Part shown: positions 1 through 64,000 of the stretch, piece by piece
Position numbering within the stretch: the stretch's first letter is position 1
Layout of the letters: each line of letters begins with the position of its first letter
NCBI GenBank assembly: GCA_040218735.1
Contig: JAVJQW010000050.1
Coordinates: 256,001-320,000, forward strand
Reading direction: 5' to 3'
Length of the DNA stretch: 64,000 nucleotides
Source: Deltaproteobacteria bacterium
Lineage (GTDB): Bacteria > Myxococcota > Kuafuiibacteriia > Kuafuiibacteriales > Kuafuiibacteriaceae
Made by a program: the position numbers and the translations under genes
Notes under the pieces: generated by a model
Told to the model about the DNA's origin: nothing
The model's database searches: none
The model's input: the letters and a program-made list of their open reading frames with translations, nothing else

Positions 1-890
1 AGCGCGGTGGTGGCGAGGTCCCGCTGGTCCCGATTGAGGTGGGAGTCGAGGAGCAACGTCGTCATGCCCATGAAGCCGTTGATCGGCGTCCGGATCTCGT
101 GGCTCATGTTGGCGAGGAACTGAGCCTTCGCGCGCGCCGCCGCCTCCGCATCGTCGCGCATTCGAACGAGCTCGACGTCACGCGCCTGGAGCTGGTCGAG
201 CATCTCGTTGAACGACCGCGTGAGCGCGCCGATGCCGAGCTCGTCCTCGCCGGTGTAGACCGCGCGGATCTGGTAGTCGCGCTGTTCGGAGATCTTCTTC
301 GCGGTCTCGACGAGCTTCGCGACGGGCTTCGAGAGGATCGTCCGCAGCCGAGCGGAGAGGAAGTAGACGATGATCGTGAGGATCAGGACGGTGAGCGCCG
401 CGATGAGGCCGTACCGCTGGATGCGTCCGTGCAGCCGGTCCGAGAAGTCACAGCGCAGGTAGAGCGTGCCGACCTCCTCGTCTTGCGAGTGAATCGTTGC
501 GCCGTACTCCGCACGCGCGCTTTCGATGGACCAGCCGAGGGCCGGCGGGTTCGGCGGGCACGCGCTGCGTTGGCTGTGCGGGTACGCGCCCACGAGCGCA
601 CCGTCCCGATTGTAGAGGCACCCGTACTCGATCATGTTGCCGCGCGAGAGCGACTGCATGCCGTCCTCCGCCGCGAGGGCGTCGTCGAACGCGAGGGCCG
701 CGCTGAGGTGCTCGCCCATGATGTTCGAGACGAGCTCGAGCTCGTCCATCACCGCGCGGCGTGCGACGAACCACTCGTACGCGAGGAACCCACCCGACGC
801 GAACAACAGCGCGCCCATGGACACTGCGACGATCGCCACCGTGAGGCGTCGGCGAACCGAGGAGCTGTCATGTGTATCGACTCGATGCAC
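1..890 (-). CDS. Membrane sensor histidine kinase (TM, periplasmic sensor, HAMP, HisKA); C-terminus runs off the window
   Basis: Not in the ORF track. Reverse-strand translation from GTG at 890 gives a TM helix ([18 protein letters not shown]) and the H-box [23 protein letters not shown] near position 100. Confidence 0.9.
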
Positions 891-892
891 GA

Positions 893-1423
893 CTACTTCC
901 TCAGGTTGGCCGCGAGCGCCAAGAGTTTGGGGTTGAGGGACAGGCCCGCCGCGCGAACGCGATCGAGGTCGACGTTGAAGCGAACCTGGTCACCGCTCTG
1001 GAAGAGCTGGACCATGCTCGGACAGTCGCGGCGGTCCGTGACGATCAGCGCGTCACTGCGTTCGAGCCCGCACACCTTGGGGAGCGGGACGCCGGAGCCG
1101 ACGAACAAGACGTCGCAGCCGGACGTCGGTGCGTCCGACGCCAACTGAGCGACCGCGATGTCGCGGGAGCCGACGCTCCGCTTCTTCAGGACTTCGAACG
1201 CTCGGAACTGGTCGGTGCGACCAATGACGCAGATGCGGAGCGCGCCCGACGCGTGTGCCTTGGACCACCGGGCGTAGCGCGCAAAGTTGAACGTGTACGC
1301 GACCTTGATCGCCTCGCTGCCGTACCCCGAGCGCTCCGCCGCATCGACGTCGAGAGGTCGCGCCACGAGCGAGCAGACAAGCGCTGAACAGCACAGCGCT
1401 ACGAGGTGGGAAGGGCGCGACAA
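893..1423 (-). CDS. YfiR-like (DUF4154) periplasmic regulator
   Basis: 3' part of ORF 893..1930: signal-like N-terminus, [39 protein letters not shown]. Ends 2 nt before the kinase start. TTG start inferred. Confidence 0.85.
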
Positions 1424-1497
1424 TTCACACAGATCGTCGGAACCCCTGACGCAGAAGAGAGCCCGGGAGCACCGAGTGTCACACCCTGAGGCGTGTT

Positions 1498-3222
1498 TCA
1501 GCGGGCGCGGGCCTGGATCAGCGCGCCGTCGGAGGCGAGCAACACCCACACCCTCCCGGTGCGGTCCACGGCGACGTCGGCGACCGGCCCGTGGCCGATG
1601 TCGACGACGCGCGGGAGGAAGCGCGCGCGCTGGACGTCGTAGATCGTGAGCCCCACTTCGAACGGCGGTGTGGGGCGCGCCACGGCGACGACGGCGGTCG
1701 ACGCGGACAGCGGCGCGAGGCGGACGGGCACCCGCTCGTCGAGATAGAACCGCGCCGCGGCGAGGTTCAGATCGACGTCGATCTGGTGCACGCCCCCGCG
1801 CTCGTTGAGGCTCGCGGAGACGACGGTCTGTCCGCTGGCGAAGTACACGAGGGCGTCGACGTCGTTGCTGACGCCCTCCCCCGTTCCGAGCGCGAGATCC
1901 TGGACGTACGCCTCCGTCGACACGTCCCACAGCTCCACGCGTCCGCCCTGCCCGACCACGGCGAAGCCACCGCCTTCCTCGACGACACGGCCACGACGAT
2001 CCGGCAACATCGTGTGGCGGCTGATCGCGAACGGCTGCATCGTCACGAACACGATCATCGCCGGGAAGCGCTCGGCCTGCGCGACGAGGACCACCTTGCC
2101 GTCGTCTTCGAACGCCGCGAGGTCGAGCGGTTCGTGCGGCGGCGGTCCGACGAGGATGTCGAGCGCGATGCGTCCGATCTCTTGCGCGTTTGCGTCATAC
2201 CGAACGAGGGCGCGCACGCTGCGCGCGTAGTCGACAGCGACGAACCCCGCCCCGACCGGATCCCGCTCGAGCACGAAGAGGCATCCGTCGACCCGACGCA
2301 CGACGGTCCGCGCTCCGGTTTCGGTCGAATAGAACGTGAGGTCCGTCGCGCGCGGCCCCTGCGCACATTCCTCGCGGGTGCTCGCGCCAGCGTAGGTGGC
2401 GACGATCGCGACGTCGCCGTCGACGAGCAACGCCGGCGCAGCCGTCTTCCTCAGATCGATGAGTTTGTCGACCGTGGTCTGGACCGCGACGGTCGTGGTC
2501 TCCACGTCGAACGGCACGAGCTCGTCTTCGGGGATGGAGTAGAGGTCGGTGCGGCAGCTCCCGCAGTCGAACGCAAACGCGCCGAACGGCGGCGGATCAC
2601 CGAGCCGACACGTCTCGCCCTCCGCCTCCAACGTGCGCACATCGCCCGTCTCGGTCAGCTCGACCTCGTAGCCGCCGATGCCGCACTCCGAGACGTCGAC
2701 CGAGAGACGACATCCGCTCTGCACCGGTCCCCGCAGGCAGGGGCGCGGGATGCATCGTACATCGGCGAAGTGCCGCTCGCCGGGCTTCAGCACGAGCGGA
2801 CACGCGTCGAGCCAGTCGACGGTGAGCGGCGCTGGCGCCACGCTGCGGCGTTCGAGCGCCGTGGTCCGGTCCGCGGCGGCACCCTCACCAATCCAGCCGG
2901 GTTCGGGGAGGAGCGGCTCGCGGCCCGACGCGTTGCGGACGATCGACTGCGCGCGCGCTTCGGGCGTCGGTGTGTTCACGACGCCGAGGTCCGCGTCGGT
3001 CCAGCCGTGCACGAACAGCGTCGAAGCGCTGCGACCGACGTCGGCCTCGAGGCTCACCCCCGGCGCGTACGGAACCATCGGCGTGCCCCCGAGGTAGGTG
3101 CCCGCGTCGTCTTCCCAGGTCGCCGCGACGAACGTGATGTCGTCCGGGAGCGCGCCGATCGCGTCGACGTCGGATGCGCCGCACGCGCTGGCGAGCAGCG
3201 CGACGACGGCGACCCGCTTCAC
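1498..3222 (-). CDS. Hypothetical lipoprotein with Cys-rich middle and beta-propeller-like C-terminus
   Basis: GTG start overlaps the upstream stop (GTGA). Lipobox in VKRVAVVALLASAC, multiple Cys, short beta-strand repeats. Confidence 0.75.
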   Translation of the reverse strand: MKRVAVVALLASACGASDVDAIGALPDDITFVAATWEDDAGTYLGGTPMVPYAPGVSLEADVGRSASTLFVHGWTDADLGVVNTPTPEARAQSIVRNASGREPLLPEPGWIGEGAAADRTTALERRSVAPAPLTVDWLDACPLVLKPGERHFADVRCIPRPCLRGPVQSGCRLSVDVSECGIGGYEVELTETGDVRTLEAEGETCRLGDPPPFGAFAFDCGSCRTDLYSIPEDELVPFDVETTTVAVQTTVDKLIDLRKTAAPALLVDGDVAIVATYAGASTREECAQGPRATDLTFYSTETGARTVVRRVDGCLFVLERDPVGAGFVAVDYARSVRALVRYDANAQEIGRIALDILVGPPPHEPLDLAAFEDDGKVVLVAQAERFPAMIVFVTMQPFAISRHTMLPDRRGRVVEEGGGFAVVGQGGRVELWDVSTEAYVQDLALGTGEGVSNDVDALVYFASGQTVVSASLNERGGVHQIDVDLNLAAARFYLDERVPVRLAPLSASTAVVAVARPTPPFEVGLTIYDVQRARFLPRVVDIGHGPVADVAVDRTGRVWVLLASDGALIQARAR

Positions 3223-5048
3223 GTCGCCGCGTCCTCCGTGAGCTCGACGTCGATGCCCACCGCCTTCATGAGGCGCAGCGCGTTCGTCGAGACCACCGGC
3301 CCCGTTCGGAGCTGATAGTCGAACTGGATCTGGCGCTGGTTCACGTCGTCGGAGAAGTGCGCGTTCGTCGCGAGCCCCGGCGGGAGGTCCTCCGCGACCT
3401 TCGCGAGGGAGAGGTCGTGGGTGGTGACGATGCCCGTCGCACCGCTCTTCGAGAGCCAGCGAATCACCGAGGTCGCGCCGATGAAACGCTCGCGGCTGTT
3501 CGTCCCGTGGAGCATCTCGTCCAGGAGGTACAGGCAGTCCTCCTGGTGCGCGGCCGCCTCGTCGACGACGTACTTGAGACGTTTGAGCTCCGCGTAGAAG
3601 TGCGACGTCCCGGACGCCAGCGAGTCGACGATGCGCACCGACGTCGCCAGCGAGAACATCGACACACGCAGCGACTTCGCCGCGACGGGCGCACCCGCGC
3701 GCGCCAGCACGAGGTTGATGCCCACCGAACGCAGCAGCGTGCTCTTCCCGCTCATGTTCGACCCGGACAGCAGCAACACGGACCCCGCGCCCTTCAGCGT
3801 GAGGTCGTTCGCCACCACCGCGCGTCGGTCGAGGAGCGGATGCGCGATCTGCTCGGCCTCGAACGTCGACGCCGTCTCGACGAGCTCGGGCATCGTGTAG
3901 TCGGGGCGCTCGTAGAGCAGCGCGGCGAACGACGCGAGCGCCTCCGCCTCGCCGATCGCCTCGAACCACCCGCGCAGCCGCGGCCCCGCGGAAGCGCGCC
4001 ACTGGTCGGCGCGCAACACGAAGTTGAGATCCCACAGCAGCGCCGGCCCGAACGTCAGCGCGAAGAAGACGTTGAGGCGCGCGTCGAGGCGGTTGACGAT
4101 CTTCTCGAGCGCGACGATCTGCTGCGACGCCGCGACACCGTCCGCCGACAGCCGCGACTTCAACGCGGACATACGCGGGCTTTGGTACTGCCCGGACTCG
4201 ATCGCCTCGATCAGCCGCGCAAACCGCGACAGGAACCGCTCCGGCCCGGAGATGACGTGCGCGCGCTGCTCCACCGCCTTGCGCGTGAGCACCAGCGTCG
4301 CCGCCTGCGTGATGATCGCCACCGCGAGGGGCCAGCCGTTCGCGGTGAAGTAGTAGAACAAGTAGGTCGCGAACAGCGCGATGGGCTGCACGATACCGAG
4401 CACCCGGAGGACCTTGGCGTTGGCGAGCGGTGCACCCTTCTCGGCCCACTCCAGGAGCTCGGAGTCTTCGATGCGCCCCAGCTCTTCCCCCGCCGCCGCC
4501 GCGACGTAGCGCTCACGGAGATCGAGATCGGCGGCGAGCTCGGTGACGGCGGCCTGACGCGACAGCGCCTCTTCGCGATCCGCCATCTCCCCGAGGTAAC
4601 GCCCCAGCGTGCGCCGGCCCTCGGCGGTGCTCACGCGGCTGATCAGCTGGAAGAGCGACGCGGGTCCGTACAAGTCGAGGTCGCCGGCGTAGTGCGTCTC
4701 GGCGTCGTAGGGCGCAGCGAGGTCGGCCCCGTCGTCGGCGAGCTCACGCCACTTCTCCTCGAGGCGCATGAGCCCCTCTTCGTAGAAGCGCACCGCAGCG
4801 GCGGCCTGTCGGCGCCGCGCAAACGCCTTGTCCTGCAGCACGCCGAGCAGGACGAACGCACCGGCGATCGGGACGAGGCCCCACCACGGCCCGCCGTGCC
4901 GGATGAACAACGGCAACAACAGGAGCACGACGGTGACGAGCGCGAGCACGAGCCGCACGTTGCCGAGCCGGTCGGCGCGCGCCGTCGCCTCGGCGAGGGC
5001 TTCGCGACGAGCGGTGAGCCGCTCGTGGTAGGTCGTCTCGGCGGACAC
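3219..5048 (-). CDS. MutS-related ATPase (domain V) with N-terminal transmembrane helices
   Basis: Walker A GSNMSGKST, SHFYAELKRL, LLDEMLHGTNSRER, TTHD, and hydrophobic N-terminal segments. Confidence 0.9.
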   Translation of the reverse strand: MSAETTYHERLTARREALAEATARADRLGNVRLVLALVTVVLLLLPLFIRHGGPWWGLVPIAGAFVLLGVLQDKAFARRRQAAAAVRFYEEGLMRLEEKWRELADDGADLAAPYDAETHYAGDLDLYGPASLFQLISRVSTAEGRRTLGRYLGEMADREEALSRQAAVTELAADLDLRERYVAAAAGEELGRIEDSELLEWAEKGAPLANAKVLRVLGIVQPIALFATYLFYYFTANGWPLAVAIITQAATLVLTRKAVEQRAHVISGPERFLSRFARLIEAIESGQYQSPRMSALKSRLSADGVAASQQIVALEKIVNRLDARLNVFFALTFGPALLWDLNFVLRADQWRASAGPRLRGWFEAIGEAEALASFAALLYERPDYTMPELVETASTFEAEQIAHPLLDRRAVVANDLTLKGAGSVLLLSGSNMSGKSTLLRSVGINLVLARAGAPVAAKSLRVSMFSLATSVRIVDSLASGTSHFYAELKRLKYVVDEAAAHQEDCLYLLDEMLHGTNSRERFIGATSVIRWLSKSGATGIVTTHDLSLAKVAEDLPPGLATNAHFSDDVNQRQIQFDYQLRTGPVVSTNALRLMKAVGIDVELTEDAAT

Positions 5049-5062
5049 GTCGGCCCCCGCGA

Positions 5063-5782
5063 CTATTCGTTATCGGAACGGCCGCTCTCGTCGGCGGGCG
5101 GCGGGACGTCCGGCGTCTCGGGGACGATGTCCGGCGTCTCCGGCACGGTCGCCGGTTGGGTCTCGGTCTTCGGGCGCGCCCCGACGCCGATCTCCACGTC
5201 GTAGCGGACGTCGAGGCGGTCACTCGTGTCGAGCGAGATGTCGGAGCGTTCGTACGCGACGATGTTCAGGCGCGTCTCCTTGCCTTCGGGGACGTTGAGC
5301 GAGTACCGCGAGTCGACCTTGAACTTGTAGCCGTCGAGGTACGTGAACACACCGACGGACTTGCCGCGGTAGACGAGGCTGACTTCGATGATGTGCTGCC
5401 CGGGGGTGATCGGGCCGTTGTACAGCTCGAACGACTTCGCCTCGTCGAGCGAGCCGTCGGTGTTCTCCTTGGAGAAGATGACGCCACCGTCGAGCGTGTA
5501 GACCGCGCGCTCGAGCTCGAAGTTGGAGCTCATCGCGTTGTCGTGCTCGATGATGGCCCGCGTGCGCGCGATGATCCCGCCGAGCGCGCTGTCCTTCAGC
5601 GAGGCGAGCAACCCCTCGGTCTCGGCGATCCGGCGATCGAGATCGTCGATGCGCTCGTGGAACGTCGTCAGCAGCGACTGGTGACCTTCGAGCGACTCCC
5701 CCGCGACCGAGGACGTCGAGGCCTGCGCCCAAGCGTTGGTGCTGAACAGGAGAACAGCCAGAGTCAGGAGCCACCGCATCAT
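5063..5782 (-). CDS. Secreted hypothetical protein (coiled coil plus beta domain, myxobacterial family)
   Basis: Signal peptide MMRWLLTLAVLLFSTNAWA, coiled coil, GVFTYLDGYKFKV motif, PET-rich tail. 3' part of ORF 5063..7360. Confidence 0.75.
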   Translation of the reverse strand: MMRWLLTLAVLLFSTNAWAQASTSSVAGESLEGHQSLLTTFHERIDDLDRRIAETEGLLASLKDSALGGIIARTRAIIEHDNAMSSNFELERAVYTLDGGVIFSKENTDGSLDEAKSFELYNGPITPGQHIIEVSLVYRGKSVGVFTYLDGYKFKVDSRYSLNVPEGKETRLNIVAYERSDISLDTSDRLDVRYDVEIGVGARPKTETQPATVPETPDIVPETPDVPPPADESGRSDNE

Positions 5783-5929
5783 CGGAGTTGGATTAGCACC
5801 CTTTGCGCTCGAGTGCACAGGGTGAGTATCGACCCGAAAGCGCGCATCTTGAGGCCGAAAGTGCGGCTTCGAAACCGCACCGCGCCGCGCGGTTGACGGG
5901 TCCCACGGCCTGTTCGTAGGTCTCGAAAC

Positions 5930-7909
5930 ATGAGCGGCGCGCCGGACGAGCCCCACGTGCCCGCAAGCGCGAACCTCCCGGAGATCACGCTGAAGGCGGT
6001 GATCCTCGGGCTCGTCCTCTCCGCGCTGCTGTCCGCCGCCAACGCGTACCTCGGGCTGTTTGCGGGGCTCACCGTGTCGGCGTCGATCCCCGCCGCGGTG
6101 ATCTCGATGGCCGTTTTGAAGGTCCTCGGCGGAAACATCCTCGAGAACAACATCGTCCAGACCGCGGCGTCCGCCGGCGAGAGCATGGCGGCCGGCGTCA
6201 TCTTCACGATCCCCGCCCTCGTCATCCTCGGGACCTGGGCCGAGTTCGACTACTGGGAGACGACGATGATCGCGGGCTTCGGCGGCCTGCTCGGCGTGCT
6301 CTTCACCATCCCGCTGCGCCGCGCGCTCATCGTCGAGACGCCGCTCGAGTTCCCGGAGGGCGTGGCGACCGCGGAGGTGCTGAAGGTCGGCGAGTCCGGC
6401 GGCGGCGGCGGCATCAAACACATCTTCACCTCCGGCGCGATCGGCGCGCTCTTCAAGCTCGGCGAATCCGGGCTGCGCCTGTGGCACGGCACCATCGAAG
6501 AGGCGCGCTACGCCGGTTCCACGATCCTGTACTTCGGTTCGAACCTCTCCCCCGCGCTCGTCGCCGTCGGCTACATCGTGGGCCTGGAGATCGCGGTGCT
6601 GGTCTTCATCGGCGGCGCCCTGAACTGGCTCGTCGCCATCCCGATCCTCGCGGTCGTCGAAGGCGTGCCGGAGGGCGTCGGCGCCGTGGAGGCGGCGGGG
6701 GAGCTGTGGTCGACGCAGACCCGCTACCTCGGCGTCGGATCGATGGTGGTCGGCGGTCTGTGGGCGCTCGTCAGCCTGCGCAAGTCGCTCGTCGCGGGGG
6801 TGCGCTCCAGCTTCGAAGCCTACCGCCGCATGCGCGACGGCGGCGACGGCGCGACGCTCCGCACCGAGCGCGACATGCCGATGCAGTGGGTCGGCGCTGC
6901 GCTCGTCTTCTCGCTGATCCCGCTCGGGCTGATCTTCTTCCACGTGACCGGCGTGTGGTGGGTCGCCGCGATCATGTCGGTGGTGATGCTCATCGCGGGG
7001 TTTCTGTTCTCCGCGGTCGCGGGGTACATGGCGGGGCTCGTCGGCTCTTCGAACAACCCGATCTCCGGGGTGACGATCGCGACGATCCTGACCTCGTCGC
7101 TGATGCTCCTCGCGCTCCTCGGGCGCGAGAGCAAGGTCGGGCCGGCGGCGGCGATCCTGATCGGCAGCGTGGTGTGCTGCGCGGCGGCGATCGCGGGCGA
7201 CAACATGCAGGACCTCAAGGCGGGCCGCATCGTCGGGGCGACGCCGTTCAAACAACAGATCATGCAGGTGGTCGGCGTGCTGGGGGCGGCGGTCGTCGCG
7301 GCGCCGATCCTCACGCTGCTCCTCGAAGCCTACGGCATCGGCGTCCCGACCGAGGCGCACCCGGATCCGCTGCGCGCCCCGCAGGCGACGCTGATGGCGA
7401 GCGTCGCCGAGGGTGTCTTCGCGGGGGGCCTACCGTGGACGATGGTCGCGATCGGGATGGTCGTCGCCGTCGCGGTGATCGCGCTGGACCAGTGGCTCGC
7501 GCGCCGCGGCAGCACGTTCCGCACGCCGGTCCTCGCGGTGGCGGTGGGCATCTACCTGCCGTTCGAGCTGTCGGTACCGATCCTCGTGGGCGGCCTCGTC
7601 GCGCACCTCGCGAAGCGCGCGTTTGCGAAGCGGCTGGCGGCGGCGAAGGGCGATCAACGCGAGGCGATCGAAGAGGCGCAAACGGAGGGTTCGCGGAACG
7701 GGTTGTTGTTCGGGGCGGGGTTGATCACGGGGGAGGCGTTGGTGGGGATCGCGATGGCGGTGCCGATCGTGTTGACGGGGGACAAGAACGTGTTGGCGGT
7801 GTTCGGGGCGAGTGATGCGGCGTGGCCGGGCGCCGTCCTCCTCGGCCTGGTCGTCCTCCTCACCTACCGCGTCGCCGCCAAGGCCCCGAGGGAAGCAGAA
7901 CGTCCCTGA
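5930..7909 (+). CDS. OPT-family oligopeptide transporter
   Basis: NAYLGLFAGLTVSASIPAAV, FPEGVATAEV, GSSNNPISG, DNMQDLKAG, APQATLM; polytopic membrane protein. Confidence 0.95.
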   Translation: MSGAPDEPHVPASANLPEITLKAVILGLVLSALLSAANAYLGLFAGLTVSASIPAAVISMAVLKVLGGNILENNIVQTAASAGESMAAGVIFTIPALVILGTWAEFDYWETTMIAGFGGLLGVLFTIPLRRALIVETPLEFPEGVATAEVLKVGESGGGGGIKHIFTSGAIGALFKLGESGLRLWHGTIEEARYAGSTILYFGSNLSPALVAVGYIVGLEIAVLVFIGGALNWLVAIPILAVVEGVPEGVGAVEAAGELWSTQTRYLGVGSMVVGGLWALVSLRKSLVAGVRSSFEAYRRMRDGGDGATLRTERDMPMQWVGAALVFSLIPLGLIFFHVTGVWWVAAIMSVVMLIAGFLFSAVAGYMAGLVGSSNNPISGVTIATILTSSLMLLALLGRESKVGPAAAILIGSVVCCAAAIAGDNMQDLKAGRIVGATPFKQQIMQVVGVLGAAVVAAPILTLLLEAYGIGVPTEAHPDPLRAPQATLMASVAEGVFAGGLPWTMVAIGMVVAVAVIALDQWLARRGSTFRTPVLAVAVGIYLPFELSVPILVGGLVAHLAKRAFAKRLAAAKGDQREAIEEAQTEGSRNGLLFGAGLITGEALVGIAMAVPIVLTGDKNVLAVFGASDAAWPGAVLLGLVVLLTYRVAAKAPREAERP

Positions 7910-7953
7910 AATTCGAATTCACCGTTGGCGGCCTTCGCCGATCTCCGCCTCTT

Positions 7954-8745
7954 CTACTCCGACAGGTGCGCAAGCGCCGGCGCATCCGAGCGCACCGGCC
8001 ACGGCACCTCCACCGCCTCGTGCACGTTCACGCCGCGCGGCGTGCCCATGACGTCGAGCATCACCTTCAGGTCCGCGAACTCCCACGCGTAGCGCGACTG
8101 CGTGTACAGCGGGAACGCATCGGCGCTCGGCGCGTCGGGGAGCGGTCGCTTCACCATCTTCGGTTCGCCGTAAGTCTTGGTCAGCGCGTCGAGCGTCGCC
8201 TTCGCGTCGTGCCATGCGGCCTGCGACGTCTTGTGGTTGCGGCGGTACGAGGCGTGGCGCACCGGGTGCTCCGGCGAGTCGAGCACGAAGAGCACACGTC
8301 CCACGCCGTCGCGTTCGCGATCCGCGAGCTGGGCGGCCTTCGTGTCCTCGCAGGAGTAACGAACCTGTGGGTTCTTCTCCATCGGGCTCTTCTTCTTCGC
8401 CGACGCGCTGCTCGTCGCGTCGACCTCGATGCCCTGCGCCATCTTCTCCTCGCGCTCCTTCTTCTTCATCGCGCGCATCTGCTTCATCAGCGCGCGCGCC
8501 GACGTGTCCTTGCAGTCGAGGCCACGCGCCGAGGCGAGGCCCTTCACGTCGTCGAAGGTGCTCTTCCCGACTTCGACCCCGAGCAGCGCCGTGGTCGGCG
8601 CGCGCGGGCCGGGCCCGAGCTCGGCAAAGTCAGGGAGGACGACCTCATCGGCCGCACGACGCATCATGATGCCGCGCCAGCTGTAGTACGCGCCGGCGGC
8701 GACGATCGCGATGACGGGGACGAGGAAGAGGAGCTTCTTCTTCAT
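7954..8745 (-). CDS. Hypothetical membrane-anchored or exported basic protein
   Basis: RBS and ATG, N-terminal hydrophobic anchor, genome-typical codon use. Confidence 0.7.
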   Translation of the reverse strand: MKKKLLFLVPVIAIVAAGAYYSWRGIMMRRAADEVVLPDFAELGPGPRAPTTALLGVEVGKSTFDDVKGLASARGLDCKDTSARALMKQMRAMKKKEREEKMAQGIEVDATSSASAKKKSPMEKNPQVRYSCEDTKAAQLADRERDGVGRVLFVLDSPEHPVRHASYRRNHKTSQAAWHDAKATLDALTKTYGEPKMVKRPLPDAPSADAFPLYTQSRYAWEFADLKVMLDVMGTPRGVNVHEAVEVPWPVRSDAPALAHLSE

Positions 8746-8858
8746 GGCGATCTCTTTCGTTTCGTTCGGGGTTCGTTCGGATTGTCGGGACAGGTTGGCC
8801 CGGAGTCGGTGCCCGGCGAAAGGGGTGCACCGAACACCGACTCCGAGACCGAACAGGC

Positions 8859-11147
8859 CTAGTTACACGACGCGCTGTCCGCGACGATGTCGGGGCACAG
8901 CGGCGCCAGCGCGTTCACGATCGCCGTGCGATCCGCCATCGTGACCCCCGCCTGCGTCATCGCGTCCACGAGGTGGCCGACGAGCTGGTTGAAGTCCGCG
9001 ATGGTGATCGCCGCGCCCGCGCCGCCCGGCGGGTTCGTGGCGTTCATGTGCGACGACAGCATGTCGCGACACTCGACGACCTGGCCGTTGATCATCAGCT
9101 CCGGCTCCACGCCCGCGCCGTACACACACGGCCCGTCGATCGAGCAGACCTGACGCACGAGGCAGGTGCTGAGTCGGTCCGCGTCCGCGAGGCCGAAGAA
9201 GCCGACGAGCGTCGGGTCCATGACGATGCGCTGGACGAGGTCCGCGACCACCAGGTCGATCGCCGGCTTGCGGCCGACGCGCTGGTAGACCGTCGCGTTG
9301 CTGTCCGGGTCCTCGACGACCGTCGCCACGAAGGGTGCGTCGGTGAGGGCCGCGACGATCGCGTCGATGTCCGCCTGCAGGACGCCCGCGTCGGTGAGCG
9401 CACCGACGAGGTGCCCGGCGAGGTCGTTGTAGTCGTTCTGCGAGATGCCGAGGCCCATGTGCACGGACGTCATGTCGGCGCACGGCTCGATCGTCCCGTC
9501 CATGCCGCGGTCGAGCTCGGTCTCCACGCCCTCGCCGTAGATGCAGGGGCCGCCGGTGAGGCCGCAGACCTGACGCACGAGGCACGTGGTCAGCCGCGCC
9601 GCGTCGACGCTGTTGTTGAGGAAGTAGCCGTTGATGCGCGGGTCCGCGACGACGCGACCGACGAAGTCGTTCACCACCGTGGCGACCGCGGGCTTGCGGC
9701 CGGCGCGCTGGTAGATCGTCGCGTTGCTGTTCGCGTCCTCGACGATCGTCGAGACAAACGTCGGCTCGGTGAGCGCGGAGACGATCGCGTCGATGTCCGT
9801 CTGCGCGACACCGGCGTCGGTGAGCGCGCCGACGAGGTCCGCCGCGAGGTCGTTGTAGTCGTTCATCGAGATGCCGAGGTTCTCGTGCACCGCCAACATC
9901 GACGCACACGGGTCCGCCGTGCCGTCGCCGTCGCGGTCGAGCTCGGGCTCCACGCCCTCGCCGTACACACACGGGCCGCCCGTCAGGCCGCAGACCTGGC
10001 GAACGAGGCAGGTCGTGAGGCGCGCGCCGTCGACCGAGCTGTTGAGGAAGTAACCGTTGATCGCGGCGTTCGAAACGACACGGCCGACGAAGTCACCGAT
10101 CACCAACTGCACGGCGGGCTTGCGGCCGGCGCGCTGGTAGATCGTGTTGTCGCTGTTCGGGTCCTCGACGATCGTGTTCACGAAGGCGGGGTCGGTCAGC
10201 GCGGCGACGATCGTGTCGATGTCCGCCTGCGCGACGCCCGCGTCGGTGAGCTGCGTGACGAGGTGACCCGCGAGGTCCATGTAGTCGTTCGACGAGATGC
10301 CGAGGCCCTGGTGAACCGACGTCATGTCGACGCACGGCTCGGCGGTGCCGTCGCCATCGCGATCGAGCTCCGGCTCGACGCCCGCGCCGTACGCGCAGGG
10401 CCCACCGGTCAGACCGCAGACCTGGCGTACGAGGCACGTCGACAGGCGCGCCGCGTCGACGCGGCTGTTCAGGAAGTAGCCGTTGATGCGCGCGTCCGCG
10501 ACGACGTCGCCGATGAACCCGGCGATGACCGTCTGGATGGCCGGCTTGCGACCGACGCGCTGGTAGATCGTCGCGTTGTCGTCCGCGTCCTCGATGATGA
10601 TGTCACCGAGGGGGGAGATCGCCGTGACGACCGCGTCCACGTCGGAGGCTGCGACACCCGCGTCGTTGAGCGCGTCGACCAGGTGCGTCGCGAGGTCCGT
10701 GAAGTCCTGCGTCGAGATGCCGAGCCCCGCGTGGGAGTCCGTCATGTTCCGGCAGCCGTCCGCGTCCGGGCCCTCGCCTTCGGCGGGGTAGGTCTGCGGC
10801 CCGCCGCTGACGGCGCCGACCTGCTTCACGAGGCAGAGCGCGAGGCGGGTGCCGTTCACGCCGTCGTTGAGGAAGTAGCCGTTGATCGCGGGATCGGCGA
10901 CGACGCGCCCCACGAAGTCCTGGATGACGGTCGTGATGCCCGCCTCGCCGCCGAGGCGGTCGTAGAGCGTGCCGACGACCTCGCCGCCGTCGCGTTCGGT
11001 CCCGCCGTCGCGCTGCGCGGCCGGTCCTCCGTCACGGGGCTCGCCGTCGTCCCCGTCGTCGTCGTCGCCGGAGCAGCCCACGGCGAGCGCGAGCGCGCTG
11101 GCCGTCAGGGCGTTGAATAGAAGTGATCTGGAGCGTTTGCGAAACAT
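8859..11147 (-). CDS. Lipoprotein with five tandem group I truncated (2/2) globin domains
   Basis: GGAGG RBS before ATG 11147; lipobox LAVGC; five copies of T(L/I/V)YxRxG...F(CD1)...G(G)P..Y...MxxxH(F8). Confidence 0.9.
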   Translation of the reverse strand: MFRKRSRSLLFNALTASALALAVGCSGDDDDGDDGEPRDGGPAAQRDGGTERDGGEVVGTLYDRLGGEAGITTVIQDFVGRVVADPAINGYFLNDGVNGTRLALCLVKQVGAVSGGPQTYPAEGEGPDADGCRNMTDSHAGLGISTQDFTDLATHLVDALNDAGVAASDVDAVVTAISPLGDIIIEDADDNATIYQRVGRKPAIQTVIAGFIGDVVADARINGYFLNSRVDAARLSTCLVRQVCGLTGGPCAYGAGVEPELDRDGDGTAEPCVDMTSVHQGLGISSNDYMDLAGHLVTQLTDAGVAQADIDTIVAALTDPAFVNTIVEDPNSDNTIYQRAGRKPAVQLVIGDFVGRVVSNAAINGYFLNSSVDGARLTTCLVRQVCGLTGGPCVYGEGVEPELDRDGDGTADPCASMLAVHENLGISMNDYNDLAADLVGALTDAGVAQTDIDAIVSALTEPTFVSTIVEDANSNATIYQRAGRKPAVATVVNDFVGRVVADPRINGYFLNNSVDAARLTTCLVRQVCGLTGGPCIYGEGVETELDRGMDGTIEPCADMTSVHMGLGISQNDYNDLAGHLVGALTDAGVLQADIDAIVAALTDAPFVATVVEDPDSNATVYQRVGRKPAIDLVVADLVQRIVMDPTLVGFFGLADADRLSTCLVRQVCSIDGPCVYGAGVEPELMINGQVVECRDMLSSHMNATNPPGGAGAAITIADFNQLVGHLVDAMTQAGVTMADRTAIVNALAPLCPDIVADSASCN
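9285..10563 (-). repeat. 426-bp intragenic tandem repeat (globin domain period, 142 aa)
   Basis: The GTAG core of the motif cgctggtaga falls at 9285, 9711, 10137 and 10563, exactly 426 bp apart. Confidence 0.9.
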
Positions 11148-11305
11148 CGTACCTCCTGAGCGTTCGCGTGGGATCGGAGCGGATACGCCGGCCGCTTCGG
11201 ATCGGATCACTTTCGAAAGGACGTTTCGGGTGTGTGCGTACCATTGCCCACCGCGCGTCTTTGGCGCTATGCCCTCCCCGCCGTGTTAGATTCGGGACCG
11301 ACACC

Positions 11306-12655
11306 ATGACCGAAGCCGATCCGGCGTCTGGGCTAGGGCTGAAGCTGGCCCTGACCGCCATCTTCGTCGCCCTCAATGGTTTCTTCGTCGCCGCCGAGTT
11401 TGCGCTCGTCAAAGTGCGGCCGACGCGCATCGAGGCGCTCGCCCGGACGGGCGACAGCAAGGCGATCGTCGTCCAGTCGATCCTGAAGAACCTGAACGCC
11501 TACCTCTCCGGGTGCCAGCTGGGCATCACCATCGCGAGCCTCGTGCTCGGTTGGCTGGCCGAACCCGCGATCGCCAAGCTGCTGGTCGTCGGCCTGCAGG
11601 CGGCGGGCGTCCAGGTCGGGGACACCGGCGTCCTCCACATCGTCGCCCTCGCCATCGCCCTGACCATCGTGACGATCCTCCACATGACGATCGGCGAGCA
11701 GGCGCCGAAGATCTGGGCGATTCAGGAGCCGGAGAAGCTCGCGCTGTGGTGCGCGTACCCGCTCAAGCTGTTCTTCTCGCTGTTCCGCCCGTTCATCTGG
11801 CTGGTCGACCGCATCTCCAGCCTCCTCCTGAGGATGGTCGGGCTGCAGGTCGCCGACGAACACGGCGGCGTCGAGGACGTCGAGGAATTGCGCGCCATAC
11901 TGAGGGCGGCGTCCGAGGCCGGACACATCTCCGGCCGACAGCGCACCCTCGGCGAGAACATCCTCGGGCTGATGCGCCTGGAGGTCCGGCACATCATGCT
12001 GCCGCGCGTCGACGTGGTGTACCTGTCGACGTCGAAGACCGACGACGAAAACCTCGAGATCATCAAGTCGGCCGGGCACTCGCGGTACCCGTTCTGTAAC
12101 CCCGACCTCGACACGGTGACCGGCCTCGTCCACACGCGCGATGTCGTGCGGAGGCTCATCCAGGAGGACACCGTCGACCTCGAGCAGCTCGTGCGCCCCT
12201 TCCCGTCGGTGCCCGACACCCAGCCGATCGCCCGCCTGATCCTCGACATGCAGCGCGGGCAGGCGCACTCCGCGCTCGTCGTCGACGAACACGGAACGAG
12301 CGTCGGCATGGTGTTCCTGGAGGACGCGCTCGAAGAGATCGTCGGCCCAATCCACGACGAATTCGACAACCGCGCGCCGTGGATCGAAGCCAAGGGTGAC
12401 AGCTTCGAGATGGCCGGCAGCGTGCCCCTCCCGGACGCCGCCGAGACCCTCGGGCTCGACCTCGGGACCGAGGAGGACACGATCGGCGGCTTCATCGTCT
12501 CGCGCCTCAAGCGGCTCCCGGTCGAAGGCGACGAGGTCGAGGTGCTCCCGTTCCGCGCGAAGGTCATTTCCATGTCGCGGCGCCGCGTGACGCGCGTGCG
12601 CTTCGAGCGCCTCCCGGAGGAGTCGCCAGGCGCCGAGCCGGTGGCTTCGGCCTGA
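11306..12655 (+). CDS. HlyC/CorC (CNNM-CBS-CorC) family protein
   Basis: LNGFFVAAEFALV, QLGITIASL, GEQAPK, GHSRYP, VVDEHG, LEEIVGPIHDEFD. Confidence 0.95.
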   Translation: MTEADPASGLGLKLALTAIFVALNGFFVAAEFALVKVRPTRIEALARTGDSKAIVVQSILKNLNAYLSGCQLGITIASLVLGWLAEPAIAKLLVVGLQAAGVQVGDTGVLHIVALAIALTIVTILHMTIGEQAPKIWAIQEPEKLALWCAYPLKLFFSLFRPFIWLVDRISSLLLRMVGLQVADEHGGVEDVEELRAILRAASEAGHISGRQRTLGENILGLMRLEVRHIMLPRVDVVYLSTSKTDDENLEIIKSAGHSRYPFCNPDLDTVTGLVHTRDVVRRLIQEDTVDLEQLVRPFPSVPDTQPIARLILDMQRGQAHSALVVDEHGTSVGMVFLEDALEEIVGPIHDEFDNRAPWIEAKGDSFEMAGSVPLPDAAETLGLDLGTEEDTIGGFIVSRLKRLPVEGDEVEVLPFRAKVISMSRRRVTRVRFERLPEESPGAEPVASA

Positions 12656-12667
12656 GGGACCCGCCCC

Positions 12668-13810
12668 TTGCGGACGGCGAAGCGCACCGCCGCGGTGCTG
12701 GTCGCCGCGTTCGCGGTGTTCCTCTTCGGCTTCGCGGCCTCCCTCGCGGACCGTCTGCTGAACCCCACCTTCGACGCACCGATCGCGACGTCCACGACGG
12801 CCGCTGCGCTTCACGCCTCGTTGCGCGTCGTCGACCTCCACGCCGACTCGCTGGTGTGGGAGCGCTCGCTCGCCGAGCGCGGGACGACCGGGCACGTCGA
12901 CGTCCCGCGTTTGATCGAAGGGCACGTCGCGCTGCAGGTGTTGGCGCTGCCGACGAAGTCGCCGCTCGGTCAGAACTTCGAGCGCACCGAAGACGGGTGG
13001 ATCGATCAGATCACCGTGCTCGGCGTGGCGCAGCTGTGGCCGCTCGACGCGTGGACGAGCCTCGAAGCGCGCGCGCACCTGCACGCCGCGGAGCTCGCGG
13101 CGCTCGACGCCGAGCGGGACGACCTGTTCGTGGTGCGCAACGTTCAAGATCTCGATCGTGTCGGCGAAGGCGGCGTCGCGGCGCTCCTCGCCATCGAAGG
13201 CGCGCACTGCCTGGAAGGTGACGTCGAGGCCGTCGACCGTCTGTTCGCCGCCGGCTTCCGGATGTTCGGGCTGACGCACTTCTTCGACAACGAGCTCGGC
13301 GGCTCGGCGCACGGCGTCGACAAGGGCGGCCTCACGGACTTTGGCCGCGCGGTGGTCGAGCGCATGGAGGCGCTGTCCATCGTCGTCGACCTCGCCCACG
13401 CGTCCCCTGCGGTGATCGACGACGTCCTCGACGTCGTGAAGCGCCCGGTCGTCGTCAGCCACACCGGCGTCCGCGGCGTCTGCGACAACGACAGGAACCT
13501 CACCGACGCCCAGCTCTTCCGCATCCGCGACAACGGCGGCGTCATCGGTATCGGCTTCTGGCCGGCCGCGGTGTGCGGCGACGATGCGGCCGCGATCGCG
13601 AAGTCCATCGCCTACGTCGCCGATCGCATCGGCGCCGACCACGTCGCGCTGGGCTCCGACTACGACGGCGCCGTCGGCGTACCCTTCGACGCCTCGGGCA
13701 TGGAGGCGCTCACCCACGCGCTCCTGGAGCGCGGCATGGACGACGAGACCATCGCGAAGATCATGGGTGAGAACACCCTCCGCGTCCTGCGCGCGTCGCT
13801 GCCTAATTGA
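12668..13810 (+). CDS. Membrane dipeptidase (M19 family)
   Basis: VDLHAD, IEGAH, VDLAHAS, VSHTG, RNLTD, LGSDYDG, KIMGEN. Confidence 0.92.
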   Translation: MRTAKRTAAVLVAAFAVFLFGFAASLADRLLNPTFDAPIATSTTAAALHASLRVVDLHADSLVWERSLAERGTTGHVDVPRLIEGHVALQVLALPTKSPLGQNFERTEDGWIDQITVLGVAQLWPLDAWTSLEARAHLHAAELAALDAERDDLFVVRNVQDLDRVGEGGVAALLAIEGAHCLEGDVEAVDRLFAAGFRMFGLTHFFDNELGGSAHGVDKGGLTDFGRAVVERMEALSIVVDLAHASPAVIDDVLDVVKRPVVVSHTGVRGVCDNDRNLTDAQLFRIRDNGGVIGIGFWPAAVCGDDAAAIAKSIAYVADRIGADHVALGSDYDGAVGVPFDASGMEALTHALLERGMDDETIAKIMGENTLRVLRASLPN

Positions 13811-14984
13811 AGTTCAGGCTGTACGGGATCGACACCGACGACAGCTCCTTCGAGCGCACGCGCGGATACCTGAAGCTCCCGACCACGTCCTCGAGGCAGG
13901 TCTTCAGCTCTTCGGCGTAACGCGACGGGCGCACCGCGACCTCGTCCGGGCGGCCCTTGGCGCCGACGACCCACGAGATGGTGAGGTCGGTGCCCGCGAA
14001 GCGGTCCATGTCCTGACGCGCGACGTTCAACACACAGGACTCCAGCCACGGGAGCGCCTCGTGGTGCGTGCGGTCGAGCTCGTCGGAGGACAGCGGTCCG
14101 CGGCGCTGCGAGTGCCGCGAGTAGTCGGTGAGGAACACTCGCTTCGCCACCGCGAGCTGACGACGTGCACAGGTGCCCGCCTCGTTCTCGGCCTCCAGCT
14201 TTCGACACGCGCGCTGAAGCTCGCGCGTGCGCACGTAGAGCCGGCGCGCCTCGTCGTGGGAAGACGCTTCGAGTCCATTGAAACGAATCGCCGCGTCGAG
14301 CGCAGCTTCGTGATCGTCCTTGTCGGCGTACGCGTAGTAGAGCGCCTGCTGCGCCACGGCGCGCGCGCGCCACGACTTCGCCGAGGTGGCTTCCTTCGCC
14401 GCCTCGATCGCGGCGTCCGGCTCCCCCGACCGCGCGAGCACGAGCGCCTTCACCGCGCGCGCGAGCTCGACCCGCGCCCCGTCGCGATCGGCGCGGTACA
14501 CCCGCTCCGCCACGGCCAAGTCCTTGAGGGCCGCCTTGCGCTTCGCCTCCGACCGGCGCGGGTAGCGCTCGAACAAACGGAGCCGCTGGTCGTGTTTCAG
14601 GAGCTCGGTGACGCGGTTCGCTTCGTTCTTCCGCTTCGCCGCGAACAGCGCGCGACGACGCCTCGACAGCGCCCGCGCGCGACCCCGTCGATCGTCCAGC
14701 GCGGCGTGCGCCGCGTCGCGGTAACGACGCGCCGCCTCGACGTCCTTGTCCTGCACCTCGGCGATCCGCGCCCGCAGCATTTCGGCCGCGTGCCGCTCGG
14801 GGCCCCCGACCTTCGGCTCCTCGCTGGCCCCGAGGGCCTTCTTCGCCGCCGCCGCCGCCTCGTCGTACGCGCGGGCGCGAAGGTGTTTCTTCGCATCCGC
14901 CATCGCGGCGGCGTAGTCCGGGGCCTCACCGGGCGCCTGGACGAGGGCGAGCAGAGCCGGCACCAAGAGCCGCACGGGCCGCAT
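13803..14984 (-). CDS. Exported helical-repeat protein with C-terminal AgmX/PglI (TonB-C-like) domain
   Basis: Signal peptide, Ala-rich TPR-like helices, C-terminal LESC...LTISWVVGAKG...LKTCL...FRYP. Confidence 0.7.
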   Translation of the reverse strand: MRPVRLLVPALLALVQAPGEAPDYAAAMADAKKHLRARAYDEAAAAAKKALGASEEPKVGGPERHAAEMLRARIAEVQDKDVEAARRYRDAAHAALDDRRGRARALSRRRRALFAAKRKNEANRVTELLKHDQRLRLFERYPRRSEAKRKAALKDLAVAERVYRADRDGARVELARAVKALVLARSGEPDAAIEAAKEATSAKSWRARAVAQQALYYAYADKDDHEAALDAAIRFNGLEASSHDEARRLYVRTRELQRACRKLEAENEAGTCARRQLAVAKRVFLTDYSRHSQRRGPLSSDELDRTHHEALPWLESCVLNVARQDMDRFAGTDLTISWVVGAKGRPDEVAVRPSRYAEELKTCLEDVVGSFRYPRVRSKELSSVSIPYSLNFN

Positions 14985-15088
14985 GGTCGCCCCGACCGGC
15001 CACCGCATCAACCCGACCCCGAGGATTGCCCCCCACGGCCCGCTAACGCCCATGACACGGGGCCATCGGTAGGCTACAACGCGCGGCG

Positions 15089-16606
15089 ATGATCCGCCGA
15101 GTGCTGGTCGCCAATCGGTCCGAGATCGCGGTCCGCGTCATGCGGACCTGCCGCGAGCTGGGTATCGAGACCGTCGCCGTCTACTCCGAGGCCGACCGCA
15201 CGGCGCTGCACACCGTGTACGCCGACGAGGCCTACCCGATCGGCCCCGCGCCTTCGACTGAGAGCTACCTGGTCGTCGACCGCATCATCGACGTCGCCAA
15301 ACGCGCCAAGGCCGACGCCATCCACCCGGGGTACGGGTTCCTCTCCGAGCGCGCCGAGTTCGCCGAGGCGTGCAAGGAAGCCGGCATCATCTTCATCGGT
15401 CCGTCGGCCCACGCGATCCGGACGATGGGGAGCAAGACCGTCGCGCGGCAGACGATGATCGCCGCGGGCGTCCCCGTCGTACCCGGCACCGCCGACCCGA
15501 TCGCCGACGTCGAAGAAGCCAAGAAGGTCGCCGTCGACATCGGCTTCCCCGTGATGCTCAAAGCCGCCGCGGGCGGCGGCGGCCGCGGGATGCGCCTGGT
15601 GCGCGACCCCGCCAAGCTCGGCGCCGCGTTCACCGCCGCGCAGCGCGAGGCCCTCGCCTCCTTCGGCGACGACGCCGTCTATCTCGAGCGTTTCATCGAA
15701 CGCCCGCGCCACATCGAGGTGCAGGTCTTCGGCGACAGCCACGGCAACGTCGTCCACCTCAACGAACGTGAGTGCTCCATTCAGCGCCGCAACCAGAAGG
15801 TCATCGAAGAGGCGCCGTCCGCGGTCGTCGACCCCGACCTTCGCGCGCGCATGGGTGAGGTCGCGGTGCGCGCGGCGAAGGCCGTCGACTACGTCGGCGC
15901 CGGCACCGTCGAGTTCCTCCTCGACGAGGACAAGAACTTCTACTTCCTCGAGATGAACACCCGCCTGCAGGTCGAGCACCCCGTCACCGAGCTGACGACC
16001 GGCTACGACCTCGTGAAGGAGCAGATCCGCGTCGCCGAGGGCGAAAAGCTCACCGTGCAGCCCCACGCCCCGACTGGGCACGCGATCGAGGCGCGCATCT
16101 ACGCGGAGAGCCCGGAGAACGGGTACCGCCCTTCGCCCGGGAAGATCCGATTCATCCGCGTCCCGGGCGGCTACGGCGTGCGGCTCGATACCGGCGTCTA
16201 TCCCGGCTACGAGGTGACGCCGTTCTACGACTCGCTGATCACGAAGCTCGTCGTGCACGCGGCCGATCGCGAGACCGCGATTCAGCGCCTCGACCGCGCG
16301 CTCGCGGAGTACGTCGTCAACGGCATCGACACCAACATCCAGTTCCTGCGCCGCATCGCGCAGCACCCCGGCTACAAGGCGGCCGAAACCACGACCGGCT
16401 TCATCGACGAACACGGCCTCGACCAACCGCCGAAGCCGTCCGACGCCAACGTGGAGGTCGCGATGATCGCCGCGGCGATTCGTCAGTACGAGTACGCGCA
16501 CGAGCTCGCGAACCAGTTCGTCGGTGACGACGACGACGGCGAGCAGACCACTTCGCGCTGGCGTCAGCTCGGTCGCATGGACGCCTTCAATCGGTACGAG
16601 TTCTAG
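15089..16606 (+). CDS. accC: Biotin carboxylase subunit of an acyl-CoA carboxylase
   Basis: VLVANRSEIA, HPGYGFLSE, GGGGRGMR, ERECSIQRRNQK, EMNTRLQVEHPVTE. Confidence 0.95.
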   Translation: MIRRVLVANRSEIAVRVMRTCRELGIETVAVYSEADRTALHTVYADEAYPIGPAPSTESYLVVDRIIDVAKRAKADAIHPGYGFLSERAEFAEACKEAGIIFIGPSAHAIRTMGSKTVARQTMIAAGVPVVPGTADPIADVEEAKKVAVDIGFPVMLKAAAGGGGRGMRLVRDPAKLGAAFTAAQREALASFGDDAVYLERFIERPRHIEVQVFGDSHGNVVHLNERECSIQRRNQKVIEEAPSAVVDPDLRARMGEVAVRAAKAVDYVGAGTVEFLLDEDKNFYFLEMNTRLQVEHPVTELTTGYDLVKEQIRVAEGEKLTVQPHAPTGHAIEARIYAESPENGYRPSPGKIRFIRVPGGYGVRLDTGVYPGYEVTPFYDSLITKLVVHAADRETAIQRLDRALAEYVVNGIDTNIQFLRRIAQHPGYKAAETTTGFIDEHGLDQPPKPSDANVEVAMIAAAIRQYEYAHELANQFVGDDDDGEQTTSRWRQLGRMDAFNRYEF

Positions 16607-16608
16607 AC

Positions 16609-17136
16609 ATGAGCACGCATCAATTCATCGCGCGTCACGACGGCGACGAAAAGAAGATCTCCGTCGAGCGCACCGCGCCCGGGCACTACCGCGTCGTCGT
16701 CGACGGCGTCGCGCGCGACGTCGACGCCCGCGCGTTCGCCGCCGGCACCCTGAGCCTGTTGATCGACGACCGAAGCTACGACGTGGAGCTCGAGGTCGCC
16801 GGCGACAGCGAGGCGAAGGGCTCGTACAACACCCTCGTCCACGGCGAGGTCGTCCGCCTCGACGTCCTCGACGAACGCAAGGTGCGCATGGGCCTCACCA
16901 GCGCCGCGTTCGCCGTCGAGGGCCCCCAGACCGTCACCGCCCCGATGCCCGGCAAGGTCGTCGAGCTCGTCGTGAAGGTCGGCGACGAGGTCGAAGAGGG
17001 TGCGCCTTTGGTCATCATGGAAGCCATGAAGATGGAAAACGAGCTGAAGAGCCCCAAATCGGGCAAGATCTCGGCCGTCTTCGTCGAAAAGGGCGCGGCC
17101 GTGGAGGCCGGCGCCAAACTCATCTCCGTCGAGTGA
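16609..17136 (+). CDS. Biotin carboxyl carrier protein
   Basis: APMPGKV and the EAMKM biotinylation motif; follows the biotin carboxylase. Confidence 0.95.
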   Translation: MSTHQFIARHDGDEKKISVERTAPGHYRVVVDGVARDVDARAFAAGTLSLLIDDRSYDVELEVAGDSEAKGSYNTLVHGEVVRLDVLDERKVRMGLTSAAFAVEGPQTVTAPMPGKVVELVVKVGDEVEEGAPLVIMEAMKMENELKSPKSGKISAVFVEKGAAVEAGAKLISVE

Positions 17137-17167
17137 ATAAAACTCCGTTCCGAAAGGTCTCAGCGTC

Positions 17168-17539
17168 ATGAAGTTTCGCCTGCTGCTCACTGCCTCCGCC
17201 TTCGCTCTCGCGCTCGCCGCCACGTCGACCCCCGCGTCGGCCGCCAAGAAGTTCGAGAACCTGAAGGTCCTCAAGGACAACGGGAAAGACCTCGAGAAGG
17301 GCATGAAGAACATGTCCAAGGGCCTCGGCGTGAAGTGCACCGCGTGCCACGTCAAAGGTGACTTCGCCTCCGACGAAGTGAAGGCCAAGGACGCCACCCG
17401 GAAGTTCTTCACCGCCACCGTCGGCAAGAAGGACGGCCGCGACGCCGCGCTCAAGGAGCTGCTCGGCGTCCTGAAGGTCGACAAGCTCAAGAAGGCCGAC
17501 AAGTTCTGGGCCGGCGTCGACAAACTCGCCAAGAAATAG
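17168..17539 (+). CDS. Small periplasmic monoheme c-type cytochrome (PufC-like motif)
   Basis: Signal peptide, NLKVL, MxxMSKGLGVKCTACH (CxxCH); Lys-rich. Confidence 0.88.
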   Translation: MKFRLLLTASAFALALAATSTPASAAKKFENLKVLKDNGKDLEKGMKNMSKGLGVKCTACHVKGDFASDEVKAKDATRKFFTATVGKKDGRDAALKELLGVLKVDKLKKADKFWAGVDKLAKK

Positions 17540-17541
17540 GG

Positions 17542-17811
17542 CTACCCACTGTCCGCCGCGGTCTCGATACACGCGGCGCACACCCCCTGGTCGCCGTGCA
17601 GCACCAGGGCCTCGACCTCGCTCCCCGATCGACCACACGTGATGCAGACGCGTCGGCTCCACAGCCGTCGCGTCACGTCGTTCGCTTGTCGTGCGCGCGG
17701 CAGCGTCGCTTCGAGCAACGCGACGCACGCCCCGCAAGCCAGCTTGCGACCGATCCGCTTCGGCGCTTCGGGGGGCTCGCCGCAGACCGCGCACTGTTCC
17801 TTCGTCATCAT
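17542..17811 (-). CDS. Small double C4 zinc-finger protein (ClpX-finger-like)
   Basis: Four CxxC pairs (CAVC, CGAC, CITC, CAAC); start overlaps the upstream stop (TGATG). Confidence 0.7.
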   Translation of the reverse strand: MMTKEQCAVCGEPPEAPKRIGRKLACGACVALLEATLPRARQANDVTRRLWSRRVCITCGRSGSEVEALVLHGDQGVCAACIETAADSG

Positions 17812-20800
17812 CAGCCTCCGAACGGTTCGTAGAAGCTCGGGAAGTCTCGGACGAATGCGTCCATCCCGTCAGCCCCCGCAAAGATCGCCTCCCAGAACGG
17901 CTCCGTGTTCGTGCGCAACGGCGGGAAGGTGACGCCGAAGCGCTCGCGGAGGACCGCGTCGTTCAGCGACGACACCACCGCGGGCGTCCCGCGGACGTTC
18001 GGGGTGTAGTGGTAGAGGAGGAACGACGCTTCCGCGATCCGTTCGAGGCCCTCGTCGAGCGTGAGGGTCGGGTCGTTGAGGACCTCCGCGTACAGGTCGA
18101 AGGCGTGCTCCTGCACGTGGGCCGGGTCCGTGACCGCGACGTTCACGTCGAAATCCGGGTCGCCCTCCACCCACGCGAACGGCGGGTGGTGAATCTCGAT
18201 GTTTCCGTCCGCGTCCCGCGTGACGACCGACAGCGGGACCTCGCGGCCGTCGACGGTGATCGTGTTTTCCGCCTGGCCGCGGAACGGACGGCTCCACAGC
18301 GGGGAGTCCTCCGGGAGCGCATTCGCGCGATCGAAGTAATAGCGGTGCCGGTTGCCGGGGTTGATGAAGTCGACCGGCGGGAGCCCGGCGCCGGCGTCGG
18401 TGATGAACAGCTCGGCGTCCGGCGTGTTCGAAGCCTCCGCGAGATCGAAGCGCGTCTGCGTGATGTCGTCAAAGGCCGCGCGCACGTCACCGCCGTCCAC
18501 CGGACCGACGTGCTCGCCGAACGTCCGGACGCTGCGCTGAATCGCCGCGCTCATGCCGTCGAGGAACGCCTGCTGGCTCGGGCCGACCTGCACTTCGTTG
18601 TAACCCGGGATGTTCGGAGGGAGGTGCTGTGCCGTGGGGTCGCCGTCCGCCAGCGGGAAGCGGTGGCTCGGCGCGTCGGCCGCGGTGACGTGGGTGTCGA
18701 AGTCGAACGGACGTGTCGCGCGCCCCACCCCGAGCGTGCCGGCGCCCCAGAACCCGATCTGCCCGAGCAACGCGAGCCGCTGTCCGCCCGACAGTTCGTC
18801 GAAGTTCGCGCCCAACGTGTACGCCGCGTCGCTCGCGGCCGCGGTGTCGGCGAGCGTCGCGGTGATGCCGAGGTAACGCTGCGCCGCGGCGACGGGGACG
18901 TGCAGGTGACTCGTCCCGGGGAGGCTCGCGGCGAGCGGCGTCTGGAGCGCGCGGTTCACACCCACCGCGCCGATCGCCAACGTCGACGCGGCGCCCGCGC
19001 CCACGTTCAGCCACGCCGAACGAACGCTCGGGTCCGAGAGGTCGGTCCAGTTCTGTCCGTGCTCCGCACGATCGATGAGCACCTGAGCGCCCTGCCCGGC
19101 CTGCCACGCACCGGACGCCGCGACGACGCCGAGCGCGACGCCGCCGGCCACACCACCGGTACCGGCGACGAGCAGAAAACCGCCGGCGACCGTTCCGCCG
19201 ACCAACGCCGCGGTGTTCACGACTTGCTGCGCACGCTCGGCCGGCGTGTCGGCGGTACGCGGGGTGTTCGCGCGGACGAGGCGACCGTCGAGCGCGCCGC
19301 CCTCGGGCCACACCATGCTCCCGGGTTCGAGCGCGTTGGTGTGTCGCCAGTCGTCGAAGTCGTCGTAGGTGCGGCCCTGGTGATCGACGAAGCGGACCTG
19401 GCTCGGGTCGTCGGCGTCCTCCACGCGGAACAACGGGTACGTGACGGTGCCGATGCTCTCGTGGCTGTACTGAATCGGGAGCACGGTGATCGCCGCGGTG
19501 TCGATGCCGTTCTCCGGATCGTCTTCCACCGCGCGGATCGCGTCGGCGACGTCCGTGACACGATCTTCGGAGGCCTGCGACGCTTCACGCTGCGCTTCGT
19601 ACGCCTCGATCGCGCTCGCGCTCATGGTCGCCCGCTGCTCGGGGGACAGCGGTGGGAGCGCTTCGTAGAGGAGCCCCTCCCCCGCCGCGATCGCGGCCTC
19701 GCGCTCCGCGAGCTCTTCCTCGGTCGCCAGCGGGCTCACCGACACCGCCTCGTTCATCGCGCTCCCGATCGTGTTGTCGAGGTCGGTCCCCTCGAGCACC
19801 ACCGGGCCGTCGGTCCGCGCCGCGTAGTCGTCGAGCACCGGGCGCGCGGCGTCGAAGAGGAGACGCGGGTTGTCGTAGACACTCGCGGTCGCGGTGAAGA
19901 GCTCCGCGTCCCATTCGTCGTGGTCGTGCAGGCGGCGGAGGTTGTCGAGGCGTTCGACCGGCGACACGTTTTGGTTGAAGAGGAAGTCGCGGCCCTGCTC
20001 GGTGGCGAGGACCTCCTCCAAGCGCGGCGCGACCTCGGCGGCGGCGGCGGAGTCCTCGGGGTACCAGTGGCTCGCGAGCGCCGCGGCGAAGTCATCCTCC
20101 GACCCCCGCACAGCGTCCGGCGTCATGGTGAGGAACGCGGTGTTGAGCACGGCGGCGGAGACGTCGCTCGGCGCGCCCATCGCGACCGCCTCGACGATAC
20201 GCCGCTGCATCACGGCGCGGTCGTCCGGATTGGTGGCGTCTTCGTACGCGAGCGACGTCGTGATCGAGACGGCGTCATCGACACCGATCGCCTCCAACGC
20301 GCCGCGCAGCTCCTCGGCGTCCGAGGTCATCGCGACGAACCCGGCCGACAGGTTGGCCGCGTCGCGGTGGCGCCCCTCTTCGGTCGCGAGGACGGAGGTG
20401 CGCGCGAACGCGTCGAGCAGCTCCGCGGACAGCTCGGGTTCGTCCGCGAGCGACGCCGCGAGCGCGTCGAGATCGGCCTGACGGTCCGGGCGATCGGAGG
20501 TCGCCCAGTCCGCCGCCGCTTGGTCGAAGAGGTAGGCGCGCTCGTCGTCGTCGAGCTCGCCGAGCGGCGAGTCGCCGCGCGCGATGTCGACCGCGTCGAA
20601 CAGATCCGTCGCGCCCGCACCGCCGCTCGGCTGCGGGTTGGGCGTGTCACTCGGCCGGTCCGCGTCGCCCGCCTCGAGCAGCGCGTCGATCTCGGCGGCG
20701 CGCTCCGGGAGCGCAAACGGATACCCCGCCGCCTGGACGAGCTCGGGGTCGAAGGTCCAGGCCTGCTCCGGGTCCGGCTCCGGCGCGCGCGTGCGCTCCT

Positions 20801-21101
20801 CGTCGACCGCACCCTGGAGCATCCACGCCGTGTACGTCCCCGCGAACGCCAGCTCGGCGCGCGGCGCGACGGACGCACCCGGGCTCGCCCGCCGCGGCGC
20901 CCCGCTCGCGGGCGCGCTGCCCGACGTCCCGGACGACGACGACGCACCGGACGAGGAAGACGCCCCGGACGACGACGACGCCCCGGACGACGATGATGTC
21001 GTGGACGGCGCCGCCGGCTTCGCGGGAGCCGAGCCGCCCTTCAGCGCCCGTAGCTGCGAGGGGGACAGATCCGACGTACGCCGAATGGATTTCGTACCCA
21101 T
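17811..21101 (-). CDS. Large DUF4781-like protein with candidate C-terminal Fido/AvrB-like domain (putative polymorphic effector)
   Basis: PLFRV...FVDHQGRTYDDFDDWRHTNAL, Gly/Ala-rich hydrophobic helices, C-terminal LYHYTPNVRGTPAV; no signal peptide. Confidence 0.75.
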   Translation of the reverse strand: MGTKSIRRTSDLSPSQLRALKGGSAPAKPAAPSTTSSSSGASSSSGASSSSGASSSSGTSGSAPASGAPRRASPGASVAPRAELAFAGTYTAWMLQGAVDEERTRAPEPDPEQAWTFDPELVQAAGYPFALPERAAEIDALLEAGDADRPSDTPNPQPSGGAGATDLFDAVDIARGDSPLGELDDDERAYLFDQAAADWATSDRPDRQADLDALAASLADEPELSAELLDAFARTSVLATEEGRHRDAANLSAGFVAMTSDAEELRGALEAIGVDDAVSITTSLAYEDATNPDDRAVMQRRIVEAVAMGAPSDVSAAVLNTAFLTMTPDAVRGSEDDFAAALASHWYPEDSAAAAEVAPRLEEVLATEQGRDFLFNQNVSPVERLDNLRRLHDHDEWDAELFTATASVYDNPRLLFDAARPVLDDYAARTDGPVVLEGTDLDNTIGSAMNEAVSVSPLATEEELAEREAAIAAGEGLLYEALPPLSPEQRATMSASAIEAYEAQREASQASEDRVTDVADAIRAVEDDPENGIDTAAITVLPIQYSHESIGTVTYPLFRVEDADDPSQVRFVDHQGRTYDDFDDWRHTNALEPGSMVWPEGGALDGRLVRANTPRTADTPAERAQQVVNTAALVGGTVAGGFLLVAGTGGVAGGVALGVVAASGAWQAGQGAQVLIDRAEHGQNWTDLSDPSVRSAWLNVGAGAASTLAIGAVGVNRALQTPLAASLPGTSHLHVPVAAAQRYLGITATLADTAAASDAAYTLGANFDELSGGQRLALLGQIGFWGAGTLGVGRATRPFDFDTHVTAADAPSHRFPLADGDPTAQHLPPNIPGYNEVQVGPSQQAFLDGMSAAIQRSVRTFGEHVGPVDGGDVRAAFDDITQTRFDLAEASNTPDAELFITDAGAGLPPVDFINPGNRHRYYFDRANALPEDSPLWSRPFRGQAENTITVDGREVPLSVVTRDADGNIEIHHPPFAWVEGDPDFDVNVAVTDPAHVQEHAFDLYAEVLNDPTLTLDEGLERIAEASFLLYHYTPNVRGTPAVVSSLNDAVLRERFGVTFPPLRTNTEPFWEAIFAGADGMDAFVRDFPSFYEPFGG
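20923..21000 (-). repeat. 18-bp tandem repeat encoding SSSSGA
   Basis: About four copies of ccggacgacgacgacgc-like units in the N-terminal low-complexity region. Confidence 0.8.
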
Positions 21102-21187
21102 CCAGCGACCACGGTCGCAGCCTGGCCCGCGGGGCGCAGTTACCTAGGAATTACAGACACTTAGTGACTCAGCGCACGTGCGCCAGG

Positions 21188-22282
21188 TCACCCTTCGAGC
21201 TCGGCGAGGTAGAGGGTCTTCATGCGCTCCAGCGACTTGGTGGTCTGGTCGACCCACTCGTTCTTCTCGCCGACCCGCTGCGCCATCTGCAGCGACTGCT
21301 CGTAGACCTTGATCGCCTTCACCACGAGCACACTCACACGTTTGCGCAGCTCCTCCAGGTAGACGTTCTTCGCCTCCTCGTCGAGGTCGGGCGGCACCGG
21401 GACGTCGAGGAGATCGTCGTAGAGCTTTTCGTACAGGTTGCCGATCCGGAACCCCGCCGCCGTCGCCCAGCCGGTGTGGCCGACGCGAATCGTGCGGATG
21501 AAGTTGTTCTGCGCGCGCAGCAGGAGCTTGCACTTCGCCTCCAGCTCCTTGCCCATCATCTCGACCCACTTGTCCTGGTCAGCCTTGGGCGGCGACAGCT
21601 TCGTCTTCTCGAACTCCCGCGCGTAGATCTCCCCGAGGTAGAAGCGCGACTGCCCGACCCAGTAGTCCGCCGGCAGGTACTCGAGCTTGCTCTGCGATTG
21701 GTAGAACGTAATCGCGCTCATGAACTCCGTCTCGGCCGTGACGTAGTCGCCCTGCATGAACATGCCGACGCCCTGCCCCACGCGCGCCTCCAGCTCGTCC
21801 ATCGGCGTGAGGTCGTCGAGGTGCCGGATCGCCCAGAACGTGTCCGCAACCTCGACCCAGCGCGACAGCTTCCCGAGCACGAAACACTTCCGGAAGTAGG
21901 CGTCCTTGAAGCTCTTCGACCCGCGGTGATCCGCGATGATCTTCTCGTAGCGCTCGAGCGACTTGTCGTATTCGACGAGCGCCTCGAACGCGAGGCCCGC
22001 GTTGTACTGCGCCGCGGGCACGTGCTTCGACTCCGGGAACTCGGCGACGAGTTTGTCGTAGATCTCGATCGCCTTGTCGTGATCACCGTTGGCGTACAGC
22101 CGGTTGCCGACCTCGAGGAGCGCCTCGGCGTCGTACCCGTCGAGCCCCGTCAGCGGGTCCTTGTCCGCCTTCACGAGGATCGGCTCCATCGCCACCTTCT
22201 CGGGCTGCGGAGCGGTCGCGGTCTTGGTCGTCGCGCAGGCGCCGAGCAGCAGCGCCACGGGGAGCAGATCGAGCCTCTTCAA
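21188..22282 (-). CDS. TPR lipoprotein (BamD/YfiO-like)
   Basis: TTG start after AAAGGA; lipobox LLGAC; AIEIYDKLVAEFPESKHVPAAQYNAG repeats. Confidence 0.85.
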   Translation of the reverse strand: MKRLDLLPVALLLGACATTKTATAPQPEKVAMEPILVKADKDPLTGLDGYDAEALLEVGNRLYANGDHDKAIEIYDKLVAEFPESKHVPAAQYNAGLAFEALVEYDKSLERYEKIIADHRGSKSFKDAYFRKCFVLGKLSRWVEVADTFWAIRHLDDLTPMDELEARVGQGVGMFMQGDYVTAETEFMSAITFYQSQSKLEYLPADYWVGQSRFYLGEIYAREFEKTKLSPPKADQDKWVEMMGKELEAKCKLLLRAQNNFIRTIRVGHTGWATAAGFRIGNLYEKLYDDLLDVPVPPDLDEEAKNVYLEELRKRVSVLVVKAIKVYEQSLQMAQRVGEKNEWVDQTTKSLERMKTLYLAELEG

Positions 22283-22470
22283 ACCACCGGTCCTTTCGCG
22301 CGCGCGCATCGACACCATTATGATGTTCGGACGCCCGCCTCGAAAAGTGGACAACGGAGGGAGGCAAACTGTTTCGGAATCCGCACGGTCCGACCGCTTT
22401 TTTCGCGTTCGGTCAGCTCGGTCGCGCCGGTCAGCGGGCGCTGCGGGGTTCCCTCCTCCGGTCGGCGTGC

Positions 22471-23625
22471 TCAGTCCGTCGAGCTCTCGCCGAAGAGGTG
22501 ACGCCGGAGCTGCTCGAGGCCGAGGAGGTCGTGGACGTCGCGGGGGAGCTGCGGGATCAGCACGACGGGGACGTCGAGCCGGTTGTCGAGTGACGTCCGC
22601 GCCTCGACGTGGGCCACGGCGCGATCCCGCGTCAGCTCCGCCTCGCGGTGCAGGCGGGCCGCGAGATCGGCGGTGCCCCCCTCGGCCACCACCGCCGCCT
22701 CCAAGGCGTCGAGGGCCGGGCACGGCTCGCCGCCGAAGGGGTCGGGCGTCGCGCGGTTGAGCACCGCCGCGCCGACGTGGATCCCGTGGGACGTCAACCG
22801 CTCGTGGAACTGTCCGGCGGCGTCGACGCCGGACGTGTTCGGCGTGGAGATCACGAAGAACGTGGTGTCGTCCGCCTCGAGGATCTTGCGCACCGCCTTC
22901 GCGCGCTCGCGGAAGCCGTCGAACATCCCCGAGAAACCCGCGAGCAGCTCGGCGAGCTCCTGCAGCAGCTCCGCCCCCGTGAAGCGCGAAATCGTCCGTA
23001 GGAAGAAAGACGACCCCGCGTCGAAGAGCTTCCTCGACGTGCGCTTCTTGTTGAGCGCGGGTTCGAGGAGCCAGCGCGTCGCGTCGTTGTCGAGCGCGTT
23101 GAGCATCCGCGACGGCGCCTCGAGAAAGTCCATCGCGTGGTTCGACGGCGGCGTGTCGAGGACGATCAGATCCAGCGGGTCCTCGTCGCGGCAGGACAGC
23201 TCATAGAGCTTCTCCATCGCCATGTACTCCTGCGAGCCGGCGAGCGCCGTCGACATCGTCACGTACATCCGGCTCTCGAGGAGCTTCTTCTTCTTCGCCG
23301 GGTCGGGGTGATACCGCGTGACGACGTCGTCCCAGGTCTGCTTGATGTCGAGCATCATCGCGGTCATCCGCCCCTTGGGCGGCGGCAGGCCCACGGCTTC
23401 GAACGCCGCGGCATCCACGTCCCGCTCGACGTTGCCGATCTGCGGCATCCCCAACGCGTTCGCCAGGCGGCGCGCCGGGTCGATCGTCAACACACAGGTC
23501 CGACGCCCCGCGGCCGCGCCCTGCATCGCGATCGCGGCGGACGTCGACGTCTTGCCGACCCCGCCGGGGCCGACGCAGACGACACACCGCGCGCGCGACA
23601 ACGGCGACGCGAGCGTGTCAGCCAC
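22471..23625 (-). CDS. ArsA/GET3-family ATPase, paralog B
   Basis: GPGGVGKTS, LTIDPARRLANALG, DTPP; start overlaps the upstream paralog. Confidence 0.9.
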   Translation of the reverse strand: MADTLASPLSRARCVVCVGPGGVGKTSTSAAIAMQGAAAGRRTCVLTIDPARRLANALGMPQIGNVERDVDAAAFEAVGLPPPKGRMTAMMLDIKQTWDDVVTRYHPDPAKKKKLLESRMYVTMSTALAGSQEYMAMEKLYELSCRDEDPLDLIVLDTPPSNHAMDFLEAPSRMLNALDNDATRWLLEPALNKKRTSRKLFDAGSSFFLRTISRFTGAELLQELAELLAGFSGMFDGFRERAKAVRKILEADDTTFFVISTPNTSGVDAAGQFHERLTSHGIHVGAAVLNRATPDPFGGEPCPALDALEAAVVAEGGTADLAARLHREAELTRDRAVAHVEARTSLDNRLDVPVVLIPQLPRDVHDLLGLEQLRRHLFGESSTD

Positions 23626-24604
23626 CCTGGGCCTCCTTCGCGGACGACTCCCCCGCGGCCTCGTCGAGGATCGACACCACCGTATCGAGATCGAAGCGGC
23701 CGTCGGGCGTGGTCTCGGCGACGTCCGGGACGACGAGGGTCGGCAACGCACTGTCCTCCGCGAAGCGCTCGGCGTGCTCGGACTGCCAGCGCTCGCGATC
23801 GCTCCGGAGCTGGGCCACGCTCGCGAACGGCGCCATCGCCTCCGGCAGGCGACCGATCACTTCGAGCGCCTCCGCGTCGAAGCGCTCTTCGAGGACGCGG
23901 TTCACGAACCCGAGGCCCGGTCGCATGCGGACCCGCTCGACACCCATCTTCAGCACGTCGAGGCCTTCGTTCACCGGCATCTCCTCCGGCAGGCAGACCA
24001 CGTGCAGGCAGGCGTCGTCTTGCGACTCGAGGAGCGCGGCCATCTTCTCCGCGAAGTCGCGCATGACCCCCTTGGGCGCGACGTTCGCGACCGTGCGCGC
24101 CACCGACAGGAAGGTGATCGCGTGCCCCGTCGCTGGCGCGTCGATCACGATGCGCTCGTACTTGAGCGCGCCGTCCTCGCGCCGCTCCTCGGAGTGGTAC
24201 CAAGCCTTGCCCGACATCGTGAATTCACCGAGCGACGGGATGGACCGCAGCAGGTACTTCACCAGCCGGTTCTCGAACACGAGGTTGTAGAGCGCCTTGA
24301 ACTTGAGGACGAGGAGCGCGTACTCCTTCATCGATCCGGTCGGCGTCATCCGGCACAGCCACAGGTTGTTGAACGCCTCCCGCGGCGAATCGACCGCCGG
24401 CTGCACACCCATCGCGCGCGCGGCGTCGTCCGGGGCGTCGACCTCGAGCAGGAGCGTCCGGTAGCCGGCCCGCGCGAGTTTGTGCGCGAGGCCCGCCGCG
24501 ATCGTGGTGCGCCCCACGCCGCCCTTCCCGGCCACCACGTGCACACGCCGGGCGAGGTGCGCGCGGACGACGGCCGGATCCGGCGTGGGGATGGACGGCC
24601 CCAT
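23618..24604 (-). CDS. ArsA/GET3-family ATPase, paralog A
   Basis: GKGGVGRTT, IDAPATGH, LPEEMPVNE; start is 24604 or 24616. Confidence 0.88.
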   Translation of the reverse strand: MGPSIPTPDPAVVRAHLARRVHVVAGKGGVGRTTIAAGLAHKLARAGYRTLLLEVDAPDDAARAMGVQPAVDSPREAFNNLWLCRMTPTGSMKEYALLVLKFKALYNLVFENRLVKYLLRSIPSLGEFTMSGKAWYHSEERREDGALKYERIVIDAPATGHAITFLSVARTVANVAPKGVMRDFAEKMAALLESQDDACLHVVCLPEEMPVNEGLDVLKMGVERVRMRPGLGFVNRVLEERFDAEALEVIGRLPEAMAPFASVAQLRSDRERWQSEHAERFAEDSALPTLVVPDVAETTPDGRFDLDTVVSILDEAAGESSAKEAQGG

Positions 24605-24669
24605 GCGAGCGGTCATTGCATGTTTGATTCGGTTGGTCGATCGCCAAAAGTGCTGCATAGTCCGCCGCC

Positions 24670-25146
24670 ATGGCGCTGGATCCCGCCTTCGTCGCGGACT
24701 GTCCCTACGGTCCGGGCGGCCTGCTGATCGACGACATCATCGAAATCGACGAAGCCAACAGCCGCGTCGTCGCGCAGTTCCCGACCCGCGATTCACTCCC
24801 GCTGACCCGCGAGCAGCGAAACCACCCCGTGCGACACCCCGCCCACGTCTCGGGCGGGCTGATGGTCCACATGACCGGGATGGTGGGGTTCGTCCACGCC
24901 TACTACGTGCTCGGCCTGCGTCACGCCGACGGCTGGATCGGCTACGGCGTGCGCATCCACGACGCCCGCTTCGCCGCGCTCGCCAGCCCCGGAGCACCCA
25001 TGCTGCTGGAAGCCCACGCGACGCGGGTGCGCCACATCCGCGATCAGTACTTCGCGCGCTACCGGTTCCACTTCACGCAGGACGGGACCACGATCTACGA
25101 GGGCGACCAGACCGCGATCTGGCAGCGGGTCACCGAAGAACCCTGA
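24670..25146 (+). CDS. Hotdog-fold (FabA/FabZ-like) protein
   Basis: PYGPGGLLIDDI, HVSGGLM, RFAALASPG pattern resembling FabZ-type dehydratases. Confidence 0.65.
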   Translation: MALDPAFVADCPYGPGGLLIDDIIEIDEANSRVVAQFPTRDSLPLTREQRNHPVRHPAHVSGGLMVHMTGMVGFVHAYYVLGLRHADGWIGYGVRIHDARFAALASPGAPMLLEAHATRVRHIRDQYFARYRFHFTQDGTTIYEGDQTAIWQRVTEEP

Positions 25147-25215
25147 CCGTCTCATTCTTCAACGGTCCACCGTGCATCCTTTACCCTTGGGATCAGGTGG
25201 CCGAACGACCCTAGC

Positions 25216-26667
25216 GTGGTTCTCAAGAAGGCTAGGACGCTCCGGGGTGCGATCTTCGCGGCGGTGGCCCCGTCCGTGGCGCTCGCCTTTACCGTCGCGT
25301 GTGGCCTGCCACTCGCGCACTACGTGTTCCGGGCGCGGCTCGCGCAGGCGTCGCACGAGCTCTCGGCCGCGCAGCTCGCGCGCGTCGAGCGGCTCGCCAG
25401 CGTGGCCGAGGTGCCCGTCACCGTCATCAGTGTCCTCGCGGTGATCGTGGCCGTGGTGTGTGTCCTCCTCGCGCACCGCGCCGGAAAACACATCGAGCGT
25501 CGCGTCACCGGCGTCGCCGAGCTCGCCGAGTCGGTGCTGACCGGAGGGATGCTCCCGCTCGACAACGACGAAAGCGACGACTCCCTACGCCACCTCTCCG
25601 ACGAGCTGTGCCGCATCGCGGGGGCGCTCGCGGAGCGTGACGCCTCCGTGCGCGAAGACGCGTTTCGACAGGAGCTCGACGCGCGCGTCCAGAACGCCAT
25701 GATGATGGCCGAGTCCGAGCCCGACGTTTACGAGATCACCCGCCGCGCCGTGGACACACTCATCCCCGGTCGCCCCGCCGAGCTGTTGATGGCCGACGCG
25801 AGCAACGCACACCTTCGCAGCGTCGCGACGTGCGGACCACACGCGCCCGCGTGTGGTGTCGCGTCCCCGCGTCTCTGCCACGCGGTTCGCCGCGGGCAGA
25901 CGATCCACTCGACCGACACCCGAGCCATCGACGCCTGCCCACGTCTCACGGACCGCGACAGACCGGTGCAGGCCGCCGTGTGTGTGCCTGTCAACGTCAT
26001 GGGGAAGACCGTCGGCGTGCTGCACGCGACGACCGAACACAGCAACCCGCTCTCCGCACCCGCCATCCGCGAGCTCGAGCAGGTCGTTCGCCACCTCGGC
26101 GCGCACACCGGCATGATCCGCGCGCTGGAGACCTCGCAGCTGCAAGCGCAGACGGATCCGCTCACGGGCCTGCTCAACCGCCGATCGCTCGAGACACGGT
26201 CGAGCACGATGCTCGTCGACGACCAGATCGGCGCGGTGCTCGTCGCCGACCTCGACCACTTCAAACGCCTCAACGACACGCACGGGCACGACGCGGGCGA
26301 CCGCGCGCTGCGACTCTATTCGCAGGTCCTCCGCCAGACGCTGCGCCCGACGGACCTCGTCGCGCGCTTCGGCGGTGAAGAGTTCGTGTGTGTGCTGCCG
26401 GGCGTCGACGCGCAGACCGCAGCGAACGTCGCCGACCGCGTCCGCGAAGCGCTCGCCCAAGCGGTCGACCGTAGCGGCGGCCCGGCGTTCACGTCGTCCT
26501 TCGGCGTCGCCGGCTTCCCGCACCACGGCGCCACGCTCGAAGAGCTCGTCCAGGTCGGCGACCAAGCGCTCTACGAAGCGAAGAAGAACGGGCGCGACCG
26601 TGTCGAGGTCGCCGGCAGCGCACCACGGCCCGTGCCGGACACCTCCGCGAACGACGAGGCGGCCTGA
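25216..26667 (+). CDS. Membrane diguanylate cyclase (TM, HAMP-like, GAF, GGDEF)
   Basis: DPLTGLLNRR, DLDHFKRLNDTHGH, RPTD I-site, RFGGEEF. Confidence 0.93.
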   Translation: MVLKKARTLRGAIFAAVAPSVALAFTVACGLPLAHYVFRARLAQASHELSAAQLARVERLASVAEVPVTVISVLAVIVAVVCVLLAHRAGKHIERRVTGVAELAESVLTGGMLPLDNDESDDSLRHLSDELCRIAGALAERDASVREDAFRQELDARVQNAMMMAESEPDVYEITRRAVDTLIPGRPAELLMADASNAHLRSVATCGPHAPACGVASPRLCHAVRRGQTIHSTDTRAIDACPRLTDRDRPVQAAVCVPVNVMGKTVGVLHATTEHSNPLSAPAIRELEQVVRHLGAHTGMIRALETSQLQAQTDPLTGLLNRRSLETRSSTMLVDDQIGAVLVADLDHFKRLNDTHGHDAGDRALRLYSQVLRQTLRPTDLVARFGGEEFVCVLPGVDAQTAANVADRVREALAQAVDRSGGPAFTSSFGVAGFPHHGATLEELVQVGDQALYEAKKNGRDRVEVAGSAPRPVPDTSANDEAA

Positions 26668-26669
26668 GC

Positions 26670-27395
26670 TCAGCCCCAGCCGATGTCCCGGCCGCGACCC
26701 TGACCGAACATCCCTCCGAAGGGCATCCGGCTCGGCATCTGTGACAGGTGCGGCGCGCGTTGCGCGACGCGACGCGGCCGAGGTGCCGTCTCCTCCTTCG
26801 GGGCACGTTCGATGACGACACCCCCGAACCCACCTTCGGGGTGGAGATCCACGAGCAGCGCCCGCACCGGGTACTCCGTCTCGATGCGCGAAAGCACCCG
26901 CGCCCAGTCGGCCCGCACCGCGTCGGGGCCGCGCCGCAGGTGCACGCCGCCGGTGAGGACCACGCGTGCGTCGTCGCGACTCCAGTCCACGACGCGCATG
27001 ACCTCCTTCGCGAGGTGCTCGATGCCGCGCCGGTCGTCGGGGAGGCCGCCGCAGGTTTGCGCGGAGCCGGAGCAGTTGCAGATGCCCTTGCCGAGGTAGA
27101 CGCCGCTCATGCTCCCGTCCGCGAACGGGAACGGCGCGTTGTTGTCCATGACCACGTCCTGCTGGTCGCGGAAGAACAGATCGGCGCGCAGGGCGTTCCG
27201 CGGATACTTCCGCCGCCCCAAGAAGTCCTGGCTGGGCTCGGGCCCCGCGCTGAGGACGAGGAGCTGGCCCTCCTGCGAGAAGTGCTTGAAATTCCCGTGG
27301 ATCGCCTCCCAAGGGCCGCGGGCCGGGTGGACCTGAACCGGGAAGCGAGGAGCGGTCGGCCCTCCATATTGTGGGCCTACGCCTACAGTGCGCAC
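26670..27395 (-). CDS. Hypothetical protein without signal peptide
   Basis: GAGG RBS with GTG start; 241-aa ORF fills the gap between two real genes. Confidence 0.65.
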   Translation of the reverse strand: MRTVGVGPQYGGPTAPRFPVQVHPARGPWEAIHGNFKHFSQEGQLLVLSAGPEPSQDFLGRRKYPRNALRADLFFRDQQDVVMDNNAPFPFADGSMSGVYLGKGICNCSGSAQTCGGLPDDRRGIEHLAKEVMRVVDWSRDDARVVLTGGVHLRRGPDAVRADWARVLSRIETEYPVRALLVDLHPEGGFGGVVIERAPKEETAPRPRRVAQRAPHLSQMPSRMPFGGMFGQGRGRDIGWG

Positions 27396-27401
27396 ACCTC
27401 T

Positions 27402-27427
27402 TTATCGCGGCGCGCGGACCTGGGTTG
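27402..27427 (-). promoter_or_regulatory. Candidate sigma28/FliA-WhiG-like promoter (CAAC-N16-CGATAA)
   Basis: Minus strand reads CAACccaggtccgcgcgccgCGATAA just upstream of the RBS of 26670..27395. Confidence 0.45.
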
Positions 27428-27483
27428 TGCGATTCGAACGTCCAGGTTCGGCCCCGGGGGAGGCCGAATGACCCAACCGCCGG

Positions 27484-28785
27484 TCAGATCATGACGCTGG
27501 CGTCGTCGATCGAGATCTCGCCGGTCAGCTGACCGCGTTTCTTGAGGCGGTCGTCGCTCATCGCGTCGAGCGCTTCGCGGACCTCGGGGTGCGACGCGAG
27601 CATCTGCTGGAAGTCCTCCTTCGGGAGGAACAGCACCTCGCCCACGGATGTCGCGGTAACCGTCGCGTTGGTCGGCTGCGCACGCAACAGCGAGATCTCA
27701 CCGAACACGTCGCCGCCGCGCAGCCGCGCGAGCTCGGTGACCCCGGCGCCTTCCTTCGTCGTGACGCGGTGCTCACCGCGGAGGATCAGGTACAGGCCGC
27801 GCCCGGCTTCGCCCTCTTCGATGAGGATGTCGTCCGGGAACACCTTCTGCGGCTTGAACTTGGACATCAGCGCGCGCCGGTCCGGCTTCGACAGCGGACG
27901 GAACAACGCGCTGGTCGCCGCGAGGTTCGCGAGGAAGCGTCCGCGCGTGAACTTCTTCAGCGCGAGCTTCACGCTCTCGAGCTCTCCCGCGTGCTCCTCG
28001 AGATCACGACGCGACAGCTCCAGCAGATCCACGTCGCCCTGCGCGACCACCGTCGCGGCGCGCGGCGCGTTCGACACCAACGCCATCTCGCCGAACACCG
28101 CGCCCTGGTGCAGGTGCGCGAGGACGGTGTCCTGCCCCTTCACCTTCTTCGAGACGATCACCACGCCGTCGGCGAGCATGAAGAACGAGTCGCCCGCCTC
28201 CCCTTCCGTGATGATGTGCTCGCCGTTGGTGTGGCGCTTCAGGCGCAGGCTCCCGAGCACACGGATGAACGCGTCCTCGGCGAGGTGCGAGAAGAGCGGG
28301 ATCAGCGGGAAGCGCGCGGGCACCTCCGTGATCGCGTCGGTGTCGGCCGCGATCTTCGCCGCGGTCTCGAGCAGCGAGGGCGCTTCGATCGGCGGGATGT
28401 GCGGCGCCGGCGCGCCGTCCGGGAGCGGCAGCGGCTCCGGAAGGTCGATGTCCCCGACGCGGTCCGACTCCGACGAGTACAGCTCCGCGAGGATGTAGAG
28501 CAGGTCGTCGTAGGACGGGTCGAGCGCGAGCACCATCTTGCAGACCACCAACCCGAGGAGCGGATAGCCGGCCTTGATGTAGTGCCAGGCGAGGCCCTTG
28601 TAGACCTCCTTCGCCCGCTCCTTGTCGCCGAGGTTCAGCAGCGTATCCGCGACGCGGTACCGCGCACGCGTGAACTTCGGCGCGACCTGGATGACCGCGA
28701 GGTACTCACGCAGCGCGTCCTCGTAGCGTCCGGCCGAGAACATGGACTCGGCGCTTGCGTACAGCTCCGGGAGGGTCGTCGCCAT
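27484..28785 (-). CDS. TPR plus two cyclic-nucleotide-binding domains
   Basis: EGEAGDSFF...FGEMAL..APRAATV and EGEAGRGLY...FGEISL..QPTNATV. Confidence 0.92.
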   Translation of the reverse strand: MATTLPELYASAESMFSAGRYEDALREYLAVIQVAPKFTRARYRVADTLLNLGDKERAKEVYKGLAWHYIKAGYPLLGLVVCKMVLALDPSYDDLLYILAELYSSESDRVGDIDLPEPLPLPDGAPAPHIPPIEAPSLLETAAKIAADTDAITEVPARFPLIPLFSHLAEDAFIRVLGSLRLKRHTNGEHIITEGEAGDSFFMLADGVVIVSKKVKGQDTVLAHLHQGAVFGEMALVSNAPRAATVVAQGDVDLLELSRRDLEEHAGELESVKLALKKFTRGRFLANLAATSALFRPLSKPDRRALMSKFKPQKVFPDDILIEEGEAGRGLYLILRGEHRVTTKEGAGVTELARLRGGDVFGEISLLRAQPTNATVTATSVGEVLFLPKEDFQQMLASHPEVREALDAMSDDRLKKRGQLTGEISIDDASVMI

Positions 28786-28802
28786 CGCGACGGACTATAG
28801 AT

Positions 28803-29441
28803 CTAGCTCGTAGCGCCGTACACCCGCGTCAGAAGCTCTTCGATCACCTCGTCTTCGACCAGGTGCGGCTGCACCGGGCGTCGCACGGACGTCATCAGGA
28901 GGATCAGCTTCGGCACGGTCACGCGACTCGTCGCGATGAATGCGGTCTCGTCCGACACGAACACCACCACCGCGCGCTCCCGACGCGCGAGGTGTTCGTC
29001 GAGGGTCTTCGCGTCCTCGACGCACAGGTTCAGCGTCGCGAACTCCCGCGCGACCGCGCGTTTGTACGGGGTCGACGGCAGCTCCGACGTCTCGAGCGGG
29101 TCCTTGCCGAGCGACTCGATCTCGTCCTCGACGCGGCGCAGCTCCATCAAGAGGCGCGGCACGTCCTCCCGCCCCGGCGACGGCTTGAACGCGTCTTCGC
29201 GCACGAACGCGTGCGCGCGCCCGCGGCGCCCGCCGCCCAACGCGAGCTCGCCGATGCGCGCTTCGCTCCCCGCCTCCAGGCTCACCGTGTCGCCGACGGA
29301 CACCGTCGTCCCCACCGCGAGCGGCACCGCCGCCTTCTGCGACTGCGGGACGAGGTGCCCGCGGCCGACGAGATCCACGACCACCACCGGCTCCGCGATC
29401 CGGTGCAGGTCGACGATCGACGTGTCCGGTCGTCCGGTCAT
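28803..29441 (-). CDS. Hypothetical protein
   Basis: ATGA overlap with the upstream HEAT gene; operon context. Confidence 0.65.
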   Translation of the reverse strand: MTGRPDTSIVDLHRIAEPVVVVDLVGRGHLVPQSQKAAVPLAVGTTVSVGDTVSLEAGSEARIGELALGGGRRGRAHAFVREDAFKPSPGREDVPRLLMELRRVEDEIESLGKDPLETSELPSTPYKRAVAREFATLNLCVEDAKTLDEHLARRERAVVVFVSDETAFIATSRVTVPKLILLMTSVRRPVQPHLVEDEVIEELLTRVYGATS

Positions 29442-31081
29442 TCGAGCCACCCCATCGTCACCAGCTTGTTCTTCGCCATGCGGCGCAGCTTGGTGTCCTT
29501 CTCCCCTTCGGCGATCGCCATGAGGATGTCGCCGCCGAGCCCCTGCCCGGCGGAGTCGCCCTCCGCGAGCGAGAAGCCGAGGTAATACAGCTCCTCCTCG
29601 CCGAGGATCGGCTCCTGCTGCAGACGCTCGAGCAGCGGGAAGTCACGCACCTCGAGCAGACGCGCGAACGTCGTCAGGCAGGGGTCCGACTTCTTGCCGC
29701 GCGAGATCACGCGCCGCGACGACTTGAGCTCACAGACACCGAGCTGGAACCGCGCCTCCGCGTCGTCCTTCGACCGGACGATGCGCTTGAACAGCTCCGT
29801 CGCGTCGCCGTACTGGCCGCGCTTCTTCAGCTTCGACGCGCGGTCGAACAGCGTCTCGTTCACCCGCCCCGCGCTCTCGCCACCCACCTGCTTCAGCAGA
29901 TCGATGATCACCGGGGACACGTTCTCGTCCGCGTCGATCACCGCCTCTTCCAAGAACGCGAGCGTCGGCGGCATCAGCTCCGTCGCGCGGGTCTTGAGCC
30001 CGTTTGCAACCTGCCTTGCCTTGTCGCCGTCCGTCATCGCCGCGAGGGTCTTCGTCAACGCGGTGCGCCCGTTCGGCGTGGTGAGCGCGGCCTCCAACGC
30101 GAGCTCGCGGTCCGTCGGGTCGCCGTTCGCCACGACCTCGCCGAGCACCTTCGCGGCCGGCGCCATGTCCACGCCGCCGAGCGCCCGAATCGCGAACCGC
30201 CGCACTGGTGTCCGCTCGCTGGAAGTCAGCTTGCGCACGCGCGGCTCCAGCGCGATCGGGAGCCCCATGTGCACGAGGGTGTCCGCCGCGGGCCCGAGGA
30301 TCGCGGTGGGGGTGTCGTCCGACTCGATCACGCCGAGCAGCGTCTCGTACGCCCGCTCCGAGGTCTTGCGACCCTGCACGATGCCGCGCAGCAGCTCGAG
30401 CGCACGGATGCGCGCGTCGTCCGAGAGCGGCGCCGCCGCGATCCGCACCAGCGGCGCTGCGCTCGCCTCGTGTTTCACCACCCCGATCAGCTCCGCGAGC
30501 GTGATCGCGAGGTCCTCGTTGTCGGCGAGCTCCGTCTCCGCGACACGGCCGAGTCGATCCACCGCCGACTGCGCGTCACTCGCGTCGAGCGCCTCGAGGA
30601 TCGGCGTGAGCGCGCGGCGCGCGGCGTCGAGGATCGCGCCGGTGCCCGTGGGCAGCTCGCCGATGATCTTCTCCTGCGCGGCCCGCGTGCCCATCGCACC
30701 GAGCACCGCGATGGCGCCGATCTTCTGCTTCTCGTCGCGGGCGAGCATCGTCGCGACGTCGTCTTCCGTGACGCCCCGCCCGGACGCGAGGACCTGCTTC
30801 GCCTTCTCGCGGACGTTTTTGTTCGGGTCCTCGAGGAGCGGGCGCAGGTCGTCGACGATCGAGCGCGGTGCGATCTCCCCGATCGCCTCCGCGGCCGCCG
30901 CGCGGAGCTTGGCGTCCTCTTTGTTGCGCGTCGCGCGACGTAACCCGTCGAGCACGCGAGTCTCGTCGATCGCGAGCACGCCGAGCACGATCGCCGCCGC
31001 GGTGCGACGGTCACTGGCGCTGTCGTCGAGCAGCGCGAGGATCTTGTCGACGTGGTCCTTCGATTTCTTGCCGCTGGCCAT
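29438..31081 (-). CDS. HEAT-repeat protein
   Basis: Repeats such as RAAAAEAIG, LLEDPNKNVREKA, VRRFAIRALG. Confidence 0.85.
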   Translation of the reverse strand: MASGKKSKDHVDKILALLDDSASDRRTAAAIVLGVLAIDETRVLDGLRRATRNKEDAKLRAAAAEAIGEIAPRSIVDDLRPLLEDPNKNVREKAKQVLASGRGVTEDDVATMLARDEKQKIGAIAVLGAMGTRAAQEKIIGELPTGTGAILDAARRALTPILEALDASDAQSAVDRLGRVAETELADNEDLAITLAELIGVVKHEASAAPLVRIAAAPLSDDARIRALELLRGIVQGRKTSERAYETLLGVIESDDTPTAILGPAADTLVHMGLPIALEPRVRKLTSSERTPVRRFAIRALGGVDMAPAAKVLGEVVANGDPTDRELALEAALTTPNGRTALTKTLAAMTDGDKARQVANGLKTRATELMPPTLAFLEEAVIDADENVSPVIIDLLKQVGGESAGRVNETLFDRASKLKKRGQYGDATELFKRIVRSKDDAEARFQLGVCELKSSRRVISRGKKSDPCLTTFARLLEVRDFPLLERLQQEPILGEEELYYLGFSLAEGDSAGQGLGGDILMAIAEGEKDTKLRRMAKNKLVTMGWLE

Positions 31082-31090
31082 GGTTCGTCC

Positions 31091-31393
31091 TCACGCGATG
31101 AGCGGTTCGCCGATCTCTTCGAGATAGGTCCAGGTGTAGATGCCGGTGTCGTGTCCGTCCGAGAACGCGAAGCGCAACGCGTACGTCCCGGACTCGGCGA
31201 TGTTCGTGACCACCACCCCCGACACGTTGGGCGGCTCCACCTCCCCCGGCGCGTGCCCACGGCACCCCGCGCACGGGCAGGCGTTCCTAAGATCGTCGTA
31301 CACGTAGGCGCGACCGGAGTCGTCGTCCCACTTGATCGTCACGCGTCCGTTGTCGCGATCGTTCTTCACCTCGACGGGTGTCTTGCTGCTCAT
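31091..31393 (-). CDS. DUF971 / gamma-butyrobetaine hydroxylase N-terminal-like protein
   Basis: LRNACPCAGCRG, GTYALRFAFSDGHDTGIYTWTYL. Confidence 0.9.
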   Translation of the reverse strand: MSSKTPVEVKNDRDNGRVTIKWDDDSGRAYVYDDLRNACPCAGCRGHAPGEVEPPNVSGVVVTNIAESGTYALRFAFSDGHDTGIYTWTYLEEIGEPLIA

Positions 31394-32058
31394 CGCTCGT
31401 TGGCCTCGATCTTCTCGAGGATCCGCTGCTGCGCCTCGAGCTTGTCCTGCATTTGCTTCGCCGCCTTCTTGGCGTCGTCGATCATCGCGGTGGGGCTCGA
31501 CAGCTTCGTGTCGCCCAGACCCGCCACGCGCCGGATCCACGCGAAGTACGATCCGGCGACGAACGCGACGATCAGGAGCACGAGCCCGATCTTCGCGAGC
31601 ACACGCCCCGTTCGGCGCATCACGGAGAGCACGAAGACGAAGACCAGCGTGAGCCCGACCCCGAACATCATCGATGGGATGTCGAGGTCCTTCACGAAGG
31701 GGACGACGTCGCCGACTTCGCGCTGCGCTTGTTTCGCCTTCGCGAGCCCGCCCTTCTTCGCCGCGACCGCCTTCTTCTTGAGCTCGGCCACGACCTTCGC
31801 GGCGTCCTTTTCGTCGATCTTCTTCGCGACCTTCCGAAACTTCGCCGGGATCGCTTCGAGGGAGTCGGCGATCAGCGTGTGGCCGTCGCCGTCTTCGAAG
31901 GAGAACAGGTCGAGCCGCGAGCCCTTCGCTTCGACCTTCTCCGCCTCGGATCGATACGCCTTCGGCACCGCTTCGAGACGGTCGACGATGTGGACGTGCC
32001 CGTCCCCGTCGGTATAGCGATAAAACCCCGGAGGGGCTTGGATTTCAGGCTTCGCCAT
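31390..32058 (-). CDS. Membrane protein with two tandem DUF4124-like motifs
   Basis: YRYTDGDGHVHIVDRLEAVPKAYR and FSFEDGDGHTLIADSLEAIPAKFR, then two TM helices. Confidence 0.7.
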   Translation of the reverse strand: MAKPEIQAPPGFYRYTDGDGHVHIVDRLEAVPKAYRSEAEKVEAKGSRLDLFSFEDGDGHTLIADSLEAIPAKFRKVAKKIDEKDAAKVVAELKKKAVAAKKGGLAKAKQAQREVGDVVPFVKDLDIPSMMFGVGLTLVFVFVLSVMRRTGRVLAKIGLVLLIVAFVAGSYFAWIRRVAGLGDTKLSSPTAMIDDAKKAAKQMQDKLEAQQRILEKIEANER

Positions 32059-32217
32059 ATTTCGGGCCGAGACGGGGCCGAGCGCACCTCGACGTCAGCG
32101 AGGGCGGCCCGCGGATCAGGCTGAAGCTAGCAGGCGCCCCGAGCGGCTTCAACACGCGGCGCACGGAAGGCGACAGGTGGGTCGGAGCCGGGTAGGATAC
32201 TCGGCCGAAGCAGCCTC

Positions 32218-35200
32218 ATGGCGAGCGGATCCACCAGACCAGCGCAGCTCGGCGGCGACAACGTCATCCGCTTCCTCGACTGCGCACATTTCCTCCAGGA
32301 GCTCGCCGGGAACCTCGGTCGAGGACGTGCCCTCGTGCGCACGCGCCGGAGCTTCGAGCTGGGCGAGCGCTTCACCGTGGACGTCGAGGCGCCGGGGGTG
32401 GCGTGGCGCGTCGAGGTCGACGTGCGCGTCGTCTTCTCCCGCAGCGGGTTCGTCGGTCTGGAGCTCGAGCGCTTCGACGAGGCGCTCTCCGCGCTGGATC
32501 GGCTCGGGGAGGCCGCAGAGCGCGCGGACGACGACGTCGAGGACGAACGACCGCCCGTACCTACCGCGCCCGGGCCGGCCGTGCTCAGCGCCGAGAAGAC
32601 CCTCGTCGCCCCCAACCCGGTGATGAACCTCGGCGATGCGTTCACGCCGCTGGGCGATCCACCGCGGACCGGCGAGGCGCAGATCCACATCCGCGAGGAG
32701 GACGAAGCCGAGACCGGTGAGTTCCCCATCCTCCCCGGTGATCCCGTCCCGGATCCCGCGGAGACCGGATCCGTGCGGGTGCCCAACCGCGCGGCGACGA
32801 TCGTCGAGACCGACCTCGTCGCCGCACCGCCGACGAACCGGCGACGACGCCCGCGGGTCTCGACACCCCCGGAGCGCGGCCTCTCGGATCCCGCGCCCGG
32901 CGGTCGGCCGCGCCCCCGGGATCGGATCGACACTTCGACGCAGGACTCGGTCGACATCCCGACCGGTGACGTCCCGGATCCCGCGGAGCACGCGACGCGT
33001 TCGTTGCCGGCCGCGCGACCGGACGCGCCGGCGGCGCCGTCGTCTCGACCCGACGTCCCCATGGCGCCCTCGCTCGCGCTCGACACGAGCGTGCCCATCG
33101 CCCCGTCGCGCAGCGCGCCGCCGCCGGACAGCACCACGGTCGCGTCGGAGAGCTCACGTCCTCGCGCCGCGACCGTGCAGGCGCGGACGGAGTCGCTGTC
33201 GAACTACGAGATCCCTCCGCCGGAGCTCGGCGGATCGGCGATCGTGATGAACCCGCTGCTCGAGGCCGCGCCGGCGGAGGCCACCGCCGACGACGTCGAC
33301 GCGCGCATCATGGAGCCGCCATCGGCGGACGCGGACGTCACGTCCGACGACGTCGACGCTCAAGCCCCGACCCCTGAGGCGACGCCGACGCCCGCGCCGA
33401 GCCTCTCGGACGACCTCGACCTCGACGTGCCGAGCCTCCCCGCGCCCGACGCGGTCCCCGTCGACAACCTCGAAGCGCTCGAGGACGACGACGTGCGGCT
33501 CCCGCGGGTGACCGAGGATGGCCGGGTCGATCTCGCGGACCCCGCGGACCTGCTCGCGCTCTACCTCGGCCAGATTCGGCACGGCACGCTGACGCTCTAC
33601 GGGTCGCTGACCAAGGACGCCGGCGACACGGTGCGGCTCACCATCGAGGGCCCCAACGCGGTCGAGATCGAGGCCCTCGTGATGGCGCGCGTGGGGCCGT
33701 GGTTCACGTTCGCCGTGCCGGACCCTCGCCCGGTCGAGGCCGTGTTGAGCGCGAACGTCGTCCATTGGAAAGAATCCATTGAAGCGCTCGCCGAGAACTA
33801 CCTCGAGGAGAGCGACGAACGGCGCCGCGAAATCGCCGAGCCGGAGCCCGAGCCGTCGCTCGAGGAGAGCGCGACGGCGGACGACTCCGCGCCGCCCCCG
33901 CCCGAGGACCCGATCGTCCCGCCGCCGCCGATCGAGGTGACCGCGGACGACGTCGAGGAGGAGGAGCCGGTGGTCCTCGTTCCGGCGGCGCCCCCGGAGC
34001 CGGAGCCGGAGCCCGAGCCCGAACCCGAGCCGGAGCCCGAGCCCGAGCCGGAACCGGAGCCCGAGCCCGAGGGGGATCCGGATCGCGCGCCGCGCGTGCC
34101 GAAGCTCGACGGGACGAACGTGCGCTTCGATCACACGATCGATCTCGAGCACGAGCTGAAGGTGAACCTCGCGAACGGCGGGCTGTTCGTCGAGGCGGCC
34201 CCCATCCCGATCCGCGAGCGGCGGCGCCTGAAGATCCACATCGGCGACAAACCCACCGGCGTCACCATCGAAGCCGACGTCGTGTTCGCGAGCGGCGGCA
34301 AGGTCGGCTTCTCCGTCCCCGCGTCGGCCGAGGCGCAGACCCAGCTGGAGGAGTACCTCCGCACCGGGACCGCGCAGCCCAGCTCCACGCCGCTGCCGAG
34401 TGAGTCCCCGGTGCCCACCTCCGGGACCCCCGAGCCGCTCCCGCCCGAGCGCGAGGCCTCGGTCGGTGGCGCCTTCGGTGGTGACCTCCTCGCGCCGCTG
34501 TCGATCTCCCAGATCCTCGGGCTGGAGCAGAAACGCGCGTCGTCGACCGCGGACCTCGAGAAGACCTCGGCGGTGCAGCTGATCGAGTACCTCGTCCGTC
34601 AGGGCGAAAAGGGTGTGCTCATGATCCGCGGCCCGCAGCGCACCCAGACGATCTGGTTCCACGGCGGCAGCGTCGCGTACATCCTCGACGAGCCCTTCGA
34701 CGAGGCCACGAGCCTCGGCCGCGTCCTCATCACCCAAAAGAAGCTCAACGACGCCGCGCTGCGCGAGGGCCTCGAGAAGGCGAAGGCGAGCAAGAAGCCC
34801 CTCGGCCGCACGCTCGTCCTCCTCGGCACGATTCGAAAAGCGGAGCTCACCGCGGCGCTCCGCGAGCAGGCGCGCCTCAAGATGGACTACACGTTCGCGA
34901 CGAAGTCCGGGCACTTCGAGTTCGGCCCCTGGCAGGAGCCGCCCGGCAACGCCGACCTCGTCGTGACCAAGGGCCTCGGTCTCCTCGCGCGGTACCTCCG
35001 CAGCCGCTACGACGAGTACAACTACCAAGAGCTCGAAGCGATCTTCGGCGCCAACATGAACCGGCGCGTCGAGCACGAGACCGACTTCGAGAGCATCGCG
35101 ACGAGCCTTCAACTCCAACCCAAGGAGCTTCGATTCCTCGAGCTGTCCCTCGACGGCCACCGTACGATCCACGACGCGGTCCTCGGCAGCCCCGCCGGTC

Positions 35201-35760
35201 GCCTCGGCTCACTCCGCCTGGTCGGCATGTGCCTCAGCATGGCGCTGATCCGCTTCTCGGACGGCAACGCCGTTCGGCGCGAGAAGACGCAGGTCGGCCG
35301 CGAGCCGAGCGCCTTCGTCCGCGTGAAGAACGAGCTGGACGAACGCCTCACGCTGCTCGAGGGCATGAACCACTTCGAGGTGCTCGGCGTGCACTGGTCC
35401 GCGCACCACCGCAACTACCGCGAGGCCTACGACAACGCGAAGCGCGAGTTCAACCTGCGCCGCTCGCCCTACAAGGACGCGCCGGACGACGTGAAGAAGA
35501 AGGTCCAGCGCATCGTGCAGATCCTCGACCAGAGCTACACGACCCTCAACGACGCCACCCAGCGCGTCTCCTACCGCAAGCAGCTCTTCGACAAGACCGA
35601 ACGCCAGTACGCCGCCGAGATGCTCGTGAAGCAGGGCGAGGTCGCGCTCATGCGCGGCGACCGCGTCGGCGCCATCGAAGCCCTGGAGACCGCGGTCGAG
35701 CTCGACCCCTCGACCCGCAACCGCAACCTCCTCATGAGCGCCCGCGAAGGCCGCCGGTAG
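32218..35760 (+). CDS. Multidomain protein: PilZ-like domains, Pro/acidic linkers, DUF4388, J-like domain, TPR
   Basis: NLANGGLFV PilZ-like motif, IWFHGGSV..SLGRVLI DUF4388-like, NHFEVLGV J-like helix, C-terminal TPR. Confidence 0.8.
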   Translation: MASGSTRPAQLGGDNVIRFLDCAHFLQELAGNLGRGRALVRTRRSFELGERFTVDVEAPGVAWRVEVDVRVVFSRSGFVGLELERFDEALSALDRLGEAAERADDDVEDERPPVPTAPGPAVLSAEKTLVAPNPVMNLGDAFTPLGDPPRTGEAQIHIREEDEAETGEFPILPGDPVPDPAETGSVRVPNRAATIVETDLVAAPPTNRRRRPRVSTPPERGLSDPAPGGRPRPRDRIDTSTQDSVDIPTGDVPDPAEHATRSLPAARPDAPAAPSSRPDVPMAPSLALDTSVPIAPSRSAPPPDSTTVASESSRPRAATVQARTESLSNYEIPPPELGGSAIVMNPLLEAAPAEATADDVDARIMEPPSADADVTSDDVDAQAPTPEATPTPAPSLSDDLDLDVPSLPAPDAVPVDNLEALEDDDVRLPRVTEDGRVDLADPADLLALYLGQIRHGTLTLYGSLTKDAGDTVRLTIEGPNAVEIEALVMARVGPWFTFAVPDPRPVEAVLSANVVHWKESIEALAENYLEESDERRREIAEPEPEPSLEESATADDSAPPPPEDPIVPPPPIEVTADDVEEEEPVVLVPAAPPEPEPEPEPEPEPEPEPEPEPEPEPEGDPDRAPRVPKLDGTNVRFDHTIDLEHELKVNLANGGLFVEAAPIPIRERRRLKIHIGDKPTGVTIEADVVFASGGKVGFSVPASAEAQTQLEEYLRTGTAQPSSTPLPSESPVPTSGTPEPLPPEREASVGGAFGGDLLAPLSISQILGLEQKRASSTADLEKTSAVQLIEYLVRQGEKGVLMIRGPQRTQTIWFHGGSVAYILDEPFDEATSLGRVLITQKKLNDAALREGLEKAKASKKPLGRTLVLLGTIRKAELTAALREQARLKMDYTFATKSGHFEFGPWQEPPGNADLVVTKGLGLLARYLRSRYDEYNYQELEAIFGANMNRRVEHETDFESIATSLQLQPKELRFLELSLDGHRTIHDAVLGSPAGRLGSLRLVGMCLSMALIRFSDGNAVRREKTQVGREPSAFVRVKNELDERLTLLEGMNHFEVLGVHWSAHHRNYREAYDNAKREFNLRRSPYKDAPDDVKKKVQRIVQILDQSYTTLNDATQRVSYRKQLFDKTERQYAAEMLVKQGEVALMRGDRVGAIEALETAVELDPSTRNRNLLMSAREGRR
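33994..34071 (+). repeat. (Pro-Glu)x13 hexanucleotide repeat
   Basis: CCSGAR tandem units inside the CDS. Confidence 0.9.
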
Positions 35761-35785
35761 CCCACGGCGCCCGACATTCCCTCCG

Positions 35786-37420
35786 CTACAGCTGCGCGAG
35801 CAGGGACGTCTCGAACCACCCGCTCGTGTCGCCCTTCACGGCGTCCTGCAGCGACTCGCCGTACATCGCCTCGTAGGCCTTGGCCGTGGCCGCCAGCTGG
35901 CCCTTGCTCCGCTTCCCGAGGATCCGGATCAACGCCGCCTCGTCCGTGCCCCACCCGTCGATCGCCTGGTGCAGCGCGACGGCGTCGCGCGTCGCCTGGG
36001 CCTGGTCCACGGTGCCGCTCTCGTCGCGGTTCCCGCTCGCGAGCGTGAGGAGCATCGTCTCGAGGTCGCCGCTCGTGTCGCCCTTGATCGCGTCGTCGAG
36101 CGACTCCCCGAACATCTCCTGGTACGCCGAGCGAATCGCGCGGATCTCCCGGTTCGTCCGGTTCGAGAGCACGTCGATCAGCTTCTGCTCGTCCGTGCCC
36201 AGCCCGTCGATCGCCTCGTGCAGCGCAACCGCATCGCGCGTCGCCTTGCCCTTGTCGACCCGCGGCGCACCGCCGGCCGTCATCTGCCCCTGCAGTCGCC
36301 CGTTCGAGCGGCGCGCCGCGAGCTCGGCGCGCAGGTCGACGCGCTTCGGCGCCGCCTTCTTCGGCGCGGTGTCCGCGCGCTTGAGCTGCGCCAGCAGCGA
36401 GTCCTCGAAGTCACCGCTGGTGTCGCCCTTGATCGCGTCCTCCAGCGACTCGCCGTACATCTCCTGGTACGCCTTCGCGATCGCCTTCAGCTGCGGGCCG
36501 CTCCGTCCGCTGATGATGCGGTTGAGCGTCGCCTCGTCGGTGCCCCACCCGTCCATCGCCTCGTGCAGCGCCGCCGCGTCGCGCGTGGCCGCGTTCTCGT
36601 CGACCTTCCCCGACTCGTCCCGGTTTCCGCGGAGCATCGACAAGAGTGAGTCCTCGAAGTCACCGCTGGTGTCGCCCTTGATCGCGTCCTCCAGCGACTC
36701 GCCGTACATCTCCTGGTACGCCGCCTTGATCGCGTTGATCTGCGTGTTGCTGCGGCCGCTGAGGATGCGCGTCAGCGCGGCCTCGTCCGTGCCCCACCCG
36801 TCCATCGCCTGGTGCAGCGCGACGGCGTCGCGGGTCGCCTGCGCCTGGTCCGCCTTCTGCGCGACCTTCGCTTGCTGCGCCTGCGCGGCGACGGGGATCG
36901 GCGCCGCGCGCACCGCGGGGCGCTGCGCCGGCGCGCGGCTCGGCGCCTGACGCTGGTACAGCTGCGCGAGGCGATCGAAGTCGACCGCGCCCTGCCCGCC
37001 GATCGACTGGTAGAACGGTTGGTAGAACTGCGCCGCGGTGATCAGCTGCGTCAGCATCTCGGCCGCCGCCTGCGCCGTGCGCGGGTCGACGCCGAACGCG
37101 ATGAAGAACCGCGCGAAGTCGGTGGTGTCGAGCGCGCCGAGGCGCGGGTCGTAGAACGGGATCTGCTGATTCGGACGCGGCGCTCGACCGCGGAGGTCGC
37201 GCGCGATGGCGTCGCCGAGCGGGGCCGCCTCGATCTGATCGAAGCCGGACTGCGTGAGGATTACGACGTAGTGCTGGCGCTCGGCTTCGGAGCCACCCAT
37301 GCGAATGCGCAGGTCGTCGGCGCGCGCGGGGGAGCCGGCCAGGCGCGCGTTCGCGGCGGAGTGGCTGGAGCGGGCGTGGACGCTGCGAGGGTTGAGTGCG
37401 GTGTGCGTTTCGATGGCCAT
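35786..37420 (-). CDS. Annexin with four repeats and a long N-terminal extension
   Basis: Four copies of DAxALHxA(M/I)DGxGTDE...L..AIKGDTSG; AGGAGG RBS. Confidence 0.93.
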   Translation of the reverse strand: MAIETHTALNPRSVHARSSHSAANARLAGSPARADDLRIRMGGSEAERQHYVVILTQSGFDQIEAAPLGDAIARDLRGRAPRPNQQIPFYDPRLGALDTTDFARFFIAFGVDPRTAQAAAEMLTQLITAAQFYQPFYQSIGGQGAVDFDRLAQLYQRQAPSRAPAQRPAVRAAPIPVAAQAQQAKVAQKADQAQATRDAVALHQAMDGWGTDEAALTRILSGRSNTQINAIKAAYQEMYGESLEDAIKGDTSGDFEDSLLSMLRGNRDESGKVDENAATRDAAALHEAMDGWGTDEATLNRIISGRSGPQLKAIAKAYQEMYGESLEDAIKGDTSGDFEDSLLAQLKRADTAPKKAAPKRVDLRAELAARRSNGRLQGQMTAGGAPRVDKGKATRDAVALHEAIDGLGTDEQKLIDVLSNRTNREIRAIRSAYQEMFGESLDDAIKGDTSGDLETMLLTLASGNRDESGTVDQAQATRDAVALHQAIDGWGTDEAALIRILGKRSKGQLAATAKAYEAMYGESLQDAVKGDTSGWFETSLLAQL

Positions 37421-37451
37421 GAATCCTCCTGGATGGTGTGCCCGATGCCTT

Positions 37452-37467
37452 TACAAGGTCCGGGCCA
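37452..37467 (-). promoter_or_regulatory. Candidate sigma54 (-24/-12) promoter for the annexin gene
   Basis: Minus strand TGGCCC-GGACC-TTGTA versus consensus TGGCAC-N5-TTGC; the -12 GC is GT. Confidence 0.5.
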
Positions 37468-37506
37468 AGCCGCAGGAGGACGCGCGGCGACGCTCGAGAT
37501 CCCCGG

Positions 37507-37540
37507 TCGGGAGCCCTCTAGGGATCGCGGGGGCTCCCGA
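37507..37540. promoter_or_regulatory. Inverted repeat, candidate enhancer/activator binding site
   Basis: TCGGGAGCCC-N14-GGGCTCCCGA with perfect 10-bp arms, between the annexin and the activator gene. Confidence 0.55.
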
Positions 37541-37630
37541 ATTGGGAACCCCTGCGCGACAGCGTGGTCGGCGTGGGCGGCACCCCTCCACCGCCGGTCC
37601 ACAGCGCGCGGCGAGGTGCCATCGCCTGCT

Positions 37631-39367
37631 ATGTTAGTGCCGTTGAGCTTCGAGACGTTACCGCCGACCGAGCGCGCGCCGGTGTCGGCCGAGCGCAAGA
37701 CGGACGCTCCGCTCTCCCTGCTCGTCATCGTCGAGGAGGGCGTGTCGACGCACCCGCTGACGGTGGGAATGCAGCTGTCGATCGGGCGTGAGCCCACCGT
37801 CGACGTCCACGTCGACGATCCGCTCGTCTCCCGCGAGCACGCGCGCCTGTACGTGCGCGACATCGTCGAGCTCGAAGATCTGGGGAGCGCCAACGGCACG
37901 AAGATCCGCGGGCAGCGCGTCGTCGCGCACGAGAAGACGCCGATAGGCGCCGGGCAGGTCGTGGAGATCGGCTCGGCGATCCTCGTGCTGCAGGAGCAGA
38001 GCACGGTCGCCCGGAGACGCCGCCTGTGGTCCCACGGCTACTTCGAGGTTCGCCTCGAAGAGGAGTGCGCGCGCAACGCACGCGGGCGTCGTTCGCCGTT
38101 CGCCGTGCTGCGCGTGCGCGTCGACGCCGCGGACGACGAGACGCTCGTGCAAGACACGTTGACGAAGGCGCTCCGCTCCTCGGACGTCGTCGCGAGCTAC
38201 GCCCCCGGTGAGTACGAGCTGCTCCTCGTCGACACCGCCGCGTCGCGCGCGGAGCGCATCGCCGATCGCATCTCGGACCGCTTCGTCGAGGCCGGCCACC
38301 GCATCGAGATCGGCATCGCGTCGTTCCCCCGCGATGGCCTCACCGCGGACGCGCTGATCGCCCACGCGGGGATCGACCTCGCGCTCGACGAAGACACGGC
38401 GCCCTCCTCGGCCGCGGTCGTCGAGGACCCGGCGATGGTCGATCTGTACCGCGTCGTCGATCGCGTCGCGCAGGGGACGATCAGCGTCCTGCTCGTCGGC
38501 GAGACCGGCGTCGGCAAGGAGGTCGTCGCCGAGGCGCTGCACCGCCGCTCACCGCGCGTCGACGCCCCGTTCGTGCGCCTCAACTGCGCCGCGCTCACGC
38601 AGACCCTCGTGGAGTCGGAGCTGTTCGGCCACGTCCGCGGCGCGTTCACCGGCGCCGAACAAGACAAACGCGGCCTGATCGAAGCCGCCGACGGCGGCAC
38701 GGTGTTCCTCGACGAGGTCGGCGAGCTCCCGCTGCCCACGCAAGCTACCTTGCTCCGCGTCCTCGAGCGCCGCGAGGTCCAGCGCGTGGGGAGCCTGGAG
38801 CCGCGCCCGGTCGACGTGCGCTTTGTCTCCGCCACGAACCGCGACCTCGAGGAGGAGATCGCGCGCGGGCGTTTCCGCGAGGATCTCTTCTACCGCCTCA
38901 ACGGCGTCACCATCGCGATCCCTCCGCTCCGCGATCGCCCCGGGGAGATCACATTGCTCGCGAGGATGTTCGTGGATCGCGTCAGCCACGAGCTCGGCGT
39001 GGAGGCCCCCGCGCTCTCCACGCGCGCCGAAGCGCTCCTCGGCGGCTACCACTGGCCGGGCAACATCCGCGAGCTCCGCAACATGATCGAGCGCGCGGTC
39101 CTGCTCTGCACGGGAGACGTCCTCGACGCTGAGCACCTCCCCGTCGACAAACTCTCCGCGACCTGGTCGAGCACTCCCGCGCGCCCTCGCCGACCGCGTG
39201 CGACGTCGGCGAGCCCGGAGCACGACGAGCGCAAACAGCGCATCCTCGACGCGCTGGACGCCTGCGCCGGCAACCAGACCCGCGCCGCCGAACACCTCGG
39301 CGTCTCCCGACGCACGCTCACGAAGTGGCTCGGCCGCTACGACATCCCCCGGCCCCGCAAACGCTGA
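37631..39367 (+). CDS. Sigma54-dependent enhancer-binding protein (FHA, degenerate GGDEF-like, AAA+, HTH)
   Basis: IGR..VSREHA..DLGSANGT (FHA), GETGVGKE, GAFTGA, FREDLFYRL, GNQTRAAEHLGVSRRTL. Confidence 0.95.
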   Translation: MLVPLSFETLPPTERAPVSAERKTDAPLSLLVIVEEGVSTHPLTVGMQLSIGREPTVDVHVDDPLVSREHARLYVRDIVELEDLGSANGTKIRGQRVVAHEKTPIGAGQVVEIGSAILVLQEQSTVARRRRLWSHGYFEVRLEEECARNARGRRSPFAVLRVRVDAADDETLVQDTLTKALRSSDVVASYAPGEYELLLVDTAASRAERIADRISDRFVEAGHRIEIGIASFPRDGLTADALIAHAGIDLALDEDTAPSSAAVVEDPAMVDLYRVVDRVAQGTISVLLVGETGVGKEVVAEALHRRSPRVDAPFVRLNCAALTQTLVESELFGHVRGAFTGAEQDKRGLIEAADGGTVFLDEVGELPLPTQATLLRVLERREVQRVGSLEPRPVDVRFVSATNRDLEEEIARGRFREDLFYRLNGVTIAIPPLRDRPGEITLLARMFVDRVSHELGVEAPALSTRAEALLGGYHWPGNIRELRNMIERAVLLCTGDVLDAEHLPVDKLSATWSSTPARPRRPRATSASPEHDERKQRILDALDACAGNQTRAAEHLGVSRRTLTKWLGRYDIPRPRKR

Positions 39368-39383
39368 GGTATGATCGCCGCGC

Positions 39384-40715
39384 GTGCGGCGCTTCGGTGA
39401 GTTCGCGCTGCTCGAGCGCCTCGAGCAGGGATCGGGCGGGACGGTCCACCTCGCCCGTCGCATCGGCGCGCCCCAGGACCACGACCCGCTCCTCGTGGTG
39501 AAGCGCCTCCACTCGGACCTCATGGAGCACGACACCTTCGTGCGCCGCTTCTCCCACGAAGCGCTGATCGCGGTGTCGGTGAAGAGCCCGAACGTCGTGG
39601 TCGTCGAGGACGTCGGGCGCGTGGGCGACGAGCCGTACATCGCGATGCACTTCGTGGAGGGGCTGTCGCTGTACGAAGTGCTCGAGCGCGTCACCGCCGC
39701 GGGCTACGGCATCCCGCTCGACGTCACCGTCGCGATCGTCGCGGGGTGCCTGGGCGGCCTCCGCGCGCTGCACGACGCCATCCACCCGGACACCCTCGAA
39801 CCCCTCGGCGTGGTCCACCGCGACATCTCCCCGAAGAACATCGTGCTCGCGTTCGACGGGCACCCCGTGCTGATCGATCTGGGCCTCGGGAAGTCGAATG
39901 TCGCCGACTGGCAGACCGCGGCCGGCGACGTCCTCGGGTCCCTCGGCTACATGGCGCCCGAGCAGGTCCTCGGCGACCGCGTCGATCACCGCGCGGATCT
40001 GTTCTCGCTGAGCGCCGTGTTCTACGAGCTGCTCACGCTCGAGCCGTACGTCCCGCGCGGCGCGCGGCGCGACATGCTGCGGCGGATGGAGTCGCCGCCC
40101 CCGGCCCGCCTCGACCGCGAAGACGTGCCGATGCCGATCCGCGCCCTCCTCGAGTCGGGCCTGTCCTACGACCCGAACCAGCGCCCGGCGAGCGCCGCGG
40201 AGATGTACGATCGGCTCACCTCGGTCATCGCCCCCGCGACACCGAAGCTCGTGGCCGCGTTCGTCCGTGACCTCGTCGGCGAAGACCTGCGCTCGACCGC
40301 GAAGAACGTCGACGACCTGAAGTCGCAGCCGATCGCGTTCCCCGACGACACCCCCTACGAAGGCACGGTGGTGATCGCGCGACGCGAGTCCGCGGTGAAC
40401 ACCATCGACGACCTCGAACCCGAGAGCGACGACCCGACCGCGCTCGTCGTCGCCCACGATCGCCCCAAGATCGCGGACGCCACGCTGCGTGCGCCGCCCG
40501 ACACCGTCCTCGGAGACGACACCGACAGCCTCCTGCAGGCGCAGACCCGTATCACGGCACGGCCGCGAGCGACCGGAGTACCGTGGGCGGTCGTGCTGCT
40601 GTTGATGGTGCTCGTGGCGGCCGCGACGGTGTTCGTGGATCGCTTCGTCATCGGCGTCGAAGCGCCGGCGCCGACCGCCGAGCCTCCGCCCACCGTCTCC
40701 GCGACGCCGCGGTGA
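39384..40715 (+). CDS. Hanks-type Ser/Thr protein kinase with C-terminal TM helix
   Basis: VVKRL, HRDISPKN, IDLG, GYMAPEQ. Confidence 0.92.
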   Translation: MRRFGEFALLERLEQGSGGTVHLARRIGAPQDHDPLLVVKRLHSDLMEHDTFVRRFSHEALIAVSVKSPNVVVVEDVGRVGDEPYIAMHFVEGLSLYEVLERVTAAGYGIPLDVTVAIVAGCLGGLRALHDAIHPDTLEPLGVVHRDISPKNIVLAFDGHPVLIDLGLGKSNVADWQTAAGDVLGSLGYMAPEQVLGDRVDHRADLFSLSAVFYELLTLEPYVPRGARRDMLRRMESPPPARLDREDVPMPIRALLESGLSYDPNQRPASAAEMYDRLTSVIAPATPKLVAAFVRDLVGEDLRSTAKNVDDLKSQPIAFPDDTPYEGTVVIARRESAVNTIDDLEPESDDPTALVVAHDRPKIADATLRAPPDTVLGDDTDSLLQAQTRITARPRATGVPWAVVLLLMVLVAAATVFVDRFVIGVEAPAPTAEPPPTVSATPR

Positions 40716-40719
40716 AGCG

Positions 40720-41487
40720 TCACATCCCGGACTCGCCGGACTTCTTCATGGTGTTGGTCTGCACCATCTCGCTCTCGAGCTCGGCGACGCGCTGCTTGGC
40801 CTTCTTCGCCTGGTCGGGCGACGGGCGCCCGGCGAGCACGTCGTTCCACGCTTCGAGCTTCGTCTGACGATCGATGCGCGCGATTTTGTCGACGGACATC
40901 GCCTCCGTGTAGAGCTGCTTCTGGAGGTCGTTGATCCGCTTCAGCGCCGCGCGAGCCTCCGGCCCCTTCGCGACCCAAGTCAGCACCTGCTCCCACGCGC
41001 GGATGCGATCCACCTTGGGTTTGCGAGCGCGCTCGACGCCCTCCGCCTCGGCGACGAGCCGCTTGGTCTCCATCGAGGTCCAGTGCGCGACGCGCTGCTT
41101 CGCCTTCCGTGCTTCCTTGCTCTTCGGGTAGAGGTCCCTAACCTCCGTCCACTTCGTGATCTTGTCGCGCGGTGACAGGTCGTCGTCGGAGTCGGCGCGT
41201 GTCGCGGCGTCGACGACGCGCAGGCGCGCCGCGTTCTTCCAGCGATCCATCGCGCGCTTCGCGTAGCCGATCTGCTCCTGCGCGCGATCGATGAAGGCCT
41301 TCCACTCGCGGAGCTTCTCTTCGTCGGAGACCTCCGGATCCTGTTCGAGCTTGCGCAGCCCGTAGAAGGTCAGGACGGTGCCCGGCTTCTTGACGACCTT
41401 CTTGGCGTCGCCGTCTTCGCCGGCGGCCAGCGCCGGCGTGGCGATCGCGAGGCTCAGCGCGATGACGAGCGTTCGATTCATGTTCAC
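40720..41487 (-). CDS. Secreted helical hypothetical protein
   Basis: Signal peptide; recurring K..W helical repeats; coupled to the upstream gene. Confidence 0.7.
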   Translation of the reverse strand: MNMNRTLVIALSLAIATPALAAGEDGDAKKVVKKPGTVLTFYGLRKLEQDPEVSDEEKLREWKAFIDRAQEQIGYAKRAMDRWKNAARLRVVDAATRADSDDDLSPRDKITKWTEVRDLYPKSKEARKAKQRVAHWTSMETKRLVAEAEGVERARKPKVDRIRAWEQVLTWVAKGPEARAALKRINDLQKQLYTEAMSVDKIARIDRQTKLEAWNDVLAGRPSPDQAKKAKQRVAELESEMVQTNTMKKSGESGM

Positions 41488-41957
41488 TCCTTGGGGCCGC
41501 GGAACGAGAAGTTCGGCTGGAACATGATGAACCCGTCCGGCTTCTTGGCCTGGGGTTCCTTCGGCTTCTCATTCGGCCCGGGGATGTAGAACTTGCCTTC
41601 GACCCCGACGGGGATCTTCAGCGAGAACTCCTGGTCGACCTTGTTGGGCCGCGGGAACTTCCAGCGCTTCGCGACGCTCTCCAGACACAGCCGGAGGTGA
41701 CGCGCGCCCTCCAGCGAGGTGTCGATGCGTGTCTTGGTGACCGCGCCCGACTCGCCCACCTTCACGACCACCGTGGCGACACCCTGCGTCTTCGGGTTTT
41801 CGTTGTGGTAGCGCGCGTTGCACGCGTCGATCGCCGGCCCGGTGGCGTTGAGCGTGCTGCGCACCTTCTCCATGGCCTGCTCCTTGGTCATGACCTCTTC
41901 GGCCGGAGGTTCGGCCGCGACGAGCGCGAGCGTGACGAGCAAGGCGGAAGCGTTCAC
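41484..41957 (-). CDS. AgmX/PglI C-terminal (TonB-C-like) domain protein
   Basis: GTGA-coupled start, signal peptide, IDACN...G.ATVVVKVGESGAV...LRLCL...WKFPRP. Confidence 0.75.
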   Translation of the reverse strand: MNASALLVTLALVAAEPPAEEVMTKEQAMEKVRSTLNATGPAIDACNARYHNENPKTQGVATVVVKVGESGAVTKTRIDTSLEGARHLRLCLESVAKRWKFPRPNKVDQEFSLKIPVGVEGKFYIPGPNEKPKEPQAKKPDGFIMFQPNFSFRGPKE

Positions 41958-42838
41958 GCCGAAGAGGCTAACCCCGCGGTGTCCGGAAACAAAAGCCCCG
42001 CGGGCCCGAGGGCCTCCAGATCCGCCGGGAGGGGCGCGTCGAAGGTCCGGCCTTCGGGGAGTATCAGGCGCGCCGCGTGGAGGAGGGGCCGAGAGAAGTC
42101 CACGATCGTCCCGCCGAGGCTCCCCGCCGCGTGGCCGCCGTAGAGCACGTCCCCCGCGATCGGGGTCCCGACGTGGCTCAGGTGGACGCGAATCTGGTGC
42201 GTCCGGCCCGTACGCGGGCGCGCGACCACCGCCGCCAGCCCGTCGACGGTCGCCACCACCTCCAGGTCGGTCTGCGACGGCTTGCCCTTGGGGCTGACCG
42301 CCTTCGCGCGCGGGCGGCGCCGATCCGCGCCGATCGGGGCGTCCACCGTCCCCGGCGGGGGCGCACCTTCGGTCACGGCGAAGTAGACCTTGTGGACGCG
42401 CTGCTCCGCGAACGCCCGCGACAGGTCCGCCGCGGCCTTCTTCGTCTTGGCGAACGCCAGGGCGCCCGTGGTGTCGACGTCCAGGCGGTGCACCACGTGG
42501 ACCTTTCGCTCCGATAGAATCCATTCGAGTGAACGACGGGGGCTCGTCTCCGTCTCGTTGACGTGGACGCCGGCCGGTTTGTTCACCACGACGATCGTGT
42601 CGTCCTCGAAGAGGATGGGCACCTCGACGGGCGCCTCGGGCTCCGCACCTTCGTGGACCACGACGCGCGAGCCGGCCCTGAGGCTCCTGCCCGCGACGCG
42701 ACAGCGCTTTCCGTCGACGAACACCGCGCCGTCGCCGATCAACACACGGGCGCGGCGGCGCGAGATGCCCTCCACGGCGGCAGCGATCGCTTTGTCGAGG
42801 CGGTCCGTGTCCGCCTCGACGCCGAAGACGTGTTTCAC
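41954..42838 (-). CDS. RluA-family pseudouridine synthase with S4 domain
   Basis: VNKPAG, VHRLDVDTTG, TGRTHQIRVH, GDVLYG, LHA. Confidence 0.95.
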   Translation of the reverse strand: MKHVFGVEADTDRLDKAIAAAVEGISRRRARVLIGDGAVFVDGKRCRVAGRSLRAGSRVVVHEGAEPEAPVEVPILFEDDTIVVVNKPAGVHVNETETSPRRSLEWILSERKVHVVHRLDVDTTGALAFAKTKKAAADLSRAFAEQRVHKVYFAVTEGAPPPGTVDAPIGADRRRPRAKAVSPKGKPSQTDLEVVATVDGLAAVVARPRTGRTHQIRVHLSHVGTPIAGDVLYGGHAAGSLGGTIVDFSRPLLHAARLILPEGRTFDAPLPADLEALGPAGLLFPDTAGLASSA

Positions 42839-43563
42839 TCCTCGGTGGTGCTCTTCTTCACGAGCACGCCCTTCTTGCCGAGCATGTACTCGTCCTTCAG
42901 CTCCGGCGGGAAGTCGCCGAAGTACGGCTTCACGTTCCAGCCGAGGTCCACGAGCGCCTGCGCGGCGCGGCGCTGCACGCGACCGGAGTGCTCGTCGCTG
43001 GTGCAGACCTTCGCGAGCGCCTCGGTGGAGTCCGGGTTCTCGAGCTTCTGGAGCGCCTCGATGGTCTGGAACTGCACGTCGTCCGCGTGGTCGCCGAGGT
43101 AGGGCGCGAGTTTGTCGGCGTCCTCGGGCGCGGCGACCTCGGCGATCGAGAAGATCAGCGTGGTCTTCGCCTGCGTGGTCCGGTGATCGAGCGGCTCGTA
43201 CGCGAGGAGCGTCTCGAGCAGGAAGTCGAACGAGTCCTGGCGCCCAAGGATCTTCTGCAGCGCCCGAATCGGGAACGCGATCGTCTTCTCGGAGCGGATG
43301 AACTGCTTGAGCGGCTCCACGACCGGGTCCCCGAGCGACACGAGCTGGTCGACGAGCTCACGCTTCTCGGACTCGTCGGCGATCTGCCCGTTTGCGTTGA
43401 TCGTGAACCGCCCGAGCAGCGCGGTGTACGCCTCCGGCGTCGCGATCTCGAAGAGCTTGTCCATCGCGGCTCGCCGGTAGTCCGGCTGCGCGTAGACCTC
43501 CTTCACCTGCTTGGCCGCCTTCTCGAGCGGGGATTTGGGCTTGAGCTTGTCGAAGAGGCCCAT
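42835..43563 (-). CDS. HEAT-repeat protein
   Basis: MGLFDKL start, HEAT-like repeats, coupled to the RluA gene. Confidence 0.8.
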   Translation of the reverse strand: MGLFDKLKPKSPLEKAAKQVKEVYAQPDYRRAAMDKLFEIATPEAYTALLGRFTINANGQIADESEKRELVDQLVSLGDPVVEPLKQFIRSEKTIAFPIRALQKILGRQDSFDFLLETLLAYEPLDHRTTQAKTTLIFSIAEVAAPEDADKLAPYLGDHADDVQFQTIEALQKLENPDSTEALAKVCTSDEHSGRVQRRAAQALVDLGWNVKPYFGDFPPELKDEYMLGKKGVLVKKSTTEE

Positions 43564-43622
43564 GAGGGGCCCTTCGATAAGACCTCGACACGGGCGCGTC
43601 AACGAGAACGAGGAACGAGTTC

Positions 43623-43806
43623 CCCTTGAACTTGAACTTGCCCGTTCCCTTGCCCGCGAGCACTGCCGAATTCATGGCGGTGCGAGACGGACCGGGGCAA
43701 CGAATCGGTCCGGGCAAGGGTTCGTCATTGCCCAGGGCTCGTGAGCGATGCGCCAGGAACCCTCGTCCATTGAGGGCAAGGGAACGGGCAAGTTCAAGTT
43801 CAAGGG
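43623..43806. mobile_element. MITE/REP-like element with 33-bp perfect terminal inverted repeats
   Basis: CCCTTGAACTTGAACTTGCCCGTTCCCTTGCCC (43623-43655) is the exact reverse complement of 43774-43806. Mobility is inferred. Confidence 0.65.
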
Positions 43807-43851
43807 AACGCCTTCTGCGGTGCGGACGCTTTGATATCCTCCACCACCACA

Positions 43852-45147
43852 ATGCCTCCCCGACGCCCTCCGGGCCCCGTCGACGACGGCGCCTCGCTCC
43901 TCACCTCGATCCGCTTCTACCGCGACATGACCCGCGACTCCCTCGGCACGATGCGCCGACGGTTCGAGCGGTACGGGGACCTGTACTTCAACGTCAGCCG
44001 GGGGGATCCGCTGTTCGTCACGCGGCACCCCGATCACGCGTACCAAGTGCTCGTCGCCGGGGCGAAGGCGTTCGGGAAGCGGAGCGACCTCGAGCCGTTC
44101 CTCGGGCAGGGGCTCCTCGAGGCGAACGGCGCGGTGTGGCGGCGGCAGCGGCGGCTGATGCAGCCGTCGTTCTCCGCGCAGCGGATCGCCGCGTACCGCG
44201 ACATGATGATCGAGGAGACCGAGAAGCGCATCGCGACGTGGGCGGACGGCGAGACGCGCGACATCGACGCAGACATGATGGCGCTGACGCTCGCGATCGT
44301 GTCGCGCGCCCTCTTCTCGCACGAGGCCGACGACGCCGAGACGGTGTCGAAGGTGATGACCGTGTTCCAGGAGGCCGCGACCGGGCTCGACCTGTTCCCG
44401 TCCTGGCTCCCCACGCCGCTGCACCGCCGTCAGGCTGCCGCGCTGAAGGCGATGGACGACCTCGTGTACGGCGTCATCGACGGGCGCGACATCGACCAGG
44501 ACCACGAAGACCTGCTGCAAGATCTCTTGCACGCGAGTGACGCCGAAGGCGGCATGTCGCGGAAGCAGGTGCGCGACGAGCTCGTCACGATGTTCCTCGC
44601 AGGACACGAGACGACCTCGCTCACGCTGATGTGGACGTTCTACCTGCTCGCGAAGCACCCCGAGATCGAGGCGCGCGTCTACGAGGAGGTCGCGGCGGCG
44701 GAGTCGTTCGACCGCCTCCCCTTCACCGCGAACGTCCTGAAGGAGTCGATGCGTCTGTACCCGCCCGCGTACGTCGTGCCGCGCGTCGCGATCGAGGACA
44801 CCGAGCTCGGCGGCTACACCCTCGAGCGCGGGGCGGAGGTCGTGGTGTGGATCTACTTCTGCCACCACGACGAACGCTGGTTCACGGAGCCGGAGCGCTT
44901 CGACCCGGATCGGTTCGCAGAGGGGAGCGACCGCGTGAAGCACCCGCACGCCTACCTCCCGTTCGGCGCCGGGAGCCGGACGTGCATCGGGCGGCACTTC
45001 GCGTCGTTCGAAGCCCAGCTCCTCCTCGCCACGATCGTGAAGCACTTCTCGCTGTCGCTGGCGCCCGACGCCAACGTGGCGATGAATCCGCGCATCACAC
45101 TCGGCGCGAAACACGGGATGAAGATGGTCGTGCGCGATCGGGGTTGA
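43852..45147 (+). CDS. Cytochrome P450
   Basis: AGHETT, ESMRLYPP (ExxR), PERFDPDRF, FGAGSRTCIG. Confidence 0.97.
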   Translation: MPPRRPPGPVDDGASLLTSIRFYRDMTRDSLGTMRRRFERYGDLYFNVSRGDPLFVTRHPDHAYQVLVAGAKAFGKRSDLEPFLGQGLLEANGAVWRRQRRLMQPSFSAQRIAAYRDMMIEETEKRIATWADGETRDIDADMMALTLAIVSRALFSHEADDAETVSKVMTVFQEAATGLDLFPSWLPTPLHRRQAAALKAMDDLVYGVIDGRDIDQDHEDLLQDLLHASDAEGGMSRKQVRDELVTMFLAGHETTSLTLMWTFYLLAKHPEIEARVYEEVAAAESFDRLPFTANVLKESMRLYPPAYVVPRVAIEDTELGGYTLERGAEVVVWIYFCHHDERWFTEPERFDPDRFAEGSDRVKHPHAYLPFGAGSRTCIGRHFASFEAQLLLATIVKHFSLSLAPDANVAMNPRITLGAKHGMKMVVRDRG

Positions 45148-45165
45148 CGCCCCGGGCGGAGATCG

Positions 45166-45186
45166 ATTAGTTGCTATAGCAACAAA
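45166..45186. promoter_or_regulatory. MarR operator candidate 1
   Basis: Perfect palindrome GTTGCTATAGCAAC (45170-45183) next to the marR start. Confidence 0.8.
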
Positions 45187-45630
45187 GTGCGGAAGGTTCG
45201 GATCACCGACTCGCTCGCGTACCACGTGTACCGGAGCGCCCGGCTGCTACGGCGGCACTTCCTGTCGATGGCGACGAGCCTCGACATGGAGCTGACACAG
45301 GAGCAGTGGTTCGTGCTCAACAAACTCGTGCTGGAGGACGGGCGGAGTCAGGTGGATCTGGGCGAAGAGATCTTCGCGGATCGCCCCAACCTCACCCGCA
45401 TCCTGACCACGATGGAGCGGCGCGGGCTGGTGCGGCGGCGGCCGGACGAGGAGGACGGGCGGCGAATCCGTGTGTTCCTCACGGCCGACGGGCGACGGCA
45501 CCACGACGAGTTCGCGGCTATCGTGCCCAAGGCGCGCAGCCAGCTGTTCGCGGGCATCACGAAGGAAGACCTCGAGACGGCGATTCGAGTCCTGGCTCGG
45601 CTCGAATCCAACCTGGTGAAGGACGACTGA
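45187..45630 (+). CDS. MarR-family transcriptional regulator
   Basis: LTQEQWFVL, NLTRILTTMERRGLVRR, DGRRIRVFLT. Confidence 0.93.
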   Translation: MRKVRITDSLAYHVYRSARLLRRHFLSMATSLDMELTQEQWFVLNKLVLEDGRSQVDLGEEIFADRPNLTRILTTMERRGLVRRRPDEEDGRRIRVFLTADGRRHHDEFAAIVPKARSQLFAGITKEDLETAIRVLARLESNLVKDD

Positions 45631-45655
45631 GCCCCGTCCCAAAAAAATTTGCAGC

Positions 45656-45676
45656 ATTAGTTGCTATAACAACAAA
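45656..45676. promoter_or_regulatory. MarR operator candidate 2
   Basis: ATTAGTTGCTATAACAACAAA, 20/21 identical to 45166-45186. Confidence 0.8.
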
Positions 45677-45691
45677 AGGAATCGAACGAAG

Positions 45692-46138
45692 ATGAAGACC
45701 TCGAAAGCACAGTTCCTCGTGACCACGATGATGGCTGGCGCCTGCGTCAGCTCGACCACCCCGGCGACCGCGGGTGCGCCGGACGACGCCATCACGGCGG
45801 CCGTTCGCGCCTACGTGAAAGGCGGCGACGCGCAGGATCGCGCGCAGGTCGAGAAGATCACCCACGCCTCCTTCCGCGTCATCGCGTCGATGGGCGGCGC
45901 GGGCGACGCCTCGTTCATGTCGCGCGACGACTACCTCGGTCTCCTCGACGCCAAGAAGATCGGAGGCACCCCGCGCACCGTGAAGGTCGAGTGGACCAAG
46001 TCGCTGGGCAACGTCGCCAACGTGAAGGTGCAGCTCGAATCGAAGGCGGCGCGCTTCGACTCACTCTTCACGCTGGTGAAGAAGGACGGCCGCTGGGTCG
46101 TCGTCGAAGACGTCGTCCGCCTCGACAAGAAGGGCTAG
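45692..46138 (+). CDS. NTF2-like (lumazine-binding/SnoaL-like) exported protein, possible lipoprotein
   Basis: AGAC lipobox-like, YVKGGD, ANVKVQL, LFTLVKKDGRWVV. Confidence 0.8.
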   Translation: MKTSKAQFLVTTMMAGACVSSTTPATAGAPDDAITAAVRAYVKGGDAQDRAQVEKITHASFRVIASMGGAGDASFMSRDDYLGLLDAKKIGGTPRTVKVEWTKSLGNVANVKVQLESKAARFDSLFTLVKKDGRWVVVEDVVRLDKKG

Positions 46139-46382
46139 CGAGGCTGCGCCTCGAACCCTCCAGGCTCCGCCGAAACGCAGTGCGGCGCATCCTCGCGCTG
46201 GCAGCCAACCGCGGGCAGCCGACAGCTTGGGTGCCACGATCGTTGCGCCGGCTCATTGGCGGGCTCGATGCGCCGACGGAACGTGTAGAGCATCCGGCTG
46301 CCGGCTGCGACCTGCAGGCCCCCGCGGTCGATCTGCGCACCGAGAGTCGGCCTCTTCGCCACGGTTCTCTTAGAGCAGACTC

Positions 46383-47084
46383 CTAGAAGACCAACTGCAT
46401 CGTCGCGGTGGTCGCGAACATCGTGACGTCCGGTCCGTGGTGCATCGACTTCGGCGACACCATCGCGCGGAGGCCGAAGCCGATGCCGTTCAGGTCGAAG
46501 CCCATCGCGAGGCTCGGCGCCCAGCCCGAGTAGCCCTTGTTGTCCGCGGGGTCGAAGAAGATCACGTGGCCGAAGCCGCTGTCGCCGTGGAGCGTCAGCC
46601 CGCCGACCTGGTGGCGGTACCCGCCGGAGACGCCGGTGTGGATCGTGGTGATCGAGCCGAGCGGGCTGCCGAGGTAGAGCACGCCCGAGATGAACAGCGT
46701 CAGCGTCAGGAACGTGTACGCGAAGATGCTCACGAGGGCGCGCGCGACCGTCGTGCCGTTTTCGTTGCCGCGCCCGACCCACGACGTGACGTCCTTGAAG
46801 CCGTTCACGCTGAACTCACCGACGTCGTAGCCGGCCTTCGCCCACTCCGTCGTGCGCTCGAAGTCGGTGAGCGTGACGTCGCCGACGAAGCGAAGCGTGA
46901 AGCCAGACTCGTGGTGCACGTGCACCTCGCCCGCGACGCCGACGCCGGGTTGCACGACGTCGCCGAGCACGTACATCGCGGCGCCCGCGCCGAACGCGCC
47001 GCCGCCCCGGAAGCGCGTCTGGCCGAACGCCGTGCCCGAGTAACAGAGGATCAGGAGGCCGGCGATCGAGGGGGCGACGCGCAT
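46383..47084 (-). CDS. Putative outer-membrane beta-barrel hypothetical protein
   Basis: Signal peptide, alternating strands, terminal Phe (MQLVF). Confidence 0.6.
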   Translation of the reverse strand: MRVAPSIAGLLILCYSGTAFGQTRFRGGGAFGAGAAMYVLGDVVQPGVGVAGEVHVHHESGFTLRFVGDVTLTDFERTTEWAKAGYDVGEFSVNGFKDVTSWVGRGNENGTTVARALVSIFAYTFLTLTLFISGVLYLGSPLGSITTIHTGVSGGYRHQVGGLTLHGDSGFGHVIFFDPADNKGYSGWAPSLAMGFDLNGIGFGLRAMVSPKSMHHGPDVTMFATTATMQLVF

Positions 47085-47135
47085 CGCCCGCCATCATACG
47101 GCGGGTTCGGTGCGGCCGCCGATTTGTGATCGCAG

Positions 47136-47513
47136 TCAGTCGGTCTTCATCGTGACCTTGGCGACGTGCGTCGCACCGAGGATGACGGTCTCGCCGCCCG
47201 TCGGACGGAGCCGCGCCTGCATCGAGAAGTCGCGCTGGTCGGAAGCGCCGTGACGCTGCGCGGTGACGTTCACGGAGAGGAGCCCCCTCGCCTCGCGGCA
47301 GACGTCGAGCTCGTAGCGGTCGTTGGGCGTGCCTTGTTTCATGCGGCTGCACTCACCTTCGACGCGCACCGTGAGTGGGACGTCGTCGACCGTAACGGTC
47401 ACCGCGAGTGGTCCGCCGATGCGCGGGCCTTCCGTGGACGCGTCGCAGAGGGTGGCCGCCGCGGCGGCCGTCGCGCCGAGCGCGATGAATGCAGAGAGGA
47501 TGAGGTACTTCAT
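47136..47513 (-). CDS. Small secreted hypothetical protein
   Basis: Signal peptide MKYLILSAFIALGATAAAA, beta-rich body. Confidence 0.7.
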   Translation of the reverse strand: MKYLILSAFIALGATAAAAATLCDASTEGPRIGGPLAVTVTVDDVPLTVRVEGECSRMKQGTPNDRYELDVCREARGLLSVNVTAQRHGASDQRDFSMQARLRPTGGETVILGATHVAKVTMKTD

Positions 47514-47527
47514 GGCGCGCGTCGAAG

Positions 47528-47543
47528 AGCAACGCGCGTGCCA
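47528..47543 (-). promoter_or_regulatory. Sigma54 (-24/-12) promoter
   Basis: Minus strand TGGCAC-GCGCG-TTGCT, full consensus, 14 nt upstream of ATG 47513. Confidence 0.8.
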
Positions 47544-47616
47544 CGAACCCCCGCAGAGCTCTCCTCGGGCCGCGCGACAGAATGTCCGAGCGGAAGACGC
47601 CGCGCCTGTCACGCCG

Positions 47617-48657
47617 TCACGGCGTGTGCTGCGACCAGTCGACGATCACGCCGTGGTAGTGCTCCTTGTCGTCGAGCATCCCGCGGTAGGCGGAGAGCAG
47701 CGCCTCGGGCTGGATGACGTGACTGACGAGCCCTTCGGTCTTCAGCGCGCCGCTGCGGATCCAGTCGTGCACGCGCTCCAGGTTCTCTTCCACGCTCGGG
47801 CCGCCGCCCGGCACGCGGTACGGTGGCAGACGCCACTCAAGCGCGCCGCGCACGGTGAGCCACTGCATGTGGATGCGGTTGAAGACCGCGGTGAGGTTCG
47901 TCTCGAACGGCGGGCGCGGCGACCCGAGCAAGACGACTTGCCCGTACGGGGCGCAGGCTTCGACGCACATCGCGCAGACCGGCCCGAGCCCCGCGGCGTC
48001 GACCGCGATGTCCACGCCGCGGCCGTCCGTCGCGTCGCGCACCGCCTGGATCGGGTCGTCGCCTTCGAGCACCTCGAGGCCCACGCCGCGCGCGACGTCA
48101 CGGCGCCCCGCGACCGGGTCGTGCACGAACACCCGCGCGCCCGCGATGCGGTACAGCTGCGCCGCGAAGTTTCCGACGAGCCCCATGCCGAGCACGAGCA
48201 CCGTGTGGCCCGGCCGCACCTCGCTCATCTGGAGCGCCGTCATCGACACCAACGCGAGCCGCGCGACCACGGCGGCCTCCGCGTCGAGGTCCTCGCCGAT
48301 CCGAAACGCGGCGCGGAACGGCTTGGGGCTGTCGAGGTCGTAGATCTGAAGCGACGCGTGTTTGCCGAAGCAGAAGATCCGATCGCCCGCCTCGAGCCCG
48401 CGCGTGCGCTCCGGCGCCGCCGCGACGACGCGCCCGACGAGCCCGTAACCCGGACGCCACGGGTACGCGTTCCAGCCGTCCTTCTTGTAGACGCTCTTCG
48501 ACAGCGCGGTGAACGCCGCGAGCTCGGTCCCGCCGCTCATCACGGTGCGCTCGGCCTGCACGAGGATCTGCCCCGGCGCGAGCATGGATGCGTCGAGCTC
48601 TTCGGTGTCGAGCGTGGCCTGCGCCTTGTCGGGGATCAGCGCGAACGTCGCCTTCAT
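47617..48657 (-). CDS. MDR-family (zinc-binding type) alcohol dehydrogenase-like oxidoreductase
   Basis: SGGTE, PGYGLVG, GMGLVG, GVDIAVDAAG; ATGA-coupled. Confidence 0.88.
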   Translation of the reverse strand: MKATFALIPDKAQATLDTEELDASMLAPGQILVQAERTVMSGGTELAAFTALSKSVYKKDGWNAYPWRPGYGLVGRVVAAAPERTRGLEAGDRIFCFGKHASLQIYDLDSPKPFRAAFRIGEDLDAEAAVVARLALVSMTALQMSEVRPGHTVLVLGMGLVGNFAAQLYRIAGARVFVHDPVAGRRDVARGVGLEVLEGDDPIQAVRDATDGRGVDIAVDAAGLGPVCAMCVEACAPYGQVVLLGSPRPPFETNLTAVFNRIHMQWLTVRGALEWRLPPYRVPGGGPSVEENLERVHDWIRSGALKTEGLVSHVIQPEALLSAYRGMLDDKEHYHGVIVDWSQHTP

Positions 48658-49697
48658 GTCGTCGCCTCTACCATCGGCACGAATGCGTTCGAAGCTTCCG
48701 ACGCGATCGCCGCCTCCAGGATCTCGAGCTGCAGCACCACGTCGTACGGATCGATCGGGCTGGGCCCACCGTCCACGATCGCGTCGCGCACCGCCGCGTA
48801 GAACCGTCGGTAGTCGCCGCGCTCGGTCGGAACGACGACCTCCCCCTCGGGGCCGATGCGCTTGCCGTACGCTTCGGGCGTCTCCACGCCCCAGTCCGGC
48901 GTCTCGTGCGGGAGCGCCCCCGATCGAATCTGCGCCTCCTGCGCTTCCACACCGTACTTCACGAAGCTCGCGGCGTCTCCGCACACGAAGAAGCGCGGGC
49001 GCTCGACCGGGTCGAGGTGATCCGCACCGACGCGCACCGTGAGCTCGCCGTAGCGCAGCTCGATGACAAACGCGTCCGTCACCGGTGAACCCGGGCGGCG
49101 CGTCTGAACCCGCGCCGCGACGTGCGTGGGCCGCCCGAAACACACGATCGCCTGGTCGACGAGGTGCGGGCCGAGATCGAACATCAACCCGTGCATCGGA
49201 TCCGACTCGGCCTTCCACGCCGAGCGCTGCGCCAGCGAGGGACGGTACGCCGGCCACATCGATTCGAAGCGGTGGATCCTGCCGAGGTGCCCCCCTTCGA
49301 TCTGCGCGCGGGCCGTCGCGAAGTCTCCGTCGTAGCGCCGGTTCTGGAACGGCACGAGCAGTCGACCCGCGCGCTGCGCAGCGGACGCGAGCTGTCGCAT
49401 CGACGCCGCGTCGGGCGCCACGGGTTTTTCGACCACGACGTGTTTGCCCGCCGCGAGCGCAGCCTTCGCGTGCTCGACGTGCAGCCGATTCGGCGACGCG
49501 ACGACGACGAGATCCACGTCGTCCCGCGCGATGAGCGCCGCCGCGTCCGCGACCACCGCGACGTCCCCGAAGCGCCCCGCGTCCACCTCGCGCGAGGTCG
49601 CCACGGCGCGCAGCGCCAGCCCGTCGACCCCGAGCACGAAACCTCCGTGGAACCCGCGCCCGGCGAGCCCCCAACCGATGATCCCTACGCCCACCAT
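48654..49697 (-). CDS. Gfo/Idh/MocA oxidoreductase (YdgJ-like)
   Basis: GIIGWG, AGKHVVVEKP, FQNRRYDGDF, DLGPHLVDQ. Confidence 0.93.
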   Translation of the reverse strand: MVGVGIIGWGLAGRGFHGGFVLGVDGLALRAVATSREVDAGRFGDVAVVADAAALIARDDVDLVVVASPNRLHVEHAKAALAAGKHVVVEKPVAPDAASMRQLASAAQRAGRLLVPFQNRRYDGDFATARAQIEGGHLGRIHRFESMWPAYRPSLAQRSAWKAESDPMHGLMFDLGPHLVDQAIVCFGRPTHVAARVQTRRPGSPVTDAFVIELRYGELTVRVGADHLDPVERPRFFVCGDAASFVKYGVEAQEAQIRSGALPHETPDWGVETPEAYGKRIGPEGEVVVPTERGDYRRFYAAVRDAIVDGGPSPIDPYDVVLQLEILEAAIASEASNAFVPMVEATT

Positions 49698-49762
49698 CGG
49701 CCCTCGATAACACCAAAACTCCGCGCTGGCAGGTTGGGGCTCGGCGTAATAGGTTCGGCTCC

Positions 49763-50968
49763 GTGCAAGACGTCTACATCCTCGACGCGGTCCGCACCCC
49801 CATCGGGCGCCACCGCGGGATGCTCTCCGCGGTCCGCCCCGACGACCTCCTCGCCACCGTCATCCGCGCCGCGCTCGAGCGCACGGGCATCGCCGGCGCG
49901 TCCGTCGACGAAGTCATCATGGGCTGCGCGAACCAGGCCGGCGAAGACAACCGCAACGTCGCGCGCATGTCGCTGCTGCTCGCCGGGATGCCCAACAGCG
50001 TCCCCGGCTTCACGGTCAACCGACTCTGCGCGTCGGGCCTCACCGCGGTGAACCAGGGCGCGCGCCTGATCGCGACCGGCGAGGCGGACATCGTGCTCGC
50101 CGGCGGCGTCGAGTCGATGACGCGCGCGCCGCTCGTCACGCACAAGGGCGACGACGGCTTCGCGACGGGCAACCGCACGATGTACGACACCACGCTCGGG
50201 TGGCGCTTCGGCAACAAACGCATGGAGGACCTCTTCCCGCTCGAAGGCATGGGCGAGACGGCGGAGAACCTCGCCGAGCAGATGGCGATCTCGCGCGAAG
50301 ACCAGGATCAGTTCGCGCTCGACTCCCACAAGAAGGCGCTCGCCGCCGAGGCCGCGGGGCGCTTCGAGGACGAGCGCATCCCCGTCACGATCCCGCAGAA
50401 GAAGGGTGACCCGCTGATCGCCGACCGCGACGAGGGCCCGCGCCCCGACTCGTCGATCGAGAAGCTCGGCAAGCTGCGCACGGTGTTCCGCAAGAACGGA
50501 ACCGTCACGGCCGGCAACTCCAGCCCGCTCAACGACGGCGCAGCGTGTGTCGTGCTCACGAACGAAGCGATCGCGAAGAGCGCGAAGAAGCGCCCCCTCG
50601 CGCGCTGGCTCGGCGCACAGTCGGTCGGCGTGAACCCGCGCATCATGGGCATCGGTCCGGTGCCGGCGGTGGAGCGGTTGATCAAACGCTTCAACCTCAA
50701 GCTCGACGACATCGATCTGTTCGAGCTCAACGAAGCGTTCGCCGCGCAGTCCCTCGCCGTGCTGCGCCGCCTCGACATGGAAGACCTCCACGATCGCGTC
50801 AACGTGAACGGCGGCGCGATCGCGCTCGGGCACCCGCTCGGCGCGTCCGGCGCGCGCATCCTCACGACGCTCGTCCACGAGATGTGGCGGCGCGGGAGCC
50901 GGCGCGGGATCGCGACGTTGTGTGTCGGCGTCGGCCAGGGTGTGGCGACGCTCGTCGAGGGGATCTAG
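49763..50968 (+). CDS. Thiolase (acetyl-CoA acyltransferase, PaaJ/PcaF-like)
   Basis: NRLCASG, NEAF, GHPLGASG, CVGVGQG. Confidence 0.95.
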   Translation: MQDVYILDAVRTPIGRHRGMLSAVRPDDLLATVIRAALERTGIAGASVDEVIMGCANQAGEDNRNVARMSLLLAGMPNSVPGFTVNRLCASGLTAVNQGARLIATGEADIVLAGGVESMTRAPLVTHKGDDGFATGNRTMYDTTLGWRFGNKRMEDLFPLEGMGETAENLAEQMAISREDQDQFALDSHKKALAAEAAGRFEDERIPVTIPQKKGDPLIADRDEGPRPDSSIEKLGKLRTVFRKNGTVTAGNSSPLNDGAACVVLTNEAIAKSAKKRPLARWLGAQSVGVNPRIMGIGPVPAVERLIKRFNLKLDDIDLFELNEAFAAQSLAVLRRLDMEDLHDRVNVNGGAIALGHPLGASGARILTTLVHEMWRRGSRRGIATLCVGVGQGVATLVEGI

Positions 50969-52462
50969 ATGCGGGACCGCCGAAATCGCGCCGAGACGCT
51001 GATTCGGATCCAGCAAGAACGCATCCCGCACCTGTTCGTCGGCGGCCTCGACGTCGAGTCCGAGAGCAACGCGACGATGCCGGTCATCAACCCGGCGACC
51101 GGCGAGCCCATCGGGCGTGTGCCGGCCGCCAACGTCCGCGACGTCGAGAAGGCGGTGGAGAGCGCGCGTCGGGCGCACGAAGACTTCGCCGACACCACCC
51201 CGCAGGAGCGCGCGCGCCTGTTGATGAGCCTCGCGGAGGTCATGCAGAACGAGGAGGCGGACCTCGCGATCCTCGAGACGCTACAGACCGGGAAGACGTT
51301 CCGCGACGTGCTCGACAACGACGTGCACGAAGCGATCGACGTCGTCCGTTACTTCGCCGGGTGGACCGACAAACGCGCGGGGGAGCTGTACGACCTCGGC
51401 GACCGGACGATCGGGATGTTGCAGTGGGAGCCGTACCCGGTGCTCGGCGCGATCCTCCCCTGGTCGGCGCCGTTCGCGGTGGCGATGCGCAAGGTCGCGA
51501 TGGCGATCGCGCTGGGTTCGACGCTGGTGATGAAGGCGCCGGAGCAAGCGCCCCTCACCGTGCTTCGCGTCGGGGAGATGCTGCGCGACGTCGGGCTGTC
51601 GCCCGGCGTGGTGAACATCGTGACGGGGCACGGCAACCAGGCCGGAGAGGCGCTCGCGTTGTCGCCGCACGTGTCGGTGCTCTCGTACTCGGGCCCGACG
51701 GAGGGCGCGCGTCACGTGCTCGTCGGCGCCGCGAAGAGCAACCTCAAGACGGTGCACTTCGAGCTCGGCGGGAAGGCGGCGTCGATCATCTTCGAGGACA
51801 CCGACCTGTCGCGCGCGGTCGACGCCGCGGTGCGTGCGATCTTCTCCGCGCGCTGCGTCGAGCCGACGGCGTGCTCACGCGTGCTGGTGCACGCGTCGAT
51901 CTACGAGAAGGTCGCGCAGTCCCTCGCCGCGCGCGCGCGGGAGATCGTGCTCGGCGACCCGCTCGACGAACACACGGAGCTCGGTCCGATGATCACCGAG
52001 GACCACATGCGACGCGTGCTCAAGTACATCGAGCTGGGGCGCCGCGAGGGGGCCAAACTCGTCGCGGGCGGATCCCGCGAGACGGAGGGCACGCGCAGCC
52101 TCGGCTTCTACGTGCGCCCCACCCTCTTCGTGGAGGTGAAGCCGTCGATGCGGATCGCACAGGAGGAGATCGCCGGCCCGGTGCTGTGTGTGATGCCGTT
52201 CAAGAACGAGGACGACGCCGTGCGCATCGCGAACGAGACCGACTACGGGCGCCTCGCGTCGGTGTGGACGCGCGACCTCGCGCGCGCGCACCGGCTCGCG
52301 CGGAAGCTCACGGCGGGCGTCGTGCAGATCAATCGCTACCAGGGCTCGAGCGTGCAAGTGAGCCAGGGCGGCGCCCGCTTCTCCGGTCAGGGCCGTGATC
52401 TCGGCCGCCTCGCGCTCGACCAATACTCCCGGACGAAATCCGTCTTCCTCCCCACCCGCTGA
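50969..52462 (+). CDS. Aldehyde dehydrogenase-family protein with altered catalytic motifs
   Basis: NPATGE, ELGGK, EEIAGP; the catalytic loop reads FSARCVEPTACSR. Confidence 0.88.
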   Translation: MRDRRNRAETLIRIQQERIPHLFVGGLDVESESNATMPVINPATGEPIGRVPAANVRDVEKAVESARRAHEDFADTTPQERARLLMSLAEVMQNEEADLAILETLQTGKTFRDVLDNDVHEAIDVVRYFAGWTDKRAGELYDLGDRTIGMLQWEPYPVLGAILPWSAPFAVAMRKVAMAIALGSTLVMKAPEQAPLTVLRVGEMLRDVGLSPGVVNIVTGHGNQAGEALALSPHVSVLSYSGPTEGARHVLVGAAKSNLKTVHFELGGKAASIIFEDTDLSRAVDAAVRAIFSARCVEPTACSRVLVHASIYEKVAQSLAARAREIVLGDPLDEHTELGPMITEDHMRRVLKYIELGRREGAKLVAGGSRETEGTRSLGFYVRPTLFVEVKPSMRIAQEEIAGPVLCVMPFKNEDDAVRIANETDYGRLASVWTRDLARAHRLARKLTAGVVQINRYQGSSVQVSQGGARFSGQGRDLGRLALDQYSRTKSVFLPTR

Positions 52463-52645
52463 CGGGCCGCCCAATTCGACCACCCGCGCGCCACGTTCTG
52501 GCGGCGGGGTGCATCCGTTCGGGCGTTTCGGTCGAAATGTCGAAGGCGGGTCCGTCCGGCGCCGATCGATGCTACGAACGAGGGCGACGGAGGCGTCCAA
52601 GTGGGCCGATTCGGCCCCGCGGACGTACGAGGTTCGAGAGAAACG

Positions 52646-54214
52646 ATGCGAATCCTACTGGTGCAACCCACGCCGTTCGAAGAGGGCCGCCTCGGCCTGG
52701 AGAACATCATGTGGCTCTCAGAGCCCGTCGCACTGACGGCGGTGGCCGGCGCGGTGCCGGAGCACGAGATCGAAATCCTCGACCTGCGCCTCGAACCCGA
52801 GAACGCCCTCGCCCACACCATCAACCGATTCCGGCCGGACATCGTCGGCACCACCTCGATGACCACCGACGCGTATCAGGCGAAGGCCGTGCTGCGCACC
52901 GCGAAGCGGATGCGGCCCAACGTGCTGACCCTCATCGGCGGACACCACCCGACGCTTTCCCCTGAGGAGTTCCGCGAGCCGTACATCGACATCATCGTGA
53001 AGGGTGAAGGTGAACTGACGTTCGCCGAGATCTGCACCGTGCGACAGGCGGCGATCGACAACACACGGGCGGAAGTCGTGGACGCGGAGGCGCTCGCGAA
53101 CCAAACCGCCGAGGGGCTGTCTGGCGTCGACGGCATCGAGTTCTCGGCCGGCGATCGTGGCTGGCTCAGCACCGAGAAGCGCAACCAGCAGAAGGCGCTC
53201 GACGACCTCCCCCGCCCGCGGCGCGACCTCGTGCACAAGTACTACGGTCGCTACTTCTTCACGGTCGCGCAGCCGATGGCGTCGATCTTCACGAGCCGCG
53301 GCTGCAGCTTCGACTGTAACTTCTGTGCGATCTGGGAGTTCTACGACCGGCGCGTCCGCTACCTCTCGGCGGAGGGGATCGCGGACCAGATGGCGGCGTG
53401 TGAGGAGCCGTTCATCTTCCTCCTCGACGACAACTTCCTCACCGACCACAAACGCCTGCGCCGCCTCGTCGAGGTCCTGCGCGAGCGCAAGATCGAGAAA
53501 CACTGGATGACGCAGGGGCGCACCGACTTCATCGCGAGCCACCCCGAGCTGATGGCGGACCTCGCGAGCGTCGGGCTCATGTCCGTGCTCTCCGGGTTCG
53601 AGTCGAACGACGAGGACGCGCTCGCCGCGCTCAACAAGAGCAACACCGTCGAGAACAACCGGCGCGCGATGCAGATCCTCCGCGACAACGGCATCCAGTC
53701 GACCGGCATCTTCATGGCGCGCACGGACTTCGAGAAGGAGGACTTCGACGCGCTGTACGACTATATCAACGACCTCGGCGTGGTCGCGCCGATCGTCACG
53801 ATCCACACGCCGCTGCCGGGCACGCAGCTCGAGCGCAAGATGAAGCAAGACCTCCTCACCGAGGACCGCCGCTTCTTCGATCTGCTGCACGCCGTGACGC
53901 CGACGAAGCTCCCGCGCGAGCAGTTCTACGAGCAGTTCGCGCGACAGCTCTGGGCGACGATGCCGAGCACGATGAAGGCGCTGTCACCGTCGCAGCTGTG
54001 GAAGCGCAAGGCGTTCTGGATGCGCGCGCTGCCGAACGTCCCGCGCTTCGTCTACAACGCGCGACGCAACCGCATCGTGCACAGCGATCCGAAGTCGTAC
54101 CTGAACGACGAGGTCGGCGTGCTCGACGGCAAGGCGCGCACGAACTTCGCCGACAAGGCGAAGGTCACCGCCATCCCGAGCGGCAGCAAGAAGCTGCCGA
54201 TCCTCGCGAGCTGA
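52646..54214 (+). CDS. Cobalamin-binding radical SAM enzyme
   Basis: B12-binding domain (IGGHHPT, GEGE), SRGCSFDCNFC, GFES, TPLPGT. Confidence 0.93.
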   Translation: MRILLVQPTPFEEGRLGLENIMWLSEPVALTAVAGAVPEHEIEILDLRLEPENALAHTINRFRPDIVGTTSMTTDAYQAKAVLRTAKRMRPNVLTLIGGHHPTLSPEEFREPYIDIIVKGEGELTFAEICTVRQAAIDNTRAEVVDAEALANQTAEGLSGVDGIEFSAGDRGWLSTEKRNQQKALDDLPRPRRDLVHKYYGRYFFTVAQPMASIFTSRGCSFDCNFCAIWEFYDRRVRYLSAEGIADQMAACEEPFIFLLDDNFLTDHKRLRRLVEVLRERKIEKHWMTQGRTDFIASHPELMADLASVGLMSVLSGFESNDEDALAALNKSNTVENNRRAMQILRDNGIQSTGIFMARTDFEKEDFDALYDYINDLGVVAPIVTIHTPLPGTQLERKMKQDLLTEDRRFFDLLHAVTPTKLPREQFYEQFARQLWATMPSTMKALSPSQLWKRKAFWMRALPNVPRFVYNARRNRIVHSDPKSYLNDEVGVLDGKARTNFADKAKVTAIPSGSKKLPILAS

Positions 54215-54222
54215 GGACCACC

Positions 54223-55143
54223 ATGGTTGCTACGCCGATCGAACGACCGCACGCGGTCAACACCGACACCACGCTGGGCGCGCGGCGCTTCCTCAAGGAC
54301 CTCCGCGAAGAGATCCGTTGCCACCCGGGCGTGAACCACATCTTCCTCAACCGCCTCGCGACGATGCCGTTCACGCGCGAGGACTACCTGGTGTTCGGAC
54401 TGCAGCACTACCCGCTGATCAACTGCTTCACGCACTACATGGAGAACCTGTTGATCCGCGCGCCGGGCAGCGACGCCAAGCTGTGGATCGCGAAGGTACT
54501 CGTCGACGAGTACGGCGAAGGCAGTGACGGCGACGATCACTCGACGCTCTACCTGAAGTTCCTGCGCGCCGCGGGCGTCCGCGAGAACCAACTCTCCCGC
54601 ACGCACCTCAACCCGTTCACGATCGACTTCGTCCGGACGCACGTCCACCTCACGACGCAGCGCCCGTTCCTGGAAGGGCTCGGTGCGATCGGCCCCGGTC
54701 ACGAGTGGGCCATCCCGGCGATGTTCGAGTCGATCGTCCCCGGCCTGCGTCGCGCGGGGTTCGCGGAGGACGAGATCCTCTACTTCTGGTTGCACCAGGA
54801 TCAGGACGAGGACCACGGCGCGTGGCTCGAGGAGGCGCTGGTCGACCTCGCCGTCACCACCGAGGCCCGCGATCAGATCCGGCGCGGCGCTCTCGCCTCG
54901 CTCGACGCACGCGAGCGGTTCTGGACCGGCGCGCAGCGCGAGGTCGTCCGGTGGCGCCAGCCGCTGTCCGCCAAGAACGCGCTGCGCAAGCTCCAGCGCG
55001 GCGCGCACACGATCCTCTCTGAGGCCGAAGACCGCTCGCGGGTCTCACTCGGCAAACGCGGCCTCGCCCGGCTCCGTCGGCGCCTGACGCCCATCTACCT
55101 CGACGACGTCCTCCCGCGCCCCGAGCTCGCCCCGCACAAGTAG
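54223..55143 (+). CDS. Heme-oxygenase-like diiron enzyme (PqqC/CADD-like)
   Basis: DEYGEG....H, GHEW, YFWLHQDQDEDH; 8 nt after the radical SAM stop, with a GAGGA RBS. Confidence 0.85.
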   Translation: MVATPIERPHAVNTDTTLGARRFLKDLREEIRCHPGVNHIFLNRLATMPFTREDYLVFGLQHYPLINCFTHYMENLLIRAPGSDAKLWIAKVLVDEYGEGSDGDDHSTLYLKFLRAAGVRENQLSRTHLNPFTIDFVRTHVHLTTQRPFLEGLGAIGPGHEWAIPAMFESIVPGLRRAGFAEDEILYFWLHQDQDEDHGAWLEEALVDLAVTTEARDQIRRGALASLDARERFWTGAQREVVRWRQPLSAKNALRKLQRGAHTILSEAEDRSRVSLGKRGLARLRRRLTPIYLDDVLPRPELAPHK

Positions 55144-55160
55144 CCGCCCGCCCGGCGCGT

Positions 55161-56510
55161 TTGTACGATGCGGCGCACGTGATCACGCTGGTCATCGGTG
55201 GCGTCGTCGCCGTTTGGGTCGTCGTCGGCGGCGTCGCCCTCGTCAAGCTGCGCGGCGGCGGGAAGCTCCAGCTCGAAGCCGACGGCTGGGCGTCGGCGGC
55301 GCGCGCGCTCCAGCTCGAACAGCGTCGCGCCTTCTTCGCGCCCGGGCTCGTGCTGGTCGGTCACCACGGCGAGCACGAGGTCAAGGTCACGCGCATCGCG
55401 TCTCAGAGCGGCACCGGTTTCTCGGCGGCGATCCGCATCGGCGGCGTGCGCGGCGACGTCACCGTGAGCCCGACGTGCGACCCGTTCGCCTTCGAGCTGT
55501 CCGGCGTCATCCAGACCGGCGACCCCGACTTCGATCGCACGTTCGAGATCGCCGGGCCCGAGGAGCTCGTGCGCGCGACGTTCGACGACAAGACGCGCCG
55601 GACCGCGTTGGAGCGAACGCCGCGCATGGCGATCAGCAAGGGGCAGATCGAGCTCCCCCTCCGCGACGCTCCGGACGGTGCGACGCTCGAGATCCTCACC
55701 CGCGCCCTCCTCGTCCTCGCGCGCCGCCTCTCCATCCGTGGCGACGACTTCGACGGTCCGATCTGCCGCGTCGCCGCGACGGATCCCTGCGCGGGCGTCC
55801 GGCGCCGCTGCCTCGCGTGGCTCGTGGCCTGCGGCGCACCCGACGCGGCCCACGTCGAGGCGCTGAAGCCCCTCCTCGACGACGAGGATCCCGAGATTCG
55901 TCTCTTCGCCTCGCAGGTGATCGGCGAACAGGCCTGCGCCACGCTCGAAGCGCTCGCGCGCGACGCGACCTGCGCCGACCGCATCCGCGCCGCAGCCTTC
56001 GACGGGGCCGTGGACTTCCTCGCGAGCGCGCGGCGCGTCGCGCTGATCGCCGACCTCGTCGCATCCTCGCCGCCCGCCGCACTGGCGACCGAGCTGCTCC
56101 GCGCGATCGAACGCGACCACCTGAAGCGGCACGCGCCGTTCGTGCGTGCGCACCTCGCCCACGCAGACCTGCACGTCCGCATCGCCGCGGCCGGCGCCGC
56201 GGGCCTCGTCGCCGACGCGAGCTGGGTGGCCGACCTCATCGATCGCCTCGACGACCAGGAGAGCGTGGTCGTCGAAGTGTGCGCCGCGCTCGGCTGCGTC
56301 GGCACGGCCGAAGCCGTGAACGCGCTGCGCGCCGCAGCCGACGCGAGCTCTCGCCGCGCGACTCGGGAGGCGGCGCTCCAAGCGATCGCGTCGATTCAAT
56401 CCCGCGCGGGAGAGCCGGGGCGGCTGTCGGTCGTGGGCGAGGACGACGCCGGCGCGGTGAGCTTCGCGGGCGACGACGGCGCGCTGTCCCTCGAACGTCC
56501 GGAGGACTGA
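55161..56510 (+). CDS. Membrane-anchored HEAT-repeat protein, paralog 1
   Basis: N-terminal TM, TGDPDFD motif, HEAT repeats, GRLSV tail; start uncertain. Confidence 0.75.
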   Translation: MYDAAHVITLVIGGVVAVWVVVGGVALVKLRGGGKLQLEADGWASAARALQLEQRRAFFAPGLVLVGHHGEHEVKVTRIASQSGTGFSAAIRIGGVRGDVTVSPTCDPFAFELSGVIQTGDPDFDRTFEIAGPEELVRATFDDKTRRTALERTPRMAISKGQIELPLRDAPDGATLEILTRALLVLARRLSIRGDDFDGPICRVAATDPCAGVRRRCLAWLVACGAPDAAHVEALKPLLDDEDPEIRLFASQVIGEQACATLEALARDATCADRIRAAAFDGAVDFLASARRVALIADLVASSPPAALATELLRAIERDHLKRHAPFVRAHLAHADLHVRIAAAGAAGLVADASWVADLIDRLDDQESVVVEVCAALGCVGTAEAVNALRAAADASSRRATREAALQAIASIQSRAGEPGRLSVVGEDDAGAVSFAGDDGALSLERPED

Positions 56511-56560
56511 GGGACGGTTTCTTCCTCTACGAACCGACTTCTGCGGTTACAACCAAGGAT

Positions 56561-57673
56561 GTGTTCGAGCTCGTCGTAGGGGCCCTCGCATTGACGACCA
56601 TCGGCCTGTGCGCGAAGCGGCTCCTCCGCGCCCCACTCTTGCTCGCCGCAGCGACCGACCCGCGAATCCTCGCCATCGAAGCGCTCGGACTCCAGCGGCG
56701 CACGGCATTGTTCGACCTCTGCTTCGAAGGAACGTTCGACGGACAGTGGATCCGTCTGGTCGTTCACCACAGCAGCGCGACGCAGTTCGTCTATCGGTTG
56801 CGCGTCCGCAACGTCCGAGGGGACGTCAACGTTCGCGGCGTCCACAACTTCGGCGTCATGGTCATCGGCCGTGAACCTCGAACCGGTGACCCGGTGTTCG
56901 ACGCGGAGTGTCGAGTGTCTGGCCCCGAGCCTCTCCTTCGTGCCGCGCTCTCGGCCGACGTCCGAGAGACCATCGCGCGCTACGCGCAGAGCCTGACGGT
57001 CTATCGCGGACGCCTCGAGCTACACGCGACGACGGACCAGGACGCGACGCAAGTGGTCGCCGAGATCCGCAGGCTCGTGCGGTTCGTCAGCCACCTGCGG
57101 ATGCCGAAGGACGCGATCGCCGCGCACCTCCGCGAGAACGCGACGGACGATCCCTGCTTCGGCGTTCGCCTCGCCTGCGTTCGAGCCTTGTCCAAGCTCG
57201 GACACCCGACGACCGCGTCGGCGATCGAATTGTGCAACGTCATCGAACGCGATCGTCTCGTCGCGCACGCCGACTTCGTCCGTTTGTGCCTCGATGACGA
57301 GGGCGCCGAGGTCCGTCACGCGGCGCTGACCGCGAGCGTCGTCGTCGGGGACGAGACGTGGACACCCACGATCGTCGCGCGGCTCGGAACCGACGAGTCG
57401 GAGGAGGTCCTCCTCGCCGCCTGTCGCGCGCTCGCGCGCTTCGGGAGCGCAAAGGCCATCACGCCCCTCGCGAACCTCGAACGACGCGGGCCGAGCCGCG
57501 CCGTCCGCGAAGCCGTTTCGGGCGCGGTCGCCGAGATTCGCTCCCGCGTCGAGGGTGTCGAGCGCGGCCGTCTATCGGTCGCCGCGGACGAGGGCGGCCA
57601 CCTAGCGATCGCGACGTCGCCCGGGGCGCTCAGCACGTCCAGCACGACCGGGTCCTCGGACGCCGACGAGTGA
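56561..57673 (+). CDS. Membrane-anchored HEAT-repeat protein, paralog 2
   Basis: 3' part of ORF 55214..57673: TM, TGDPVFD, DPCFGVR, IERDRL, GRLSV tail. Confidence 0.7.
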   Translation: MFELVVGALALTTIGLCAKRLLRAPLLLAAATDPRILAIEALGLQRRTALFDLCFEGTFDGQWIRLVVHHSSATQFVYRLRVRNVRGDVNVRGVHNFGVMVIGREPRTGDPVFDAECRVSGPEPLLRAALSADVRETIARYAQSLTVYRGRLELHATTDQDATQVVAEIRRLVRFVSHLRMPKDAIAAHLRENATDDPCFGVRLACVRALSKLGHPTTASAIELCNVIERDRLVAHADFVRLCLDDEGAEVRHAALTASVVVGDETWTPTIVARLGTDESEEVLLAACRALARFGSAKAITPLANLERRGPSRAVREAVSGAVAEIRSRVEGVERGRLSVAADEGGHLAIATSPGALSTSSTTGSSDADE

Positions 57674-57680
57674 GCACGCG

Positions 57681-58871
57681 TCAGCCGAGCCGCGGCCCCT
57701 CGGCCGTGAACTCGAGCGGCGCCACGACGAGGCGTCGCGCGCCGCCGACGTCGTAACCCGGCCGGTCGGGGTGCCAGGCGTGAAACGCCATCCACGTGCG
57801 GCCGTCCTCCGTGCTGAAGATCTCCTGACCGCCGGGGCCGGCCCGATCGCCGTGCGATCTAAGCCACGGTCCAGGCGCTCGGGTGAACGGGCCGTGCAGA
57901 TCGTCGCTGGTCGCGTAGTTGATGCCGTAGTGCTCCGAGTGCCAGTCGTTCGCGGAGTAGAACAGGTAGTAGGTGTCGCCGTGTTTCGTGAGCGTCGGGC
58001 CTTCGATCAGCGGGCGCGGCGCCGTGTAGCTCGCGACCTCCCACGCCTCGTGGCCGGCTTCGCCGAGGAGCGCGACCGGGTCGCCTTCGAGCGCGCGGCC
58101 GTCGGGTGACAGGCGCTGCATCCAGATGTTGGTCGCGCCGCCGCCGGAGTTGCCGTCGTTCTTCCACACGAGGTGCACGACGCCGCCCTCCGTGAACGTC
58201 GCCGCGTCGATCGCGCCGCCCGCGGCCGTCGCGCCGTTGGCGCCGACGGAGACGAGCGGCCCTCCCGTGTCGACGAAGGGTCCGCGGGGATCGTCGGCCT
58301 TCGCGACGCCGACCGCCATGAGGCCGGTGGAGCGCTCCTCGGCGCTGTAGAACAGCGCGTACTGCCCGTCGCCGGTCTTCGCGACCGCGGGGGCCCAGAC
58401 GCGGTGCACCCCGGGGCGCGCCCACGCGCCGAGCTCGGGGAGCGCGTCGACGAGCTCGGCGCCCGGCTCGAACACCGGCACGTTCATGCCGTGGGCGTTG
58501 GTCGCGTACGCGAGCCAGGTGTCGCCCTCCGCGAGGACGAACGGATCCGGGAAGTCGCGGTCGAGGACGGTGCCGCCGTGGCGGTCGGCGATCACTTCGA
58601 ACGCCGGGGGCGCGACGACCTCCGGCTCGGGCGTGGCGGTCGGCGGAGGCGGAGGCACGGGCGTCGAAGGAGGCGCGGGCGTCGAAGGCGGCGCGGGGAT
58701 CGAGGCCTCGACGGTGGCGACCGGGGCGCCCGCCTGCGGGGTCACACCCGTCTCCGGCGCCGCGCACGCGGCGAGCACGGCGAGCGGGAGCGTCCCGGCC
58801 GCGAGCGCGAGGCGCGCGCGCGTGAATCGTCGCCCGCGCGCCGCGGGCACGGCGGCGGGCGCCGCGGGCAC
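57681..58871 (-). CDS. GH43 glycoside hydrolase, probable lipoprotein
   Basis: DFPDPFV, WAP, AIDA, IEGP, GPGG; LAAC lipobox and Pro linker; start inferred. Confidence 0.88.
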   Translation of the reverse strand: MPAAPAAVPAARGRRFTRARLALAAGTLPLAVLAACAAPETGVTPQAGAPVATVEASIPAPPSTPAPPSTPVPPPPPTATPEPEVVAPPAFEVIADRHGGTVLDRDFPDPFVLAEGDTWLAYATNAHGMNVPVFEPGAELVDALPELGAWARPGVHRVWAPAVAKTGDGQYALFYSAEERSTGLMAVGVAKADDPRGPFVDTGGPLVSVGANGATAAGGAIDAATFTEGGVVHLVWKNDGNSGGGATNIWMQRLSPDGRALEGDPVALLGEAGHEAWEVASYTAPRPLIEGPTLTKHGDTYYLFYSANDWHSEHYGINYATSDDLHGPFTRAPGPWLRSHGDRAGPGGQEIFSTEDGRTWMAFHAWHPDRPGYDVGGARRLVVAPLEFTAEGPRLG

Positions 58872-58887
58872 GACCGCGGACGGCGCC

Positions 58888-59793
58888 TCATCGCGCCGCG
58901 ACGATCGGCTCGCCAGGCACCTCAGCCGATAAGTCGAGGCGATCTTCACGAAGAGCAGCGTGCCGCGTCGCGCGCGACGGCGCACTTACCGCGCCGACGT
59001 AAGCGCGCGTCCGCCACACGCCGACGGCGCCGAGCAGCACGATGCCGGACAGCGTGCACGCGAGATCGCCGAGGTCGAAGGTGCGCGCGGGCGAGAGGGA
59101 CTGCGTCCACTCCTCGATCGCCGCGAGCACGAACAGCGCGCCGAGCACCTGAACCTTGTGCCGCGTGATGAACGCGGAGAGCAGGAACGCGAGCAGACCG
59201 TACAGGCCAAAGTGCATCACCTTGTCGACGCCCAGGGACGCGAGCCAGTCGAACTTCAACAGGCGCAGGTAGGCCGCGAACGTCGCGAACACCACGACGG
59301 ACAGCTGCGGCCACAGCCACCACGCCCACCGCGGGCGACGCGTCGCATCCGCGTAGAACGCACCGTAAGCGAGGAGCCCGGTGGCCGCGCCGACGGTGAG
59401 CCCGACGACGACGTCGGAGAGGAAGTGGTGCGCCAGCCCCAGGCGCGACGCGGCGATCAAAAGCGCCCAGACCGCGAAGCCCCAGCGTCGCGTCCGCAGC
59501 GTCTCGAGCGCGGCGACCGCGGCGACGATGACGGCGTGCCCGCTCGGGAACGACGGTGTGCTCGGGGCCGCCCAGAACACCTCGGCGACCTCGGGGCGCG
59601 CGCGCATGAGCGTGAACTGCAGGAGCACGCCGAGCAGCCCCGAAAGCACCGCGGTGAGCAGCACCACGCCGCGACGGGGGCTGCGCCAGGCGGCGAGCAG
59701 CACAAACGGTACGAGCGACCAGGTCAGCGTGCCGCAGACGAAGCCGAAGAGCGGGTGGTCGGCGGGGGTGAGCGCGAGGAGCAGCGAATCCAC
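58888..59793 (-). CDS. PAP2 phosphatase fused to a VanZ-like domain
   Basis: RARP, SFPSGH, SRLGLAHHFLSDV; then DKVMHF..Y, EEWTQ..SPARTF..DL. Confidence 0.85.
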   Translation of the reverse strand: MDSLLLALTPADHPLFGFVCGTLTWSLVPFVLLAAWRSPRRGVVLLTAVLSGLLGVLLQFTLMRARPEVAEVFWAAPSTPSFPSGHAVIVAAVAALETLRTRRWGFAVWALLIAASRLGLAHHFLSDVVVGLTVGAATGLLAYGAFYADATRRPRWAWWLWPQLSVVVFATFAAYLRLLKFDWLASLGVDKVMHFGLYGLLAFLLSAFITRHKVQVLGALFVLAAIEEWTQSLSPARTFDLGDLACTLSGIVLLGAVGVWRTRAYVGAVSAPSRATRHAALREDRLDLSAEVPGEPIVAAR

Positions 59794-59868
59794 GAGAACA
59801 CGGTACGTGCGACGCGCGGACGCGGGGTGTTGCGCCGAAGGAGAGGTTGTGGCGATTTCGTGGCGCCG

Positions 59869-60381
59869 ATGCGGGCGCCGTTTTCATGGGCCGAGCTGCC
59901 CGGTCCGGGCCGAATCACGATTCGCCCTCGCCCGCCCGGCGGCGACCAGCTCGACGACGCGATGCGCGCCCTCGCCGGACAGGGCGCCACCGTCCTCGGC
60001 TCGATGCTGACGGACGAGGAGGTCACCATCCTCGGGCTCACCGACGAGGGCGCGGCCGCCGAACGCCAGGGCATTCGGTTCGTCCGCTTCCCGATCGTCG
60101 ACCACCGCACGCCGACCTCCCTCGAAGACGCGATCGTCTTCGCGGACGAGCTCGCCACCGCGTACCGCGGCGGCGGGTCGATCGTGTTGCACTGCTTCGC
60201 GGGGATCGGGCGCTCGGCGCTAATGGCGATCGCGACGCTCGTGCGCGCCGGGGTCCCGCTGGAGGACGCGACGCTCGCGCTGAGCGCGGCGCGTGGGCTG
60301 CGGGTCCCGGAGACGCCGCAGCAGTGGGCGTTCGTGCAGGCGATCGAGGCGGCTACTTCGAAGCCGCCGTCGTCTCCATGA
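59869..60381 (+). CDS. Cys-based protein-tyrosine/dual-specificity phosphatase
   Basis: FPIVD, HCFAGIGRS (CX5R), VPETPQQ. Confidence 0.9.
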   Translation: MRAPFSWAELPGPGRITIRPRPPGGDQLDDAMRALAGQGATVLGSMLTDEEVTILGLTDEGAAAERQGIRFVRFPIVDHRTPTSLEDAIVFADELATAYRGGGSIVLHCFAGIGRSALMAIATLVRAGVPLEDATLALSAARGLRVPETPQQWAFVQAIEAATSKPPSSP

Positions 60382-61291
60382 AGCGCTCCTCGAGCCGCTT
60401 CCCACGCTCGACGCCCTTCACCGACGCGCCGCTCGTGATGAGCGCCTGCAGCACCGCGTTGGTGACGTCGTCGACCTTCTCGGCGTCCGTGCACTCCACC
60501 GCGAAGCGATCCTTCTCCGGCGACGGCGTCACCTTGCCCACGGTCTCGATCGCCGCGAGCGCCGCCGCGAGCTCGTCCGCGTCGTCCACGGGCTTCGCGA
60601 GGTTCACGAACAAGAGCTGCCCGGTCCCCTTGATCTCGTCCATGGTGCCGGCGGCGACGAGGCGCCCCTTGTCGAGGATCGCCGCGTGGGTGCAGAGCGA
60701 CTCCACCTCCGCGAGGTTGTGACTCGACAGCACGATCGTCCGCTCCGCGTGCAGCGACTTGATGAGCTGCCCGAGCTCCAGCGCGGTGCGCGGGTCGAGC
60801 CCGGCCGTCGGCTCGTCGAAGAGGATGACCTCGTTGTTGCCGATCAGCGTCTGCGCGATCCCCACGCGGCGACGCTGGCCGTGCGAGAGCGCGCGGACCT
60901 TGCGCTCGCTGAGCTCCGCGAGGCCGACCTTCCCGAGCGCGTCGCGCGCCTTCGCCGTGGCCTCGTCGGTCGACATGCCCTGCAGCCGCGCGAGGTGCAC
61001 GAGCACCGCGATGACCTTCTTGTTGTCCGGCAGCTGCGCGTCCTGCGGGAGCGCGAGCACGTGCCCCACGGGCGGGCGCGTCGTCGTCAGCAGGTGGCCG
61101 CGGACCCGCACCTCGCCGGTGGTCGGGCGCAGGAAACCGGAGAGCATCCCGAACGTCGTCGTCTTGCCCGCCCCGTTCGGACCGATGAGCCCGTAGAGCG
61201 AGCCCTCGGGGATCTCGAGGTCGAGCTGCTGGACCGCCTGCACCGAGCCGTAGCTCTTGCTGACGCCTTGGAGCTGAATCGCAGCGCTCAC
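60353..61291 (-). CDS. ABC transporter ATP-binding protein
   Basis: GPNGAGKTT, LSHGQ, FDEPTAGLD, SSH. Confidence 0.95.
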   Translation of the reverse strand: MSAAIQLQGVSKSYGSVQAVQQLDLEIPEGSLYGLIGPNGAGKTTTFGMLSGFLRPTTGEVRVRGHLLTTTRPPVGHVLALPQDAQLPDNKKVIAVLVHLARLQGMSTDEATAKARDALGKVGLAELSERKVRALSHGQRRRVGIAQTLIGNNEVILFDEPTAGLDPRTALELGQLIKSLHAERTIVLSSHNLAEVESLCTHAAILDKGRLVAAGTMDEIKGTGQLLFVNLAKPVDDADELAAALAAIETVGKVTPSPEKDRFAVECTDAEKVDDVTNAVLQALITSGASVKGVERGKRLEERFMETTAASK

Positions 61292-62154
61292 AGGTCCCGC
61301 CTCCGTAGCACGAGGTGCGCGAGCGCGATGAACACCGCCGCGTACCCGAGATAGATCCCGACGGCGATCGGGTCGAGCGCGTACAGCTCCACGTCCCAGC
61401 TCCCCATCCACACCTTGCCGAGCGGCTCGTACATGAGGCCGAGGAAGAACTGCACCACGCGGATGCCCATCAGGAAGATGACCCCGAGGAGCAGCACGAG
61501 GATCGGCGGGTTGAGCGTCGCCGAGACGAGCGTCGTGTACGCGGAGTAACCGAGCACCAGCAGCAGCAACGCGAACCAGATGCGGGGCATCGCGGCGATC
61601 GTCGACTCCATGTCGTACAGGTCGTTGATCTTCGCGTAGGAGAGCAGCGCGATGTGCACGATCACGATCGCCACGAAGCTCACCAGCCAGTGCCCGATGA
61701 GCTTCCCTGCGAGGTAACTCCCGCGGTGTACACGCTGCAGGAGGTAACGTGTGTAGCGCGTCGAGACGTCCTCGCTGATGCGGTTGAACCCGACGAGGAG
61801 CATCAACAGCGGGATGGAGAACGTGGAGAAGAACAGGACGCCGAACACCATCGGCGGCAGGTCGCCGTTCAGGATCGCCTCCGCGAGGTACGTGCTCATG
61901 CCCTGGTCGGCGAGCCCCTCGACGATGGCGGTGCGCTCCGCCTCCCCGAGCCCGGCAGCCCCCATGAGGAGCTTGCCCTCCATCTTCTCGTTCACCCACA
62001 GGAGCCCGGACCCGACGATGCCGGCGGCGAACGCGTAACTAATCACCAGGAACGCGAAGCGGATGCTCTTCACCATGTCGAAGATCTCCGCGCGCGCGAC
62101 GGCGAACGTCTCGGCGAGCACGCGGTCGAGCGCGTGCGCGTTGTCGGTACTCAT
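61288..62154 (-). CDS. ABC-2 type permease
   Basis: Multiple TM helices, ISED...TRYLL, YLAGK; coupled to the ATPase. Confidence 0.9.
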   Translation of the reverse strand: MSTDNAHALDRVLAETFAVARAEIFDMVKSIRFAFLVISYAFAAGIVGSGLLWVNEKMEGKLLMGAAGLGEAERTAIVEGLADQGMSTYLAEAILNGDLPPMVFGVLFFSTFSIPLLMLLVGFNRISEDVSTRYTRYLLQRVHRGSYLAGKLIGHWLVSFVAIVIVHIALLSYAKINDLYDMESTIAAMPRIWFALLLLVLGYSAYTTLVSATLNPPILVLLLGVIFLMGIRVVQFFLGLMYEPLGKVWMGSWDVELYALDPIAVGIYLGYAAVFIALAHLVLRRRDL

Positions 62155-62195
62155 GGACGCGCGCACCGCTACCAGGCGCGTCGGGGATTCAGCAA

Positions 62196-64000
62196 CTACT
62201 CGAGGGCGGAGCGCTTCACGACGGATGGAATTGCCGTGCGGTACGTGCCTTCGACGTGGGCCATCAGCTCGAACAGGCTGTCCATGTACCGCGGGCCGTT
62301 CCCGTCGATGCCGGGGTGGTTCGTGTTGAAGTTTCCGTCCTCGCAGGCGTCGTTGCTGCAGGTGGAATCCGGGAACACGATGATGAACTTGGACCAGTCA
62401 CTCTGGCGGCGCGCGACCTTCTCCTCCTGGGTCGAGCTGGACTGATAGCCAAAGAACAGGATCGCGGAGGCCAGCAGCTGGTCCGACTCCATCCCCTGCC
62501 CGTGCATGAAGTACACGACGGGATAGCGGCGGTCGGCGTTGTCGGGGAGGTGGTAGCCGGGCGGCAGCACCACGCCGAACTCACGCTCCTCCTGCAGCGC
62601 CTCCGAGAAGAACGTCCCCGGGAGGATGAGGTCCCGGGTCTCACCGACGTTGTCGAGGTCGGTGACATCGCGGTCGAGGAAGCGGTTCTCGGCGAACGCG
62701 AGCGCGACGAGGAAGCGGTTGAGCACCTGCGAGACGGTCCCGACGTGGTGCCCGTCGCCGCGGTTGATCTCCCGCTCGGAGGCGTCCGGGTCGCCGTAAC
62801 GCACGTACGCGTGTTTGCCGATCCCCTCCTCGGAGTAGTCGACCTGCAAGAAGTCGAGCTTGCTCAGCTCGGGGGTCAGCGTCTTGAACGCCGTGTAGTC
62901 CGGCGCGAGCTCGGGGCCGACGCGGTGCTGCAGCGATCCCCACAGCCAGTTCGTCGCGGCGGCGCTCATCAGGAAGTCTCGGATGCCGGCGTCCGCGTAG
63001 ATGTTCATGCGGTCGAGGTGCCCCTCGGGGATGGTCTCGATCAGCGTGCGCGGGTTCTGCGCGAGGTAGTTCTCGATGTTCGGGTTGTAGTCGAACTTGC
63101 CGTTGCCCTCGCCGTAGTCACCGGTGCCATCGACGCCGTCGAGGCCGTAGTCGAGGAAGGGCTCGCCTTCGTCCCACTTCCAGTTGCCGGCCTGGCCGCC
63201 GGGGTTGTCGATCCAGTCGTAGGCGTCGTCCGGGCCGCGACCGACGTCCTCGTAGCGCTCGTGCATGAACTTCAGCACAGGCTCGGCGAAATCGCGGATG
63301 CCGTTGCCGTTGTAATCGACCGACAGACCGATCTCCATCGCGACCTCGCTCGGCCGCTCGGGGTCGAAGTCACCGCTGTTGGTGCGCGTGTCGCAGAAGA
63401 CGAGCACGTCGTGGGTGCCGTCCGGGTTGTACTCGTGGTGGTAGACACCTTCGAGCTTCATAGGCGTTTCGCACTTCTCCTGCGGCGTCCAGGTGCGGAA
63501 GTCCATCGGGACGCCCGGCGGGAAGTACGGGGAGTCGGGGTTGTAGGCGACCGGGTTGCCGAACGCGAGCGCGATGTCCTGGAACGACTTCCGGAGTTTG
63601 TCGCGCCCGAAGGAGCCGCCGCGGCCCTCGTCGATCCAGCGGTACCAGTGGTTGTAATCCTGCAGCGGCTCGAACATCCGGCCTTCGCGGTCGAGCTGCA
63701 CGACGGCCTCCGCCGGTCCGCAGAACGCGGGGCCGGTCGGATCGTCGACGGCGTCGAGGTTCGCGAGGATGGTCTCGCGATCGCAGAAGCCGCCGAGGTA
63801 GCTGCGGTCGATGTTCCGCAGCATGTAAACCCAGTCGACGATCGGCACGCCGAGCATGCCGATGCTGTCGAACAGATCGGGGCGCAGCAGGCCGAGCATC
63901 CCGGCGCCGCCGGCGCCCATCGACACCCCCATCACCGCGCGCTGCGTGAAGCAGGTCTCGTCGGCGTTGGCTTCGGAGCAGGTGATGAGGCCCCACTCGT
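62196..64000 (-). CDS. Large alpha/beta-hydrolase (esterase-like) protein; N-terminus outside the window
   Basis: RAVMGVSMG nucleophile elbow, LPPGY...RYPVVYFMHG, Dx(D/N)xDG-like motifs; frame open to the window edge. Confidence 0.85.
   Translation of the reverse strand, partial: EWGLITCSEANADETCFTQRAVMGVSMGAGGAGMLGLLRPDLFDSIGMLGVPIVDWVYMLRNIDRSYLGGFCDRETILANLDAVDDPTGPAFCGPAEAVVQLDREGRMFEPLQDYNHWYRWIDEGRGGSFGRDKLRKSFQDIALAFGNPVAYNPDSPYFPPGVPMDFRTWTPQEKCETPMKLEGVYHHEYNPDGTHDVLVFCDTRTNSGDFDPERPSEVAMEIGLSVDYNGNGIRDFAEPVLKFMHERYEDVGRGPDDAYDWIDNPGGQAGNWKWDEGEPFLDYGLDGVDGTGDYGEGNGKFDYNPNIENYLAQNPRTLIETIPEGHLDRMNIYADAGIRDFLMSAAATNWLWGSLQHRVGPELAPDYTAFKTLTPELSKLDFLQVDYSEEGIGKHAYVRYGDPDASEREINRGDGHHVGTVSQVLNRFLVALAFAENRFLDRDVTDLDNVGETRDLILPGTFFSEALQEEREFGVVLPPGYHLPDNADRRYPVVYFMHGQGMESDQLLASAILFFGYQSSSTQEEKVARRQSDWSKFIIVFPDSTCSNDACEDGNFNTNHPGIDGNGPRYMDSLFELMAHVEGTYRTAIPSVVKRSALE

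Follow-up and report, generated by a model that had tools for sequence, protein, structure and literature searches.

We describe here an exported lipoprotein that carries five tandem group-I (N-type) truncated haemoglobin (trHb) domains, encoded in the 64,000-nucleotide stretch of DNA analysed (the window). To our knowledge, bacterial globins are regarded as cytoplasmic and are mostly single-domain proteins. The protein and its relatives suggest that a whole trHb lineage has moved outside the cytoplasm, being lipid-anchored, disulfide-stapled and multiplied in tandem. A conserved membrane protein without a match to any known family often accompanies the lineage, which points to haem-globin chemistry beyond the bacterial cytoplasm. 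Our best explanation of the whole is an exported b-haem trHb array that would bind small apolar ligands, a reading to which we give about an even chance.

A lipoprotein of five tandem truncated haemoglobin domains

The open reading frame of the globin gene (8859..11210, minus strand) was confirmed in the window. Its coding part (8862-11147, minus strand) starts with the ATG at 11147 and gives 762 amino acids, and the NCBI record of the identical protein agrees with this reading in length and start. The frame is not a chance one, given its 179 homologues (E ≤ 1e-3 among 8000 candidates scored) and a GC3 of 0.93. The features of the locus are as follows.

11073..11147, minus strand: signal peptide and lipobox, aa 1-25 (...LALAVGC), from the sequence; Cys25 is the predicted lipidated residue
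10977..11072, minus strand: acidic Gly-rich disordered tether, aa 26-57, from composition and low pLDDT
10569..10976, minus strand: trHb domain 1 (D1), aa 58-193, 'first' type with GG motif, Bac_globin 45.1 bits; Cys105 (E10), Cys132 (pre-F), His139 (F8)
10143..10568, minus strand: trHb domain 2 (D2), aa 194-335, 'middle' type, Bac_globin 26.0 bits; Cys238/272, Cys244/251, His279; carries an ELDRDGDGT insert
9717..10142, minus strand: trHb domain 3 (D3), aa 336-477, 'middle' type, Bac_globin 22.0 bits; Cys380/414, Cys386/393, His421; carries an ELDRDGDGT insert
9291..9716, minus strand: trHb domain 4 (D4), aa 478-619, 'middle' type, Bac_globin 34.4 bits; Cys522/556, Cys528/535, His563
8862..9290, minus strand: trHb domain 5 (D5), aa 620-762, 'last' type, Bac_globin 25.6 bits; Cys662/693, Cys668/674, His700, additional C-terminal pair Cys751/761, post-F8 insert NATNPPGGAGAA
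8746..8858, minus strand: spacer of 113 nt separating the globin and partner genes, without a terminator-like site
7954..8745, minus strand: partner gene, directly downstream of the globin gene, encoding a 263-aa protein

A promoter and terminator scan of positions 7700-11500 found none. The five repeats begin at aa 61, 194, 336, 478 and 620, so the period of 142 aa that had been proposed for the protein holds across D2-D5, whereas the step from D1 to D2 is 133 aa. At the DNA level, TRF reported a 426-bp unit in 3.2 copies with 78% match at positions 9257-10598.

Each of the five domains, scanned separately, exceeded the 21-bit cut-off of the Pfam family Bac_globin (PF01152), in D5 through profile positions 76-115 only; the scan suggested in the initial annotation thus returned its five matches. 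The best sequence match to D1 was HbN of M. tuberculosis (E 1.4e-12), in a gap-free HMMER alignment. The AlphaFold model of the globin protein has a mean pLDDT of 85.4 and a pTM of 0.68, with residues 1-56 below a pLDDT of 50, and its domains are predicted to take the 2-on-2 helical fold. Foldseek against the PDB gave 22 matches at E ≤ 1e-3, and among the matches listed all are truncated haemoglobins with target TM of 0.84-0.92, including HbN and the trHbs of Paramecium, Tetrahymena and S. benthica. HbN also ranked first by fold (33% identity, target TM 0.85-0.87), and Chlamydomonas THB1 (4XDI/6CII) was found by both sequence and fold. No NCBIfam family was found for the protein. Whole-protein Pfam matches to YniB and TMP_3 scored under their cut-offs and were ignored.

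The N-terminus reads MFRKRSRS-LLFNALTASALALAV-GC, a positive n-region followed by a hydrophobic h-region and a lipobox with Cys25, the lipoprotein call being made by matching the pattern [LVI][ASTVI][GAS]C. The signal peptide has no twin-arginine motif, and the tether holds 12 D/E and 9 G among its 32 residues (aa 26-57). The LAVGC lipobox and acidic linker of the initial annotation are therefore both present, and its description of an exported lipoprotein of five tandem truncated globins is borne out by the lipobox, the Bac_globin match in each domain and the trHb fold of the model. These features make the protein a Sec/signal-peptidase-II type lipoprotein with an acidic disordered tether of about 30 aa. 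Of 120 family proteins, 107 show a lipobox-like pattern and only 2 a twin-R-like one.

Lys at the +2 position, which marks 8/12 inner-membrane lipoproteins of M. xanthus according to PMC3222651, occurs in 0/107 of the lipobox-bearing family proteins. This suggests that the array is anchored in the outer membrane and extends either into the periplasm or to the cell surface. By precomputed Pfam annotation, some family members are fused to domains of extracellular type, namely P-domain, DUF4394, fasciclin and collagen.

An apolar haem pocket and paired cysteines

Positions are numbered against HbN by our reading of the D1-HbN HMMER alignment, which places Val79 at B10, Phe92 at CD1, Leu102 at E7, Cys105 at E10, Leu106 at E11, Gln109 at E14 and His139 at F8. 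All five domains keep Phe B9, Phe CD1, Met F4 and His F8, and the proximal His of the MxxxH motif, already noted in the initial annotation, is invariant by alignment. The distal site is wholly apolar in every domain (Val/Ile B10, Leu E7, Leu E11, Leu G8). At E14, unusually, all five have Gln. The same pocket is seen in the 287 family domains, with His F8 in 284, Met F4 in 281, Phe CD1 in 287 and Gln E14 in 274; B10 is V/L/I in 264, E7 is L/V/F in 282, E11 is L/V/F in 281 and E10 is Cys in 274. Both the HbN alignment and the family thus agree with the apolar distal pocket and Cys E10 that had been read by hand. From this conservation, each domain, once exported, would probably bind a single b-type haem with His F8 as the ligand.

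Group-I trHbs have Gly-Gly motifs at the AB and EF corners. Their canonical distal network is polar (Tyr B10, Gln E7/E11), and E14 is usually a Phe that touches the haem. In the present protein the AB Gly-Gly is confined to D1 (and to first-type domains in the family), with G-R-K-P in its place in D2-D5, and the EF-corner GGP of D1-D4 is DGP in D5. Gln E14 and the AB replacement in D2-D5 make the pocket non-canonical, and the lack of a polar distal network and of Phe E14 places these domains in a divergent subgroup rather than with a canonical HbN-type site.

HbN itself (PDB 1IDR/2GL3) has the 2-on-2 fold in common with these domains, along with Phe CD1, Leu E7, Met F4, His F8 and an EF Gly-Gly-Pro, but is a single-domain cytoplasmic protein whose O2/NO chemistry relies on Tyr B10 and Gln E11; the globin here has Val/Ile B10, Leu E11, Gln E14 and Cys E10, five domains, a lipobox and putative disulfide cysteines. 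E10 is His in Synechocystis GlbN and Lys in Chlamydomonas THB1, and both residues bind iron. The Cys found here shares this ligand position but, unlike these residues, covaries with the pre-F Cys, as a disulfide would. The HbN of Shewanella benthica (TrHbN-2, PDB 8UGZ) belongs to group I, likewise has an apolar residue (Phe) at B10 and reaches a Foldseek target TM of 0.87. Unlike the globin here it is cytoplasmic, single-domain and self-associates non-covalently, with Tyr CD1 and Met E10 against our Phe CD1 and Cys E10. PMC11904497 terms this Met E10 'a potential distal ligand' and puts the Cys at E16 and F10 of that protein too far apart for a disulfide.

The number of Cys per domain from D1 to D5 is 2, 4, 4, 4 and 6, unchanged on recount. 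Among the 287 family domains, the E10 and pre-F Cys are both present in 272, both absent in 13 and alone in 2; for the E16 and EF-loop Cys the corresponding counts are 98, 188 and 1. The number of Cys is even in 280/287 domains, and the last-domain Cys motif, found in 65/120 proteins, is followed by a second Cys 6-14 residues on in 65/65. This near-perfect co-occurrence favours disulfides over Cys-Fe ligation, the pairings E10 to pre-F and QVC to GGPC having been proposed in the initial annotation with Cys/His haem ligation as the alternative. From the covariation, disulfides are likely between E10 and pre-F in all domains, between E16 and the EF loop in D2-D5 and within the C-terminal pair of D5. 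Such bonds would act as staples that fit the domains for an oxidising envelope.

The inserts of D2 and D3 had been likened to calcium loops, with ELDRGMDGT as the variant in D4. This reading is weakened by the family, where DxDxDG occurs in only 4/287 domains, all of them in this protein and its closest relative. The whole protein scores 23.0 against the cut-off of 22 for the Pfam family Excalibur, but no single stretch passes alone (14.6 and 13.5 bits for single domains).

Domain family and a conserved membrane partner

The protein does not stand alone, being one member of a large lipoprotein family, found mainly in Myxococcota, whose members carry 1-8 domains of this kind. At E ≤ 1e-30 the family numbers at least 90 cluster representatives, and the homologue search on domain number called for in the initial annotation accordingly gave a variable count. 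Further tandem-trHb lineages exist beside this lipoprotein family. As for the suggestion that the architecture had not been described, the family takes away its singularity, but we found no paper describing it. The literature within reach, which did not extend to subscription-journal globin surveys and supplements, yielded no bacterial exported, lipidated or tandem trHb, and the survey of Bustamante et al. 2016 (PMC4720485) has no mention of multidomain, tandem, signal peptide, Myxococc or deltaproteobacteria.

The domains differ in age. D2-D4 are 74-77% identical to one another and are spanned by the 426-bp DNA repeat, being recent internal duplications, whereas D1 and D5 represent separate domain types, 'first' and 'last', that diverged long ago. 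In a tree of 205 of the 287 family domains the first-type domains group together, and the position labels need 8 changes against a mean of 94.8 for shuffled labels, with 0/200 shuffles as low.

The literature search for extracellular globins returned only animal extracellular and multi-domain kinds. Annelid giant haemoglobins and Artemia polymeric globins resemble the array in being exported and disulfide-stabilised, with several domains per chain or complex, but lack a lipid anchor and a bacterial partner gene. Animal extracellular globins are eukaryotic proteins of 3-on-3 fold with polar distal sites and serve O2 transport.

The partner protein consists of a single-pass N-terminal transmembrane helix and an alpha/beta domain (model pLDDT 93.3). 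Its gene had gone unmentioned in the initial annotation. Cys78, Pro126, Cys132, Asp156 and Arg163 are invariant and His164 nearly so, and the two invariant Cys fit a putative periplasmic location. Its 51 homologues are, where named, only 'hypothetical', as are all Atlas clusters above a score of 0.9. The protein matched no Pfam family, and a profile search of PDB sequences gave a best E of 0.057. Foldseek against PDB folds returned nothing at E ≤ 1e-3 (best 4ygt, E 9.2e-3, TM 0.22/0.35). Fold matches to DUF4309 YjgB, the TiME soluble domain and chorismate lyase were not significant, and a bilin- or haem-lyase-like partner was dropped as the S-type bilin lyase match (E 0.19) is at noise level. 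No fused, longer form of the partner scored among 4587 candidates, which is weak evidence.

The partner lies directly downstream on the same strand in 25/48 related globin loci and is absent from 23/48, including all Nannocystis-type loci (L025-L042, L046-L048), whose globin proteins match the P-domain fusions. Neighbourhood clustering across the 48 loci found no second conserved neighbour; Ser/Thr kinase 'clusters' near the loci were explained by abundant paralogues and close Nannocystis synteny, and the OPT transporter adjoining the globin gene in the window was matched in 0/48. Prediction of a complex between globin aa 58-762 and partner aa 35-263 gave a score of 0.00 (mark 0.32), which speaks neither for nor against binding.

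Possible functions of the envelope array

By analogy, we tentatively assign the protein a function as a high-capacity array of five-coordinate haems that would reversibly bind small apolar ligands in the envelope, an assignment that falls somewhat short of an even chance. NO and CO would be the likeliest ligands, with O2 bound weakly and possibly sulfide or cyanide when the haem is ferric, in a mode unlike that of oxygen-avid or NO-dioxygenase globins. The array would buffer or scavenge these ligands in the manner of cytochrome c', a periplasmic protein with a five-coordinate His haem and an apolar distal pocket that is lipidated in Neisseria. Cytochrome c' differs as a four-helix bundle with one covalent c-haem (CXXCH) per subunit, and the globin here has neither homology to it nor a CXXCH. 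The proposed functional analogy is to an envelope haem protein countering NO, as cytochrome c' (CycP in Neisseria) helps NO resistance in N. meningitidis according to PMC9072670. The partner would act in maturation (haem loading), docking or signalling. Against the apolar-ligand array stands the need of a Sec-exported globin to acquire haem b outside the cytoplasm, for which no pathway is visible here. Stoichiometric binding would also limit the buffering capacity, and no reductase that could maintain ferrous haem is evident. Further points against the array are that the globin loci have no conserved neighbour related to NO, O2 or sulfide, that the partner is missing from 23/48 of them and that the pocket is non-canonical at E14 and at the AB corner.

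The tethered array could also capture, store or relay haem, taking it from lysed prey or from its own envelope and perhaps passing it on via the partner. Myxobacteria are predators, and the variable number (1-8) of tandem haem-type domains, the lipid anchor with its long flexible tether, the fusions to matrix-type domains, the disulfide stapling suited to extracellular life and a His-only apolar site without ligand-stabilising residues would all fit such a role. In this it would resemble the multi-domain haem receptors on the surface of other bacteria, among them the NEAT-domain proteins IsdH/IsdB, HtaA and HmuY. NEAT proteins and HtaA likewise carry envelope-anchored tandem haem-binding modules in variable copy number, but these are beta-sandwiches with Tyr ligation encoded beside haem importers, whereas by Pfam the globin protein is only Bac_globin. 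We consider haem capture unlikely, as the globin gene has no conserved neighbour encoding a TonB-dependent receptor, a haem ABC importer or a haem oxygenase, and beyond the closest locus conservation of neighbours extends to the partner alone. Haem sits very tightly in globin folds, a property ill suited to a relay, and the strong conservation of the distal residues and Gln E14 suggests selection on ligand chemistry and not on haem binding alone. Another proposal, that five putative haems in one exported chain form an electron conduit across the envelope, as the initial annotation had offered, finds a hint of defined inter-domain arrangement in the pTM of 0.68. It is highly improbable, since the 762 aa hold no CXXCH, no C(2-4)CH and no c-type haem motif, and the conserved neighbourhood has no redox partner or other hint of electron transfer. 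The predicted His-only high-spin site without a second axial ligand would also be poor for electron transfer, and haem spacing is expected on geometric grounds to be well above 14-20 Å, each haem being buried in its own domain of about 140 aa.

The cysteines invite a reading in which the array is a thiol-disulfide-switched His/Cys haem sensor or sulfur-chemistry catalyst that reports the redox or gas state of the envelope through the partner. E10 is known to give a distal ligand in group-I trHbs, this position is Cys in nearly all family domains and the membrane partner is conserved. Yet covariation of the E10 Cys with a second Cys is what a structural disulfide predicts and ligation does not require, a disulfide is favoured in the oxidising periplasm, and the partner has a single helix with no cytoplasmic output domain, so that we regard such a sensor as improbable. 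That the E10/pre-F pair is a working switch and not just a staple is, taken by itself, a long shot. If so, the closed disulfide would leave a five-coordinate gas-binding haem, and reduction would let the E10 thiolate ligate the iron; the resulting b-haem globin would have the His/Cys ligation known otherwise from haem sensors and from periplasmic c-cytochromes that oxidise sulfur. An outer-membrane-tethered array and an inner-membrane partner would then form a periplasmic redox/gas sensing or sulfur-handling system, previously unknown and widespread in Myxococcota. It is also improbable that the protein is free of haem and re-uses the globin fold in a structural or adhesive role in the envelope. 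The matrix-type fusions and the non-canonical motifs (Gln E14, loss of the AB Gly-Gly in D2-D5) would suit such a role, but without haem the near-invariant His F8, Met F4 and Phe CD1 of the family would have no reason to persist. A precedent is given by globin-fold families without haem, described in PMC8717448.

If haem binding by the array is true, the way in which Sec-exported globins obtain haem b becomes a question, as do the role of the partner and that of the array in the envelope of social, predatory bacteria, whether for NO, CO, cyanide, sulfide, O2 or haem capture. Cultured carriers make these envelope-globin ideas testable. Related globin loci without the partner are present in Nannocystis exedens DSM 71, N. 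punicea, N. radixulma and N. bainbridge, Nannocystaceae bacterium ST9 carries the globin and partner pair, its globin being a two-domain homologue (locus L007), and a partner homologue is present in Pseudenhygromyxa sp. WMMC2535.

Gene, export signal and fold of P0001

P0001, the 762-aa five-domain truncated haemoglobin (trHb) lipoprotein, is encoded by a minus-strand ORF spanning 8859..11210 and starts at the ATG at 11147, a start supported by an identical NCBI record of the same length (a MAG 'hypothetical protein'). Its GC3 of 0.93 is typical for real genes in the window (GC ~69%). As the initial annotation had read it, the N-terminus (MFRKRSRS-LLFNALTASALALAV-GC, Cys25) has the form of a classic lipoprotein signal, and the acidic linker was also borne out, with 12 D/E and 9 G in the 32 aa that follow Cys25; this linker is disordered in the AlphaFold2 model. 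By pattern match, 107 of the 120 homologues listed carry a lipobox-like sequence and 2 of the 120 a twin-arginine-like one, with Lys at +2 in none. As described for M. xanthus in PMC3222651, inner-membrane lipoproteins were marked by Lys at +2 (8 of 12), and Asp at +7 held the FibA protein in the outer membrane. In P0001 these positions are Ser (+2) and Asp (+7), from which we infer, by extrapolation from this distant relative, that it may be anchored in the outer membrane.

The globin repeats (D1-D5) start at aa 61, 194, 336, 478 and 620. The 142-aa period noted initially thus holds for D2-D5 but not for D1 to D2 (133 aa). Each repeat alone exceeded the Pfam Bac_globin cut-off, and the NCBIfam scan of P0001 returned no model. 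AlphaFold2, run on an alignment of 25 rows of multi-domain homologues, gave a model with mean pLDDT 85.4 and pTM 0.68, with pLDDT <50 only at residues 1-56. Foldseek matched this model to 22 PDB entries (E<=1e-3), and among the matches listed all were truncated haemoglobins, including HbN (target TM 0.85-0.87, identity 32-33%) and the proteins of Paramecium (0.90), Tetrahymena (0.91-0.92) and S. benthica (HbN, 0.87-0.92). No PDB match was to a multi-domain globin chain.

Predicted haem pocket and cysteine pairing

The HMMER alignment of D1 with M. tuberculosis HbN was gap-free from the CD region through the EF Gly-Gly-Pro, and assigned the following residues of D1.

B9/B10, Phe78/Val79; CD1, Phe92; E7, Leu102
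E10, Cys105; E11, Leu106; E14, Gln109; Cys ahead of the F helix (pre-F), Cys132
F4, Met135; F8, His139; G8, Leu152

These positions are kept in the mutual alignment of D1-D5, and both alignments reproduce the earlier hand alignment, Cys at E10 included. They add an invariant Gln at E14, where trHbs usually have Phe. Conservation was counted over 287 near-full domains from homologues found by the word-indexed search: Phe CD1 in 287, His F8 in 284, Met F4 in 281, Cys E10 in 274, Gln E14 in 274 and the pre-F Cys in 272. B10 is V/L/I in 264, E7 is Leu in 242 (V 29, F 11), E11 is Leu in 249, and G8 is Leu in 212 or Phe in 57. By these counts a wholly apolar distal site is a family trait.

The cysteine counts of 2, 4, 4, 4 and 6 in D1-D5 were confirmed, and the number is even in 280 of the 287 domains. 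The E10 and pre-F cysteines occur together in 272 domains, are both missing from 13 and stand alone in 2; for the E16 ('QVC') and EF-loop ('GGPC') cysteines the figures are 98, 188 and 1. A last-domain Cys motif is present in 65 of 120 proteins, with a second Cys 6-14 residues on in 65/65. This covariation has the pattern of three disulfides and agrees with the pairing first suggested (QVC with GGPC, E10 with pre-F). Because the pairs covary as disulfides would, the E10 Cys is probably not primarily an iron ligand, which disfavours the Cys-Fe ligation offered as the alternative.

The calcium loops proposed for D2 and D3 fared less well. DxDxDG occurs in only 4 of the 287 domains, all in P0001 and P0003 (a 74% identical relative), and a relaxed pattern in 9/287. 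The Excalibur match is marginal: whole P0001 only just exceeds the cut-off of 22, at 23.0, no single stretch passes, and single domains gave 14.6 and 13.5 bits. Calcium binding by D2/D3 is possible, and the motif is best read as a lineage-specific decoration of the variable EF/pre-F loop.

Family range, array growth and the partner gene

P0001 is, by sequence similarity, a member of a family and not a singleton. The word-indexed search gave at least 179 homologues (E<=1e-3) among 8000 candidates scored, with 120 listed; a five-domain HMM found 2, 3, 4 or 5 domains in the proteins listed and 6 matches in one fragmentary record. An exhaustive profile search of 1.84 billion representatives gave 2539 matches at E<=1e-3, ordinary trHbs included, 593 at <=1e-10 and 90 at <=1e-30. 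The best matches are nearly all multi-domain; P0173, a 1336-aa lipoprotein, has the most full domains (8), and at the other extreme stand a few lipobox proteins with a single domain. Precomputed Pfam fusions in homologues (DUF4394, proprotein-convertase P-domain, DUF4399, fasciclin, collagen, Dictyostelium-type repeats) point to an extracytoplasmic life. A genome scan with two peptide patterns, hence a lower bound, found at least 48 globin loci, almost all in Myxococcota (Nannocystis exedens DSM 71, N. punicea, N. radixulma, N. bainbridge, Enhygromyxa, Kofleriaceae, Polyangiaceae), with one in a Sericytochromatia MAG; several carrier genomes have 2-3 paralogues.

First domains have an AB Gly-Gly and the E10/pre-F pair only, middle domains G-R-K-P and two Cys pairs, and last domains a C-terminal Cys pair in addition. 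In a tree built from 205 of the 287 domains (all from P0001-P0070 and every fifth protein after), these labels required 8 changes against 94.8 when shuffled, with 0/200 shuffles as low; one set with 99% support holds 69 first and 3 middle domains. D2-D4 of P0001 share 74-77% identity with each other and 40-54% with D1 and D5, and form a 426-bp DNA tandem repeat. From this clustering, the identities and the repeat, the array looks to have begun as an ancestral pair of one first and one last domain, and to have grown afterwards through duplications within it.

A membrane protein gene adjoins the globin gene.

7954-8745 (-): partner ORF, 263 aa, 113 nt downstream of the globin gene on the same strand

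No terminator-like site was found in the 113-nt spacer, and in a near-identical genome the two NCBI locus tags are adjacent. By tblastn and HMM search of six-frame ORFs, a partner homologue lies immediately downstream and co-directional in 25 of 48 loci (L001-L013, L015-L024, L043, L045), and is absent from 21 Nannocystis-type loci (L025-L042, L046-L048), L014 and L044. The gap widens to ~0.7-0.8 kb in four loci because the globin ORF runs on beyond the globin domains. Other neighbours are not conserved: L001, the closest locus, is the only one with counterparts of the MutS-like gene, a 416-aa hypothetical protein and a small cytochrome-c-like ORF, and the OPT transporter, CNNM/CorC protein and M19 dipeptidase match 0/48 loci. 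The partner family has 51 matches, named, where named at all, only 'hypothetical'. The protein has an N-terminal transmembrane helix, invariant Cys78, Pro126, Cys132, Asp156 and Arg163, a near-invariant His164 and many Arg/Asp. Its model (pLDDT 93.3, pTM 0.83) had no PDB fold match at E<=1e-3, and searches of Pfam, PDB sequences and the Atlas gave no family, no relative and no informative neighbour, respectively. Fused forms were not found among the homologues searched, which is weak evidence.

Among the neighbours, the 416-aa protein (13803-15053, -) has no Pfam family and 38% identity to its L001 counterpart. The small 123-aa ORF (17168-17539, +) has a weak reaction-centre cytochrome c match, below cut-off (E 1.6e-4), and 59% identity in L001 (4595-4966). 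In L028, L034, L036, L042 and L048 (~4470-7510, +), a 982-1093-aa Ser/Thr-kinase/TPR protein lies directly upstream, on the same strand, of a P-domain-fused two-domain globin lipoprotein, which may be plain synteny of close species.

Proposed function, novelty and other window genes

The analysis establishes the architecture and fold of P0001, its conserved pocket and export signal, the covariation of its cysteines, the range of its family and the linkage to the partner. P0001 is a real, well-supported variation on the known trHb and part of an unstudied two-gene module. Each domain would bind one b-haem through His F8 and acquire it after export by the Sec route, and the disulfide-stapled domains would hang from the outer membrane. 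Because the distal site has no hydrogen-bond donor, O2 would be weakly stabilised and NO and CO preferred; in the ferric state the preference would be for anionic ligands or sulfide. The same ligand logic applies to periplasmic cytochrome c', which is described as contributing to the defence of meningococci against NO (PMC9072670).

A ligand-buffering or scavenging array is the single most likely function, and we propose it tentatively. Haem capture or storage comes next, at clearly longer odds. A haem-free structural role is improbable, the conservation of the proximal His and pocket being hard to explain without haem, and a reduction-triggered His/Cys switch is about as doubtful. The electron wire put forward in the initial annotation now seems very unlikely.

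Bacterial exported, lipidated or tandem trHbs were not described in the openly available full-text literature searched; 'extracellular globin' and related searches gave animal systems only, and the terms multidomain, tandem, signal peptide, Myxococc and deltaproteobacteria are absent from a trHb family survey (PMC4720485). Database annotations of homologues read 'hypothetical', 'hemoglobin', 'truncated hemoglobin YjbI' or the fused domain's name only. The profile search also revealed other tandem-trHb lineages without the E10/pre-F pair. Exported examples are P0207, P0194, P0248, P0277 and P0285, one a 3-domain lipobox protein; their lack of the pair suggests that exported arrays had further origins, or diversified, outside the Cys-stapled family. 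P0209 (1882 aa), P0221, P0259 and P0298 are long multi-domain trHb proteins with canonical Tyr B10/Gln E11 and no lipobox. Given both groups, tandem trHbs as such are not unique to the P0001 family.

Annexins, which are uncommon in bacteria, are represented elsewhere in the window by a 544-aa protein (35789-37420, -) with four such repeats (Pfam Annexin, E 9.8e-102). The ORF of this protein runs into the 5' portion of a sigma-54 activator ORF (36812-39367, +); the activator itself probably starts further downstream. A 1096-aa protein (17811-21101, -) has DUF4781 as its sole Pfam match (E 3.2e-20).

Follow-up and report, generated by a model that had tools for sequence, protein, structure and literature searches.

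Annexins are calcium-switched membrane-binding proteins that are best known in animals and plants and are generally regarded as essentially eukaryotic. Their canonical type II calcium site consists of a GxGT loop together with an acidic residue located 38 residues past the Thr, and solved annexin cores are built from a I/IV and a II/III module with two repeats each.

Bacterial annexin-repeat proteins with the GxGTD sequence were described by Kodavali et al. in 2014, with myxobacteria among the hosts. The main text of this survey suggests domain pairs or fours as the working unit and notes the tryptophans of GWGTD (PMC3894181). As described there, the bacterial set is remote from eukaryotic annexins (~40% identity over ~50 residues, 'no strong similarities') and comprises proteins with one to five recognisable domains, often combined with protease, lipase or toxin domains or with membrane anchors (PMC3894181). 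A study from 2016 refers to bacterial annexin domains as too divergent for placement (PMC4863580).

Here, we analysed a stretch of bacterial DNA of 64,000 nt, referred to in its whole length as the window, that encodes an annexin composed of a head region and two two-repeat units (2+2). In the literature on bacterial and prokaryotic annexins outside subscription journals, we found no paper describing this architecture.

Results

Repeats and calcium-site motifs of the annexin

The longest open reading frame at 35786..37420 on the minus strand encodes a protein of 544 amino acids, P0001. The gene and the parts of its product are arranged as follows.

37425..37430, minus strand: Shine-Dalgarno sequence AGGAGG, 4 nt before the ATG, read from the sequence and identical in the related locus L001
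35786..37420, minus strand: annexin gene, 544 codons and stop, encoding P0001 (ORF translation, Pfam Annexin match, GC3 0.95)
37301..37420, minus strand: N-terminal tail, residues 1-40, predicted to be disordered and beginning with the conserved MAIE (pLDDT and relatives)
36926..37300, minus strand: helical head domain, residues 41-165, with a conserved core at ~79-155 (homologues, pLDDT 52-80)
36851..36925, minus strand: Ala/Pro/Gln-rich connector, residues 166-190, net charge +4 (pLDDT <50 for residues 159-183)
36638..36838, minus strand: annexin repeat R1, residues 195-261, GWGTDE at 208, cap D250 (repeat HMM and motifs)
36590..36637, minus strand: intra-unit connector 1 of the II-III type, residues 262-277, GNRDESGKVD (motif, spacing of 83, linker comparison)
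36389..36589, minus strand: annexin repeat R2, residues 278-344, GWGTDE at 291, cap D333 (repeat HMM and motifs)
36257..36382, minus strand: inter-unit basic linker, residues 347-388, net charge +8, predicted disordered (pLDDT)
36044..36244, minus strand: annexin repeat R3, residues 393-459, GLGTDE at 406, cap D448 (repeat HMM and motifs)
35996..36043, minus strand: intra-unit connector 2, residues 460-475, GNRDESGTVD (motif, spacing and linker comparison)
35795..35995, minus strand: annexin repeat R4, residues 476-542, GWGTDE at 489, cap D531 (repeat HMM and motifs)

The start codon is backed by the AGGAGG sequence 4 nt upstream and by the MAIE N-terminus that P0001 has in common with P0002 and P0003. 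The Pfam family Annexin (PF00191; curated cut-off 25) matched four stretches of P0001 with 333.5 bits (E 9.8e-102), and the frog annexin A13 scored 339.4 bits against the same family. No second Pfam domain of P0001 exceeded its curated cut-off, and neither PADLOC nor NCBIfam returned a match for the annexin. Regular expression scans located G.GT[DE]E at residues 208, 291, 406 and 489, KGDTSG at residues 248, 331, 446 and 529, and GNRDESG.VD at residues 265 and 463, where it bridges R1-R2 and R3-R4. The loop reads GWGTDE in three repeats and GLGTDE in one, so that each loop tip is hydrophobic (Trp in three, Leu in one). In all four repeats, 38 residues separate the Thr of GxGT from the Asp of KGDTSG, yielding the pairs G208/T211-D250, G291/T294-D333, G406/T409-D448 and G489/T492-D531. 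Judged by motif and spacing, every repeat of P0001 retains a complete type II calcium site.

These data confirm the observations of the initial annotation, which had described four repeats with GxGTDE and KGDTSG and apparently intact type II sites, the joining of repeats 1-2 and 3-4 by GNRDESGxVD, and a basic linker between the two halves; the latter, residues 347-388, contains 11 Lys and Arg against 3 Asp and Glu residues. The four repeats are mutually 58-78% identical, and the protein is devoid of cysteines.

The ~190 residues preceding the repeats had been annotated as an N-terminal extension lacking a signal peptide. A signal peptide is indeed absent, but the extension is not featureless, since a conserved domain that has homologues of its own spans residues ~79-155. 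Residues 1-42 were modelled with a pLDDT <50, and a MAIE, MTIE or MAID start is common to P0002, P0003, P0005, P0006, P0224 and P0225. For the head domain, 17 homologous library proteins were retrieved at E<=1e-3, mostly stand-alone proteins of 144-270 aa and one fused to TGL, and residues R82, P88, G110, P113, Y133, G141 and L151 are invariant. No Pfam, NCBIfam or PADLOC family was assigned to the head domain or to two of its stand-alone relatives; the ESM Atlas contained no usable match for the domain, and every structural TM score was <0.5. The real role of the protein may reside in the head domain.

Two-repeat units of the II/III type

The repeats of P0001 are spaced by 83/115/83 residues. 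This pattern departs from the canonical eukaryotic core with connector spacings of ~72/83/76, as seen in 45 eukaryotic four-repeat annexins (72, median 83 and 76), and a short connector of the I-II or III-IV type is absent from P0001. Upon alignment with the 45 eukaryotic proteins, the II-III window was the best-scoring one for both units of P0001 in 45 of 45 cases. Moreover, insect annexin B11 carries the connector GGRDESGVVDHDAATRDA where P0001 has GNRDESGKVDENAATRDA, and the best stretches found in the PDB pair residues 195-355 of P0001 with residues 94-254 of an annexin VI chain. Both units possess the long RDE...VD connector of the II/III module and, by prediction, its tightly packed repeat pair. 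By sequence comparison, the intra-unit connector is a homologue of the connector between repeats II and III of eukaryotic annexins.

The model of the two-repeat unit (pLDDT 90.1, pTM 0.81) superposes on annexin III (1aii) with a TMq of 0.92 and an rmsd of 1.0 Å over 156 columns at 44% identity, and among the best 30 matches listed the solved annexins were fitted with TMq values of 0.86-0.92 and rmsd values of 1.0-1.8 Å; the predicted unit fold is partly recall because AlphaFold has seen annexin structures. In the full-length and the unit model alike, five helices are predicted per repeat, as in the annexin five-helix bundle. P0001 is therefore a duplicated two-repeat unit, the unit being equivalent to the eukaryotic II/III module: both the duplication and the likeness of the linkers to the II-III connector had been put forward in the initial annotation, and they are substantiated by the spacings, the 45 alignments, the fit of the unit model and the connector of annexin B11.

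Whereas the unit superposes well on solved annexins, the full-length model (pTM 0.35; pLDDT <50 for the tether, residues 351-386) does not fit the four-repeat disc. Compared with four-repeat annexins it gave TMt values of 0.21-0.26 and an rmsd of ~18 Å with no colinear fit; it contains no confident inter-module packing, and no canonical disc was predicted. The two modules may dock in a different manner. A complex prediction for residues 187-350 and 385-544, cut from the alignment, yielded a score of 0.00, which speaks neither for nor against docking.

Profiles built for repeats in the first and in the second position of a unit assigned the correct position to 34 of 44 held-out repeats across lineages. 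When applied to the 45 eukaryotic proteins, the first-position profile scored higher for repeats I, II, III and IV in 1, 24, 9 and 8 cases, respectively. These counts are compatible with repeat II being of the first and repeat III of the second type, and they do not fit a simple permutation model.

A family of bacterial 2+2 annexins

At least three lineages of bacteria have the 2+2 design, combined with differing head regions. Members were found in metagenome-assembled genomes (MAGs) that bear the names Deltaproteobacteria, Xenobia (Vulcanimicrobiota), Eremiobacterota and Gastranaerophilales (Melainabacteria), and the head region differs from one to the next. As the design recurs in MAGs of Deltaproteobacteria, Xenobia and Melainabacteria, it represents a bacterial family, delimited here by a variable head, a unit (spacing 82-88), a variable linker and a second unit (82-88). 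Besides P0001, this pattern is displayed by 13 of the 17 relatives with listed spacings; the exceptions are a truncated fragment (P0121), a protein with spacings of 103/110/101 (P0202) and two proteins with three repeats (P0003 and P0004). Apart from P0202, the relatives with four ordered repeats have spacings of 82-88/85-175/82-88, the shortest distance between R2 and R3, 85 residues, occurring in P0164, which has an intra-unit spacing of 82. With respect to their repeats, these 2+2 proteins are bacterial annexins as canonical as those of vertebrates. No complete bacterial 'half annexin' of two repeats was found among 8 examined of 137 matches (401 candidates), the 8 being fragments, eukaryotic pieces and two bacterial proteins with three repeats.

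Genomic neighbourhood and localisation

The annexin gene is flanked by genes for a sigma-54 activator, a Ser/Thr kinase, GGDEF, PilZ/DUF4388 and TIGR02266 proteins, which places it in a bacterial genome; in its cluster, the longest contig measures 11.5 Mb. The following features lie upstream of its start codon.

37453..37467, minus strand: sigma-54-like -24/-12 element TGGCCCGGACCTTGT, located 33-47 nt before the ATG and read from the sequence
37628..39367, plus strand: protein with FHA domain, sigma-54 AAA+ activator domain and Fis-type HTH, divergent neighbour and candidate regulator (Pfam Sigma54_activat 1e-67, FHA 5e-15, HTH_8 1.4e-10)
39384..40715, plus strand: Ser/Thr protein kinase, 17 nt past the activator gene (Pfam Pkinase 1.3e-24)

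The -24/-12-like element is identical at 14 of 15 bases in L001, the single related locus compared. It differs from the strict consensus in two places, one of them the -12 GC, where it reads GT. Conserved blocks are also present further upstream, at 37480-37570. A relaxed pattern, written after the site had been seen, matched twice in the window against 0.08 matches expected. A scan of positions 35500-37800 revealed neither sigma-70-like promoters nor intrinsic terminators. The gene for the FHA/sigma-54 activator occupies the equal position in L001, where the three-gene arrangement of DUF4388 protein, annexin and FHA enhancer-binding protein is found as well; this conservation of the neighbourhood is that of one locus out of three related loci found. 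Thus, the annexin gene is probably subject to sigma-54-type control by the divergent FHA activator, and the Ser/Thr kinase may provide the input to the FHA domain of the latter. The PADLOC matches of kinase and activator are generic domain matches and give no indication of a defence system.

Neither a signal peptide nor a lipobox nor a transmembrane segment is present in P0001. Hydrophobic segments are absent, the highest Kyte-Doolittle mean over 19 residues being 0.83 for the whole protein and -0.07 for windows that begin in its first 45 residues. The 17 flanking proteins scanned and the three direct neighbours include no toxin, no protease, no secretion-system component and no immunity protein. 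Without a signal peptide and with no secretion or toxin genes nearby, nothing at the locus speaks for the delivered effector envisaged in the initial annotation, although the absence of a Sec signal leaves room for other export routes, e.g. vesicles or contact-dependent systems.

Gene conversion and phylogeny

A run of 75 nt at 36648-36722 in R1 recurs identically in R2, shifted downstream by exactly one period of 249 nt, an identity reached by none of 20000 shuffles and therefore indicative of gene conversion. In each lineage, moreover, unit U1 is sister to unit U2, and a tree uniting all U1 against all U2, a group named post hoc, was rejected (delta lnL 306.6, p-AU 2e-33). Gene conversion hence keeps the halves of P0001 alike, with homogenisation within lineages.

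In a unit tree of 43 rows, the bacterial units lie on one side of a branch that separates them from the eukaryotic II-III units with a support of 96/95. The same split is present in the best tree of 46 rows, in which the support amounts to 49/2 and 60% of the bootstrap trees show it; the drop followed the addition of a long-branch plant row, and the support is thus dependent on sampling. The eukaryotes in these trees are metazoa and a few others. A tree of the single repeats, computed by a quick method from 91 rows and 67 columns, groups 11 of 12 eukaryotic repeats III with a support of 94 and places eukaryotic repeat IV on one side of a branch with a support of 74; its deep forks do not resolve, and the bacterial repeats cluster by lineage, joining none of the eukaryotic positions, so that the per-repeat phylogeny named as a check in the initial annotation favours neither outcome.

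The GC3 of the annexin gene (0.95) is similar to that of the neighbouring genes, and the annexin core is 33-37% identical to annexin A13 across 97-98% of the core length. The eukaryotic derivation claimed in the initial annotation is not borne out by the native GC3, the separate branch of the bacterial units and the occurrence of the 2+2 design in several bacterial lineages. The unit tree is unrooted and gives no direction for an ancient transfer: the family may have come from eukaryotes, may have been the source of the eukaryotic annexins or may share an older common ancestor with them.

Discussion

Taken together, P0001 is fairly likely to be a native bacterial 2+2 annexin, consisting of a head and two tethered half-annexin modules, that acts in the cytoplasm as a Ca2+-switched binder of anionic membranes. 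Family membership, motifs, unit architecture, the predicted fold of the module and the conservation of architecture and neighbourhood were established by the analysis, and Ca2+ and lipid binding, the cytoplasmic site of action, the sigma-54 control and the physiological role are inferences from it. The disordered tail and the helical domain of ~75-125 residues constitute the family-specific head, followed by two half-annexin modules on a flexible basic tether, each being a pair of five-helix repeats with connector and packing as in eukaryotic II and III. The protein would be soluble in the cytoplasm while Ca2+ is at rest, and a local rise in Ca2+, e.g. upon envelope damage or a developmental signal, would serve as the trigger. 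The four AB loops would then take up Ca2+ and bridge to anionic lipids of the inner membrane (phosphatidylglycerol, cardiolipin), with the basic tether contributing electrostatic affinity. The head domain would thereby be carried to the membrane, which P0001 could cross-link or patch, and a role in membrane repair is conceivable. Expression would depend on a sigma-54-type promoter driven by the divergent FHA enhancer-binding protein, which the neighbouring Ser/Thr kinase would probably control in turn.

The two II/III-like modules might instead dock into a closed disc, as a circular permutation (II-III-IV-I) of the eukaryotic core with the linker looping round. Solved cores are themselves assembled from two two-repeat modules and both modules of P0001 are of the II/III kind, the R2-R3 spacing of 85 in P0164 comes near to its intra-unit spacing of 82, and the position profiles carry a signal across lineages (34 of 44 held-out repeats). 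Nevertheless, we rate this assembly as possible rather than likely, given that the full-length model (pTM 0.35) offers neither confident packing between the modules nor a colinear four-repeat fit, that the inter-unit linker is predicted to be disordered and varies from 85 to 175 residues in R2-R3 spacing among relatives, and that the permutation demands a repeat IV of the first-position type, whereas the first-position profile scored higher for this repeat in only 8 of 45 proteins. Quite improbable, in our estimation, is a more far-reaching scenario in which the II/III di-repeat would be the ancestral annexin block, kept in bacterial (pair)x2 proteins, and the eukaryotic I-II-III-IV tetrad a later rearrangement that retains the original connector at II-III only. 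P0001 would then be the counterpart of eukaryotic membrane repair, its two independent modules on the basic tether patching or cross-linking the inner membrane upon Ca2+ entry, under an envelope-stress circuit of sigma-54, FHA activator and Ser/Thr kinase with a logic like that of the phage-shock response, which is sigma-54-dependent.

As to its origin, P0001 could be a xenologue, i.e. a eukaryotic II-III half that moved into bacteria, was duplicated there and then spread among bacteria. Its repeats match Pfam like those of a vertebrate annexin (333.5 against 339.4 bits), while bacterial giants with eCIS_core (DUF4157) reach 44-90 bits; the core resembles annexin A13 over nearly its whole length (33-37% identity, 97-98%), and the connector is nearly identical to that of insect annexin B11. 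The main text of the 2014 survey records only remote eukaryotic similarity among bacterial annexins, and for this reason the P0001 group stands out (PMC3894181). Yet the bacterial units are not nested within the sampled metazoan and other eukaryotic II-III units (96/95 with 43 rows, 49/2 with 46 rows), the family extends over Deltaproteobacteria, Xenobia, Eremiobacterota and Gastranaerophilales MAGs with an own head region each, the composition is native with no mobile genes seen among the neighbours scanned, and the unrooted tree provides no direction of transfer; a eukaryotic import is thus unlikely. We likewise give little credence to an exported effector that would be released in vesicles or through a contact-dependent system and attach to phosphatidylserine-type lipids in the membranes of prey or host. 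In its favour, the main text of the survey describes fusions of other bacterial annexin-repeat proteins to toxin-like or protease-like domains (PMC3894181), the proteins of loci L002 and L003 are of this type, P0001 lacks cysteines, and the large, high-GC, signalling-rich genome type with an adjoining TIGR02266 domain is reminiscent of predatory myxobacteria. Against export stand the absence of a signal peptide, lipobox and transmembrane segment, the lack of toxin, protease, secretion and immunity genes among the 17 flanking proteins and three direct neighbours, the lack of a PADLOC or NCBIfam match for the annexin, and the conserved partners, which are cytoplasmic regulators. The annexin repeats of bacterial polymorphic toxins may likewise bind lipids of prey or host.

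The P0001 family provides a testable handle on the assembly of the four-repeat core, with a pair formed first and duplicated thereafter, with or without permutation, and on whether Ca2+-triggered membrane binding of the annexin type works inside bacterial cells. If it were an old eukaryotic import, it would be a clear example of a membrane module that bacteria took over from eukaryotes and placed under the control of sigma-54.

With the eukaryotic annexins (A13, A3, A5, insect B11, Hydra B12), P0001 shares full-strength matches to the repeat family, a type II motif in every repeat, the II-III connector spacing of 83 residues and a variable N-terminal head before a conserved core. Unlike these proteins with their 72/83/76 spacing, it consists of two II/III-type pairs on a long disordered basic tether (83/115/83), has gene-converted repeats and stands in a bacterial setting with a sigma-54-type context. 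Annexin A6 was the top PDB sequence match (1m9i, E 3.3e-90) and also ranked first when the full-length model was compared by Foldseek, its high rank being due in part to its eight repeats and to the length window of the searches. Both proteins have two membrane-binding lobes on a flexible linker, predicted ones in the case of P0001; however, a lobe of annexin A6 is a complete four-repeat core, whereas that of P0001 is a two-repeat module.

Among bacterial proteins, P0001 displays neither the remote eukaryotic similarity nor the frequent fusion to enzymes, toxins or anchors that mark the 2014 set. In the main text of that survey, [RKH]G[DE] is reported for only two proteins, whereas P0001 has KGD in four of four repeats, and a twofold II-III-like design with a head of the P0001 type does not appear (PMC3894181). 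The eCIS_core (DUF4157) giants of L002 and L003, one of which comes from a Myxococcota MAG, are likewise bacterial and carry annexin repeats with GWGTDE loops. By eye, their sequences seem to contain a metalloprotease-like motif along with hydrophobic stretches and extended C-terminal regions. With 1364 and 1785 aa and weak repeat matches of 89.5 and 44.1 bits, respectively, compared with 333.5 bits for P0001, these giants belong to a different protein family.

Four annexin repeats with intact calcium motifs

The features considered here are the following:
32218..35760, + strand, DUF4388/PilZ/TIGR02266 protein of 1180 aa, convergent with the annexin gene
35786..37420, - strand, annexin gene, 544 residues, the longest ORF there
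37453..37467, - strand, sigma-54-like -24/-12 element TGGCCCGGACCTTGT, upstream of the annexin ATG
37628..39367, divergent from the annexin gene, activator with FHA, sigma-54 AAA+ and HTH domains

The product of the annexin gene is certainly a member of the annexin superfamily, as Pfam recognizes four Annexin repeats, R1 to R4 (E 9.8e-102, 333.5 bits, compared with 339.4 bits for frog annexin A13 in the same library). An AGGAGG box lies 4 nt before the ATG, and the N-terminus MAIE... is common to the closest relatives. The initial annotation described four repeats with a GxGTDE loop and a downstream KGDTSG, and all of these motifs could be located as described, the GWGTDE/GLGTDE loops at residues 208, 291, 406 and 489 and KGDTSG at residues 248, 331, 446 and 529. 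Canonically, a type II site has its bidentate cap 38 residues beyond the GxGT Thr, and counting in the sequence placed the Asp of KGDTSG exactly there in each repeat. The motif GNRDESGxVD is present at residues 265 and 463, and residues 347-388, which separate R2 from R3, carry a net charge of +8, corresponding to the proposed basic linker. The sequence, which contains no cysteine, supports a predicted soluble cytoplasmic protein whose four putative Ca2+/lipid-binding loops are intact and are distributed over two modules connected by a basic tether.

Both halves resemble the middle pair of eukaryotic annexins

Employing an HMM made from the protein's own four repeats, we observed that the repeat starts are spaced by 83, 115 and 83 residues. 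For comparison, we used 45 stored, eukaryotic-looking four-repeat proteins of 300-400 aa, in which the spacing is 72 residues between repeats I and II, 83 between II and III (median and minimum alike) and 76 between III and IV. In 45/45 of them the II-III window is the best match for both units (residues 191-346 and 389-544), with mean raw scores of 318/297 for II-III, 254/230 for I-II and 262/223 for III-IV, respectively. Judged by sequence, the connector within the units, GNRDESGKVDENAATRDA, appears close to its eukaryotic counterparts, which read GGRDESGVVDHDAATRDA in insect annexin B11, a near match, and GNRDESMAVD in a nematode annexin. Moreover, a PDB sequence search aligned query residues 196-355 with annexin VI residues 94-254. 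Residues 187-350 modelled alone (15 aligned sequences) yielded a pLDDT of 90.1 and a pTM of 0.81, and this model superposes on solved annexins with a TMq of 0.86-0.92 and an rmsd of 1.0-1.8 Å (best 30 matches), over 153-158 columns with up to 44% identity among the matches listed. Since AlphaFold has seen annexin structures, the unit model counts as supporting evidence and not as independent proof. Taken together, spacing, best window, connector and model fit lead to the prediction that each half is a II/III-type module. Thus, the duplicated two-repeat unit and the likeness of its linker to the eukaryotic II-III linker, both proposed initially, are borne out, and the structure predicted for the unit agrees.

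A bacterial family with variable heads

The closest relatives are P0002 (81% identical, 550 aa, four repeats), P0003 (464 aa) and the partial P0004 (98% identical; 'MAG: annexin, partial [Deltaproteobacteria bacterium]'). P0003, encoded at 2174..3568 of the related locus L001, and P0004 comprise three repeats; they lack precisely one period of 83 residues between R1 and R2, with different junctions, which may reflect unequal crossing-over or collapse of near-identical repeats during MAG assembly (the L001 record gives a coverage of 0.89). The plan of head, unit, linker and unit is likewise found in P0005, P0006, P0009 and P0121 (44-50% identity to the core), and its bearers include four Xenobia-type proteins (one named Candidatus Xenobiia, phylum Vulcanimicrobiota), two Gastranaerophilales-type (Melainabacteria) proteins and three further relatives. 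Among the relatives, the spacing within units is 82-88 residues (103 and 101 in P0202), that from R2 to R3 ranges from 85 to 175, and the head regions differ completely from lineage to lineage. As the same plan recurs across several bacterial lineages, these annexins are a bacterial family, members of which public annotation already names 'annexin'.

An exhaustive, profile-free search with the head (residues 1-190, E<=1e-3) returned 17 proteins, among them the query, two annexin relatives, two short head-only fragments or proteins (P0224, P0225) and nine stand-alone proteins of 144-270 aa, mostly with basic Pro-rich tails. In addition, P0233 joins the domain to a TGL transglutaminase domain, the one such fusion, and a 1980-aa SLH-domain protein matches at query residues 21-81 only. 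The shared core comprises residues ~79-155 (36956..37186, - strand) with invariant R82, P88, G110, P113, Y133, G141 and L151, and corresponds to no named family in the libraries searched, including Pfam and NCBIfam. It is plausible that the head is a cargo, targeted to membranes by the annexin part, which would replace the basic tails of most stand-alone forms.

Repeat history and origin

The four repeats are 58-78% identical to each other, the closest pair being R1 and R2 (78%) and not R1 and R3. R1 and R2 share a perfectly identical run of 75 nt, a length reached in 0/20000 shuffles of the mismatch positions, which indicates recent gene conversion between them. In an unrooted tree of two-repeat units (43 rows, 151 columns; 22 bacterial and 21 eukaryotic II-III units), the first and second units are sisters inside every bacterial lineage, and a tree grouping all first against all second units, a grouping named after the tree was seen, was rejected (delta lnL 306.6, p-AU 2e-33). 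Hence, the halves were either homogenised within lineages or duplicated independently in each. A weak signature of first- and second-position repeats across lineages (34/44 held-out repeats correctly assigned) speaks in favour of an ancient pair whose uniformity was maintained through conversion between entire units.

The initial annotation regarded the protein as eukaryote-derived, and an old import from eukaryotes is one rival explanation. In the 43-row tree one branch splits bacterial from eukaryotic units with a support of 96/95. After addition of a plant unit on a long branch (2.5), one bacterial and one metazoan unit, the best tree still sets the bacteria apart by one branch, with a support that falls to 49/2 and the split recovered in 60% of bootstraps. 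Neither of these unrooted trees, with their thin eukaryotic sampling, nests the bacterial units inside metazoa. The GC3 of the gene is native-like (0.95; neighbours 0.83-0.98), the 17 flanking proteins scanned are either regulators or enzymes of metabolism, mobile elements being absent among them, and a recent import is unlikely. The data do not establish eukaryotic derivation; ancient transfer in either direction and common descent are indistinguishable in these unrooted, thinly sampled trees.

Gene neighbourhood and putative sigma-54 control

A Ser/Thr kinase gene follows the activator gene after 17 nt; FHA-type activators acting under Ser/Thr kinases are known from Myxococcus. The same arrangement of DUF4388, annexin and activator genes is present in L001, where TGGCCCGGACCTTGT and the ribosome-binding region are nearly identical and the remaining spacer has diverged. 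Two positions of the element, including the -12 GC, deviate from the -24/-12 consensus. A relaxed pattern, written after the site was seen, matched twice in the window against 0.08 expected, and a scan of 35500-37800 revealed no sigma-70-like promoter. Given the conserved element and the absence of a sigma-70-like promoter, it is reasonable to infer that the neighbouring activator may drive the gene through sigma-54. Statements in PMC3162934 link sigma-54 regulons to the cell exterior.

The sole strict sigma-54 consensus of the window, TGGCACGCGCGTTGC (47529..47543, - strand), is located close to the 5' end of ORF 47136..47612 and upstream of 46383..47084; neither ORF matches a Pfam family. 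In the 1180-aa protein, an N-terminal TIGR02266 domain accompanies PilZ, DUF4388 and an MshE-like c-di-GMP-binding motif, and TPR matches weakly close to the C-terminal end. Its translation also reads as containing a long run of (PE)n and a stretch resembling a J-domain. Second-messenger genes occupy 25216..31081 (a GGDEF-GAF cyclase, a protein with two cNMP-binding domains and TPR, MshEN-domain and HEAT-repeat proteins), and cytochrome P450, MarR regulator and putative lumazine-binding protein genes are consecutive at 43831..46138 (+).

Proposed function

By analogy with known annexins, Ca2+-triggered binding to anionic inner-membrane lipids is the somewhat probable molecular activity, and a role in membrane stress is doubtful. 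The sigma-54 circuit would induce the annexin, Ca2+ would trigger its binding to these lipids, and the bound protein would recruit its head domain; it might also patch or bridge membranes.

Two rival explanations bear on this scheme. The protein could be an exported effector, reminiscent of the toxin or protease fusions that the main text of PMC3894181 describes as frequent; hydrophobic stretches are absent from it, as hydropathy over 19 residues peaks at 0.83 in the whole protein and at -0.07 in windows that begin among residues 1-45. Likewise, its four repeats could form a closed permuted disc. The full-length model (18 sequences; mean pLDDT 72.4, pTM 0.35) predicts no canonical annexin disc, and its colinear Foldseek alignment with four-repeat annexins reached only a TMt of 0.21-0.26 at an rmsd of ~18 Å. 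The pLDDT falls below 50 at residues 1-42, 57-68, 78-83, 159-183 and 351-386, and the tether between the modules is predicted to be flexible.

Comparison with known annexins

Kodavali et al. 2014 (PMC3894181) is the only dedicated paper on bacterial annexins that we found. Its main text reports 34 proteins from 17 species, each with 1-5 domains that can be recognised. It describes them as only remotely similar to eukaryotic annexins, with a KGD-type motif in just two, and already proposes domain pairs or fours as working units. Later literature, in the passages concerned, treats prokaryotic annexins as hypothetical or as too divergent to place (the latter in PMC4863580). Within the bacterial and prokaryotic annexin literature covered, which excludes subscription journals, we found no publication on a 2x(II-III) design. 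The novelty is tempered by the automatic annotation of homologues and by a function that is inferred only. Nevertheless, such an annexin provides a way into the question of how the tetrad arose and would somewhat surprise an annexin specialist.

Another class of bacterial annexin-repeat protein is represented by the polymorphic-toxin-like eCIS_core/DUF4157 proteins of two further loci, L002 (461..4555, 1364 aa) and L003 (7283..12640, 1785 aa), with several weak and divergent repeats (89.5 and 44.1 bits, respectively). Their sequences also read as containing hydrophobic stretches and long C-terminal regions. These giant proteins are of the kind covered by the 2014 survey, with which the window annexin contrasts. 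It is not a canonical I-IV eukaryotic core and, by the main-text descriptions in PMC3894181, differs likewise from those bacterial annexins that have been published.
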